From contig NC_043000.1 of NCBI RefSeq assembly GCF_006345805.1, forward strand, positions 131,998,001 through 132,062,000: a stretch of 64,000 bases of DNA, in the 5' to 3' direction. The notes below the pieces were generated by a model that saw only the letters and a program-made list of their open reading frames with translations, made no database searches and was not told the origin of the DNA. This document shows positions 1 to 64,000 of this stretch, one piece after another. Numbering within the stretch: position 1 is the stretch's first letter; the number at the start of each line of letters is the position of its first letter. This DNA is from Octopus sinensis (lineage: Eukaryota). The position numbers were made by a program, and so were the translations under genes.

Positions 1-124
1 CATACTATGTATAATAAATGAACCATATTTCAGGTCTATATATAATATCACAGTTTCTACTTTTTTTTTTATTGTTTAACAAATTTTAATCTAAATTGCA
101 TTTGTAAAGTTTTTCCATTATTTA

Positions 125-526
125 GATCTTTTCGGTTTGAATGGCAGTTTTTAACATAATTTCTAGGTAACTAAAAAATTTTAAACTTCGTATACTGATA
201 GAATGTATTTATAAAACATCTTTTTCTCTTGGCTTTATTGAGAAAATTCTATAGTTTGTAAGGTATTTGTTGTTTTATTTCTGCAATTTCAACCAATCAA
301 TGACGTCCATTGAGGTAAAAAAAACATTCTGTGCCGTATGAATATGTCCCTCGTTTAAGAAACAGATTGGGTTTATTTACATTTGTGAAGAAAAAAAGAT
401 ACCCTTCCCCCCACCCCTAACCCTAAAACAGATTGAAATGCAATAGATCGATACTAGGGTCATAATTATGGGTGACAATTTCATATGACACCGCTAGAAA
501 AAACTGCCGTTCAAACCGAAAAGATC
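125..526. mobile_element. MITE with about 28-bp TIRs
   Basis: GATCTTTTCGGTTTGAAYGGCAGTTTTT at 125 and its reverse complement ending at 526, one mismatch. Confidence 0.75.
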
Positions 527-1375
527 CCATTATTTTATTCTTGCTGTCCCCCTTTGTTTCTCCATTAGTGATCTTTGTTATCTGTATTCTAATTCTGTTT
601 GCTATCACAGGAGCAGCATAGCCATTATTTTAGTTTCTTTGTGCTCTAAGCTTAAGCATGGTTTACATTGGCTTTGCCTTTCATTACTTTCATGTCAATA
701 AACTCCAATAATATATATAAGCAGGGTGATTCAAAAAAATGTTCTTAATCCCTTCAAGATTGTGAAATATTGTCAATGCTAATTTTCTTTAATTTCCTAC
801 AAGTATGAATCTTTATTTCAGAGCAAAATTTGGTGATTTCAAGGAGGAAATTGTTTTTAGATTGAAAAATTCATCATTATTATTCATATGGCGGTGCGCC
901 AGCATGGCCACAGCTCATAAGCTGAAACTGGAAAAATCAAAATCAAAATCAAATATGATTTTTACTAAATTTAATTTTATTAATGTTGATTTTATGGAAG
1001 CTAATATTAAGTTAGAATAAAATGGTTAGTGTTTTTCAATAAATTGTGTTGTATACAAGACTGCTTTTTGTATAAAGTGGGGAGAGGGAGTCAGGATGGT
1101 AAGAAAATAAAGAAAAAGAAGTTTTAGGAATACTGGTATTACATCATTTGCATTGACTACATTAACTGCCTTGGGAAAACTTACAAAAGCTATTGGTCCT
1201 GTTCCTGCTGATGATCCTTTGACTAAATAAGGAATACAAGAAACTATTATTAGTAGCAGTGCACTCTCAGCAGAAAACTAATTAACATTTCTGTAATTAA
1301 ACAGGTGAAATTGTTGTAATATTTTATTGAAATGGAATAAAGCCATAGAATAATAACTGTATTGCACTTTTGTAG

Positions 1376-1465
1376 GTTTGAAAAGACATTTGGCCGATTT
1401 GCAAATGGAAATTTGTGTGTTACAGATGCCATGAAGAAAGATCTGCATGAAAACTGGAAGATTAA
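1376..1465 (+). CDS. ALG1: ALG1 internal exon (FEKTFGRFANGNLCVTDAMKKDLHENWKI)
   Basis: tgtag|G acceptor and AA|gtgagt donor. NLCVTxAMxxDL matches the ALG1 family. 90 bp, phase-consistent with the next exon. Earlier exons were not found in the window. Confidence 0.9.
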
Positions 1466-2225
1466 GTGAGTTTACTCTTTGAGCATTTGTTGGCCCTCTT
1501 GAAAGCATTAATATAATCCTTATTAGAATATTGCAACCATCTAAATACTCATCAAACCTTCATTTGACCAGTAATCCAATGATATGCTGTATCTTCCCTT
1601 TTATTCATCTACACCAAGTACAATAGCCTCTGCTTCTCTCAACTAGTAAACTGTAGTGTAACTGACCAAACCTACTTGAAATCTGAAACTGTCTTCTGCA
1701 AAAATTGAAATTATACATCAACAGCTGTGAGAACTGTTTGATTTCTTCAAACTTTTAGTAAAAGCGACAACTATTTTGGCCTTTAGAATGTCGACAATAT
1801 ATGGTCCACCTCCAGCAAATCACTGTATTTCTAGCAGACACTTTCCATAGCCTTTCATTTGTAAATAAGCACCAGGAGAAAGTTCAGTTGATTGCTGTAG
1901 TTAGTCATGTTATGTTGTAGTTGCTGAACATGTTAATAATATGCAGTACTGGATTCAAATACTTCCAAAGAAAGTCCTATCCAACCCTAGCTTGTGGGGA
2001 AAAGAGGATGTCATAATGTTATTGATGGTGGTTCATATTTACTATATTAGCCATAACTTTTTTAAAATAGAATAGTTATGGCATTGGCTAGTTTGTGGTT
2101 TTGTAAGTTTAACCTTGTACTTTTGAGTCATGTTTCTATTGAAGAATAACTATATTATTGTGGGAAGAATATAAATATATATATATATATATATATAAAA
2201 TTTCTTCTTTCATTTATTTTTTTAG

Positions 2226-2336
2226 GGCACACACTGTTTATGATAGAGCTCCTGACAACTTTAAGGAGACTGATTTGCAGAATAAGCATCAGCTTTACTT
2301 AGAATTGAGTAAATTCTACCAAGTCTTTGCTACAAG
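2226..2336 (+). CDS. ALG1: ALG1 exon (AHTVYDRAPDNFKETDLQNKHQLYLELSKFYQVFAT)
   Basis: tttag|G ... AG|gtaa; 111 bp; TVYDxxxxxFKET motif of ALG1. Confidence 0.92.
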
Positions 2337-2882
2337 GTAAATTGTATACTATGACATAAAAAAAATATTTTTGATAACTCATTTAGCTTAATTTGTAATA
2401 TGTATGTTATTATTTTTTCTTTTATACACACGCACACACACAAACACACACACATTTAGTTATACTGAGTAGTGTATTTTTCAGCCCCAGATTGACCCTG
2501 ATTGAGCACTCCAGCCTTGACCATCTCATCTTTTTAGTTGTATGGAGGAATATATTATGTAATGTCTCCATCCTTGTTTGATACTATAGTATGATTTGAA
2601 AGAAATTTGGCTGTTATTTCTAGCGGATCAGTTGACTGTGTAGAGTGTCCTTTGGTGCCTCGAGTCTTACTGAATAATGTTTTGGTGGAAATTTATTGAC
2701 TGAAAATTTGATATATATGGTTGAATCAGTATGTTATTTATTTGTGAATTAAAAGCAAAAATTTACTGAATCATTTCTTAAATTTTTGGAACACCAACCA
2801 TATACTTCTCTCTCCCTGCCCCCTAAATATATATGTACACACACACACATATTTATATAATCATCTCCTGTGTTTTTAACAG

Positions 2883-3001
2883 TAAATTTCCTGAAAATCC
2901 TGCAATAGAGAAGACAAGATTTACCATAAAAGATGAAGATGGAAAACTCAGCTTACTTGAAGATCGTCCAGCTCTTCTGGTCAGCAGTACAAGTTGGACA
3001 A
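2883..3001 (+). CDS. ALG1: ALG1 exon (KFPENPAIEKTRFT...DRPALLVSSTSWT)
   Basis: aacag|T ... A|gtaag; 119 bp; RPALLVSSTSWT is the ALG1 hallmark. Confidence 0.95.
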
Positions 3002-3942
3002 GTAAGAAATTTTTAATATTTTGTTGTTTGTATTTAATTAACCATTTTACAGTAATCTTTCAAGAATTGGGTACAAAAATAATATATGATCTTTTGACTG
3101 GAAATCAAAGAGCTCAAATTCTCCAGCCAGTATAAGCCAAACTGCAGTCAACTGGTATCTTATTCTTTGAAGGCCACAAAACTAAAACAATTTTCAGTCC
3201 ACCATATCTTTTAACATGGACAATGGATAAATAGTCAAATTACCAAATCAATTATTTACAGTGGACTATGAATGTGCAGTATGTTATTAGATCATCAATT
3301 GGAAAACCAGTTTGCAAAAAAACAAAACGTATTTTTAAAATAGTGTTATGAAAATTATTTGACTTAATGTTGTGGAAGATTATTAAGAATAACAGTTTAT
3401 TTAATAATTGATGGGGGTTTTTTGCTGCTGTTATTTTTTAAACTAGAGTAATTGACAGTCTTTTTTTTGCCTCACCCTAACACCAAATGACTTTATGTAC
3501 AGACTTTCTGGTTCAGAATTTAATCAAGGTCTTCTTGGTGATTCTCACAGCTAAACTTGATCTAATTGTTTGACTGATTGCTATTGAAGATATTTGTCCC
3601 ATTCTGTCATTGTGGATGGAACTAAGAGCAGTATGTCAATGAAATAATCTATTTCATTCTTTCTGGTCATAAACAATAAAATTAAAACATTGAGAGTCAT
3701 TACAAATGCTAAGTCTCATAATCTGTGATGGCAAGTTCACTAAGTCTGCATTGCAGGCCTCTTTTTCAAAGGCAGAAAATACTTAGTTTTGATCTGTTAC
3801 AGAACCTCTACAAAACTCAAATGCAATTCACATTGAAATTTTGCTTTAACCCTTTTGTTACTGTATTTATTTTGAGATGCTGTGTTTCTTTTAATTACTT
3901 TAAATATAACAAAGAATTTAGTTAAATAACTTAGTTATTTTA

Positions 3943-4330
3943 CACACAGGAGTGGCTGTGTGGTAAGTAGCTTGCTAACCAACCACATGGTTCCGGGTTC
4001 AGTCCCACTGCGTGGCATCTTAGGCAAGTGTCTTCTGCTATAGCCCCGAGCCGACCAATGCCTTGTGAGTGGATTTGGTAGACGGAAACTGAAAGAAGCC
4101 TGTCGTATATATATATATATATGTATGTGTGTCTGTGTTTGTTCCCCTAGCATTGCTTGACAACCGATGCTGGTGTGTTTACATCCCTGTCACTTAGCGG
4201 TTCGGCAAAAAGAGACCGATAGAATAAGTACTGGGCTTACAAAAAGAATAAGTCCTGGGGTCGAGTTGCTCGACTAAAGGCGGTGCTCCAGCATGGCCGC
4301 AGTCAAATGACTGAAACAAGTAAAAGAGTA
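3943..4330 (+). mobile_element. tRNA-derived SINE (family A), full-length
   Basis: A-box-like TGGCTGTGTGG, B-box-like GGTTCAGTCC, internal (TA)n, tail GAAACAAGTAAAAGAGTA; many homologues in the window. Confidence 0.85.
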
Positions 4331-5004
4331 TCATTCAACTAATTTTAGGAACATAAATTGTGACTAAGGTTTGGTGGAAGATTTTAATTCAAAACTTATG
4401 AAAACAAGACATTTGTACTCAGAGCCAGAGCCGGTTTCGGCCAGGCTGGTAACAAAAGGGTTAAATGCATGGGATGTTGCTGCTGTTAGACAAACATCCA
4501 AAGAAAGCTGTTCAACTCATTAGATCCTATTGCCATACTTCAACTACTAACTTGTATTCCATGTATTTGTCTGTTCTCCAGCTGTTGCAACAGCATCTGC
4601 CTCATTGGACTGGCTGGCTGCATACCCCTTCCACTCAACACACACACAATCCCCACCTCTTGTCACTCATGCTTTACTTTATTTCCCAGGTCCTACAATA
4701 AACACTTTGGCTTCAAGTTTCCTATTACAACACATTCCTCTCCTTTCTCCTCTGTTCACATCTTTCTCTTTTTGTCGATATTGGCTTCCTCAAAAGGTCA
4801 TGGTTGTTGCTCTTCCTCTTCTGACTAAACCTTGAAAAAACACAAGTCCTGCTGACATCTGCTTTCAAATATTTGTGCATATATCTAATTTACAAACCCA
4901 ATCAATAGTATAACATAAAATAACAGATGTGGATTGTACTTTTATGAGAGAGAGAGAGAGAGAGAGGCTTGCTTTGTCTTAATTCAGCTTTGTTTCTTTT
5001 CTAG

Positions 5005-5043
5005 TTGATGAAGATTTCAGTGTTCTGGTTGATGCTCTTGACA
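5005..5043 (+). CDS. ALG1: ALG1 39-bp exon (DEDFSVLVDALD)
   Basis: ttctag|TT ... A|gtaagt; continues the SWTxDEDF motif in frame. Confidence 0.92.
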
Positions 5044-5773
5044 GTAAGTAAATCTTGTATATTTTATTTAGTGCAGTTAGTAACACACCTGTCATTTATA
5101 CTTTTCTGCACTCAATTCACTTCTTACCAAAATATGTCACTCACCTGCCATGAAACTAATATAATTTAATTTAATTGACTACTTAATTGACTTAATTCAG
5201 AATGAGTTGTCCTACTGGAGACCTAGCATGAATGCTTACAATAAAGTGAACTCTGCCATACCTCCAGACCCAGTGATGATGTTAAACTGGTTGATTAAGT
5301 CTGCCACCCAAGAACAGGAGCAGTTTCTTTAATAAGCTTCAACAAACTTTCCAACTTTCAGATTTCACTCAGGAGATATCTTGTCTTGCCTCTAAAGAAC
5401 ATTCTTTTTTTTTAAAAAAACCATTATTATTTGGATTGGCAGAATTGTTAAAGCATCAGACAAAATTTGCCTTGCAGTATTTACTTTGGCTCTTTATGCT
5501 ACGATTTCAAAATACCACCAAGGTTGACTTTGCTTTCCATCTTCCTGGTGATAAATAAATTAAAGCATCAGTAAAGAATTGAGGTTGATTTAGACTCAGC
5601 GACTAAAATTTAACAAGTAGGCTAATATAACATAATAAGTCAACTCACCTGAATATACCTTAATCAATTGAAGTAATTATTGTATCCATTGCAATGTTTA
5701 TATATTTTCTAACCGGGATTGTTAATCATTTCTTTTTCTTACACAATGAAATAAATTTTGTCTTTATCTATAG

Positions 5774-5833
5774 GTTATGAAGGTTTTTGTGAGGAAGGAA
5801 ATGAGTTACCTAAATTAGTCTGTGTTATAACAG
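5774..5833 (+). CDS. ALG1: ALG1 exon (YEGFCEEGNELPKLVCVITG)
   Basis: ctatag|GT ... G|gtaag; 60 bp; LPxLVCVITG motif. Confidence 0.93.
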
Positions 5834-7286
5834 GTAAGAAAACGTTTTCTTTTGACTATTTTTATAAATTTACGATCTACAATTGTTTTTAAAATTCGTT
5901 GTGCAAGCCAATGGCGATATTAGACATACTAGAAATAACAGCAAAGTTTCCTTTAAATTGCTTCCCTGTATCTTAAAAAGGGAGGAGCACATTAGATAAT
6001 GTAGGCCTAAAAGTTGGAAGCTAAATAGGAAATGGCAGCCTTGAGGTACACATCAGTTTCTCTGAACTAACAAGGGAATTTCTACGTTGTTCTTTAACCT
6101 GCTAAAAATAGATAAATTGCTTTCAAATGACCATCTTTAAAAAATGGATGTCTTAAAGATGGGATGGTTACTGTGGAAGCATCTCTGATGATCTGAGGCT
6201 GAACTTTAGTATCAACAAAACCATCTCCCCTTATATATTCATATGTGAATCTTAGCTTTTTCTTCCCTGATTAATCACACTTCATGATTACAGTCATAAA
6301 TACACAGGATATTTCGATGGCATGATATACTTTCATATTGGTGTTTCAGTGTGTCTAAGCAGGGGACATAATTCTGCTTGGCTGTTAAGAATAGGTAATA
6401 GGTCTTAAGAGGTATGGCTGATGAGATAACATATTGGATTGCTTATTCATAGCTTTGGAGTTCAAATCCACTGTAAACATGTTATGTTTTTGATCAGATC
6501 ACTTTATTCTACATCACCACAGTTCATTTATCAGGAGCAGGTACCAGAGTATCTGAGAATGTTACCTGCAGTAGACCAGGCTCCTATCCTTGGAGAAATA
6601 TATCTTTTATTTTCTGTTTCCCATTTAGCATTACTGAATCTAGAGCTAAGCATGGAATTTATGAACCACTGATTTGTAGAAACCATTGTTCAATATCAGG
6701 AAAATACATTTTTATTATATTTTTTTTTCAAAATTTTATTTTCAAAGAGCCTGTATGAAAATGTATGTTAATAAAATGTGAACAATTAGTGTTTTCTATT
6801 TTTTCTGTATTTTTTCCTCATTTACTTTCTGCCTTAAATTATATTCTACTGTCCTTACAAAGGAAAGATACATTGGATAATGTAGTCCTAGATATACTCA
6901 TAAGAAATTAAAATACACAGGATTGTCACAGCTGAACTTCTTTGATCATAAGTCAGCTATATCTAGGGTAAGCTGGTGTTAAGCAGCAGCAACAACATAT
7001 AGAAATATATATGTGTGTGTATGTGTACATGTTTAAGTTACAAGTGAGAGAAAGTACTCAATGTATGTTGTAGAGTTTGTTTGGAAGCAGTTGTTGTTTT
7101 ATACTGTTGCTAATTAGTTTCTCATCAGGTACTATCATTCAATATATGTATATATATATTACTCTTTCTCTTTTACTTGTTTCAGTCATTTGGCTGTGGC
7201 CATGCTGGAGCACCGCCTTTAGTCGAGCGAAATTCGTAAACACACCAGCATATATATATATAATAATAATTATATATATAATATAT

Positions 7287-7589
7287 AATAATAATAATTA
7301 TTGTATACAGTGCTCAGGTGCACCACAGCTTGTCAAAAATGCATATAAAGCATATGCAGTAATGTACAAATGCCTGGAAAGTGAACAGTGTATGAGTCAG
7401 ATACATGCTTGTGTGTGTATGGAGGGGAGAAAATCAGGTGTAGTGTTGGCGAATCTCAGGAAGGATGGAAGTTTTGAAGGATGCAGTGCTCCGACAACTA
7501 ACAACTAATGCCAGCAGTTTGTTCCATACTTCAGCAACTTTTAGCGTGAAAAAATGTTTCCAAAAGTCATGGGAGCTGTGCTGGTTTCT
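7287..7589 (-). mobile_element. CR1/L2-like LINE 3' end
   Basis: About 280 bp homologous to 59410-59700, with a (TTA)n tail. Confidence 0.75.
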
Positions 7590-7629
7590 AACTATATATA
7601 TATATATTTCTAACTATATATATATATAG

Positions 7630-7950
7630 TGAAGGTGTATGACTCAGTGGCTAGTGTGTCGGGCTCACAATCATGAGGCAGTGAGTTCAATTCTTGGACC
7701 GGGCTGTGTATTATGTTCTTGAGCAAGACACTTTATTTCACATTGCTCCAGTTCACTCAGCTGTAGAAATGAGTTGCAACATCACTGGTGCCAAGTTATA
7801 TCGACCTTTCTCTTGGATAACATCAATGATGTGGAGAGGGAAGGCTGGTATGCATGGGTGACTGCTGGTCTTCCGTAAACGACCTTGCCTGGACTTGGGC
7901 CTCGGTGGGGAACTTTTTAGGTGCAATCCCATTGTCATTCATGACTGAAG
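7630..7950 (+). mobile_element. Second tRNA-derived SINE family (B)
   Basis: GACTCAGTGGCTAG A-box-like and GAGTTCAATTC B-box-like motifs; homologous copy at about 51510-51740. Confidence 0.65.
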
Positions 7951-8146
7951 GAGGTCTTTACCTCTCTCTCTATATATATATTATATATATCAGTTAATGA
8001 ATGACACAAGAAAAATCAGCTTTAAGCTAATGGAATTAATCGTATAAGTCTTGTTCTTTTGTTACTTATTAATTGTACTTTAATCTAAAGCATAAGTATT
8101 ATTGAGTCTAACAACTAGTTATTAGTATTGTTATACCTAAGCAAAA

Positions 8147-8201
<55 letters not shown>

Positions 8202-8218
8202 GATAGATAGATAGATAT

Positions 8219-8267
<49 letters not shown>

Positions 8268-8284
8268 GCATTTGTTTATTTCAG

Positions 8285-8395
8285 GTAAAGGTCAATTGAA
8301 AGACTACTATAGTAAACAGCTGGACCAGAAACCATGGAAACATATCAGTGTTTGTCTACCTTGGCTAGAAGCTGAAGATTACCCTACACTACTTG
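8285..8395 (+). CDS. ALG1: ALG1 exon ([11 protein letters not shown]...[13 protein letters not shown])
   Basis: tttcag|GT ... G|gtaag; 111 bp; [13 protein letters not shown] motif. Confidence 0.95.
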
Positions 8396-9228
8396 GTAAG
8401 AACTAATAATTCTGTAATAATCACTTCTAAATTGCTTCTAGGAGGTAAATTAGAAATTGAAACTAAATTAGATGCAGCATGCTACACTTACATTTTCTTT
8501 GGTCAACTGAGTTATTTGGAATGCTGGCCGTCTTAGCAGAACATTTGCATATATTTACTACATTATGTGAAAAATGAAAAATACTTATTTAGGTTTAATT
8601 GTTCTTTCTGGTACGTTATCACTTGGTAAGAATAATATTCAGACTGGATTGCTTAACTACAGAACAATGCCAATAATGCAGAATTGTTGGAACACTAAAT
8701 CTAAGGATCAGATTTAGTTGTTCAATCAACTACATCAGGTGCCACAAAGCTGCGCTGACTGGGGCTACACAATAACAACCTTATCTACAGACTTCATGCT
8801 ATCATGTTGGTAAATTAGATACCAATTCTCCCTTATAAGAAATCTCTACTCTTATCTGATTGAACTTGCCTGGACCTGCCTGAGTCAGTCAAGCCACCTA
8901 TAATCCTTTTTATAATCCTATATCTGTACAGAGCTGGTTGATGAAGACATTCCTGGATGGCTGACCCATATCTATACATGTCTATAGGAGTGTATCACTA
9001 ATGACCTCCTGGTTAGTTGAGTTTGTTTTTAACAAACAACCTCATGTTGTATTATCATTCCTTCTCTTTCAAAAATACCAATTTGTACCAGATGTATTTA
9101 GGGGTTTCTGTTTTTGATTTGAGACCAAAAACTTTAGTATGATTTAATTACTCATTTCATATTTTCTTGCAGTTTTTGAGAGCTTTGATAAAGATTTTAA
9201 TTTAAATAAATTCTTTGTTTTATTTCAG

Positions 9229-9343
9229 GTTGTGCTGATGTAGGAGTGTGTCTGCATAAGTCTTCTAGTGGCCTTGATCTCCCTATGAAAGTAGTTGATA
9301 TGTTTGGCTGCTGTCTACCTGTGTGTGCTATTAATTTTAACTG
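9229..9343 (+). CDS. ALG1: ALG1 exon ([37 protein letters not shown])
   Basis: tttcag|GT ... TG|gtaag; 115 bp; [16 protein letters not shown] signature. Confidence 0.96.
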
Positions 9344-9599
9344 GTAAGTTGGATCTGATGTGGTACATACATGTACAAATGTATGATTTTTGGTCATGTG
9401 TGTACATGTTTAGTTGTACAAACGAAAGGGAAAAGGTATTCAACATGTGTAGTGGAGTTATTCATTGAAAACAAATAATTTCGTTGCTAATTTGAGTTTT
9501 CCATTTCTTATTAAAATCTGTTACGTTACTTATTGTCCAATGTATGTTATAAAAACAGGTAACCTCTTAGTGATGGAGTGAAACGTCGGGTTTCAGTGA

Positions 9600-10380
9600 A
9601 ATAATGTTTGTGTATGTATCAGTCATCATTTTATCGGGGTTTTTTTTTCCATGTTTGCATAGGTTGTGCAGGTTTTCTTCAGTATCCAACCACATATTGC
9701 ATTTCTTTAATATTTCCTGTATGAGATCAATCTTTACTACATCATCCAATGTCTTCCTTGGTCTCTCTCTCTTTCTATCTCTTCCACAGGGTCCTTCTTG
9801 GAGCACTTGGTACTTCTTTATACCTATTTAGCTGGGGGTTTTTTTTATCCAATAATATCTCATTTTTTCTGTTCTACATATTTCTTCATCATCACGAGTA
9901 TATAAACAATTTTTTTCATATATTCTCACTTGTAAATGGCTATACATCATCATCATTTAACGTCTGCTTTCCATGATGACATAGATTGGACGGTTTGACT
10001 GAAGACTGGTGAGCCAGAAGGCTGCACCAGGCTCAATCTGATCTGACAAAGTTTCTACAGCTGGATGTCCTTCCTAACGCTAACCGCTCCAATAGTGTAG
10101 CAGGTGCTTTTATGTGCCACTAGCACGAGGGCCAGTTAGGTGGTTCTGCCAACAACCATGCTCAAAAGGTGTTTTTTTTTACATGCTATCTGCACGGGAG
10201 CCAGTCCGGTGGCATTGGCAACAACCATGCTTGAATGTTGTTTTTCACATGCCACCAGTACATGTGCCAGTAAGGCGATGCTGGCAACAATCATGCTTGA
10301 ATGGTGCTTTTTATGTGCCACCGGCACGGAAGCCAATCCGTGGCCCTGGCAACGATCACACTCAGATGTGCTTGTGTCTT
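9600..10380 (-). mobile_element. RTE 3' fragments
   Basis: EGPCGRDRKRERPRKTLDDVVKID at 9700-9806 and a homologous 3' UTR at 9945-10380. Confidence 0.65.
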
Positions 10381-10466
10381 GCCATTTTGAAGAAATTTTT
10401 TAAAACTCTGATTTTGACCATATTTGTATTTAGTTAAATCAAATTTCTTTTCTTTTTTTCTTTTAG

Positions 10467-10542
10467 TTTGTCAGAATTAGTAAAACATAGTGAAAATGGC
10501 CTGATCTTTAAAGACAGTAACGAATTAGCTGAAAATTTAAAG
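10467..10542 (+). CDS. ALG1: ALG1 exon (LSELVKHSENGLIFKDSNELAENLK)
   Basis: ttttag|T ... AAG|gtaact; 76 bp; ELVKHxENGLxF motif. Confidence 0.94.
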
Positions 10543-10604
10543 GTAACTATTATTTACTGTACAGTATTGTATTTTACAAAATATATATTTACTGTATGAT
10601 ATTG

Positions 10605-10639
<35 letters not shown>

Positions 10640-10774
10640 GGTAGGTAGATAGATAATTTATACCTAAGAATATATTGGCTAAATTACATTTTTTAAATGT
10701 TAGGATTTGATTTGAAGGTGAATTGTCTGCTGTTTTTAGCAGGGTGGAGGTAATTCAAAGAAATGAACTAATAA

Positions 10775-11130
10775 GGTGCAGGTGTGGCTGTGTAGTAAGA
10801 AGATTTCTTTCTTACGACATGATTCCAGGTTCAGTCCCACTGCATGGCACCTTGACAAGTGTCTTCTACTATAGCCTCTAGCTGACCAAAGCTTTGTGAG
10901 TGGATTTGGTGGACGGAAACTGGAAGAAGCCTGCATATATGTGTGTGTGTGTGTCTATATGTTTGCTCCCCACCACTGCTTGATAACCAATGATGGTGTG
11001 ATTATGGCACCATAACTTAGCAATTCAGTTAAAGAGACCAATAGAATAAGTACTGGTGTTGATTCATTTGACTAAAAATTCTTCAAGGCGGTGCCCCAGC
11101 ATGGCCACAGTCTAATGATGAAACAAGACA
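10775..11130 (+). mobile_element. SINE family A, diverged copy
   Basis: Same head, core and tail motifs as 3943-4330 with more substitutions. Confidence 0.75.
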
Positions 11131-11485
11131 TAAGAGCATTGGGGGTCAATGTAATTGATGTACCTGCTTGCCCCAAAACTGCTGGCTTTGTGCCAAAATT
11201 TGAAATCATTATTACCATAATGGTAGTGAGCTGGCAGAATCATTACTTTGCATGGCAAAATGCTTTTTCCTGTTCTTCATTCTGATTTCAAATGCCACCA
11301 AGGCCAATTTTGTCTTTCATCCTTTAGGAGTCAATAAAATAAGGATCAGTCAAGTACTGGGGTTGATGTTATTGACTTCATCTTCCCGTCAAGATTGCTG
11401 ACCTTGTGCCAAAATTAGAAAGAATTATTGTCATCAACATTTCAATTTGAATTTTTATTTTTTTCGCTGGTTTTTTTTTTTCCAG

Positions 11486-11638
11486 GAACTTCTTACGGAT
11501 TACCAAAACAACACTTTGCTAAAGAAATTACGTTGCAACTTAAAAGAATTCCAGAAGGTACGATGGCACCATAATTGGAAGACAAATGTCGAACCACTTT
11601 TTATTGAGACTGATCAAAGCAATAAAAAACAGGACTGA
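11486..11638 (+). CDS. ALG1: ALG1 terminal coding exon (ELLTDYQ...RWHHNWKTNVEPLF...QD*)
   Basis: Poly-T tract then ccag|GAA; phase 0; RWxxxW motif; TGA at 11636-11638. All nine exons splice into one uninterrupted frame. Confidence 0.9.
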   Translation, partial: ELLTDYQNNTLLKKLRCNLKEFQKVRWHHNWKTNVEPLFIETDQSNKKQD

Positions 11639-13624
11639 AATCATTTGTCTTTGTTGAAAATTTTTATTTCAAAACGTGAAATTTAAAAGGAATTAAACCA
11701 AAAAAATATAACCACTGCAATTGAATTACTGAGAAACCTCTTGGCAGACATACTAACGGTGCTCCCCTATCATATCAGATTTAAAAAAAAAAATTAAACT
11801 GTAATTAATAAAAAGTCAAAGCAGTCAATAAGCTGTGATCTTTAATAGTGAATCTTCTTATTTTAATTTGCCTTTCCAGTGTTTGCTATTAGTGTTTCAG
11901 GCTCTAGGGTTGTATAGCCTGCTTTGTGAGTCCTTCTTGCAGAATATTGGCCATCTAGAGAGAAGTATTTGTTTTGTTTTTTTTCCTTCGTAATCTTAAG
12001 ATGAGATTATATCAGCTGAATAAATTGATGTACATTTATTATCTGTGTATGTGTATGTGTGAGTGTGAGAGCATAATGATCCAGTAGATTATCAACAGCA
12101 TGGTCAATGAGTTCAGATGTTGCTATTTCCTTTGTATTGTGCCTTAGAAACAAGGCAGATTTTTCTATTTAACTCTACTCTCTCTGTCTGTGACTGTATA
12201 ATAGGATCCAGTTTTTCTTTATGATCGAACACTAAGCAAAGGAGACATCCAGCTATAAAAACACTTTCCTTAATAATATCAATGTCCAAATTTACAAACG
12301 CCATGTCTAATACTCTAGAAAATGGATGTAAAATTGTAAATAAAAGCAAATAAAACATCATGTTTGTTAAATTATTTTTGTTGTGTAGGCTTTGTTGGAA
12401 ACCCATGATTGTAATTAAAATTGCACCAAGCAATATGATGTTTTATCTCAGGACAATAAAGTTCTTCCACCTCAATACTTAATAATCTCTTACAAAGCAC
12501 AAATATACCCCGACAGTGCTGAAGTATGGTTCTCTTTGTCACTCTTCTTTTCAGAAATGCAATGTACCAGTGTTTTTCACTTCCTGTGGATCACAGGCCA
12601 TTGATGCCTTTTCTCCATTGTTTTGAACTCTTAGGCTGTCTTTTCTGCTTCTTTCCACATGGATTCCTGCTTTTTTTCAGCTTTACCTCAGTATCCCACC
12701 TACAGTTATTTCATCATTCAGATTTTGCTGCACTGCATATATTTCTCTGGGAGAAGGCCTTCCTCTCCCAAGTCTTGTTCACTACCAACCTATCTGTCCA
12801 TCTATTTACTCTCATAGTCTGCCACCAACACACCTTTATTCTTCAATTTCCACCCTACTAGCATCTATAACTGGGGCCGTTACCTCCCTTTAATACTTGC
12901 CCCTCGTTTCTCTCACTATTCTAGTTCCCCTTCTATAGCTTTAACATCTATTATCAAACCCAACAACAATGACTACCCATCCCACTCCTCCCACTTAACT
13001 CTCAACTCTCCACTCCCCTCAATACCCTGATCACTCAGCTTCTCCATTTTCCTAATCTAATTCATATCTTGCCCTTCCTTGCTTCAACACTCCTACCCAC
13101 CCCTATTGGGGTACCTACTTGCTCCCTCCAACCACTACTGCTTGCCTTTCTCTTCACCCATTCTACCTTTAAATTCTGCATTATGACTTGAAAATTTTTC
13201 TCTCCACCCTGAAGATGAAGGCTGTATTTACCCAAGGTTTATATGCTTCCATTACTGGTTGCATATATTTGAAAACTACATCTGCCCATATTATAAAATA
13301 ACTCTGAGCTCCCAGAAACAGCTGTTGGACTGGTAACACAATACCCCCTACCCCTCTTTAATTTTCTGTGTCTTTGTACTCTGAGTAAGTTTGCTCTGTT
13401 AATATATAAATATCTATATATTTATACTTGAATATTCATCACCTGAAAATGTTCAATCTTTGCTTTCTCTCTATTTACATGTATACACATATGTATATTT
13501 TGTATATTTAACCCAAGTAGTTTTATTTGTTTATTTGTATCATTATCTCTATATGTGTATGTATGTGTGTGCTTGTATTTATATATATATGTGAATATAA
13601 CAAAATAACTTATTTAACTTCATA

Positions 13625-13999
13625 TGCGTAGGAGTGGCTGTGTGGTGAGCAGCTTGCTTACCAACCACATGACCCTGCGTGGTACCTTGGGCAAGTGTCT
13701 TCTACTATAGCCTCGGGCTGACCAAAGCCTTGTGAGTGGATTTGGTAGATGGAAACTGAAAGAAGCTCGTCATATATATATATATATGTGTGTGTGTGTG
13801 TCTGTGTTTGTCCCCTCCCCCCCCCCAACATCTCTTGACAACTGATACTGGTGTGTTTACATCCCCGTAACTTAGCAGTTCGGAAAAAGAGACTGATAGA
13901 ATAAGTACTAGGCTTACAAAGAATAAGCTCTGGGGTCGATTTGCTCAACTAAAGGTGGTGTTCCAGCATGGCCATAGTCAAATGACTGAAACAAGTAAA
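13625..13999 (+). mobile_element. SINE family A
   Basis: Colinear with 3943-4330, with a deletion over the B-box region. Confidence 0.8.
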
Positions 14000-14019
14000 T
14001 GTGTAATTAAGTTTTTATA

Positions 14020-14620
14020 TCATATCCTTTAAAATAGTCACCTTGTGCAGCAATACACCTGTCCCAGTGCTCCTGCCACTTTTGGAATCAGGCCTGGAGG
14101 TCATTTTCTATAAGCAAGTCAAGGACCTGCAATTCACTCTGGATCTTGACAGTGATGTTAAAACAGCGACCTTTGAGCTGCAGTTTCATCTTGGGGGAAG
14201 AGATGGAAGACCGCTGGTTATAAATTTGGCAAATAGGGTGGGTACAAGAGCGATACCATGTTTTTGATGAGAAACTCACAAGTGAGGAGATCTTGGTGAT
14301 GGTGGATTGTTGTTGTGAAGAATCTAATCGTGCTCCACAGATCCTGTCACTTTTGATGAATGTCCTTCTACAGACGCTTCAAAATGTTGCAGTAGAACTC
14401 TCAATTGATAGTCTGGCCCTGTGGGAGGAATTCTTGATGCATGATACCACATTTCTAGGGATGACGCCTTTTGCAGGTCTTCCAGGAACATTCCTCTTTT
14501 GAAATGCCTGTGCCACTCAAGACATTGCCTTGTCACTAAGCAGACTTACCAAGTTTAACACAAAATTTCACATTGGCTCTTTGTTCCAACTTCCTGTTCA
14601 TGACAAAATTGCAGACTACA
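14020..14620 (-). mobile_element. Internally deleted mariner transposon relic
   Basis: CLEWHRHFKRG..LED (HTH region) is joined near 14450 to HQEFLPQGQTIN...FPKMKLQLKGRCF...WDRCIAAQGDYF (catalytic C-terminus); stops present. Confidence 0.75.
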
Positions 14621-14769
14621 GCTTACACATGATCATAAAAAAAAACAAATTTTACAACTTGCAAAGTAAAAACAGTGGTGTCACTCAGCATATTGCCTTA
14701 TGAAGGTCACTGCTAGCTCTCTCTCTGCATGCAACTGTGTACTGCCATCATATATATATGCCTGTCATT

Positions 14770-15397
14770 TTCATCATCATCATCATCATCGTTTAACATC
14801 CATTTTCCATGCCAGCATGGGTTGGACGGTTCAACCGGGGTCTGGGAAACGAGGAGATTGCTCTAGGCTCCAGTCTGATCGGCAGTGTTTCTACAGCTAG
14901 ATGCCCTTCATAACGCCAACCACTCCGTGAGTGTAGTGGGTGCTTTTATGTGCCACCAGCACAGGGGCCAGAGGAGGCTGGCAATGGCCACGATCGGTCG
15001 GTGCTTTTTATGTGCCACCGGCACAGACGCTGGCATGTTCGGATGGTGCTTTTGACATGCCACTGGCACTGGTGTCACAACTACAATTTCCATTTGATTT
15101 TTATTTTGTTGTTGATGTACTTGACTCAATAGGTCTCCTTAAGCACAGCAGGTTGCCCTACGATCCAAGGTAAGCACAGCAGGCCGTCCTGCAAGCCATG
15201 AACTCACTTCATTTGTCGGGTCTTCGTAGTCACAGCATATTTCCAGAGGTCTCAGGCTTTCATCATTGCTTCTGTCAGGCCCAACTTTCGAAGGTCATGC
15301 TTGACCACCTCATCCCATGTCTTCCTTGGTCTACCTCTACCCCGGATTCCTTCAACTATTTGGGAGTGGCACTTCACACATCTCACCTCTTCCATCC
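14770..15397 (-). mobile_element. RTE 3' fragment, same family as 49160-50462
   Basis: GRGRPRKTWDEVVKHDLRKLGLTEAM plus homologous 3' UTR and (TGA)n tail. Confidence 0.85.
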
Positions 15398-15793
15398 GAT
15401 ATATATATATATACATACACAAAATGATGGGCTTCTTTTTGTTTCCATCAACCAAATCCACTCACAAGGCTTTAGTTGAAGACACTTGCCCAAGTTTTCC
15501 ACACAGTGGGACTGAACTCTGGACGATGTGGTTGGGAATACAATATGCAGTTTTTAAATAATTTCTGTTAAAGCTTCAAATTCTACATGCATATTCACGG
15601 ATACACTGTTTAACATCATCATCAGGGTTGGACGGTTTGACCAGAGCTGGCAACTTGGAGAGCTGCACCAGACTCCAATCTGATTTGGTATGGTTTCTAA
15701 CGCTGGATATGCCTTTCCTAATGCCAACCACCTTACAGAGCATGCTGGATGCTTTTTGTGGCATAGTACAAGCACTTTTATATGGCACTGGCA

Positions 15794-16191
15794 TACTCTT
15801 TCACTTGTTTCAGTCATTTGACTGTGGCCATGCTGGAGCACTGCTTTTAGTCAAAGAAATCAACCCCAGGACTTATTCTTTGTAAGCCTAGTACTTACTC
15901 TATTGGTCTCTTTTGCCAAAGTGACAGGGAACGTAAACACACCAGCATCGGTTGTCAAGCAATGTTGAGGGACAAACACTGACACACAAACATATACACA
16001 CACATACATACATATTTATATACATATATACGATGGGCTTCTTTCAGTTTCCGTCTACCCAATCCACTCACTTTGGTCAACCCAAAGCTATAGTAGAAGA
16101 CACTTGGCCAAGATGCCACGCAGTGGGACTAAACCCGGAACCATGTGGTTGGTAAGCAAGCTACTTACCACACAGCCACTCCTGTGCCTAT
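15794..16191 (-). mobile_element. tRNA-derived SINE whose 5' head seeds the satellite
   Basis: Body, internal TA/CA microsatellite and AAGAGTA tail match other copies (e.g. 3943-4330). B-box-like GGGTTTAGTCCC near 16125-16137. The head runs directly into the array. Confidence 0.9.
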
Positions 16192-19100
16192 AGCAAGCTA
16201 CTTACCACACAGCCACTCCTGTGCCTATAGCAAGCTACTTACCACACAGCCACTCCTGTGCCTATAGCAAGCTACTTACCACACAGCCACTCCTGTGCCT
16301 ATAGCAAGCTACTTACCACACAGCCACTCCTGTGCCTATAGCAAGCTACTTACCACACAGCCACTCCTGTGCCTATAGCAAGCTACTTACCACACAGCCA
16401 CTCCTGTGCCTATAGCAAGCTACTTACCACACAGCCACTCCTGTGCCTATAGCAAGCTACTTACCACACAGCCACTCCTGTGCCTATAGCAAGCTACTTA
16501 CCACACAGCCACTCCTGTGCCTATAGCAAGCTACTTACCACACAGCCACTCCTGTGCCTATAGCAAGCTACTTACCACACAGCCACTCCTGTGCCTATAG
16601 CAAGCTACTTACCACACAGCCACTCCTGTGCCTATAGCAAGCTACTTACCACACAGCCACTCCTGTGCCTATAGCAAGCTACTTACCACACAGCCACTCC
16701 TGTGCCTATAGCAAGCTACTTACCACACAGCCACTCCTGTGCCTATAGCAAGCTACTTACCACACAGCCACTCCTGTGCCTATAGCAAGCTACTTACCAC
16801 ACAGCCACTCCTGTGCCTATAGCAAGCTACTTACCACACAGCCACTCCTGTGCCTATAGCAAGCTACTTACCACACAGCCTCTCCTTCGCCTATAGCAAG
16901 CTACTTACCACACAGCCACTCCTGTGCCTATAGCAAGCTACTTACCACACAGCCACTCCTGTGCCTATAGCAAGCTACTTACCACACAGCCACTCCTGTG
17001 CCTATAGCAAGCTACTTACCACACAGCCACTCCTGTGCCTATAGCAAGCTACTTACCACACAGCCACTCCTGTGCCTATAGCAAGCTACTTACCACACAG
17101 CCACTCCTGTGCCTATAGCAAGCTACTTACCACACAGCCACTCCTTCGCCTATAGCAAGCTACTTACCACACAGCCACTCCTGTGCCTATAGCAAGCTAC
17201 TTACCACACAGCCACTCCTGTGCCTATAGCAAGCTACTTACCACACAGCCACTCCTGTGCCTATAGCAAGCTACTTACCACACAGCCACTCCTGTGCCTA
17301 TAGCAAGCTACTTACCACACAGCCACTCCTGTGCCTATAGCAAGCTACTTACCACACAGCCACTCCTGTGCCTATAGCAAGCTACTTACCACACAGCCAC
17401 TCCTGTGCCTATAGCAAGCTACTTACCACACAGCCACTCCTGTGCCTATAGCAAGCTACTTACCACACAGCCACTCCTGTGCCTATAGCAAGCTACTTAC
17501 CACACAGCCACTCCTGTGCCTATAGCAAGCTACTTACCACACAGCCACTCCTGTGCCTATAGCAAGCTACTTACCACACAGCCACTCCTGTGCCTATAGC
17601 AAGCTACTTACCACACAGCCACTCCTGTGCCTATAGCAAGCTACTTACCACACAGCCACTCCTGTGCCTATAGCAAGCTACTTACCACACAGCCACTCCT
17701 GTGCCTATAGCAAGCTACTTACCACACAGCCACTCCTGTGCCTATAGCAAGCTACTTACCACACAGCCACTCCTGTGCCTATAGCAAGCTACTTACCACA
17801 CAGCCACTCCTGTGCCTATAGCAAGCTACTTACCACACAGCCACTCCTGTGCCTATAGCAAGCTACTTACCACACAGCCACTCCTGTGCCTATAGCAAGC
17901 TACTTACCACACAGCCACTCCTGTGCCTATAGCAAGCTACTTACCACACAGCCACTCCTGTGCCTATAGCAAGCTACTTACCACACAGCCACTCCTGTGC
18001 CTATAGCAAGCTACTTACCACACAGCCACTCCTTCGCCTATAGCAAGCTACTTACCACACAGCCACTCCTGTGCCTATAGCAAGCTACTTACCACACAGC
18101 CACTCCTGTGCCTATAGCAAGCTACTTACCACACAGCCACTCCTGTGCCTATAGCAAGCTACTTACCACACAGCCACTCCTGTGCCTATAGCAAGCTACT
18201 TACCACACAGCCACTCCTGTGCCTATAGCAAGCTACTTACCACACAGCCACTCCTGTGCCTATAGCAAGCTACTTACCACACAGCCACTCCTGTGCCTAT
18301 AGCAAGCTACTTACCACACAGCCACTCCTGTGCCTATAGCAAGCTACTTACCACACAGCCACTCCTGTGCCTATAGCAAGCTACTTACCACACAGCCACT
18401 CCTGTGCCTATAGCAAGCTACTTACCACACAGCCACTCCTGTGCCTATAGCAAGCTACTTACCACACAGCCACTCCTGTGCCTATAGCAAGCTACTTACC
18501 ACACAGCCACTCCTGTGCCTATAGCAAGCTACTTACCACACAGCCACTCCTGTGCCTATAGCAAGCTACTTACCACACAGCCACTCCTGTGCCTATAGCA
18601 AGCTACTTACCACACAGCCACTCCTGTGCCTATAGCAAGCTACTTACCACACAGCCACTCCTGTGCCTATAGCAAGCTACTTACCACACAGCCACTCCTG
18701 TGCCTATAGCAAGCTACTTACCACACAGCCACTCCTGTGCCTATAGCAAGCTACTTACCACACAGCCACTCCTGTGCCTATAGCAAGCTACTTACCACAC
18801 AGCCACTCCTGTGCCTATAGCAAGCTACTTACCACACAGCCACTCCTGTGCCTATAGCAAGCTACTTACCACACAGCCACTCCTGTGCCTATAGCAAGCT
18901 ACTTACCACACAGCCACTCCTGTGCCTATAGCAAGCTACTTACCACACAGCCACTCCTGTGCCTATAGCAAGCTACTTACCACACAGCCACTCCTGTGCC
19001 TATAGCAAGCTACTTACCACACAGCCACTCCTGTGCCTATAGCAAGCTACTTACCACACAGCCACTCCTGTGCCTATAGCAAGCTACTTACCACACAGCC

Positions 19101-22100
19101 ACTCCTGTGCCTATAGCAAGCTACTTACCACACAGCCACTCCTGTGCCTATAGCAAGCTACTTACCACACAGCCACTCCTGTGCCTATAGCAAGCTACTT
19201 ACCACACAGCCACTCCTGTGCCTATAGCAAGCTACTTACCACACAGCCACTCCTGTGCCTATAGCAAGCTACTTACCACACAGCCACTCCTGTGCCTATA
19301 GCAAGCTACTTACCACACAGCCACTCCTGTGCCTATAGCAAGCTACTTACCACACAGCCACTCCTGTGCCTATAGCAAGCTACTTACCACACAGCCACTC
19401 CTGTGCCTATAGCAAGCTACTTACCACACAGCCACTCCTGTGCCTATAGCAAGCTACTTACCACACAGCCACTCCTGTGCCTATAGCAAGCTACTTACCA
19501 CACAGCCACTCCTGTGCCTATAGCAAGCTACTTACCACACAGCCACTCCTGTGCCTATAGCAAGCTACTTACCACACAGCCACTCCTGTGCCTATAGCAA
19601 GCTACTTACCACACAGCCACTCCTGTGCCTATAGCAAGCTACTTACCACACAGCCACTCCTGTGCCTATAGCAAGCTACTTACCACACAGCCACTCCTGT
19701 GCCTATAGCAAGCTACTTACCACACAGCCACTCCTGTGCCTATAGCAAGCTACTTACCACACAGCCACTCCTGTGCCTATAGCAAGCTACTTACCACACA
19801 GCCACTCCTGTGCCTATAGCAAGCTACTTACCACACAGCCACTCCTGTGCCTATAGCAAGCTACTTACCACACAGCCACTCCTGTGCCTATAGCAAGCTA
19901 CTTACCACACAGCCACTCCTGTGCCTATAGCAAGCTACTTACCACACAGCCACTCCTGTGCCTATAGCAAGCTACTTACCACACAGCCACTCCTGTGCCT
20001 ATAGCAAGCTACTTACCACACAGCCACTCCTGTGCCTATAGCAAGCTACTTACCACACAGCCACTCCTGTGCCTATAGCAAGCTACTTACCACACAGCCA
20101 CTCCTGTGCCTATAGCAAGCTACTTACCACACAGCCACTCCTGTGCCTATAGCAAGCTACTTACCACACAGCCACTCCTGTGCCTATAGCAAGCTACTTA
20201 CCACACAGCCACTCCTGTGCCTATAGCAAGCTACTTACCACACAGCCACTCCTGTGCCTATAGCAAGCTACTTACCACACAGCCACTCCTGTGCCTATAG
20301 CAAGCTACTTACCACACAGCCACTCCTGTGCCTATAGCAAGCTACTTACCACACAGCCACTCCTGTGCCTATAGCAAGCTACTTACCACACAGCCACTCC
20401 TGTGCCTATAGCAAGCTACTTACCACACAGCCACTCCTGTGCCTATAGCAAGCTACTTACCACACAGCCACTCCTGTGCCTATAGCAAGCTACTTACCAC
20501 ACAGCCACTCCTGTGCCTATAGCAAGCTACTTACCACACAGCCACTCCTGTGCCTATAGCAAGCTACTTACCACACAGCCACTCCTGTGCCTATAGCAAG
20601 CTACTTACCACACAGCCACTCCTGTGCCTATAGCAAGCTACTTACCACACAGCCACTCCTGTGCCTATAGCAAGCTACTTACCACACAGCCACTCCTGTG
20701 CCTATAGCAAGCTACTTACCACACAGCCACTCCTGTGCCTATAGCAAGCTACTTACCACACAGCCACTCCTGTGCCTATAGCAAGCTACTTACCACACAG
20801 CCACTCCTGTGCCTATAGCAAGCTACTTACCACACAGCCACTCCTGTGCCTATAGCAAGCTACTTACCACACAGCCACTCCTGTGCCTATAGCAAGCTAC
20901 TTACCACACAGCCACTCCTGTGCCTATAGCAAGCTACTTACCACACAGCCACTCCTGTGCCTATAGCAAGCTACTTACCACACAGCCACTCCTGTGCCTA
21001 TAGCAAGCTACTTACCACACAGCCACTCCTGTGCCTATAGCAAGCTACTTACCACACAGCCACTCCTGTGCCTATAGCAAGCTACTTACCACACAGCCAC
21101 TCCTGTGCCTATAGCAAGCTACTTACCACACAGCCACTCCTGTGCCTATAGCAAGCTACTTACCACACAGCCACTCCTGTGCCTATAGCAAGCTACTTAC
21201 CACACAGCCACTCCTGTGCCTATAGCAAGCTACTTACCACACAGCCACTCCTGTGCCTATAGCAAGCTACTTACCACACAGCCACTCCTGTGCCTATAGC
21301 AAGCTACTTACCACACAGCCACTCCTGTGCCTATAGCAAGCTACTTACCACACAGCCACTCCTGTGCCTATAGCAAGCTACTTACCACACAGCCACTCCT
21401 GTGCCTATAGCAAGCTACTTACCACACAGCCACTCCTGTGCCTATAGCAAGCTACTTACCACACAGCCACTCCTGTGCCTATAGCAAGCTACTTACCACA
21501 CAGCCACTCCTGTGCCTATAGCAAGCTACTTACCACACAGCCACTCCTGTGCCTATAGCAAGCTACTTACCACACAGCCACTCCTGTGCCTATAGCAAGC
21601 TACTTACCACACAGCCACTCCTGTGCCTATAGCAAGCTACTTACCACACAGCCACTCCTGTGCCTATAGCAAGCTACTTACCACACAGCCACTCCTGTGC
21701 CTATAGCAAGCTACTTACCACACAGCCACTCCTGTGCCTATAGCAAGCTACTTACCACACAGCCACTCCTGTGCCTATAGCAAGCTACTTACCACACAGC
21801 CACTCCTGTGCCTATAGCAAGCTACTTACCACACAGCCACTCCTGTGCCTATAGCAAGCTACTTACCACACAGCCACTCCTGTGCCTATAGCAAGCTACT
21901 TACCACACAGCCACTCCTGTGCCTATAGCAAGCTACTTACCACACAGCCACTCCTGTGCCTATAGCAAGCTACTTACCACACAGCCACTCCTGTGCCTAT
22001 AGCAAGCTACTTACCACACAGCCACTCCTGTGCCTATAGCAAGCTACTTACCACACAGCCACTCCTGTGCCTATAGCAAGCTACTTACCACACAGCCACT

Positions 22101-25100
22101 CCTGTGCCTATAGCAAGCTACTTACCACACAGCCACTCCTGTGCCTATAGCAAGCTACTTACCACACAGCCACTCCTGTGCCTATAGCAAGCTACTTACC
22201 ACACAGCCACTCCTGTGCCTATAGCAAGCTACTTACCACACAGCCACTCCTGTGCCTATAGCAAGCTACTTACCACACAGCCACTCCTGTGCCTATAGCA
22301 AGCTACTTACCACACAGCCACTCCTGTGCCTATAGCAAGCTACTTACCACACAGCCACTCCTGTGCCTATAGCAAGCTACTTACCACACAGCCACTCCTG
22401 TGCCTATAGCAAGCTACTTACCACACAGCCACTCCTGTGCCTATAGCAAGCTACTTACCACACAGCCACTCCTGTGCCTATAGCAAGCTACTTACCACAC
22501 AGCCACTCCTGTGCCTATAGCAAGCTACTTACCACACAGCCACTCCTTCGCCTATAGCAAGCTACTTACCACACAGCCACTCCTGTGCCTATAGCAAGCT
22601 ACTTACCACACAGCCACTCCTGTGCCTATAGCAAGCTACTTACCACACAGCCACTCCTGTGCCTATAGCAAGCTACTTACCACACAGCCACTCCTGTGCC
22701 TATAGCAAGCTACTTACCACACAGCCACTCCTGTGCCTATAGCAAGCTACTTACCACACAGCCACTCCTGTGCCTATAGCAAGCTACTTACCACACAGCC
22801 ACTCCTGTGCCTATAGCAAGCTACTTACCACACAGCCACTCCTGTGCCTATAGCAAGCTACTTACCACACAGCCACTCCTGTGCCTATAGCAAGCTACTT
22901 ACCACACAGCCACTCCTGTGCCTATAGCAAGCTACTTACCACACAGCCACTCCTGTGCCTATAGCAAGCTACTTACCACACAGCCACTCCTGTGCCTATA
23001 GCAAGCTACTTACCACACAGCCACTCCTGTGCCTATAGCAAGCTACTTACCACACAGCCACTCCTGTGCCTATAGCAAGCTACTTACCACACAGCCACTC
23101 CTGTGCCTATAGCAAGCTACTTACCACACAGCCACTCCTGTGCCTATAGCAAGCTACTTACCACACAGCCACTCCTGTGCCTATAGCAAGCTACTTACCA
23201 CACAGCCACTCCTGTGCCTATAGCAAGCTACTTACCACACAGCCACTCCTGTGCCTATAGCAAGCTACTTACCACACAGCCACTCCTGTGCCTATAGCAA
23301 GCTACTTACCACACAGCCACTCCTGTGCCTATAGCAAGCTACTTACCACACAGCCACTCCTGTGCCTATAGCAAGCTACTTACCACACAGCCACTCCTGT
23401 GCCTATAGCAAGCTACTTACCACACAGCCACTCCTGTGCCTATAGCAAGCTACTTACCACACAGCCACTCCTGTGCCTATAGCAAGCTACTTACCACACA
23501 GCCACTCCTGTGCCTATAGCAAGCTACTTACCACACAGCCACTCCTGTGCCTATAGCAAGCTACTTACCACACAGCCACTCCTGTGCCTATAGCAAGCTA
23601 CTTACCACACAGCCACTCCTGTGCCTATAGCAAGCTACTTACCACACAGCCACTCCTGTGCCTATAGCAAGCTACTTACCACACAGCCACTCCTGTGCCT
23701 ATAGCAAGCTACTTACCACACAGCCACTCCTGTGCCTATAGCAAGCTACTTACCACACAGCCACTCCTGTGCCTATAGCAAGCTACTTACCACACAGCCA
23801 CTCCTGTGCCTATAGCAAGCTACTTACCACACAGCCACTCCTGTGCCTATAGCAAGCTACTTACCACACAGCCACTCCTGTGCCTATAGCAAGCTACTTA
23901 CCACACAGCCACTCCTGTGCCTATAGCAAGCTACTTACCACACAGCCACTCCTGTGCCTATAGCAAGCTACTTACCACACAGCCACTCCTGTGCCTATAG
24001 CAAGCTACTTACCACACAGCCACTCCTGTGCCTATAGCAAGCTACTTACCACACAGCCACTCCTGTGCCTATAGCAAGCTACTTACCACACAGCCACTCC
24101 TGTGCCTATAGCAAGCTACTTACCACACAGCCACTCCTGTGCCTATAGCAAGCTACTTACCACACAGCCACTCCTGTGCCTATAGCAAGCTACTTACCAC
24201 ACAGCCACTCCTGTGCCTATAGCAAGCTACTTACCACACAGCCACTCCTGTGCCTATAGCAAGCTACTTACCACACAGCCACTCCTGTGCCTATAGCAAG
24301 CTACTTACCACACAGCCACTCCTGTGCCTATAGCAAGCTACTTACCACACAGCCACTCCTGTGCCTATAGCAAGCTACTTACCACACAGCCACTCCTGTG
24401 CCTATAGCAAGCTACTTACCACACAGCCACTCCTTCGCCTATAGCAAGCTACTTACCACACAGCCACTCCTGTGCCTATAGCAAGCTACTTACCACACAG
24501 CCACTCCTGTGCCTATAGCAAGCTACTTACCACACAGCCACTCCTGTGCCTATAGCAAGCTACTTACCACACAGCCACTCCTGTGCCTATAGCAAGCTAC
24601 TTACCACACAGCCACTCCTGTGCCTATAGCAAGCTACTTACCACACAGCCACTCCTGTGCCTATAGCAAGCTACTTACCACACAGCCACTCCTGTGCCTA
24701 TAGCAAGCTACTTACCACACAGCCACTCCTGTGCCTATAGCAAGCTACTTACCACACAGCCACTCCTGTGCCTATAGCAAGCTACTTACCACACAGCCAC
24801 TCCTGTGCCTATAGCAAGCTACTTACCACACAGCCACTCCTGTGCCTATAGCAAGCTACTTACCACACAGCCACTCCTGTGCCTATAGCAAGCTACTTAC
24901 CACACAGCCACTCCTGTGCCTATAGCAAGCTACTTACCACACAGCCACTCCTGTGCCTATAGCAAGCTACTTACCACACAGCCACTCCTGTGCCTATAGC
25001 AAGCTACTTACCACACAGCCACTCCTGTGCCTATAGCAAGCTACTTACCACACAGCCACTCCTGTGCCTATAGCAAGCTACTTACCACACAGCCACTCCT

Positions 25101-28100
25101 GTGCCTATAGCAAGCTACTTACCACACAGCCACTCCTGTGCCTATAGCAAGCTACTTACCACACAGCCACTCCTGTGCCTATAGCAAGCTACTTACCACA
25201 CAGCCACTCCTGTGCCTATAGCAAGCTACTTACCACACAGCCACTCCTGTGCCTATAGCAAGCTACTTACCACACAGCCACTCCTGTGCCTATAGCAAGC
25301 TACTTACCACACAGCCACTCCTGTGCCTATAGCAAGCTACTTACCACACAGCCACTCCTGTGCCTATAGCAAGCTACTTACCACACAGCCACTCCTGTGC
25401 CTATAGCAAGCTACTTACCACACAGCCACTCCTGTGCCTATAGCAAGCTACTTACCACACAGCCACTCCTGTGCCTATAGCAAGCTACTTACCACACAGC
25501 CACTCCTGTGCCTATAGCAAGCTACTTACCACACAGCCACTCCTGTGCCTATAGCAAGCTACTTACCACACAGCCACTCCTGTGCCTATAGCAAGCTACT
25601 TACCACACAGCCACTCCTGTGCCTATAGCAAGCTACTTACCACACAGCCACTCCTGTGCCTATAGCAAGCTACTTACCACACAGCCACTCCTGTGCCTAT
25701 AGCAAGCTACTTACCACACAGCCACTCCTGTGCCTATAGCAAGCTACTTACCACACAGCCACTCCTGTGCCTATAGCAAGCTACTTACCACACAGCCACT
25801 CCTGTGCCTATAGCAAGCTACTTACCACACAGCCACTCCTGTGCCTATAGCAAGCTACTTACCACACAGCCACTCCTGTGCCTATAGCAAGCTACTTACC
25901 ACACAGCCACTCCTGTGCCTATAGCAAGCTACTTACCACACAGCCACTCCTGTGCCTATAGCAAGCTACTTACCACACAGCCACTCCTGTGCCTATAGCA
26001 AGCTACTTACCACACAGCCACTCCTGTGCCTATAGCAAGCTACTTACCACACAGCCACTCCTGTGCCTATAGCAAGCTACTTACCACACAGCCACTCCTG
26101 TGCCTATAGCAAGCTACTTACCACACAGCCACTCCTGTGCCTATAGCAAGCTACTTACCACACAGCCACTCCTGTGCCTATAGCAAGCTACTTACCACAC
26201 AGCCACTCCTGTGCCTATAGCAAGCTACTTACCACACAGCCACTCCTGTGCCTATAGCAAGCTACTTACCACACAGCCACTCCTGTGCCTATAGCAAGCT
26301 ACTTACCACACAGCCACTCCTGTGCCTATAGCAAGCTACTTACCACACAGCCACTCCTGTGCCTATAGCAAGCTACTTACCACACAGCCACTCCTGTGCC
26401 TATAGCAAGCTACTTACCACACAGCCACTCCTGTGCCTATAGCAAGCTACTTACCACACAGCCACTCCTGTGCCTATAGCAAGCTACTTACCACACAGCC
26501 ACTCCTGTGCCTATAGCAAGCTACTTACCACACAGCCACTCCTGTGCCTATAGCAAGCTACTTACCACACAGCCACTCCTGTGCCTATAGCAAGCTACTT
26601 ACCACACAGCCACTCCTGTGCCTATAGCAAGCTACTTACCACACAGCCACTCCTGTGCCTATAGCAAGCTACTTACCACACAGCCACTCCTGTGCCTATA
26701 GCAAGCTACTTACCACACAGCCACTCCTGTGCCTATAGCAAGCTACTTACCACACAGCCACTCCTGTGCCTATAGCAAGCTACTTACCACACAGCCACTC
26801 CTGTGCCTATAGCAAGCTACTTACCACACAGCCACTCCTGTGCCTATAGCAAGCTACTTACCACACAGCCACTCCTGTGCCTATAGCAAGCTACTTACCA
26901 CACAGCCACTCCTGTGCCTATAGCAAGCTACTTACCACACAGCCACTCCTGTGCCTATAGCAAGCTACTTACACCACAGCCACTCCTGTGCCTATAGCAA
27001 GCTACTTACCACACAGCCACTCCTGTGCCTATAGCAAGCTACTTACCACACAGCCACTCCTGTGCCTATAGCAAGCTACTTACCACACAGCCACTCCTGT
27101 GCCTATAGCAAGCTACTTACCACACAGCCACTCCTGTGCCTATAGCAAGCTACTTACCACACAGCCACTCCTGTGCCTATAGCAAGCTACTTACCACACA
27201 GCCACTCCTGTGCCTATAGCAAGCTACTTACCACACAGCCACTCCTGTGCCTATAGCAAGCTACTTACCACACAGCCACTCCTGTGCCTATAGCAAGCTA
27301 CTTACCACACAGCCACTCCTGTGCCTATAGCAAGCTACTTACCACACAGCCACTCCTGTGCCTATAGCAAGCTACTTACCACACAGCCACTCCTGTGCCT
27401 ATAGCAAGCTACTTACCACACAGCCACTCCTGTGCCTATAGCAAGCTACTTACCACACAGCCACTCCTGTGCCTATAGCAAGCTACTTACCACACAGCCA
27501 CTCCTGTGCCTATAGCAAGCTACTTACCACACAGCCACTCCTGTGCCTATAGCAAGCTACTTACCACACAGCCACTCCTGTGCCTATAGCAAGCTACTTA
27601 CCACACAGCCACTCCTGTGCCTATAGCAAGCTACTTACCACACAGCCACTCCTGTGCCTATAGCAAGCTACTTACCACACAGCCACTCCTGTGCCTATAG
27701 CAAGCTACTTACCACACAGCCACTCCTGTGCCTATAGCAAGCTACTTACCACACAGCCACTCCTGTGCCTATAGCAAGCTACTTACCACACAGCCACTCC
27801 TGTGCCTATAGCAAGCTACTTACCACACAGCCACTCCTGTGCCTATAGCAAGCTACTTACCACACAGCCACTCCTGTGCCTATAGCAAGCTACTTACCAC
27901 ACAGCCACTCCTGTGCCTATAGCAAGCTACTTACCACACAGCCACTCCTGTGCCTATAGCAAGCTACTTACCACACAGCCACTCCTGTGCCTATAGCAAG
28001 CTACTTACCACACAGCCACTCCTGTGCCTATAGCAAGCTACTTACCACACAGCCACTCCTGTGCCTATAGCAAGCTACTTACCACACAGCCACTCCTGTG

Positions 28101-31100
28101 CCTATAGCAAGCTACTTACCACACAGCCACTCCTGTGCCTATAGCAAGCTACTTACCACACAGCCACTCCTGTGCCTATAGCAAGCTACTTACCACACAG
28201 CCACTCCTGTGCCTATAGCAAGCTACTTACCACACAGCCACTCCTGTGCCTATAGCAAGCTACTTACCACACAGCCACTCCTGTGCCTATAGCAAGCTAC
28301 TTACCACACAGCCACTCCTGTGCCTATAGCAAGCTACTTACCACACAGCCACTCCTGTGCCTATAGCAAGCTACTTACCACACAGCCACTCCTGTGCCTA
28401 TAGCAAGCTACTTACCACACAGCCACTCCTGTGCCTATAGCAAGCTACTTACCACACAGCCACTCCTGTGCCTATAGCAAGCTACTTACCACACAGCCAC
28501 TCCTGTGCCTATAGCAAGCTACTTACCACACAGCCACTCCTGTGCCTATAGCAAGCTACTTACCACACAGCCACTCCTGTGCCTATAGCAAGCTACTTAC
28601 CACACAGCCACTCCTGTGCCTATAGCAAGCTACTTACCACACAGCCACTCCTGTGCCTATAGCAAGCTACTTACCACACAGCCACTCCTGTGCCTATAGC
28701 AAGCTACTTACCACACAGCCACTCCTGTGCCTATAGCAAGCTACTTACCACACAGCCACTCCTGCCTATAGCAAGCTACTTACCACACAGCCACTCCTGT
28801 GCCTATAGCAAGCTACTTACCACACAGCCACTCCTGTGCCTATAGCAAGCTACTTACCACACAGCCACTCCTGTGCCTATAGCAAGCTACTTACCACACA
28901 GCCACTCCTGTGCCTATAGCAAGCTACTTACCACACAGCCACTCCTGTGCCTATAGCAAGCTACTTACCACACAGCCACTCCTGTGCCTATAGCAAGCTA
29001 CTTACCACACAGCCACTCCTGTGCCTATAGCAAGCTACTTACCACACAGCCACTCCTGTGCCTATAGCAAGCTACTTACCACACAGCCACTCCTGTGCCT
29101 ATAGCAAGCTACTTACCACACAGCCACTCCTGTGCCTATAGCAAGCTACTTACCACACAGCCACTCCTGTGCCTATAGCAAGCTACTTACCACACAGCCA
29201 CTCCTGTGCCTATAGCAAGCTACTTACCACACAGCCACTCCTGTGCCTATAGCAAGCTACTTACCACACAGCCACTCCTGTGCCTATAGCAAGCTACTTA
29301 CCACACAGCCACTCCTGTGCCTATAGCAAGCTACTTACCACACAGCCACTCCTGTGCCTATAGCAAGCTACTTACCACACAGCCACTCCTGTGCCTATAG
29401 CAAGCTACTTACCACACAGCCACTCCTGTGCCTATAGCAAGCTACTTACCACACAGCCACTCCTGTGCCTATAGCAAGCTACTTACCACACAGCCACTCC
29501 TGTGCCTATAGCAAGCTACTTACCACACAGCCACTCCTGTGCCTATAGCAAGCTACTTACCACACAGCCACTCCTGTGCCTATAGCAAGCTACTTACCAC
29601 ACAGCCACTCCTGTGCCTATAGCAAGCTACTTACCACACAGCCACTCCTGTGCCTATAGCAAGCTACTTACCACACAGCCACTCCTGTGCCTATAGCAAG
29701 CTACTTACCACACAGCCACTCCTGTGCCTATAGCAAGCTACTTACCACACAGCCACTCCTGTGCCTATAGCAAGCTACTTACCACACAGCCACTCCTGTG
29801 CCTATAGCAAGCTACTTACCACACAGCCACTCCTGTGCCTATAGCAAGCTACTTACCACACAGCCACTCCTGTGCCTATAGCAAGCTACTTACCACACAG
29901 CCACTCCTGTGCCTATAGCAAGCTACTTACCACACAGCCACTCCTGTGCCTATAGCAAGCTACTTACCACACAGCCACTCCTGTGCCTATAGCAAGCTAC
30001 TTACCACACAGCCACTCCTGTGCCTATAGCAAGCTACTTACCACACAGCCACTCCTGTGCCTATAGCAAGCTACTTACCACACAGCCACTCCTGTGCCTA
30101 TAGCAAGCTACTTACCACACAGCCACTCCTGTGCCTATAGCAAGCTACTTACCACACAGCCACTCCTGTGCCTATAGCAAGCTACTTACCACACAGCCAC
30201 TCCTGTGCCTATAGCAAGCTACTTACCACACAGCCACTCCTGTGCCTATAGCAAGCTACTTACCACACAGCCACTCCTGTGCCTATAGCAAGCTACTTAC
30301 CACACAGCCACTCCTGTGCCTATAGCAAGCTACTTACCACACAGCCACTCCTGTGCCTATAGCAAGCTACTTACCACACAGCCACTCCTGTGCCTATAGC
30401 AAGCTACTTACCACACAGCCACTCCTGTGCCTATAGCAAGCTACTTACCACACAGCCACTCCTGTGCCTATAGCAAGCTACTTACCACACAGCCACTCCT
30501 GTGCCTATAGCAAGCTACTTACCACACAGCCACTCCTGTGCCTATAGCAAGCTACTTACCACACAGCCACTCCTGTGCCTATAGCAAGCTACTTACCACA
30601 CAGCCACTCCTGTGCCTATAGCAAGCTACTTACCACACAGCCACTCCTTCGCCTATAGCAAGCTACTTACCACACAGCCACTCCTGTGCCTATAGCAAGC
30701 TACTTACCACACAGCCACTCCTGTGCCTATAGCAAGCTACTTACCACACAGCCACTCCTGTGCCTATAGCAAGCTACTTACCACACAGCCACTCCTGTGC
30801 CTATAGCAAGCTACTTACCACACAGCCACTCCTTCGCCTATAGCAAGCTACTTACCACACAGCCACTCCTGTGCCTATAGCAAGCTACTTACCACACAGC
30901 CACTCCTGTGCCTATAGCAAGCTACTTACCACACAGCCACTCCTGTGCCTATAGCAAGCTACTTACCACACAGCCACTCCTGTGCCTATAGCAAGCTACT
31001 TACCACACAGCCACTCCTGTGCCTATAGCAAGCTACTTACCACACAGCCACTCCTGTGCCTATAGCAAGCTACTTACCACACAGCCACTCCTGTGCCTAT

Positions 31101-34100
31101 AGCAAGCTACTTACCACACAGCCACTCCTGTGCCTATAGCAAGCTACTTACCACACAGCCACTCCTGTGCCTATAGCAAGCTACTTACCACACAGCCACT
31201 CCTGTGCCTATAGCAAGCTACTTACCACACAGCCACTCCTGTGCCTATAGCAAGCTACTTACCACACAGCCACTCCTGTGCCTATAGCAAGCTACTTACC
31301 ACACAGCCACTCCTTCGCCTATAGCAAGCTACTTACCACACAGCCACTCCTGTGCCTATAGCAAGCTACTTACCACACAGCCACTCCTGTGCCTATAGCA
31401 AGCTACTTACCACACAGCCACTCCTGTGCCTATAGCAAGCTACTTACCACACAGCCACTCCTGTGCCTATAGCAAGCTACTTACCACACAGCCACTCCTG
31501 TGCCTATAGCAAGCTACTTACCACACAGCCACTCCTGTGCCTATAGCAAGCTACTTACCACACAGCCACTCCTGTGCCTATAGCAAGCTACTTACCACAC
31601 AGCCACTCCTGTGCCTATAGCAAGCTACTTACCACACAGCCACTCCTGTGCCTATAGCAAGCTACTTACCACACAGCCACTCCTGTGCCTATAGCAAGCT
31701 ACTTACCACACAGCCACTCCTGTGCCTATAGCAAGCTACTTACCACACAGCCACTCCTGTGCCTATAGCAAGCTACTTACCACACAGCCACTCCTTGCCT
31801 ATAGCAAGCTACTTACCACACAGCCACTCCTGTGCCTATAGCAAGCTACTTACCACACAGCCACTCTGTGCCTATAGCAAGCTACTTACCACACAGCCAC
31901 TCCTGTGCCTATAGCAAGCTACTTACCACACAGCCACTCCTGTGCCTATAGCAAGCTACTTACCACACAGCCACTCCTGTGCCTATAGCAAGCTACTTAC
32001 CACACAGCCACTCCTGTGCCTATAGCAAGCTACTTACCACACAGCCACTCCTGTGCCTATAGCAAGCTACTTACCACACAGCCACTCCTGTGCCTATAGC
32101 AAGCTACTTACCACACAGCCACTCCTGTGCCTATAGCAAGCTACTTACCACACAGCCACTCCTGTGCCTATAGCAAGCTACTTACCACACAGCCACTCCT
32201 GTGCCTATAGCAAGCTACTTACCACACAGCCACTCCTGTGCCTATAGCAAGCTACTTACCACACAGCCACTCCTTCGCCTATAGCAAGCTACTTACCACA
32301 CAGCCACTCCTGTGCCTATAGCAAGCTACTTACCACACAGCCACTCCTGTGCCTATAGCAAGCTACTTACCACACAGCCACTCCTGTGCCTATAGCAAGC
32401 TACTTACCACACAGCCACTCCTGTGCCTATAGCAAGCTACTTACCACACAGCCACTCCTGTGCCTATAGCAAGCTACTTACCACACAGCCACTCCTGTGC
32501 CTATAGCAAGCTACTTACCACACAGCCACTCCTGTGCCTATAGCAAGCTACTTACCACACAGCCACTCCTGTGCCTATAGCAAGCTACTTACCACACAGC
32601 CACTCCTGTGCCTATAGCAAGCTACTTACCACACAGCCACTCCTGTGCCTATAGCAAGCTACTTACCACACAGCCACTCCTGTGCCTATAGCAAGCTACT
32701 TACCACACAGCCACTCCTGTGCCTATAGCAAGCTACTTACCACACAGCCACTCCTGTGCCTATAGCAAGCTACTTACCACACAGCCACTCCTGTGCCTAT
32801 AGCAAGCTACTTACCACACAGCCACTCCTGTGCCTATAGCAAGCTACTTACCACACAGCCACTCCTGTGCCTATAGCAAGCTACTTACCACACAGCCACT
32901 CCTGTGCCTATAGCAAGCTACTTACCACACAGCCACTCCTGTGCCTATAGCAAGCTACTTACCACACAGCCACTCCTGTGCCTATAGCAAGCTACTTACC
33001 ACACAGCCACTCCTGTGCCTATAGCAAGCTACTTACCACACAGCCACTCCTGTGCCTATAGCAAGCTACTTACCACACAGCCACTCCTGTGCCTATAGCA
33101 AGCTACTTACCACACAGCCACTCCTGTGCCTATAGCAAGCTACTTACCACACAGCCACTCCTGTGCCTATAGCAAGCTACTTACCACACAGCCACTCCTG
33201 TGCCTATAGCAAGCTACTTACCACACAGCCACTCCTGTGCCTATAGCAAGCTACTTACCACACAGCCACTCCTGTGCCTATAGCAAGCTACTTACCACAC
33301 AGCCACTCCTGTGCCTATAGCAAGCTACTTACCACACAGCCACTCCTGTGCCTATAGCAAGCTACTTACCACACAGCCACTCCTGTGCCTATAGCAAGCT
33401 ACTTACCACACAGCCACTCCTGTGCCTATAGCAAGCTACTTACCACACAGCCACTCCTGTGCCTATAGCAAGCTACTTACCACACAGCCACTCCTGTGCC
33501 TATAGCAAGCTACTTACCACACAGCCACTCCTGTGCCTATAGCAAGCTACTTACCACACAGCCACTCCTGTGCCTATAGCAAGCTACTTACCACACAGCC
33601 ACTCCTGTGCCTATAGCAAGCTACTTACCACACAGCCACTCCTGTGCCTATAGCAAGCTACTTACCACACAGCCACTCCTGTGCCTATAGCAAGCTACTT
33701 ACCACACAGCCACTCCTGTGCCTATAGCAAGCTACTTACCACACAGCCACTCCTGTGCCTATAGCAAGCTACTTACCACACAGCCACTCCTGTGCCTATA
33801 GCAAGCTACTTACCACACAGCCACTCCTGTGCCTATAGCAAGCTACTTACCACACAGCCACTCCTGTGCCTATAGCAAGCTACTTACCACACAGCCACTC
33901 CTGTGCCTATAGCAAGCTACTTACCACACAGCCACTCCTGTGCCTATAGCAAGCTACTTACCACACAGCCACTCCTGTGCCTATAGCAAGCTACTTACCC
34001 ACACAGCCACTCCTGTGCCTATAGCAAGCTACTTACCACACAGCCACTCCTGTGCCTATAGCAAGCTACTTACCACACAGCCACTCCTGTGCCTATAGCA

Positions 34101-37100
34101 AGCTACTTACCACACAGCCACTCCTGTGCCTATAGCAAGCTACTTACCACACAGCCACTCCTGTGCCTATAGCAAGCTACTTACCACACAGCCACTCCTG
34201 TGCCTATAGCAAGCTACTTACCCACAGCCACTCCTGTGCCTATAGCAAGCTACTTACCACACAGCCACTCCTTGCCTATAGCAAGCTACTTACCACACAG
34301 CCACTCCTGTGCCTATAGCAAGCTACTTACCACACAGCCACTCCTGTGCCTATAGCAAGCTACTTACCACACAGCCACTCCTGTGCCTATAGCAAGCTAC
34401 TTACCACACAGCCACTCCTGTGCCTATAGCAAGCTACTTACCACACAGCCACTCCTGTGCCTATAGCAAGCTACTTACCACACAGCCACTCCTGTGCCTA
34501 TAGCAAGCTACTTACCACACAGCCACTCCTGTGCCTATAGCAAGCTACTTACCACACAGCCACTCCTGTGCCTATAGCAAGCTACTTACCACACAGCCAC
34601 TCCTGTGCCTATAGCAAGCTACTTACCACACAGCCACTCCTGTGCCTATAGCAAGCTACTTACCACACAGCCACTCCTGTGCCTATAGCAAGCTACTTAC
34701 CACACAGCCACTCCTGTGCCTATAGCAAGCTACTTACCACACAGCCACTCCTGTGCCTATAGCAAGCTACTTACCACACAGCCACTCCTGTGCCTATAGC
34801 AAGCTACTTACCACACAGCCACTCCTGTGCCTATAGCAAGCTACTTACCACACAGCCACTCCTTCGCCTATAGCAAGCTACTTACCACACAGCCACTCCT
34901 GTGCCTATAGCAAGCTACTTACCACACAGCCACTCCTTCGCCTATAGCAAGCTACTTACCACACAGCCACTCCTGTGCCTATAGCAAGCTACTTACCACA
35001 CAGCCACTCCTGTGCCTATAGCAAGCTACTTACCACACAGCCACTCCTGTGCCTATAGCAAGCTACTTACCACACAGCCACTCCTGTGCCTATAGCAAGC
35101 TACTTACCACACAGCCACTCCTGTGCCTATAGCAAGCTACTTACCACACAGCCACTCCTGTGCCTATAGCAAGCTACTTACCACACAGCCACTCCTGTGC
35201 CTATAGCAAGCTACTTACCACACAGCCACTCCTGTGCCTATAGCAAGCTACTTACCACACAGCCACTCCTGTGCCTATAGCAAGCTACTTACCACACAGC
35301 CACTCCTGTGCCTATAGCAAGCTACTTACCACACAGCCACTCCTGTGCCTATAGCAAGCTACTTACCACACAGCCACTCCTGTGCCTATAGCAAGCTACT
35401 TACCACACAGCCACTCCTGTGCCTATAGCAAGCTACTTACCACACAGCCACTCCTGTGCCTATAGCAAGCTACTTACCACACAGCCACTCCTGTGCCTAT
35501 AGCAAGCTACTTACCACACAGCCACTCCTTCGCCTATAGCAAGCTACTTACCACACAGCCACTCCTGTGCCTATAGCAAGCTACTTACCACACAGCCACT
35601 CCTGTGCCTATAGCAAGCTACTTACCACACAGCCACTCCTGTGCCTATAGCAAGCTACTTACCACACAGCCACTCCTGTGCCTATAGCAAGCTACTTACC
35701 ACACAGCCACTCCTGTGCCTATAGCAAGCTACTTACCACACAGCCACTCCTGTGCCTATAGCAAGCTACTTACCACACAGCCACTCCTGTGCCTATAGCA
35801 AGCTACTTACCACACAGCCACTCCTGTGCCTATAGCAAGCTACTTACCACACAGCCACTCCTTCGCCTATAGCAAGCTACTTACCACACAGCCACTCCTG
35901 TGCCTATAGCAAGCTACTTACCACACAGCCACTCCTGTGCCTATAGCAAGCTACTTACCACACAGCCACTCCTGTGCCTATAGCAAGCTACTTACCACAC
36001 AGCCACTCCTGTGCCTATAGCAAGCTACTTACCACACAGCCACTCCTGTGCCTATAGCAAGCTACTTACCACACAGCCACTCCTGTGCCTATAGCAAGCT
36101 ACTTACCACACAGCCACTCCTGTGCCTATAGCAAGCTACTTACCACACAGCCACTCCTGTGCCTATAGCAAGCTACTTACCACACAGCCACTCCTGTGCC
36201 TATAGCAAGCTACTTACCACACAGCCACTCCTGTGCCTATAGCAAGCTACTTACCACACAGCCACTCCTGTGCCTATAGCAAGCTACTTACCACACAGCC
36301 ACTCCTGTGCCTATAGCAAGCTACTTACCACACAGCCTCTCCTTCGCCTATAGCAAGCTACTTACCACACAGCCACTCCTGTGCCTATAGCAAGCTACTT
36401 ACCACACAGCCACTCCTGTGCCTATAGCAAGCTACTTACCACACAGCCACTCCTGTGCCTATAGCAAGCTACTTACCACACAGCCACTCCTGTGCCTATA
36501 GCAAGCTACTTACCACACAGCCACTCCTGTGCCTATAGCAAGCTACTTACCACACAGCCACTCCTGTGCCTATAGCAAGCTACTTACCACACAGCCACTC
36601 CTGTGCCTATAGCAAGCTACTTACCACACAGCCACTCCTTCGCCTATAGCAAGCTACTTACCACACAGCCACTCCTGTGCCTATAGCAAGCTACTTACCA
36701 CACAGCCACTCCTGTGCCTATAGCAAGCTACTTACCACACAGCCACTCCTGTGCCTATAGCAAGCTACTTACCACACAGCCACTCCTGTGCCTATAGCAA
36801 GCTACTTACCACACAGCCACTCCTGTGCCTATAGCAAGCTACTTACCACACAGCCACTCCTGTGCCTATAGCAAGCTACTTACCACACAGCCACTCCTGT
36901 GCCTATAGCAAGCTACTTACCACACAGCCACTCCTGTGCCTATAGCAAGCTACTTACCACACAGCCACTCCTGTGCCTATAGCAAGCTACTTACCACACA
37001 GCCACTCCTGTGCCTATAGCAAGCTACTTACCACACAGCCACTCCTGTGCCTATAGCAAGCTACTTACCACACAGCCACTCCTGTGCCTATAGCAAGCTA

Positions 37101-38936
37101 CTTACCACACAGCCACTCCTGTGCCTATAGCAAGCTACTTACCACACAGCCACTCCTGTGCCTATAGCAAGCTACTTACCACACAGCCACTCCTTCGCCT
37201 ATAGCAAGCTACTTACCACACAGCCACTCCTGTGCCTATAGCAAGCTACTTACCACACAGCCACTCCTGTGCCTATAGCAAGCTACTTACCACACAGCCA
37301 CTCCTGTGCCTATAGCAAGCTACTTACCACACAGCCTCTCCTTCGCCTATAGCAAGCTACTTACCACACAGCCACTCCTGTGCCTATAGCAAGCTACTTA
37401 CCACACAGCCACTCCTGTGCCTATAGCAAGCTACTTACCACACAGCCCTCCTGTGCCTATAGCAAGCTACTTACCACACAGCCACTCCTGTGCCTATAGC
37501 AAGCTACTTACCACACAGCCACTCCTGTGCCTATAGCAAGCTACTTACCACACAGCCACTCCTGTGCCTATAGCAAGCTACTTACCACACAGCCACTCCT
37601 GTGCCTATAGCAAGCTACTTACCACACAGCCACTCCTGTGCCTATAGCAAGCTACTTACCACACAGCCACTCCTGTGCCTATAGCAAGCTACTTACCACA
37701 CAGCCACTCCTGTGCCTATAGCAAGCTACTTACCACACAGCCACTCCTGTGCCTATAGCAAGCTACTTACCACACAGCCACTCCTGTGCCTATAGCAAGC
37801 TACTTACCACACACAGCCACTCCTGTGCCTATAGCAAGCTACTTACCACACAGCCACTCCTTCGCCTATAGCAAGCTACTTACCACACAGCCACTCCTGT
37901 GCCTATAGCAAGCTACTTACCACACAGCCACTCCTGTGCCTATAGCAAGCTACTTACCACACAGCCACTCCTGGCCTATAGCAAGCTACTTACCACACAG
38001 CCACTCCTGTGCCTATAGCAAGCTACTTACCACACAGCCACTCCTGTGCCTATAGCAAGCTACTTACCACACAGCCACTCCTGTGCCTATAGCAAGCTAC
38101 TTACCACACAGCCACTCCTGTGCCTATAGCAAGCTACTTACCACACAGCCACTCCTGTGCCTATAGCAAGCTACTTACCACACAGCCACTCCTGTGCCTA
38201 TAGCAAGCTACTTACCACACAGCTCTCTTGCCTATAGCAAGCTACTTACCACACAGCCACTCCTGTGCCTATAGCAAGCTACTACCACACAGCCACTCCT
38301 TGCCTATAGCAAGCTACTTACCCCACAGCCACTCCTGTGCCTATAGCAAGCTACTTACCACACAGCACTCCTGTGCCTATAGCAAGCTACTTACCACACA
38401 GCCACTCCTGTGCCTATAGCAAGCTACTTACCACACAGCCACTCCTGTGCCTATAGCAAGCTACTTACCACACAGCCACTCTGTGCCTATAGCAAGCTAC
38501 TTACCACACAGCCACTCCTGTGCCTATAGCAAGCTACTTACCACACAGCCACTCCTTGCCTATAGCAAGCTACTTACCACACAGCCACTCCTGTGCCTAT
38601 AGCAAGCTACTTACCACACAGCCACTCCTGTGCTGCCTATAGCAAGCTACTTACCACACAGCCACTCCTGTGCCTATAGCAAGCTACTTACCACACAGCC
38701 TCTACTTCCTATAGCAAGCTACTTACCCCACAGCCACTCCTGTGCCTATAGCAAGCTACTTACCACACAGCACCTCTCCTGTGCCTATAGCAAGCTACTT
38801 ACCACACAGCCACTCCTGTGCCTATAGCAAGCTACTTACCACACAGCCACTCCTGTGCCTATAGCAAGCTACTTACCACACAGCCACTCCTGTGCCTATA
38901 GCAAGCTACTTACCACACAGCCACTCCTGTGCCTAT
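16155..38936. repeat. 37-bp tandem satellite, about 616 copies (AGCAAGCTACTTACCACACAGCCACTCCTGTGCCTAT)
   Basis: Period read directly (units start at 16155, 16192, ...). 22782 bp / 37 = about 616. Almost all units are identical. Confidence 0.99.
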
Positions 38937-39219
38937 GAGTACTTTTTATGCAGCACCAGCACAGGACACTTGGAGGCTAATCCTCTTCACCAGAGGGAGG
39001 GACTTTAACACTTCTGCTGTGGGGTTAATATGCATATGTGTGTGTATGTTGCTATGTGTATAAGTTTATATATGTTTTACATGTATGCTCATACATATGG
39101 GGATGTATTCATTTGCATGTCATTAGGTTGCATTCTTCATAGACTAGTTTGAACCTTTGATGAGTATTAACTTAGGCTGTCTTTGCACAGTAAAAATGGA
39201 AGTTAAAACAAAAAATTCT

Positions 39220-39520
39220 ATGGTTCTGGGTTCAATCCCACTGTGTGGCATCTTGGGCAAGTGTCTTCTATTAAAGCTTTGTGAGTGGATTTGGTAGGCA
39301 GAAAATGAAAGAAGCATGCTTCTTGTGCATGTGTGTGTCTTTGTGTCTCTGCTTGTTCCCCACTAGTGCTTGATAACATGTTCATGTGTTTTTGTCCCTG
39401 TAACTTAGTAGTTCATCAAAAGAGACTGATTAAATAAGTAGCAGCCTTAAAAGAAACAAAGTACTGGGTTTGACTCAAAATAATATTCTTCAAGGTGGTG
39501 CCACAGCAGGGTTGCAGCCC
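39220..39520 (+). mobile_element. SINE family A, degenerate
   Basis: GGGTTCAATCCCACTG...GGCAAGTGTCTTC core and CAAGGTGGTGCC tail region. Confidence 0.65.
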
Positions 39521-39522
39521 AA

Positions 39523-40384
39523 CCCCTTAATGGATGAATTATTTTGACACAGCGTTTCATTTCAGAGCATATTTTTTTATTTCCTTTTTTAATTATATAA
39601 ACTGTGTAAATTACAAAAAAAAGTTTTTTTTATCTTGTTTTTATTATAGAAATTAAAATGTACTTTTACTCATTTGGATTTAAACAAGTTAACTTGGGAC
39701 ATTAAAAAAATAGATATAACTTAACTATCTTCGATTTTTTATAAGATGTATTGCTTTTAAATCAAAGGAAAATTTTGTTTAAAATGAGATAGATAGCTTA
39801 TTTCAAATGATAATTTTTAAAACAAGGAGTTATACAGAAAGTTATCTTGCAGATATCACACATGTATCTGCTTTCTCTTCAAATCAGACAAGCAGTTGAT
39901 TTCGTGCCATGCACGAGTATCTATTTGATTATCTCCTTTGTCATCTTTTGAAAAATTGTCAGAATCTGAAGTACACGTGTCTAATTCATCCCCAGAGCTT
40001 TCCAGATCATGAAATGAAAAATTGCTTTCGTGATCGCTGAATATATCTAAATCTTCATCCATTTTGAGAAAAAAAATGCATAATAATTCTCTTATGTGTA
40101 TAAATAATAGAGAATCAAAATTCATACTCCTGAATCTGAGTATGCACTGAAGTAAAAGTTCAAAACTCAGAAGCATAAATTCTTTGAAATGGGGCCAGAA
40201 TATGTGCTACCAGGTATACGACAGCACAAGTAAATTCGTGATTGCTCAAAAGTGAAATGACACAAAACAAATAAACTAATTTGAGTGGAAAAATTAAAAG
40301 TTAATTTTGACCAAGTATACTTGTCTGGTTCTAAAATGATACATTTGCGATGCACGAGTAAATTCGGAATAATCCATTAAGGGG
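39523..40384. mobile_element. Non-autonomous piggyBac-like element
   Basis: Ends CCCCTTAATGGAT / ATCCATTAAGGGG, right TTAA at 40385-40388 (left only CCAA); internal acidic ORF 39856-40176. Confidence 0.55.
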
Positions 40385-41128
40385 TTAATGATCAAAATAA
40401 GTTAAAAGAAAGAAAAGAAGATGAAAAAGATAATGACAGAATGTTTTGGTAATATCAAAGTGCAGGGAGTTTGTTTTTATGGTTATCTTCTTTTGAAAAT
40501 TTTAAAATCAAAACTGGGATATATTTTTGAGGTTGGAGCAGCCTTGACACTGAGAAAGTAAAGTAAGTGAGAAAAGCTGAATGGTCATGGTTGGAATGCC
40601 TTAATTAGGATTGACTTAAGGCTAAACAGCAGTAAAATACTAGTTAAGCAGGATGGTTGTGGCTAGACAACAACAACAGTAGTTATACCAATCAATAGAA
40701 AGTATATTTTCTACATTTCCAAATTCAGCTCAGGTTTGGCTGTACTTTATATAATTACATAACAAATGGAGCCATCAATTTTCCTTAGATATATTTACTA
40801 ACGCCTTTGTTTCTTCATTATGTCAATTCTAGATTTATTGCTTATTTCCAGCTGTATCTTCACTTCAATCAGTGACAATAATGATATAGATGTTTCAAAA
40901 GAAACCAATTTTCTGGTCAATTCTCTTCAAAGTCCTAAGTTGTTCAGCGGTAAATGGCTTGCTCATACTGATCTGCCCCTTTAAAAGAGGTTGTTGTTGA
41001 TGTTTTTTTCTTCAATTTGCATCTTATTTTAATGAATTTACTCCAGTATAGTATTTAACTATAGATCAATATAGCTGAAACATTCTTGAATTTAAAAATA
41101 TTCCTTTTGCCTTTTAGACTTTTTAGAA

Positions 41129-41503
41129 TACTCTTTTACTCTTTTACTTGTTTCAGTCATTTGACTGTGGCCATGCTGAAGCCCCGCCTTTAGTCTTCGT
41201 AAGCCTAATAGTTATTCTATCGATCTCTCTTGTCAAACTGCTAAGTTACGGGGATGTAAACACACCACCATCGGTTGTCAAATGATGTTGGGGGACAAAC
41301 ACAGACATATACACACACATACATATATATATACATTTATACAACAGGCTTCTTTCAGCTTTCATCTACCAAATCCACTCACATGGCTTTGGTCGGTCCA
41401 AGGCTATAGTAGAAGACACTTGCCCAAGGTGCCACGCAGTGGGAATGAACTTGGAACCATGTGGTTGGTAAGCAAGCTACTTACCACACAGCCACTCCTG
41501 CAA
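41129..41503 (-). mobile_element. SINE family A
   Basis: Reverse complement of the 3943-4330 structure. Confidence 0.82.
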
Positions 41504-41879
41504 CTATATGGTTATTTATAAAATAATTTTATTTTGCTCATTATTTATTCAGTAAACTATTCTATGGAAACAACAGATGTAAAACTTAAATTTTTTAATG
41601 CCAATCCGCCTGAGACTACCTCTGGTTCTATCATATTCACTTTCTGTTTGAAAGTGATCTAAATTTAAATCTTCTTTTGAAACTTCATGCCATGTCCCAA
41701 ATACTAAGTTAATAATGACAATATTATTTTATTAAATTTTTCGATATTTTCAAAATTATTGAAACAAAGGCACTGCATTTCAATAGAAGCATAGTGTCAA
41801 AAGGGTTAACAAAGACAATTTCTTAACAAGAATCACTTGCAAAAACTGCTTGAAAATATAGCTTTCATATATGGTGCAT

Positions 41880-42055
41880 ATATGGCTGTGTAAGTATTTT
41901 GCCTCCCAACCACATGGTTCCAGGTTTAGTCCCACTTCATGGCACCCTGGGCAATATATAAATGTTTGCCTCATATATTGTGTCTTCTTCTATAGCTTTG
42001 GGTCAACCTAAACCTTGTGAGTGGATTTGATAGATGGAAACTGAAAGAAGCCTGT

Positions 42056-42111
<56 letters not shown>

Positions 42112-42305
42112 ATGTTTGTATCTCTGTTCTCACCATGGCTTAAAAACCAGTGTTAGTTTGTTTACATCCTCAAAAGAAACCAATATAATAAGTACCAGGT
42201 TTTAAAAAAAAAGTACTGAAGTTGAATGAATTAACATTAATATTTTTTCTTCAAGGTGGTGCCCCAGCATGGGCACAGTTTAATGACAGAAACAAGTGAA
42301 AAAAT
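41880..42305 (+). mobile_element. SINE family A, diverged
   Basis: Head, core, (TA)n and tail motifs recognisable. Confidence 0.7.
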
Positions 42306-42539
42306 GAAAAGATATTTTTATTTATTTCTAATTTCAAAATTTTCAGAAAAATATCTTCCTAATGAATTCCACTCTAGATATTTAAAAGTCTTTTACCATC
42401 CAGTAGTTATATAGATAGGTTTTTTAGAGTAAACTAAATTTCCTAAGCTGTACCAATTTTTTCTCTTTTGACCCATTCCTAGTAAGACAACTGCAGGAGA
42501 ACTACAAGGTGGTGCTGAAAACACTAGACACACAAAAGG

Positions 42540-42870
42540 TATCATGATATCAAAGGCAAGTAAACAGAGAAAACAGACATTTTATGTTAGATGTGCAGAA
42601 GGAATGGAAATAAATGTTCTCAAATGCTCAGGAGAATCCTAAGAGACAGTAGATAGCTTCTGTTACCTAGGTGACCTAATTAGCAGTGGTGCAGATGTTC
42701 TGAAAGTATAATAAACAAAGTAAAAACAGGGTAAAGAAAGTTTAGGGAGCTACTACCTCTGTTGATAACAAAAGGTTTCTCTCTCAGAGTGAAAGGCAGA
42801 CTGTATGATGCTTGTAAAGGAACTATAATGCTACATAGTAGTGAAATGTGGTCCCTGAATGCTGAAGTAT
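42540..42870 (+). mobile_element. Degraded RTE RT fragment
   Basis: VDSFCYLGD...LPLLITKGFSLRVKGRLYDAC...MLHSSEMW, homologous to the 49990-50250 region. Confidence 0.8.
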
Positions 42871-43627
42871 TCATATTTAACTATTATAATGATATACCAG
42901 TTATATATTTAGTTTTCAGTTCCTGGTTAATTGTTTTGTGGATATTTTTTTTTAATTCAGGGAAAGAACATAATGTATTTTTCAAAGATAGAAAAAGCAG
43001 ACAATTATAAAGAAATAAAAATAAAATAACAACCAATTATTTATATTAGATAACAACATATTCATATATCTTATTTCTTTTATTGACATCTATAAAAATT
43101 ATACAATTTTGATACAATTAAGTATATTTTTACATAATAGCTCCAGACAATGATGTTTTCACAAAGCGTTTCAAATGTTCAGTTTCATAATTTACTTCCC
43201 TCATTTTAGACAAAAAGAAAAAAGCTTGATTGATTTAAAGAAATTTACAGACTCTAAAATAATATCTGTCTATTTATGGCAATATAAACAGCAACAACAA
43301 TGACAACAATGAGAACGATAATAAAACATAAAATATTACAGTTTGTGAGTTCACATATAAGTTTGTATGGCAGTTTGTATAAAGGCGGGAAAGAGAGGAA
43401 TCTGATGTTTTAAGAATGATCCTTTGTTTGAAACAGAAATAAAAATGTCTAATTCTTTAAAATGATAAGTCAGTCCGAAATATCAAATTCCTCTTTTCCA
43501 CTCAGCATACAAACTTATCAAAATTCTCAAATCTCTGTGTAACTTTTGTGGATGCAGGTCACTACCACCCTCCCAAGACGTTTTTTTTTTTACTTTTATT
43601 TCATTTTATTTATTACAATGATGAAGT

Positions 43628-43713
43628 TTAATCATATTCAGATCCAATTGTAATGCTCAGGTCAGATCCAACATTCTTGGTGCTATGGAACCAAATATTT
43701 GTGTCCAAAACAA
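43628..43713 (-). CDS. JmjC/cupin-like protein, terminal exon (IVLDTNIWFHSTKNVGSDLSITIGSEYD*)
   Basis: ctctttcag|TT completes the phase-1 codon; WFH supplies the distal His; TAA at 43630-43628. Confidence 0.88.
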
Positions 43714-44069
43714 CTGAAAGAGATAGCAGAAGGAAGCAGTTGATAAAAACCCAAATGAAAATCATCAATATGATTGAAACTAATTAGTTGATGATATTTA
43801 TGATATCCTTCTAGAATTTCAATTTAAATTACACAAAGAAATAATGAAGCCATTGATTTTTAGCCAGCAATCTTGAAAATCCTACAAAAGAATTGAGGCC
43901 ATTGCCCTGTACTCCATTGATAACCCATAGAAATGTTTTGATCAAATTTAATTTATAAAAATATCTAAATATGTAGAAGCACACACACGCATGTACACCA
44001 TACACATGTGCATGCATGTGCACACACATGCACACATACACACACACACACATACACACACACATACAC

Positions 44070-44369
44070 ATTCTGGAAGGATAACAGAAAAGGTGTAAGT
44101 GAAGTAGGCATTTTTGGCAAGAAAATGGGTAGGCAAAGTAACTGAAGTAGTTAGAGTATGTAGTAAGTAGAATAATTAAATTAAGGACAGTCTACAATAA
44201 CATGACAGAAACATTTATCGCTACATATGCACCATAATCAGTATTGGTAGATGAACAGAAGAATAGTTTTCACGAGGCACTCCTGCAGACTACCTCAATA
44301 AGAAATAGCACTGAGCTCATGATCATAGCTGGTGAAGTTGATGAACATGCTCAGAAATTTGATGATGGC

Positions 44370-44372
<3 letters not shown>
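44070..44372 (+). mobile_element. RTE AP-endonuclease fragment
   Basis: IATYAP*...KNSFHEALL...ELMIIAGEVDEH resembles the AYAP / IIxGDxNxH motifs of EEP endonucleases. Confidence 0.65.
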
Positions 44373-44455
<83 letters not shown>

Positions 44456-45724
44456 TATACACATATATACGACAGTCTTCTTTCAGTCTCCATGTACAAA
44501 ATCCACTCAGAACGCTTTGGTTGGCCTGAGGCTAGAGTATAAATATGTATATATATAGGGCAAGAAGAAAATGGAGGGAATACAGAAATAATATACATGA
44601 ACTGTCAGACATTAGTGAAAGAATAAAAGTGAAACTGTGGTATCACATTACAATATAGATGTTATTGTTTCACTTTTGACATGTAATACAGAACCAGCAT
44701 AAGACATTGCTCCAGGTCCACATTAGGCAATTTTTTTGGCCCATGACACTCCACTTTCTGTATATCGATATGAGTGTATGCATATTAATGTAATTAAAAA
44801 ATTTTTAATCGCTAATGAATGTATTGGTAACCTACAACAGCTTAATGAAACAGCATAACTGTATATAAAACAACACAAGATAAGAAATGCACTTTGAGTT
44901 TTAACGCATGTCAGAAGACTATAAACTATATAACTGATGTACCTTGGTATATGATTGAACCTGAAGATATCTTCCTTAGGAATATGTAATTGAGGAACAT
45001 ATTTGCAGATAATTAAAATACCCTAATTAATTGGATAATGCTCTCTGGATAAATATTACAATTTTATCAAGTAGATTTAGAATTGAGATTAATATAATAA
45101 ATGTATCATCAATAATGATCAGTGTGTATACAAGAAATAGATACACAGAGTGAATTAGGAATTTTTAAGAACCACAAAAGTCCTTCTGATGTACAACAAT
45201 AATACAAATATGAATACAAAAAGCACATTCAAGGAAACAAACAGGAAGACTTGTAAATAAAAAGAGGTAAATTAGAAAGAAAAGCCACACTAAGAAACTA
45301 TTGATAAATTAAGAACAAGGATTGTGAGCAAGCAGTATACTTTAAGACAAAGTAATATGTTTAAGAATAGTATTGAAGTTAGCGAGGTAAGGTTAATATC
45401 CCATGGCTGTCAAACTAATGATTAATATAAATATATAAAGTGAGATAAAAAAGGTATAAGCCAGGGCAGATGATGGATCACCATTATCTTAAATTTAATC
45501 TAAGATGTGGTGCAGAATGAAGGGAGAAAAAATATATAATAAGTATTACGATATAGTTAATTAAACCACCTTTAGTGTGAATTTTATCCTCTCTGTTATC
45601 TTTGTATATTGCTCTGAAGTGATAATGTTGAAATGAATATTAGTTTTATCTTTTCAATGTCTGTTCCTGCATTAGCAAAACACATGGAGTGAGAAAGGAG
45701 TTTGACCTCTTCAGTCAAATCTAA

Positions 45725-46658
<934 letters not shown>

Positions 46659-47149
46659 ACCTTTTTTTTCATTCTTTCTTCTTTGGCCTACAGTGATGAC
46701 TCACAAATAAAGTCCAGGGTTTTCTATTTTTTCTTTTTCTCTTTTTCTTTGGTTTGCTGTGACTATTCACAAGTAACAAAATGAAACATTTTGATTGGTC
46801 CAAAATCATAAATGTCTTTAATTAAAACATCGGACCACATACGCATGAAGATGGAGGCAAACTCAGAATTCATAGATATTATGAATAATCTTTAATAATA
46901 TCTTATGAATATGAAAGGGTCCTCATGAATGAATATGTAAGATGCTGAAACATATGTCATAATACATTCATAAAGCCTACAAATTTCCATCTGCAAGACA
47001 TTATCGTTATCATTATATTAATCCTAGGCTGAAAGGAGTTCTACATAGGATTAACCAAGAACAAAAAGTACAGGAGCTTTCAAGAGCATGTTCTAAAGCA
47101 TTTGACCAAAACAAATTAAATGTATGCATGCATGTATTTATACATTCTT

Positions 47150-47402
47150 TTATTCTTTTATTTGTTTCAGTCATTTGGGTGTGTCTATGCTGGAGCACCA
47201 TCTTTAGTCAAACAAATCAACCCCAGGACTTATTCTTTGTAAGCGTAGTACTAACTCTATCAGTCTCTTTTGCCGAACCGCTAAGTTACGGGGATGTAAA
47301 CACACCAACATCAGTTGTCAAGCGATGGTGGGGGGACAAACACACAGTTATATTTCATTTCATCTAGTTTCAGCTCACGAGCTGTGGCATGCTGGGGCAC
47401 CA

Positions 47403-47445
<43 letters not shown>

Positions 47446-47605
47446 ACAGGCTTCTTTCAGTTTCCGTCTACCAAATCCACTCACAAGGCTTTGGTCAGCC
47501 TGAGCCTACAGTAAAAGACACTTGCCCAAGGTGCCACACAGTCGGACTAAACCCAGAACCATGTGGTTGATAAGTGAGCTACTTACCACACAGCCATTCC
47601 TGCAT
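47150..47605 (-). mobile_element. SINE family A
   Basis: Head, core, (TA)n and 3' body in reverse orientation. Confidence 0.75.
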
Positions 47606-47632
47606 CTATATATATATGTATATATATATTCC

Positions 47633-47900
47633 AGTATTGGGCCTCACGGAGGCAATGACTGAGACCTTTGGCATTTTGTCATGCTTGATAAGACCCATCA
47701 AGCCAAACAAAATCACAATCATGGCAAATATTGCTATCACACAAATTGGCACCCATGCTGGTGGCACATAAAAGCACCCATTACACTCTCAGAGTGGTTG
47801 GTGTTAGGAAGGGCATCCAGCTGTAGAAAACCATGCCAAATCAGACTGGAATCTGGTGCAGCTTTCTAGCATGCCAGCCCAGTCAAACTGCCCAACCCAT
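47633..47900 (+). mobile_element. RTE 3' fragment
   Basis: LGLTEAMT followed by 3' UTR homologous to 49160-49600. Confidence 0.7.
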
Positions 47901-47901
47901 A

Positions 47902-48111
47902 CCAGTTTCTGGCTTCGGGTGAAAGAAAATACAGGAGGATCAGTTAATTATGATTTTATCCAATGTATTCCACTCTCAGATTCACACACTTATTGCAGCA
48001 GTCCTTCAGTTTTCCAAAGCTTTTTTCTAAAACTGCAAAAGAACTCAGCAGGTTGGGTCTCCAATCAGGTCTTTTGCAGTACCTTTAAAGCCAAGAATTT
48101 TCCAGCACTCA

Positions 48112-48114
<3 letters not shown>
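47902..48114. mobile_element. Second copy of the mariner-derived MITE
   Basis: Colinear with 58072-58280. Confidence 0.7.
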
Positions 48115-48153
<39 letters not shown>

Positions 48154-48419
48154 GGAGTAAACACATAAATGTGAAACAAGGTGGAAAAAAAGAGTACTCA
48201 AATACCAGTGGTAGAGTAATATGCTTTAAATAAAGTATATATATATATATATATATTATTATTATTACTATTATTATTTTCTGCCGCTGTCAACTTCGCC
48301 TTTCATCCTTTTGGGGTTGATAAATTAAGAACCAGCTGAATACTGGGATTGATGTAATCAACTAGTCTCCTCTCACCAAAATTTGAGGCCTTATTCCTCC
48401 GGTAGCAAAGATTGTTATT

Positions 48420-48885
48420 TTAAATGCCAGGTTCTAACCCAGGCTGCAGCAACAAATTCCACCCACCACACTTCTCGGGCCATCATCACTGTCTCTAGCT
48501 CCTGGATACATTAGTGCCTGCAATCAAGTTATCAGTATAAGGGTGATGACATTTTCTTCTTACATCACCATGAAGTGGGTTCCACAAGACTAATTTAGAT
48601 GTTTCCAGCTCAGAGTGGCGCATGCAGCGATCAGATAGTCACACCCATCTTTATCTGATCTTCTTGCAAACTTTTGGCAAGTCTCCATGAAAGCATTTGT
48701 TTGTCATGTGTTGCTGCCATTTCATATTTGAGGCCGTTTGTAGCATCTTTGAGTAGCATCCATTTAGACCATTTGATAATTTCTTTGTCAGTATCCATGT
48801 TTCATTGTCATATAATAGCTCTGATTCAACAGTTGCAATAAACAGCTTGATTTTGGTTTGCCTGGGCAATAATGCACATATGTGT
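48420..48885 (-). mobile_element. RTE-like LINE fragment (different family)
   Basis: KIKLFIATVESELLYDNETWILTKKL...GCYSKMLQ...WQQHMTN matches RTE RT C-terminal motifs. Confidence 0.7.
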
Positions 48886-49159
48886 ATGTACACTCTTTAC
48901 TCTTTTACTTGTTTCAGTCATTTGACGGTGGCCATGCTGGAGCACCACCTTTAGTCGAGCAAATCGACTCCAGGACTTATGCTTTGTAAGCCTAGTACTT
49001 ATTCTATCGGTCTCTTTGCCGAACTGCTTAGTTACGGGATAGTAAACACACCAGCATCGGTTGTCAAGCGATGTTGGGGTGAGAGGCAAACACAGATGCA
49101 CAAACATATACACACACGCATATATATATACATACACACACACATATATATATATATAT

Positions 49160-50458
49160 ATCATCATCATTTAGCGTCTGCTTTCCATGCTAGCATGGGT
49201 TGGACGGTTCAACTGGGGTCTGTGAAGCCAGAAGGCTGCATCAGGCCCAGTCTGATCTGGCAGTGTTTCTATGGCTGGATGCCCTACCTAACGCCAACCA
49301 CTCCGTGAGTGTAGTGGGTGCTTTTTACGTGCCACGAACGGATGGTGCTTTTTATGTGCCACCGGCCCGAGGCCAGTCGTGGCGGCTGGCAACGGCCACA
49401 TTCGGATGGTTCTCTTACGTGCCACCGGCACTGGTAACTCAGCTGCAATTTCCATTGATCAATTTCGATTCTGATTCTAACTTGCCTCAACAGGTCTTCA
49501 CAAGTAGAGTTTTGTGTCCCAAGAAGGGAAGGTATGCATAAGTGGGCTGGCTACATCCCATGTAGAAGGCCACGGGTTATGGTCTCACTTGTCCTGCCGG
49601 GTCTTCTCGCGCACAGCATACTTCCAGAGGTCTCGGTCTCTAGCCATTCCCTCAGTGAGACCTAAAGTTCGAAGGTCATGCTTCACCACCTCGTCCCAGG
49701 TTTTCCTGGGTCTGCCTCTTCCACAGGTTCCCTCAACCGCTAGGGTGTGGCACTTTTTCACACAACTATCTTCATCCATTCTCGCCACATGCCCATACCA
49801 GCGCAAACGTCTCTCTTGCACACCACATCTGATGCTTCTTAGGTCCAGCTTTTCTCTCAAGGTACTTACACTCTGTCGAGTATGAGTACTGACATTACAC
49901 ATCCATCGGAGCATACTGGTTTCATTTCTTGCGAGCTTACGCATATCCTCAGCAGTCACGGCCCATGTTTCACTGCCATGTAGCATGGCTGTTCATACAC
50001 ACACGTCATACAGTCTGCCTTTTACTCTGAGCGAGAGGCCTTTTGTCACCAGCAGAGGTAAGAGCTCTCTGAACTTTGCCCAAGCTATTCTTACTCTAGC
50101 AGTTACACTTTCAGCACACCCTTGGTCACCTAGATAACGGAAGCTATCAACTATTTCTAGTTTTTCTCCCTGGAAAGTGACAGAAGTTGGTCTCAGAGCA
50201 TTTTCAGTGTTTATTGTTCCTGAGCATCTGCCACATACAAAAACCATCTTCCTAGTTAGCCTTCCTTTGACATTGCTGCACCTCTTATGTGTCCATAGCT
50301 TACACTTGATGCATCTTATAGAGTTTCTACCTACACCTTTTCTACAGATCGAGCAGGACCATCTACCTGAAGGCGTTTGTGATTTGTCTACCTTCCTACT
50401 TATTTGTTTGTGATTTGTCTACCTTCCTACTTATTTGTTTGTGATTTGTCTACCTTCC

Positions 50459-50462
<4 letters not shown>
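49160..50462 (-). mobile_element. 5'-truncated RTE-clade LINE (PHD-like finger, RT C-terminus, 3' UTR, (TGA)n tail)
   Basis: Translations EIVDSFRYLG, MLHGSETW, RRLRWYGHVARM and GRGRPRKTW are RTE ORF hallmarks. A frame break near 49990 indicates inactivation. Confidence 0.9.
50376..50462. repeat. 31-bp unit x about 3
   Basis: GATTTGTCTACCTTCCTACT starts at 50381, 50412 and 50443. Confidence 0.95.
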
Positions 50463-50515
<53 letters not shown>

Positions 50516-51509
50516 TACGACAGGCTTCTTTCAGTTTCTGTCAACCAAATCCACTCACAAGGCTTTGGTCAGCCCAAGGCTATAGTAAATGACACTTGCC
50601 CAAGGTGCCACGCAGTGGGACTGAACCCAGAACCATGTGGTTTGTAAGCAAGTTACTTACCACACAGCCACTCCTATGCCATGCACACATATACTACATA
50701 TATGTATACACACACACATTTAGATATATCCATAGATGGATACAATGAGGTGCAGTTTGAATGGTCCTTTATTCTACCATCCATCATGTTCCTTCACCAT
50801 GCTATCCACTATGGTTCCTTCTCTCTCATAAGTACAGCCATAGACATTTGGTTAAAAAGTGTGGTTTGCAAGTACATGATTCCAAGTTTGGTCACAAAGT
50901 ATGAATCTGGGATAAGTGTCTTCTACTGTAGCCTTTGGCTGATCAATAAGTGGAATTTGATTGACGGCAGATGTAAATGTGAATTTTTTATTACCCACAA
51001 GGAGCTCTACAAAGAATGGGACAAATACAAGATGTGACAAACATAAACTCGGAGAACTACAAAAAGAAGATGAAATAAGAAGAAAAAATTAAAAGAAATG
51101 AATGATAATATGTAAGTGCATAAATGAGGCACAATGCCCACTTGACCCCCGAAGTCGAGTGGCTACATTTCGGCAGTTTTTCTCTTTTTCATAAAATGAA
51201 TTTCTATTTCAATAGTCTTTTTTTTTCTCCACAAAATTACATTAGAATTTTCCTTCTCAGTTTTTCAAAATCGATTACAGGAGGTGGAATGTCATGCAAT
51301 GAACACCATTTCACCATTTTTACATACTTAGCAAATCCATCCATGAATCTTTCATATCTCTCCCTAGATATCATAACACCTCTATCATCTGCATCAAAAC
51401 TGTTCCCTGATAGCTTCACTCTCACCAGTCCCTTCCATTTTGCGATTTTTCTTTCTTTACAGTAGATGTATATGTGTGAGTGTATGTGTGTGTGCATGTG
51501 TGTGTTGTG

Positions 51510-51740
51510 GAGGCATGTAGCTTAGTGGTTAGGGTATTGAACTAATGATCATAAGATTGTGGTTTCAATTCCTGGACCAGGAGATACATTGTGTTCTTGA
51601 GCAAAACACTTCATTTCATGTTGCTCCAGTCCACTCAGCTGGCAAAAATGAGTAATCCTGCAATGGAACTGGTGTCCCATCCAGGTGGGGAATTTATAAG
51701 GCATGGAAACCAGCCCTTATGAGTTGGCAAGACTCTAGAA
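51510..51740 (+). mobile_element. SINE family B copy
   Basis: Shares TTCAATTCCTGGACC...TTCTTGAGCAA...GTTGCTCCAGT.CACTCAGCTG with 7630-7950. Confidence 0.65.
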
Positions 51741-52156
51741 GGTAACTTTATCTTTACCTGTATGTGTGTGTGTGTGTGTGTTTGTGTGTGTACATGTGTG
51801 CGTTCGTGTGTGTGCATGTGCACACATGTATGAGTGTGTGTGTGTGTATGTGCACATGTGTATGTGTGTGTGTACATATGCATGTGTGTGCATGTGCATG
51901 TGTGTGTGTTTGTGTGTGTGCACATGTGTGTATGTGCGTGTGTGGCCATGTCTCTATTTATGTTGTGTTCCTTTAAGGTAAGAGTCATAAAGTAAGAAAG
52001 AGACTTAAATGAGCCCCGGGATTGATATAACCAGCTAAGACCCTTGAAAGTAGTGCCCTCTCCCCATGGCGTCAATCCAATAACAGAAACAAGTAAAAGA
52101 GTACACTTACTTATGTACATGCACATACACATACATATGAACATACATACATACAT

Positions 52157-52187
<31 letters not shown>

Positions 52188-52282
52188 TACACACACATAC
52201 ATACATATTTACATACATACATATATACATATTTACATACATACATGCATATTTAGATACATACATATATACATTGTTACAT

Positions 52283-52612
52283 TTTTTTTTTTTTTATGGC
52301 TGCCCGCTCGTTATCGAGTATGGCCATTGCACGAAGCTTAACTGTTACTGGTGCTGTGATCGAATGTGACTTTTTAGCCCAGCTAAAGATCTACAATGTC
52401 TTGTACAAAATTGGCAACTAAGACCTTTACTGGTAATAGCCGGCTGTAGTTGTAACTGGGCTTCGTGTACCTTTGCATGTCGTTTAAGTCCTCCTGCCGA
52501 ATTACACTCTCTTCCACATGCCCGACAGATATGATTAGTATGGTGTGTTACACCACCACCAGTGGCCAGGTTGTCACTCATCTGTCTCGTTTTATGACTA
52601 CGAAGATGACTC
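52283..52612 (-). mobile_element. Retrotransposed fragment encoding C2H2 fingers, with poly(A) and 14-bp TSD
   Basis: ATACATTGTTACAT at 52269-52282 and 52613-52626; poly-T on +; ORF with CRACGRECNSAGGLKRHAKVH and CQFCTRHCRSLAGLKSHIRSQH. Confidence 0.8.
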
Positions 52613-52799
52613 ATACATTGTTACATACATACATATATACATATTTACATACATATGTACATACATCTATATGCTTAGACCCTGTCACATATGCATACAA
52701 CCAATGGATTTTAAAGAGACGATAACCACAAGATAGTGATGTGTGGGTGGCTGCTGTGCTGCAGACACTTCCAATCCATGGAAGCAGGAGAAAAACTAG

Positions 52800-53140
52800 A
52801 CATGATGATGATGATGAGGAGGAGGAGGAGGAGGAGGACAATGACACTGCTGCCACTGCAGACAATGATGATGATGATAAGGATGAGTAGGCGGAAGAGG
52901 ATAAACAGGAGGAAGAGGAAGTAGAAGAGGAGGAGGAATAAGAGGAGGATGCTGATGGTAGTAGTGGTGGTGAGGATGAAAACACAGATGCTGCTGTTAC
53001 TGCTGCTGCTGATGCTGATGATGATAATGATGATGATGGTGGTTTTGGTGGTCACATTGGTGGTGGTGGTGGTGGTGGTGATGATGATGGTAATGATGGT
53101 AGTGGTATTGGTGGTAGCAGCAGTGGTGATGATGATTGTT
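52800..53140. repeat. Cryptic trinucleotide (GAT/GAG/GGT) low-complexity tract; similar tract at 60715-60960
   Basis: Directly visible; yields homopolymeric spurious ORFs. Confidence 0.9.
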
Positions 53141-53352
53141 TTGTTTTTTAATCAGATGAAGAAAGGGAATCACTAAAGCCTTTTTTCTTCCTTTTCTTTT
53201 TCTTTGGTGCATGACTTCCTTGGCTAACAGAGAAAAGGGAGACAGAAACTACAATTCACAAATTATCCTCAGAACAGAGATCTGCTCTTAATGCTTGCAA
53301 TAGGATGAACTCTACAAGAGCCACCCAAGAGCTAATCTTGGTGACAGATTAA

Positions 53353-53807
53353 CCCTTTAGCATTTACTCCAGCCATATCCAGCCCAAATATTCTACATGT
53401 TTTAGGTTCAAACTAATCAGATTCTACCTCTCACACCTTCCCTACAATATAACTAGCAAGCACCTTTCCACAGCAGCTGAACTCCTCATCTACCATTCCT
53501 TTACTGCTTCCTTTCTCATCGTCCATTTCCGGTCCAATTTCGTTTTTTTCCATATCTATTTGATCCTTTATTCTTCCCCCATGGTCTGGGATCATGGGGG
53601 CATGATTTCCCAAGCTTTTTCATTGCAATTTTAACCCAGATCGGGTTGCAAGCCCATTTGATCCTTCGTTACGCTGTCGTACTGTCATTTTGAAAATATA
53701 CAATCACATCATTGAAATCTCTATGCTACAAGATGATAAATGATCAGTTGAAAATGACATGACTAAATGAACATTACATTTGACAGAGCCATGTGAATGC
53801 CAAAGGG
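53353..53807. mobile_element. TTAA-flanked MITE (piggyBac-like)
   Basis: TTAA-CCCTTTAGCATT ... AATGCCAAAGGG-TTAA. Confidence 0.7.
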
Positions 53808-55104
53808 TTAAATCTGTCATCAAACTCCAAACACAATTCATTTGATGAGCTTCTGCAACATTTCCCTCTGCCCCATTTTATTCAAAAGGTATCCAAAATA
53901 ATAGTAGAAGAAACTTGCCCAAGGTTCCACATAGAGGAATTGAACATTGGACATGCTATATCATGAAGCAAACTTCTTAACCACACAGCCATGCATGTAC
54001 CCACAAATTCCGATGATATGAGCATCAGTGATGATGATGATGATGATGATGATGGTAGAAATGGCAATAATGAAGATAATTACAATTACGATGACTACAA
54101 CTTTCAACCATACACTTACGGATACACACATAAATTCAAAACCAAAAACATCCACACATTCATAAACATACCGATATACTTACAAAGTAAGGCTGTTAAT
54201 AATTTGGATTGAAAATAGCAGCAAGTTTGTAAATGGTTTTTGACACATTAGTAAGAAAGATATTTAGATACAACACATTTAGATAAATTTGTCCATTAGT
54301 AAAAACAGAAATTTGTCATTATATAGAATGTTATGATATTAAAAAGAAAATGGAAATAGCATTACTAAAGATAAAAAAAATTAATATTTTCTGTCTCCTA
54401 TATATGCATGCAAGTGTGTGGGTGTATATGTCTGTATGGATACACACACACACATGTATATCATAGATATTTATTATGAATATATTATTGCATATATTTA
54501 GATTATATTAAAACTTTGTGGACTAGAAATCATTAATGTTTTTGTCAAAAAGAAAAGACAAAATATGAATTTTAATGGAGGACATTTGAATTGAATTGAT
54601 CTCAACACAATCTTATTCATGCTTAATGGGTAATTCACAAATCGCCTGTTTAAGATAAGCATGTCTTGGTGGAAGTCTCCAAAATACTTTGTTTCTTTTT
54701 AGTATTCTTCAGACAAAAGCTAAATTCACTGAAGTGAAAAGTGATAGAAAGGAGCACACTGAGTGACAATGTTAGGTTACACTATATTACATTAAACTGT
54801 ATTGTATTTCATTCTGTTCAGCTTTCAGTAAAAAATAATGTGATGCAAGTGAATCACTTTGGGGGGTCTGGGATATAATATGAAATAAAATGGATGGATA
54901 ATAAGATTTAGGTTCATTAAGATTTTCAGAGATTTCATTTCGTGCTGAAATGGTTCCATTAATACCGATGGATTGGTTTGCTGTATTGGTTTTCCTATTT
55001 CAAAAGATAGATTAGGACAGGAGGCCATGATGTCTAGTTATTGTGGTCACTGTTCAATTTTCAGCTTCAGTAGGCATGAATTACAGCTTGAGAGCAGTGG
55101 TAAG

Positions 55105-55235
55105 GGGAGGACAGAGAACAAGAGAGAGGGAGAGCAAAGAGAGGCAGTGAACACAAGAGATAGAAGCAGAGAACAAGAGAGAGGGAGAGCAAGAGAGAGG
55201 CAGTAAAAATAAGAGAGAAACAGAGCAAAAGATAG

Positions 55236-55286
<51 letters not shown>

Positions 55287-55625
55287 CAACAAACATGAGA
55301 CAGAAAAGCAGAGAACAAGAGAACAAGAAGAAGAGAAGCAGAGAACAATATACAGAAAACAAGTAAGACAGGAAATGTGAGAATAAGGGAAAGAAGCCCT
55401 GAAAAGGAGTGAGAAAGAAAGAGAATGGGAGGGAGAGAAAAAGAGAGAGGTAGAGAGAAAGAGCAAGACAGCGTATAGAGGGAGAGAAAAAGAGAGAAGT
55501 AGAGAGAAAGAGAGAGAGGTATGTAGAAAGAGCAAGACAGCTTATAGAGGGAGAAAGAGAAAGAGCAAAAAAGAAAGAGTGATAGATAAAGAGAGTGGAG
55601 TATCATACAGAGAAAATGAAAAGAG
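55105..55625. repeat. Purine-rich (GA/GATA) low-complexity tract
   Basis: Directly visible. Confidence 0.85.
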
Positions 55626-55670
55626 GGGGAATGAGTGTATCAAGAAGATAAACAGGTAGATTAAATTAAG

Positions 55671-55924
<254 letters not shown>

Positions 55925-56196
55925 ATACATATATATATATATTTGATGATGGTGATGGTGAGATATATGTGTGTGTGTGTATGTAGGTATATAATGCACA
56001 TAAACAAGCTCTGTGTTGCCAAGTTCTCTCTGTGAAACTATAAGTTAAAAGAGGATGTAGTAAACGATGAACATATATGTATCTGCTTATTTGTCTCCAC
56101 AGTACATATACACATTCACACACACAAATACACGCACATACAAACAAATAAAATGTATATATACATATTATACATATCTATCTATCTATCTATCTA

Positions 56197-56236
<40 letters not shown>

Positions 56237-56531
56237 TATTTATTCACACAAATATGCAACCAAAGAGTTTAAAGTACCAGTAATGATAAGGCTATTGACT
56301 GGGAGAATGGTTTTATCGATCACGTTCTCACCTGGAATCGATTTTTGTAATATTTTCAAGACTTATACATGCCCTGATACCGTCAGTATCTACATATCAA
56401 ATTTGAGCACAATCGGATGGAGGATGCCTGAGATCCTAGAAGATACATAGACAGACAGAACAGATTTTATATAATAGATATTTGTCCAACCCATGTCAGC
56501 ATGGAAAGCGGACGTTAAATGATGATGATGA

Positions 56532-56582
<51 letters not shown>

Positions 56583-57650
56583 CGACAGGCTTCTTTCAGT
56601 TTCCATCTACCAAATCCACTCACAAATCTTTGGTGGGCCCAAGGCTATAGTAGAAGACACTTGCCCAAGGTGCCACGCAATGGGATTGAACCTGGAACCA
56701 TGTGGTTGGGAAGCAAGGTTCTTATCATACACAATATATATATAAAACTGTGTTAAGAAACTTACTCTCCAGCCTTGTGGCTTTGGGTTCAGTTCTACAG
56801 TGTGCCACTTTGGGAAAATATCTTTAGTCACCCTGGGGCTGACTAAAGCCTTGTGAGTAGATTTGGCAGACAGGAACTTAAAGAAACCCATCATACATAC
56901 TATATACACACACACAAACATAAGTATGTGTGTGTTTTCTTGTCTTGATATTATGTGATGGTTTCTAAAGAAACATCACCATCACACAAGGAATGTCCTT
57001 CATTTTCAGTCTTCCAAGAAAAACATACCTGACCAGAGGGAAATAAAGCCTTGCTAGGAAATAGTTGAGGGCTGGTGACAGGAAAGGCATCCAACCATAG
57101 AAAATCTGAATCAACAAATTCCAGCTAAACGATAATGATAATGATGATGATGGGTTGCGCAGAATTTACTATAGGTAGAAGTTGTCCCTCTCTGCCTTAT
57201 TACATCTATTTCTTCCTACTTTACCTCTACCTTCAGCATTACTACTTGATATAATTTTTCATTTTCTCTTCCTACTTCCTCATAACAAATTTCCTTATTT
57301 TCCCATCACTTCTCTCTGTCTCTCTCTCTCTGATTCCTTTCCTTCCACATATGCACAATTCAACACCCTATCTTTCTCTGTTGCCCTATTTTCTGTTCTC
57401 AAATCAACTTCAACAATTTAAATTGCACACACACACACAATCAATTTTCATATGCCTTTCAGTGCTGTCAAGGGTTGAACAACCTATATTGAATTGTTAT
57501 TTCACTACTGTTCCCATTCCTGTTCCCAACCTTTTTAATAATTTCTTTTGAAAAGCAGAGACAGAGTGTATCTATTCTCAAACCAAGAAACTAGCTCTCT
57601 CTCTCTCTCATGCACACACACACACAATTTATGATTCAAATATTACTTAC

Positions 57651-57783
57651 TTATTTCACCTGGGTTGACAACCACATCAAGAGAAGCAACACACTCATAA
57701 TAACACTCTGGTGGAGGTTCAAGCTGCCACTTCTTGTGTCCAGTCACCTGAGCTTGCCAAGATGGGTCACCAACATTATCAAC
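57651..57783 (-). CDS. JmjC/cupin-like protein, exon (VDNVGDPSWQAQVTGHKKWQLEPPPECYYECVASLDVVVNPGEI)
   Basis: ttttgtctag|GTT ... A|gtaagt; 133 bp; in frame with the previous exon; WQAQxxGxKxWxL and PGE motifs typical of JmjC. Absent from the supplied ORF track. Confidence 0.88.
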
Positions 57784-58071
57784 CTAGACAAAAGAAAGGT
57801 TATGAAACATTAATTACCTTATACAGGCTCATTACCACCCAAAAGAAAAAAATATAATTAATTTGATTGACTGTAGTAATTGACTGGTGTACTTACTAAC
57901 TCCAAAACAATAGAACAAACTGTGGCCCAGTAAGATTAGAAACCAGAATGCAGAAGGATAGATCAAAATACTGAAAGGAATTTAGTCTGGTGCACTATTA
58001 GTTCTGACACTGCACCAATCCATACCAAAATCTTCCTTTTTCTGTTTTTGTTCTTTTTGCACCAAAATAAG

Positions 58072-58280
58072 GGGTTCCTGAAAAGTTCCTGGCTTTAGAT
58101 AAAAGAAAATACAGGAGAATCAGTTAATTATGATTTTATTCAACATATTCTCCTCTCAGATTTACACTTATTGCAGCAGTCCTTCAGTTTTTCAAAGCTC
58201 TGTAAAAGAACTCAGAAGGTTGGGCCTCCAGCCAGGCTTTTCATGATATCCTTAAAGCCAGGAACTTTTCAGCACCACTC
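58072..58280. mobile_element. Mariner-derived MITE
   Basis: Perfect 20-bp TIR CTGAAAAGTTCCTGGCTTTA (58078-58097 and 58253-58272); minus strand encodes KCVNLRGEYVE*. Confidence 0.8.
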
Positions 58281-59389
58281 ATGTAGTGTTTGTGGTTACT
58301 GTTTAGACTTAAGCGAGCTTTGATGGGAAGATCAAAGACATTCCAATCAGGACTATCTTGTCTTTCTGTACAGTTAGGACTACACTGCCCTTGATTTTAG
58401 GTTCAGTCAACATTACTTCAGGTTGACTAAAGCCTCAAGAGCAAAATTTAGCAGAAAGAAACAATAGTTAACAGTAGGAAGAGGAGTGTTGAACCATAAA
58501 AACCATTCAACAATAAAATCCATAGAAAAATGAATCTAAATCATTGAAAACTTATATCTCTCATCCCAAAGTTATGCTCCTTTGTTCTTGTTCCTATTAT
58601 TTTCCTTATTTTATTTTTGTAAATGTGTGTATTTTTGGCACTTTGCTTTACAGTTTGATTATAGTTTTATTTGTCATCACTGTGTGAAAAAACAGCATTC
58701 AACAAAATATATTGCAGTATTTAGTTGAATCATTTTACTTTCTGATTTCAAATCCAACTGGGGTCAATATATCTGTGTATACCAAGCCCTGCTGAAATTT
58801 GGGGTCTTGCATCTGTATTAAAGTTTACTATTTGCACAAAGAATTGCATGAAAATTTTTGACCTAATATTAATATAATTGGAAGAGGATGCTTCAAGTAA
58901 ATAGATGGGATAGTCAAGGAGGAAATGCATTTCATCATAGTTCTGCTCCATCAGGACTGACCTGGGGTTAAGCAATAACAATGACAATGGCAACATGAGT
59001 AGGTTTTTTTTCAGTACTTTTAGCCATCATTATGTGGTTAAGAACCTCACTTTGCAATCATGTAGTTTTGGGTTCAGTCCCAATGAACAGCTCCTTGATC
59101 AAGTGTCTTCTACTATAGCCCCAAGCTGCCAAAGACTTGTGAATGACTTTGGTGGATGGAAAGTGTATAGAAGCCCATTATATATATAGATATATATATA
59201 CACATACACATATATATATATATATACTAGCTGACGTACCCAGTAATTCCCAGGAAAGCAGGGCTTATCCCTTGGTTTCATTCTCATAATTGTTTCGCTA
59301 ATCCAATAACAACAATACAAAGTATGTAGCCCTTAAAATGGTTTTTGTGTATTTACAGAGAATACTAAACTGTCTTACACAGAATCTTA

Positions 59390-59775
59390 ATAATGAATAA
59401 TGAAATTATTGTATACAGTGCTCAGGTGCACCATAACTTGTCAAAAAGTGCATATAAAGTACATGCAGTAATGTAGAAATGTCTGGAAAGCGAACAATGT
59501 ATGAGTCAGATACATGCCTGTGTGTGTATGGAGGGGAGAAAATCAAGTGTAGTGTTGGCGAATCTCAGAAAGCATGGAAGTTTTGAAGGATGCAGTGCTC
59601 CGACAACTAACAACTGATGCCGGCAGTTTGTTCCATGCTTCAGCAACTCTCAGCGTGAAAAAATGTTTCCTGAAGTCATGGGAGCTGTGCTGTTTTCTTA
59701 CTTTGTAAATATGTCCACGGGTGTTAGATGGGTGGAGTTTGAAAAGGTGCTCAGAGTTATTGTTTGTACGATGGT
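59390..59775 (-). mobile_element. CR1/L2-like LINE 3' end
   Basis: Minus-strand translation NTRGHIYKVRKQHSSHDFRKHFFTLRVAEAWNKLPASVVSCRSTASFK is a typical CR1 C-terminus. Confidence 0.8.
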
Positions 59776-61089
59776 TGATAATTTTTTATTTTTTTTTAAT
59801 TTTTTTTTTTTTAGGAATTCCCAATCTTGTTTTTAGGAATTCCCAATAAGTTGTCAGTTATGTAATAACACGAAATTAGTTACCCGATAGTAAGAATTCA
59901 AATAAAGTAGCCCCAAATAGGGGCTAAAATGTATTCCCAGAGTATATAGAACACAAGAGGAAATACTAATAAGGTGTATATACTAAAACCGTGAAGCATG
60001 TTACATAACAACAGGCTAATCAGATATGAGATAATAACAATTCAAAGTAAATAGCTCTGAAAAGGGCTTTTGTGCATTCTCAGAGAATATTACCCTCAGG
60101 GGCGCTACTGTTGGTATAAGTGGATCTATTGTTTAGAAAAATACTATTTGCTTGTTTAGGGGTTGTACTGGATAAATTGGGAAAATAACTCTAACAGTTC
60201 AAATACTAAGAAATAAGCATACTCAATTTCATTTTTACCAAATAATACTGGTTTTAAATTTTGGGCACAAGGCCAGTAATTTCAGGGAAGCAGGTAGGAC
60301 TATTATATTGACACTAGTGCTTGACTGGTACTTATTTTATCAACTCCAAAAGGATGAAAAACAAAGTCGACCTCGGATGAAATGCTGCTAAGCATTTTGC
60401 CTGGTGTGCTAACAATTCTGTCAGTTCATCACCTTATATTGTTCTAAATTATTTCTGCCCTGCTTCTTGAATTCTTTCAGTGCTCTTTCCTTTCCTTCTT
60501 ATTGAAAAAATCAGTATAGTATAAACTACTGTTTAGTGCCCAGTGAGGGCTATCATCCTGATAAATAGCAAAAGAAAACAGTAATCAACATCACTCTTCG
60601 ATTTTACTACACTTTTGTCCTAACAACTGGAACAAAACAAAAATATTGTGATTGTGGTGTATGTCATGCTTGAATACTTACTAATTCAGTATTGATTTGT
60701 TAACAGAAATAAATCAATGATGATAAGGATGATGATGATCATGGTGGTGGTGGTGGTGGTGGTAGTTATGGTGGTGATAGTGTTGTAGTAGTGATAATGA
60801 TGATGATGACGATAATGACAGTGGTGGTGGTGGTGAAAGTGATAGTGTGGTAGCAGTGATGATGATGGTGGTGGGTGGGGGGTGGTGGTGGGGGGTGATG
60901 GCTGTGGTAGTGGTGGTGTCTGTGACAATGATGTTGGTGGTGGTAGTAGTGATGACATTGAAACAATATTAAATAGTTTCTCAGCCTTGACTGATAGAAA
61001 AGATTCTTTTTCAAAATACCAGCCTCCAAGACAAAGTGAGCAATGAGCTAAATCATTGCTTTGCATTATTTAGAATGTCAAAAAGCAGA

Positions 61090-61310
61090 GAGGTGGCAGA
61101 AATGTTAGCAAGCCAGGTGAAATGCTTAGCAATATTTCGTCTGTCTTTATGTTCTGAGTTCAAATTCCACTGAGGTCGACTTTGCCTTTCGTCCTTTTGG
61201 GATCGATAAATTAAGTACCAGTTGCATACTGGGGTCGATCTAATCAACTGCCCCATCCCCCAAAATTTCAGGCCTTGTGCCTAGAGTAGAAAAGATTATT
61301 TAGAATGTGA
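61090..61310 (+). mobile_element. Third SINE-like family (C)
   Basis: GAGTTCAAATTCC B-box-like motif and GATAAATTAAGTACCAG...CTGGGGTCGAT core; related pieces near 5440-5620, 11290-11430, 48270-48420 and 60250-60430. Confidence 0.6.
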
Positions 61311-61671
61311 AGGTGACAAAGATGTGGACAAATGAGTGAGCTAGTTAAACTCTGGGTGGGGGCTGTTCTTTTGTGAAGTACAAATAGAATATTTGCTTTT
61401 GTCTAGAAAACTCACTGAAGCATAGTTTTAAGTACTATTAATATAATCAGAGGTAAAACATAATGGTAAATATAAGATTTAAACTAATCACCAAGTCCTA
61501 AACAGAGCAACACATGAACCTCAGAGTCACTGTAATTGTTTATTTTAAAAGCATATTTCACATACCACAACAGATAAACATTTTAATGGATTTACTAAAC
61601 AGAATAGTGACTTTTTTATGAACCTTAGTTGAGGATTTAGTTGTGCACAAATCATCTAGTAAGTGTGTATG

Positions 61672-62071
61672 TATATAGGAGTGGCTGTGTGGTAAGTAGC
61701 TTGCTTACCAACCACATGGTTCCAGGTTCAGTCCCACTGCATGGCACTTTGGGCAAGTGTCTTCTACTATAGCCTTGAGCCGACCAAAGCCTTGTGAGTG
61801 GATTTGGTAGAGGGAAACTGAAAAAAGCCCGTCGTATGTATATGTATATATATGTGTATGTGTGTGTGTTTGTGCATCTGTGTTTGTCCCCCACGCATTG
61901 CTTGACAACCGATGCTGGTATGTTTACATCCCCATAAATTAGCGGTTCGGCAAAAGAGACTGATAGAACAAATACTAAGCTTTCAAAGAATAAGTCCTGG
62001 GGTCGATCAGCTCAGCTGAAGGTGGTGCTCCAGCATGGCCACAGTCTAATGACTGAAACAAGTAAAAGAGT
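61672..62071 (+). mobile_element. SINE family A, full-length
   Basis: Colinear with 3943-4330. Confidence 0.85.
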
Positions 62072-62671
62072 ATATATATATATATATATATATATATCAT
62101 CATCCTTCGCTTCTTCATCATGTTTTGACAGTTTGTTGTCTGTTCATCTGCTCGGCATCCAGTGATACTTGCCATTAATTCAATAAGTTCATTTGCTGAA
62201 ACAGTTCACATCCACTATGCTGCATCCTATGATTTCAATATATCTTGGTTTAGGTAGTTACATACTATTTAACCCTAACAAGTACTACTACTCTGAGTCA
62301 GAGCAGACCTGAGAACAATAGTGGCCAAGAGGTGGTTCCACACCCCTCAAAACCCTGGGACTCCCAAGAAAGGGCCCCACTAGATCTTGGCTATCTAGAT
62401 CTTGACACAGCAACAATGTTACTGAATTTTACTATTATGACAACCAAGCAAATTTTGGTCAAGAAAACAAGCAATCAAAAAAATTAATCACCTTTGTTAT
62501 CAAAGGTATATTTCAAAGTGTGGTATATTTAATAGTAACATCCCAATAATAGCAATAATAGGTGATTTGGTACAAAAGTGGAGTGCAAGGTAACATATGT
62601 TCAGGGATCTCATTTTCAGGAATATTTTTCAGGTTTCAAACTTTTTACACATTTTTTTCCATTTCAGACTC

Positions 62672-62890
62672 AACCCTTTTGATACCAGCCTGGCCAAAAT
62701 TGCCTCTGGCTCTGTAGTACAAATGTCTTGTTTTTATAAGTATTGAATTAAAATCTTCCACCAAACCTTAGTCACAATTTATGTTCCCAACACTAGCTTA
62801 ACTAAGTTCTTTTACTAAATTCTTTGTTATATTTAAAATTAATTGAATGAAACACAGAGCATCTCAAAATAAATATGGTAATGAAAGGGT
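62672..62890. mobile_element. TTAA-type MITE; partial reverse copy at 4330-4465
   Basis: AACCCTTTTGATACC ... GGTAATGAAAGGGTTAA; internal sequence shared with 4330-4465. Confidence 0.65.
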
Positions 62891-63026
62891 TAATACCAAT
62901 CAAATGCTTTATTGAATCAGCTATTTTCATAGTCTAGGTTTGTTTAAGCAAAGTTAACTGGGACCAATCAACATTAACATCCATGTGATATGAAGAAAAA
63001 ATTTTGAAATAGCAAAAAATACATAC

Positions 63027-63162
63027 ATGCATTTCAGCTCCATATCCAGGAGTTCCCATGAAGATCCAATCTGTTCTGCTAGATTCTGAAACTTCTGGAA
63101 GGAAGTACGGCTTGGAATAATGTTGACGTAATATCCCACCAGCCACAATATCACAGTTGCTC
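63027..63162 (-). CDS. JmjC/cupin-like protein, exon (SNCDIVAGGILRQHYSKPYFLPEVSESSRTDWIFMGTPGYGAEMH)
   Basis: Polypyrimidine tract ttcag|G ... CAT|gtatgt; 136 bp; PYFLP...DWIFMG..G.GA.MH resembles the JmjC beta-barrel start. Upstream exons were not found in the window. Confidence 0.85.
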
Positions 63163-63329
63163 CTGAAGAAATGAAAAAGGAAAAGAATTAAACAAAAATC
63201 AATCATTTCATAACCAAAACTCCAAACTGCACCAGCTGAAACAATGACTCACAACCACAGCCAAAAACAAAAATATAAATCTATAACGTATAAACAGCAA
63301 TTGCTCAATAACTTATTTGCCAGAGATCC

Positions 63330-63830
63330 TTAGTCAATCTATCACAGCAACAATGCAAAAGGCTCACTCAAAAATCTGTAAAAGACACCTGTACAAAAAA
63401 CTTGGGTTGAGGGCTTCTGGAGATCTGTATAAACAAAGGATGAATTCAGCAAACAAACTATGTGACTAAAAGAATTGGAGCAGGACAACAACCAACATGT
63501 CAAACAAAAGTAATATAAAATAGATAGTGAAATACTGGAAACAGTTCTACAGAGAATGTCAAAGAGGAAATCCCCAGGCTTAGACCCCATAACAGGTTAC
63601 TGGTTAAAAAGTTTCACTTTTATTGGTAACATCTCATAAGGTTGTACAGAGAAAGTATCAAGGGCACACAAGAACTTCCCCAGTGGTTATCAACTGCAAC
63701 TACCCCCCCCCCACAAATAGCCAAACCACTCAATGGCCAGCCAGAATATCAAGTACAAATTATACACTGGGTGCCTCAATCTGTTCTTGCAGAATCATTG
63801 TGCCACCAACATTATAACACTAGAGCAAGC
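63330..63830 (+). mobile_element. Degraded non-LTR RT fragment (R4/Dong-like by motif recall)
   Basis: RKSPGLDPITGYWLKSF...ELPQWLS resembles the KxPGxDxIxxFWxK pre-RT motif; frame breaks present. Confidence 0.5.
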
Positions 63831-64000
63831 TGGAGGAAAGAGGGAGGGGTGGGACTATATCTAAAAAAGGTTTATCTAAATTACTATCTCTATATATGTA
63901 CCGCATAGATATATCTATATATATATATATATATCAATACACACACACATGTATGTGTAATGTATTTTATATATGAGGGTGCATGACCTAGCGGTTAGGG

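What the first reader, a model, noticed from the sequence alone, without database searches (positions are those of the whole stretch)
16155..38936. A 22.8-kb satellite born from the 5' head of a single SINE copy
Seen: about 616 near-identical 37-bp units. On the minus strand each unit reads ATAGGCACAGGAGTGGCTGTGTGGTAAGTAGCTTGCT, which is the first ~34 nt of SINE family A (compare 3943, 13625, 61672). The innermost unit continues without a break into the rest of that SINE (16154 down to 15794). The array starts and ends on unit boundaries. Established: satellites can originate from transposable elements. Inference: this is a very young, locus-specific satellite still attached to its parent element, a rare snapshot of satellite birth. 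I do not know whether it has been described.
Basis: partly seen in the sequence, partly recalled or inferred. Interest (0 to 1): 0.8.

Follow-up and report, generated by a model that had tools for sequence, protein, structure and literature searches.

The report
SINE-head tandem array in octopus
A 22.8-kb run of 616 copies of the first 37 bases of a very abundant octopus SINE is still joined to its parent element; it is the largest case found here of this SINE family's tendency to duplicate its own 5' end, a kind of "SINE-derived satellite" so far described in reptiles.

Summary
Window 16155-38936 holds 616 head-to-tail 37-bp units, 578 of them identical. The array starts on a unit boundary and runs without a break into a full SINE copy (16154 down to 15794, minus strand).

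The interpretation needs correcting in three ways.
- The exact unit-to-unit junction is unique to this locus: all 581 genomic copies lie in the window. But the same 37-bp duplication (junction GCTTGCT|ATAGGC) occurs at 12 other loci, including an 18.8-unit array on scaffold C18.
- Duplication of the SINE's 5' end is common across the family. About 295 further head-to-head junctions exist, with periods of 26-37 bp. That is about 37 times more than the same test gives for the B-box part of the SINE.
- An 87-bp head-derived array family sits on scaffold C6.

The duplicated unit nearly always restarts at the SINE's 5' terminus and breaks in the anticodon-like loop. I infer that seed duplications form during retrotransposition and that the array then expanded in place. 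This architecture is published for squamate reptiles; I found no cephalopod report.

The copy number rests on a PacBio long-read assembly (inferred from matching assembly statistics) that I could not check against reads. Verdict: real, probably neutral, and a new member of a known kind.

The parts
16155..38936 (-). Array of 616 units of 37 bp, equal to SINE positions 1-37. Each unit carries an A-box-like motif, TGGCTGTGTGG.
   Evidence: The A-box likeness is by inspection against the pol III A-box consensus TRGCNNAGTGG as I recall it (10 of 11 positions).
16155..16191 (-). Innermost unit. This is the parent SINE's own head. It is followed by TACCAACC instead of another ATAGGC.
   Evidence: alignment A1.
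15794..16154 (-). Rest of the parent SINE: 3' half of the anticodon-like stem, B-box-like segment, body, internal TA/TG microsatellite and AAAGAGTA-type tail.
   Evidence: BLAST against another copy: 84.5% identity over 406 bp. 8.4% mismatches to an 11-copy consensus, plus a 5-bp and a roughly 7-bp deletion.
16125..16142 (-). B-box-like segment (GGTTCCGGGTTTAGTCCC) of the parent SINE. It occurs once only and is not part of the repeated unit.
   Evidence: By inspection against the B-box consensus GGTTCGANNCC as I recall it.
37800..38936 (-). Distal (outer) 31 units, which carry most of the one-off small indels: 0.84 edits per unit, against 0.04 in the 390 units nearest the SINE body.
38937..38961 (-). 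Upstream member of a degenerate direct repeat (TGCTGGTGCTGCATAAAAAGTACT-like) that abuts the array's outer end. It may be an old target-site duplication.
   Evidence: the alignment score with the downstream member exceeds 99.9% of random window pairs. Ambiguous, because the downstream flank is a SINE-B-like repeat and the upstream motif resembles it.
15765..15793 (-). Downstream member of the same degenerate direct repeat, placed directly after the SINE tail.

Best explanation
This is a SINE-derived tandem array. It is satellite-like in length, with a minisatellite-sized unit. It was made from the 5'-terminal 37 nt of one copy of a very abundant octopus SINE that is tRNA-like by inspection.

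Step 1 (inferred): a seed of two or a few heads arose by a process anchored at the element's 5' terminus. The most likely process is that the reverse transcriptase reached the 5' end of the SINE RNA during target-primed insertion and jumped back into the single-stranded anticodon-like loop of a SINE RNA, with 1-2 nt of microhomology, then copied the head again.

Step 2 (inferred): at this locus the seed expanded in place to hundreds of units by replication slippage or unequal exchange. This happened recently relative to the age of the parent copy.

The array has no open reading frame. Each unit carries an A-box-like motif but no B box, so it is most likely a neutral, length-unstable locus rather than a functional element.

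Shown: the anatomy, the uniqueness of the exact array, the family-wide excess of head duplications, and the positions of the junctions. Inferred: the template switch, the mode of expansion and the neutrality.
For: Anatomy.

Uniqueness: all 581 genomic copies of the exact 32-nt junction lie in the window. The upstream flank is single-copy.

Family-wide head duplication:
- The head-then-head pattern occurs 891 times in the genome, 596 of them in this array. That leaves 295 elsewhere.
- The same design gives 7 for the B-box segment and 12 for a body segment.
- The anchor words are about equally abundant: head 20-mer 87,684 copies, B-box 19-mer 75,878 copies. The excess is therefore about 37-fold.

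Junction positions, from the first 66 non-array junctions:
- Periods are 29 bp (21), 33 bp (23), 31 bp (9), 27 bp (4), 26 bp (3) and other (6).
- Nearly all restart at TATAGGC, ATAGGC, TAGGC or GGC, within about 4 nt of the SINE 5' end.
- Nearly all break between GGTAAG and GCTTGCT, which is the loop of the GGTAAG/CTTACC hairpin (fold).
- Restarts 5-30 nt after the B box are rare as dispersed events: 5, against about 278.

Recurrence: both the 37-bp and the 33-bp junction types occur on both SINE subfamily backgrounds (alignment A1). This argues for repeated origin rather than one multi-head lineage.

A graded series of arrays exists:
- 2-5 units at about 57 loci in the first quarter of the genome.
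- 9.8 decayed units at 83% identity.
- 18.8 units at 99% identity.
- 616 units here.

Age contrast: the array shows 0.32% edits, while the parent body shows 8.4% mismatches to the consensus.

Precedent: squamate SINE-derived satellites have the same architecture, reach nearly 950 units per locus (described in the paper's discussion as up to 1000), and become more homogeneous with length (PMC10702118).
Against: - No read-level evidence was available, so the copy number and the near-identity come from a long-read consensus that tends to smooth tandem arrays.
- The template-switch step is inferred from junction positions only. DNA-level slippage at 1-2-nt microhomologies would give the same junction sequences.
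- The subfamily argument rests on 11 copies.
- Predicted single-strand structure of the unit is no stronger than shuffled controls (z about -1), so no special slippage-prone fold was found.
- ARAGORN and Rfam do not call the head a tRNA.
- The heterogeneity gradient (outer end noisy, inner end clean) is not what symmetric homogenisation predicts and remains unexplained.
Confidence: 0.6

Rival explanations
1. Assembly artefact or over-extension. The real allele holds only a few, or far fewer, head units, and the assembler produced or inflated the 22.8-kb array.
For: - The genome statistics (2,719,151,902 bases, 13,516 sequences) match the PacBio plus Hi-C assembly of Octopus sinensis listed in PMC10700109. 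An array longer than most such reads cannot be sized reliably.
- One-off small indels typical of long-read consensus errors cluster in the outer 31 units.
- No alternative haplotype contig exists to compare with.
Against: - The array lies inside contiguous sequence with no N.
- It contains 18 scattered units with a two-base variant (GGCGAAGG). That variant is a genuine minor variant of the SINE family, present about 188 times elsewhere, so the array is not a copy-paste of one consensus unit.
- Comparable arrays exist at independent loci: C18 with 18.8 units and the C6 clusters.
- From general experience, assemblers collapse such arrays more often than they expand them.
Confidence: 0.12
2. The seed duplication arose after insertion, purely at the DNA level, by replication slippage or unequal exchange. 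Reverse transcription was not involved.
For: - The junctions are compatible with 1-2-nt microhomology.
- Tandem duplications also occur in other SINE segments, at low frequency.
- The later growth from a few to 616 units must in any case have happened at the DNA level.
Against: - A DNA-level process has no reason to start the duplicated segment at the element's 5' terminus. Yet about 60 of 66 sampled junctions restart within about 4 nt of it, and very few include flanking DNA.
- Nor does it explain the 37-fold excess over the B-box segment.
Confidence: 0.2
3. The multi-head state was inherited. A master SINE with two or three 37-bp heads was transcribed from an upstream A box and retrotransposed, and this locus received an already duplicated head before expanding.
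For: - The identical junction GCTTGCT|ATAGGC occurs at 12 other loci.
- L001, 2.75 Mb away on the same scaffold, has three heads, and its second head carries the same GGCGAAGG variant that is the array's minor unit.
- The C18 array begins with a 5'-truncated unit, as a 5'-truncated cDNA would.
Against: - The 37-bp junction occurs on both SINE subfamily backgrounds, and so does the 33-bp junction.
- GGCGAAGG is present in about 0.2% of all heads, so sharing it could be chance.
Confidence: 0.2
4. The array is functional, for example as a pol III factor-binding platform, a chromatin boundary or a source of non-coding RNA.
For: Each unit holds an A-box-like motif, so there are 616 copies. The innermost unit together with the single B-box-like segment resembles a complete pol III promoter by sequence inspection only.
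Against: - By established knowledge of type 2 pol III promoters, TFIIIC recruitment depends mainly on the B box, which the units lack.
- No open frame runs through the unit on either strand (read by eye from the unit sequence). Window ORFs of 110 aa or more all lie outside the array, and the 10 tested had no Pfam match.
- The array is a single locus with no sign of conservation.
- Decayed arrays such as L002 show that such arrays are left to degenerate.
Confidence: 0.05

Closest known systems
SINE-derived satellites (sSats) of squamate reptiles (Vassetzky, Kosushkin & Ryskov 2023, Mob DNA 14:21; PMC10702118)
   Same: - Tandem repeats of a portion of a tRNA-related SINE, with one longer terminal unit that continues to the SINE terminus.
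- Many loci with 2-8 units and a few very long ones (nearly 950 units at the longest named locus; 'up to 1000' in the paper's discussion).
- Homogeneity rises with array length.
- Different unit types arise independently.
   Different: - The host is a cephalopod mollusc. The authors state it is uncertain whether sSats exist outside squamates.
- The unit here is the extreme 5' end (positions 1-37, A box only). The main snake unit is positions 42-108 and includes the B box.
- One locus dominates here, rather than hundreds to thousands of loci.
- This locus is 32.8 Mb from the nearer scaffold end, so it is not subtelomeric.
- The array is more homogeneous (99.7%) than the 94% reported for the 320-unit Indian cobra locus, the only long locus for which that paper gives a figure.
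Tandem 5' 'monomers' of mouse L1 elements (from my own knowledge, not tested here)
   Same: A retrotransposon carries a variable number of head-to-tail copies of its promoter-bearing 5' segment at its 5' end, with the outermost copy often truncated.
   Different: - L1 monomers are about 200 bp long, number a few per element, act as pol II promoters and are inherited through retrotransposition.
- Here the unit is 37 bp and lacks half of the pol III promoter. The large array is a single genomic locus.
tRNA-related tandem families of amphibians (newt PolIII/TAN, Xenopus OAX, Rana/polIII, Hy/polIII), as reviewed in PMC10702118
   Same: Tandemly repeated DNA containing a tRNA-like pol III head.
   Different: - Their units are 200-360 nt or longer, and no parent SINE is known for them.
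- Here the parent SINE is physically attached and has more than 87,000 conserved heads in the genome.
Tandem-like whole-SINE multimers in bivalves (PMC11481361) and TE-derived satellites in general (reviews cited in PMC10702118)
   Same: SINEs of molluscs can form tandem structures, and satellites can originate from transposable elements.
   Different: The bivalve cases are multimers of whole SINEs, 2-15 elements of at least 150 bp each, with or without target-site duplications between them. They are not amplifications of a 37-bp terminal fragment.

Membership tests
SINE-derived satellite (sSat sensu Vassetzky et al. 2023) | Head-to-tail tandem repeats whose unit is a portion of a SINE. | tested here: met
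   616 units equal to SINE positions 1-37.
SINE-derived satellite (sSat sensu Vassetzky et al. 2023) | A longer terminal unit that continues to the SINE terminus. | tested here: met
   The innermost unit runs into the full SINE body and tail, 16154 down to 15794. The same holds at C18.
SINE-derived satellite (sSat sensu Vassetzky et al. 2023) | A 'library' of many short loci plus a few long, more homogeneous ones. | tested here: met
   295 junctions elsewhere, mostly 1-4 per locus. The series runs from 9.8 units at 83% identity, through 18.8 units at 99%, to 616 units at 99.7%.
SINE-derived satellite (sSat sensu Vassetzky et al. 2023) | Preference for subtelomeric regions. | tested here: not met
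   The array lies at 132.01-132.04 Mb of a 164.8-Mb scaffold. This is a tendency in that paper rather than a requirement, and only one locus is judged here.
Classical satellite DNA | Long homogeneous tandem arrays. | tested here: met
   22.8 kb at 99.7% identity.
Classical satellite DNA | High genomic abundance in many arrays, or association with heterochromatin. | tested here: not met
   All 581 exact junctions lie at this one locus. 22.8 kb of 2.72 Gb is about 0.0008% of the genome. Heterochromatin status cannot be tested with these tools.
tRNA-derived SINE (the parent element) | Internal pol III promoter with A and B boxes in a tRNA-like 5' region. | tested here: inconclusive
   A-box-like TGGCTGTGTGG and B-box-like GGTTCAGTCCC are seen by inspection, and a GGTAAG/CTTACC hairpin with a 7-nt loop is predicted. 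ARAGORN finds no tRNA and Rfam gives no tRNA match at E up to 1.
tRNA-derived SINE (the parent element) | Short, non-coding, highly dispersed copies ending in a simple-repeat tail. | tested here: met
   Copies of about 400 bp with an AAAGAGTA-type tail. At least 12 copies or fragments occur in the window. 87,684 conserved head 20-mers are spread evenly over both strands of the genome.

The most novel reading that the evidence does not exclude
Retrotransposition itself seeds satellites. In this octopus SINE family, the reverse transcriptase repeatedly jumps from the RNA's 5' end back into the anticodon-like loop. New insertions are therefore born with 2-5 tandem heads, of 26-37 bp or a whole 87-bp head. 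These ready-made seeds then grow into arrays of tens to hundreds of units. This would be a general, sequence-specified route from SINE to satellite, seen here at every stage within one genome.
Probability: 0.3. Interest if true: 0.6.

Novelty: new member of a known kind. Interest (0 to 1): 0.42.

Why it matters
How satellites begin is usually inferred long after the event. This genome appears to hold the whole series for one SINE family:
- single heads (more than 87,000);
- 2-5 heads at a few hundred loci;
- a decayed 10-unit array;
- a fresh 19-unit array;
- a 616-unit array still joined to its parent.

The junctions are anchored at the element's 5' terminus and land in one small loop. That gives a concrete, testable hypothesis for how the first duplication forms.

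The finding would also extend SINE-derived satellites from squamate reptiles to molluscs, suggesting the phenomenon is general. In practice, the locus is a likely hypervariable marker and a likely weak point in octopus assemblies.

Tried and rejected
- Genome-wide satellite: rejected. The exact junction is confined to this locus.
- Second allele or paralogue for comparing length: none. A 2.16-kb upstream flank matches only itself over its full length; the other hits are an 870-bp dispersed repeat.
- Clean target-site duplication: not found. There is only a degenerate direct repeat of about 25 bp abutting both ends, confounded by SINE-B-like sequence in the downstream flank and in the upstream repeat motif.
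- Slippage-prone secondary structure: not supported. Three units folded as DNA on either strand give z-scores of -1.3 and -0.9.
- tRNA identity of the head: no call from ARAGORN or Rfam.
- Higher-order periodicity of the GGCGAAGG variant units: none. Spacing is irregular, from 2 to 168 units.
- Coding potential: the unit has stops in every frame when read through successive units (read by eye). Window ORFs of 110 aa or more all lie outside the array, and the 10 tested had no Pfam match.
- GGCGAAGG as a sequencing error: rejected. It occurs about 188 times elsewhere in the genome.
- Fetching random genome regions for an unbiased SINE sample, and fetching the C6 arrays: not possible.
- Literature: three full-text searches found no report of cephalopod SINE-derived tandem arrays. 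The library does not hold many subscription papers, so absence is weak evidence.
Full report
**What is there**

Tandem Repeats Finder reports a single array at window 16155-38936: period 37, 616.0 copies, 99% matches and no indels at the alignment level. I read the minus strand and split at each ATAGG. The outermost unit abuts unrelated sequence exactly at ATAGGC. The innermost unit is followed not by another ATAGGC but by TACCAACCACATGG and the whole remainder of a SINE, down to about 15794.

**Where the window comes from**

The window is G000:C4:131,998,001-132,062,000. The assembly has 2,719,151,902 bases in 13,516 sequences. These figures match the Octopus sinensis PacBio plus Hi-C assembly GCA_006345805.1 as tabulated in PMC10700109: 13,516 scaffolds and 2719.2 Mb. 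The species assignment is an inference from that match.

**The parent element**

- The SINE is about 400 bp long. It has an internal TA/TG microsatellite and an AAAGAGTA-type tail.
- A 20-nt word from its head occurs 87,684 times in the genome, evenly on both strands.
- By inspection the head carries an A-box-like TGGCTGTGTGG and a B-box-like GGTTCAGTCCC. Between them a GGTAAG/CTTACC hairpin with a 7-nt loop is predicted.
- ARAGORN and Rfam do not call it a tRNA, so 'tRNA-derived' rests on resemblance only.
- First heads at independent loci also begin ATAGG. The ATA at the start of the unit therefore belongs to the SINE, and the unit is SINE positions 1-37.
- Each unit thus carries the A-box-like motif but no B box.

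**Is the array locus-specific?**

Yes for the exact sequence, no for the phenomenon.

- The 32-nt unit-to-unit junction occurs 581 times in the genome, and all 581 are in the window.
- The 2.16-kb upstream flank matches only itself over its whole length, so the assembly holds no second allele or paralogue.
- A pattern for the same junction with the CpG-intact or TG head variants finds 28 junctions at 11 other loci. L001, 2.75 Mb away on the same scaffold, has three heads of the same type.
- One of those loci, on C18, is an array of 18.8 units at 99% identity. It is attached to a young SINE body, 2.8% from the consensus. Its outermost unit is 5'-truncated.

**Head duplication is a property of the family**

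- A pattern asking for the 3' part of the head followed within 5-30 nt by the 5' part occurs 891 times in the genome. 596 of these are in this array, leaving 295 elsewhere.
- The same design applied to the B-box segment gives 7 hits, and to a body segment 12 hits.
- The anchor words are about equally common: 87,684 for the head and 75,878 for the B box. Head duplication is therefore about 37 times more frequent per copy.
- I tallied by hand the first 66 non-array junctions, from roughly the first quarter of the genome and about 57 loci. The periods are 33 bp (23), 29 bp (21), 31 bp (9), 27 bp (4), 26 bp (3) and other (6).
- Nearly all of them restart at TATAGGC, ATAGGC, TAGGC or GGC, within about 4 nt of the SINE's 5' terminus.
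- Nearly all break between GGTAAG and GCTTGCT, which is in or just beyond the 7-nt loop of the hairpin.
- Very few junctions include foreign bases.
- Restarts 5-30 nt after the B box are rare as dispersed events: 5 in the genome.
- That last search also found 24 junctions at a spacing of about 87 bp, in three clusters on C6 (112.404, 112.475-112.478 and 112.617 Mb). This is a second satellite-like family, whose unit is the whole 87-bp head and which again restarts at ATAGGC. I could not fetch it.
- An older example is L002 on C5: 9.8 units of 33 bp at 83% identity.

**One lineage or recurrent origin?**

In an alignment of 11 copies (A1), linked diagnostic sites define two SINE subfamilies, for example CCTAGCATT with ACTGGGCT against CCCAACATC with ACTAGGCT. 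The 37-bp junction occurs on both backgrounds: C25 on one, and C18, L008 and the window parent on the other. The 33-bp junction does too: L003 on one, and L009 and L010 on the other. This favours repeated formation of the same junctions over descent from a single multi-head master. The sample is small, however.

One hint points the other way. The minor unit of the array reads GGCGAAGG, occurs in 18 scattered units, and also forms the second head of L001. But that variant occurs about 188 times elsewhere in the genome, so chance sharing is possible. The same count shows that the variant is real biology and not a consensus error.

**Mechanism**

I propose two steps, both inferred.

First, a seed of two to five heads forms by a process that 'knows' the element's 5' terminus. 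The simplest candidate is reverse transcriptase reaching the 5' end of the SINE RNA during insertion. It then switches template into the accessible loop of a SINE RNA, using 1-2 nt of microhomology (the TA or T shared by the 5' end and the loop), and copies the head again. Template switching by LINE reverse transcriptases is established knowledge from other systems; I did not test it here. A purely DNA-level slippage would give the same junction sequences. It would not explain the anchoring at the terminus or the 37-fold excess.

Second, at this locus the seed grew to hundreds of units by replication slippage or unequal exchange. The array shows 0.32% edits. The attached SINE body differs from the family consensus at 8.4% of sites and has two deletions. 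The expansion, or its last homogenisation, is therefore much younger than the insertion.

A degenerate direct repeat of about 25 bp abuts both the outer end of the array and the SINE tail. Its alignment score exceeds 99.9% of random pairs. This fits an old target-site duplication enclosing array plus SINE. The downstream flank is SINE-B-like repeat sequence and the upstream repeat motif resembles it, so the point is not settled.

**Function**

I see no sign of one.
- Read through successive units, every frame on both strands meets a stop (by eye). Window ORFs of 110 aa or more all lie outside the array, and the 10 I tested had no Pfam match.
- The units lack the B box, which by established knowledge is the main TFIIIC anchor.
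- Predicted single-strand folding is no better than shuffles.
- Decayed arrays elsewhere show that such arrays are left to degenerate.

**Caveats on the assembly**

The copy number and the extreme homogeneity come from a long-read consensus that I could not check against reads. One-off small indels cluster in the outer 31 units (0.84 edits per unit). The rate falls to 0.16 in units 32-226 and to 0.04 in the 390 units next to the SINE body. This gradient may reflect consensus quality, or polar growth next to the SINE body; I cannot tell which.

I rate a gross artefact as unlikely, at about 0.12. My reasons are the scattered genuine variant units, the independent arrays on C18 and C6, and the gap-free context.

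**Comparison with what is known**

The architecture matches the SINE-derived satellites described in 56 squamate genomes (PMC10702118). Shared features are:
- tandem units from part of a tRNA-related SINE;
- one longer terminal unit running to the SINE terminus;
- many loci with few units and a few with nearly 950 ('up to 1000' in that paper's discussion);
- homogeneity rising with array length;
- independent origins of different units.

Those authors say it is uncertain whether such satellites exist outside squamates. The differences here are:
- a mollusc host;
- a unit from the extreme 5' end, with an A box only;
- one dominant locus instead of hundreds or thousands;
- a non-subtelomeric position;
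- higher homogeneity.

Bivalve 'tandem-like SINEs' are multimers of whole elements (PMC11481361). Mouse L1 5' monomers are a functional analogy that I recall but did not test. Three full-text searches found no cephalopod report.

**Verdict**

The array is a real SINE-derived tandem array and a new member of a known kind. It is not a unique birth event. It is the largest member of a graded series that this SINE family produces. The terminus-anchored, loop-targeted junction pattern is the most interesting by-product, because it gives a testable model for how the seeds form.

Noticed in passing
L052:1213-1909 (G000:C18:42,214,5xx-42,215,2xx): A second array of the same 37-bp SINE-head unit: 18.8 units at 99% identity, with the CpG-intact form GGCGCAGG. 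It is attached to a young SINE body, and its outermost unit is 5'-truncated (it starts at GCAGGAG).
   Followed up: yes
G000:C6:112,404,272-112,405,015; 112,475,447-112,477,575; 112,616,701-112,617,273: Three clusters, in mixed orientation within 213 kb, of junctions spaced about 87 bp apart. In each, the B-box end of the SINE head (…CTTGGGCA) is followed directly by ATAGGCGCAGG. This appears to be a satellite-like family whose unit is the whole 87-bp head. Many hits show single-base indels, so the true arrays are probably larger.
   Followed up: no
L002:1375-1695 (G000:C5:73.045 Mb): An older, decayed mini-array of 9.8 head units of 33 bp at 83% identity, followed by a diverged SINE body.
   Followed up: partly
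window 45723-46662: Another copy of the same SINE, on the minus strand (head 46662-46454, tail 45977-45723). Its internal TA microsatellite has grown to 567 bp (45932-46498). This family therefore has two expansion-prone modules: the head and the internal microsatellite.
   Followed up: partly
window 39521-40390: A dispersed repeat of about 870 bp, with dozens of copies at 82-90% identity on many scaffolds. Its identity was not determined.
   Followed up: no
window 16155-38936: Unit heterogeneity falls steadily from the outer end (0.84 edits per unit in units 1-31) to the end next to the SINE body (0.04 in units 227-616). This could reflect polar growth of the array or uneven consensus quality.
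   Followed up: partly
G000:C3:22,518,553 (+) and 22,519,751 (-): Two double-headed SINE copies of the 29-bp junction type, lying in opposite orientation 1.2 kb apart. They may be an inverted duplication.
   Followed up: no
window 50375-50462: A perfect 31-bp tandem repeat of 2.8 copies, directly next to a TA microsatellite and a SINE head fragment (50479-50675).
   Followed up: no
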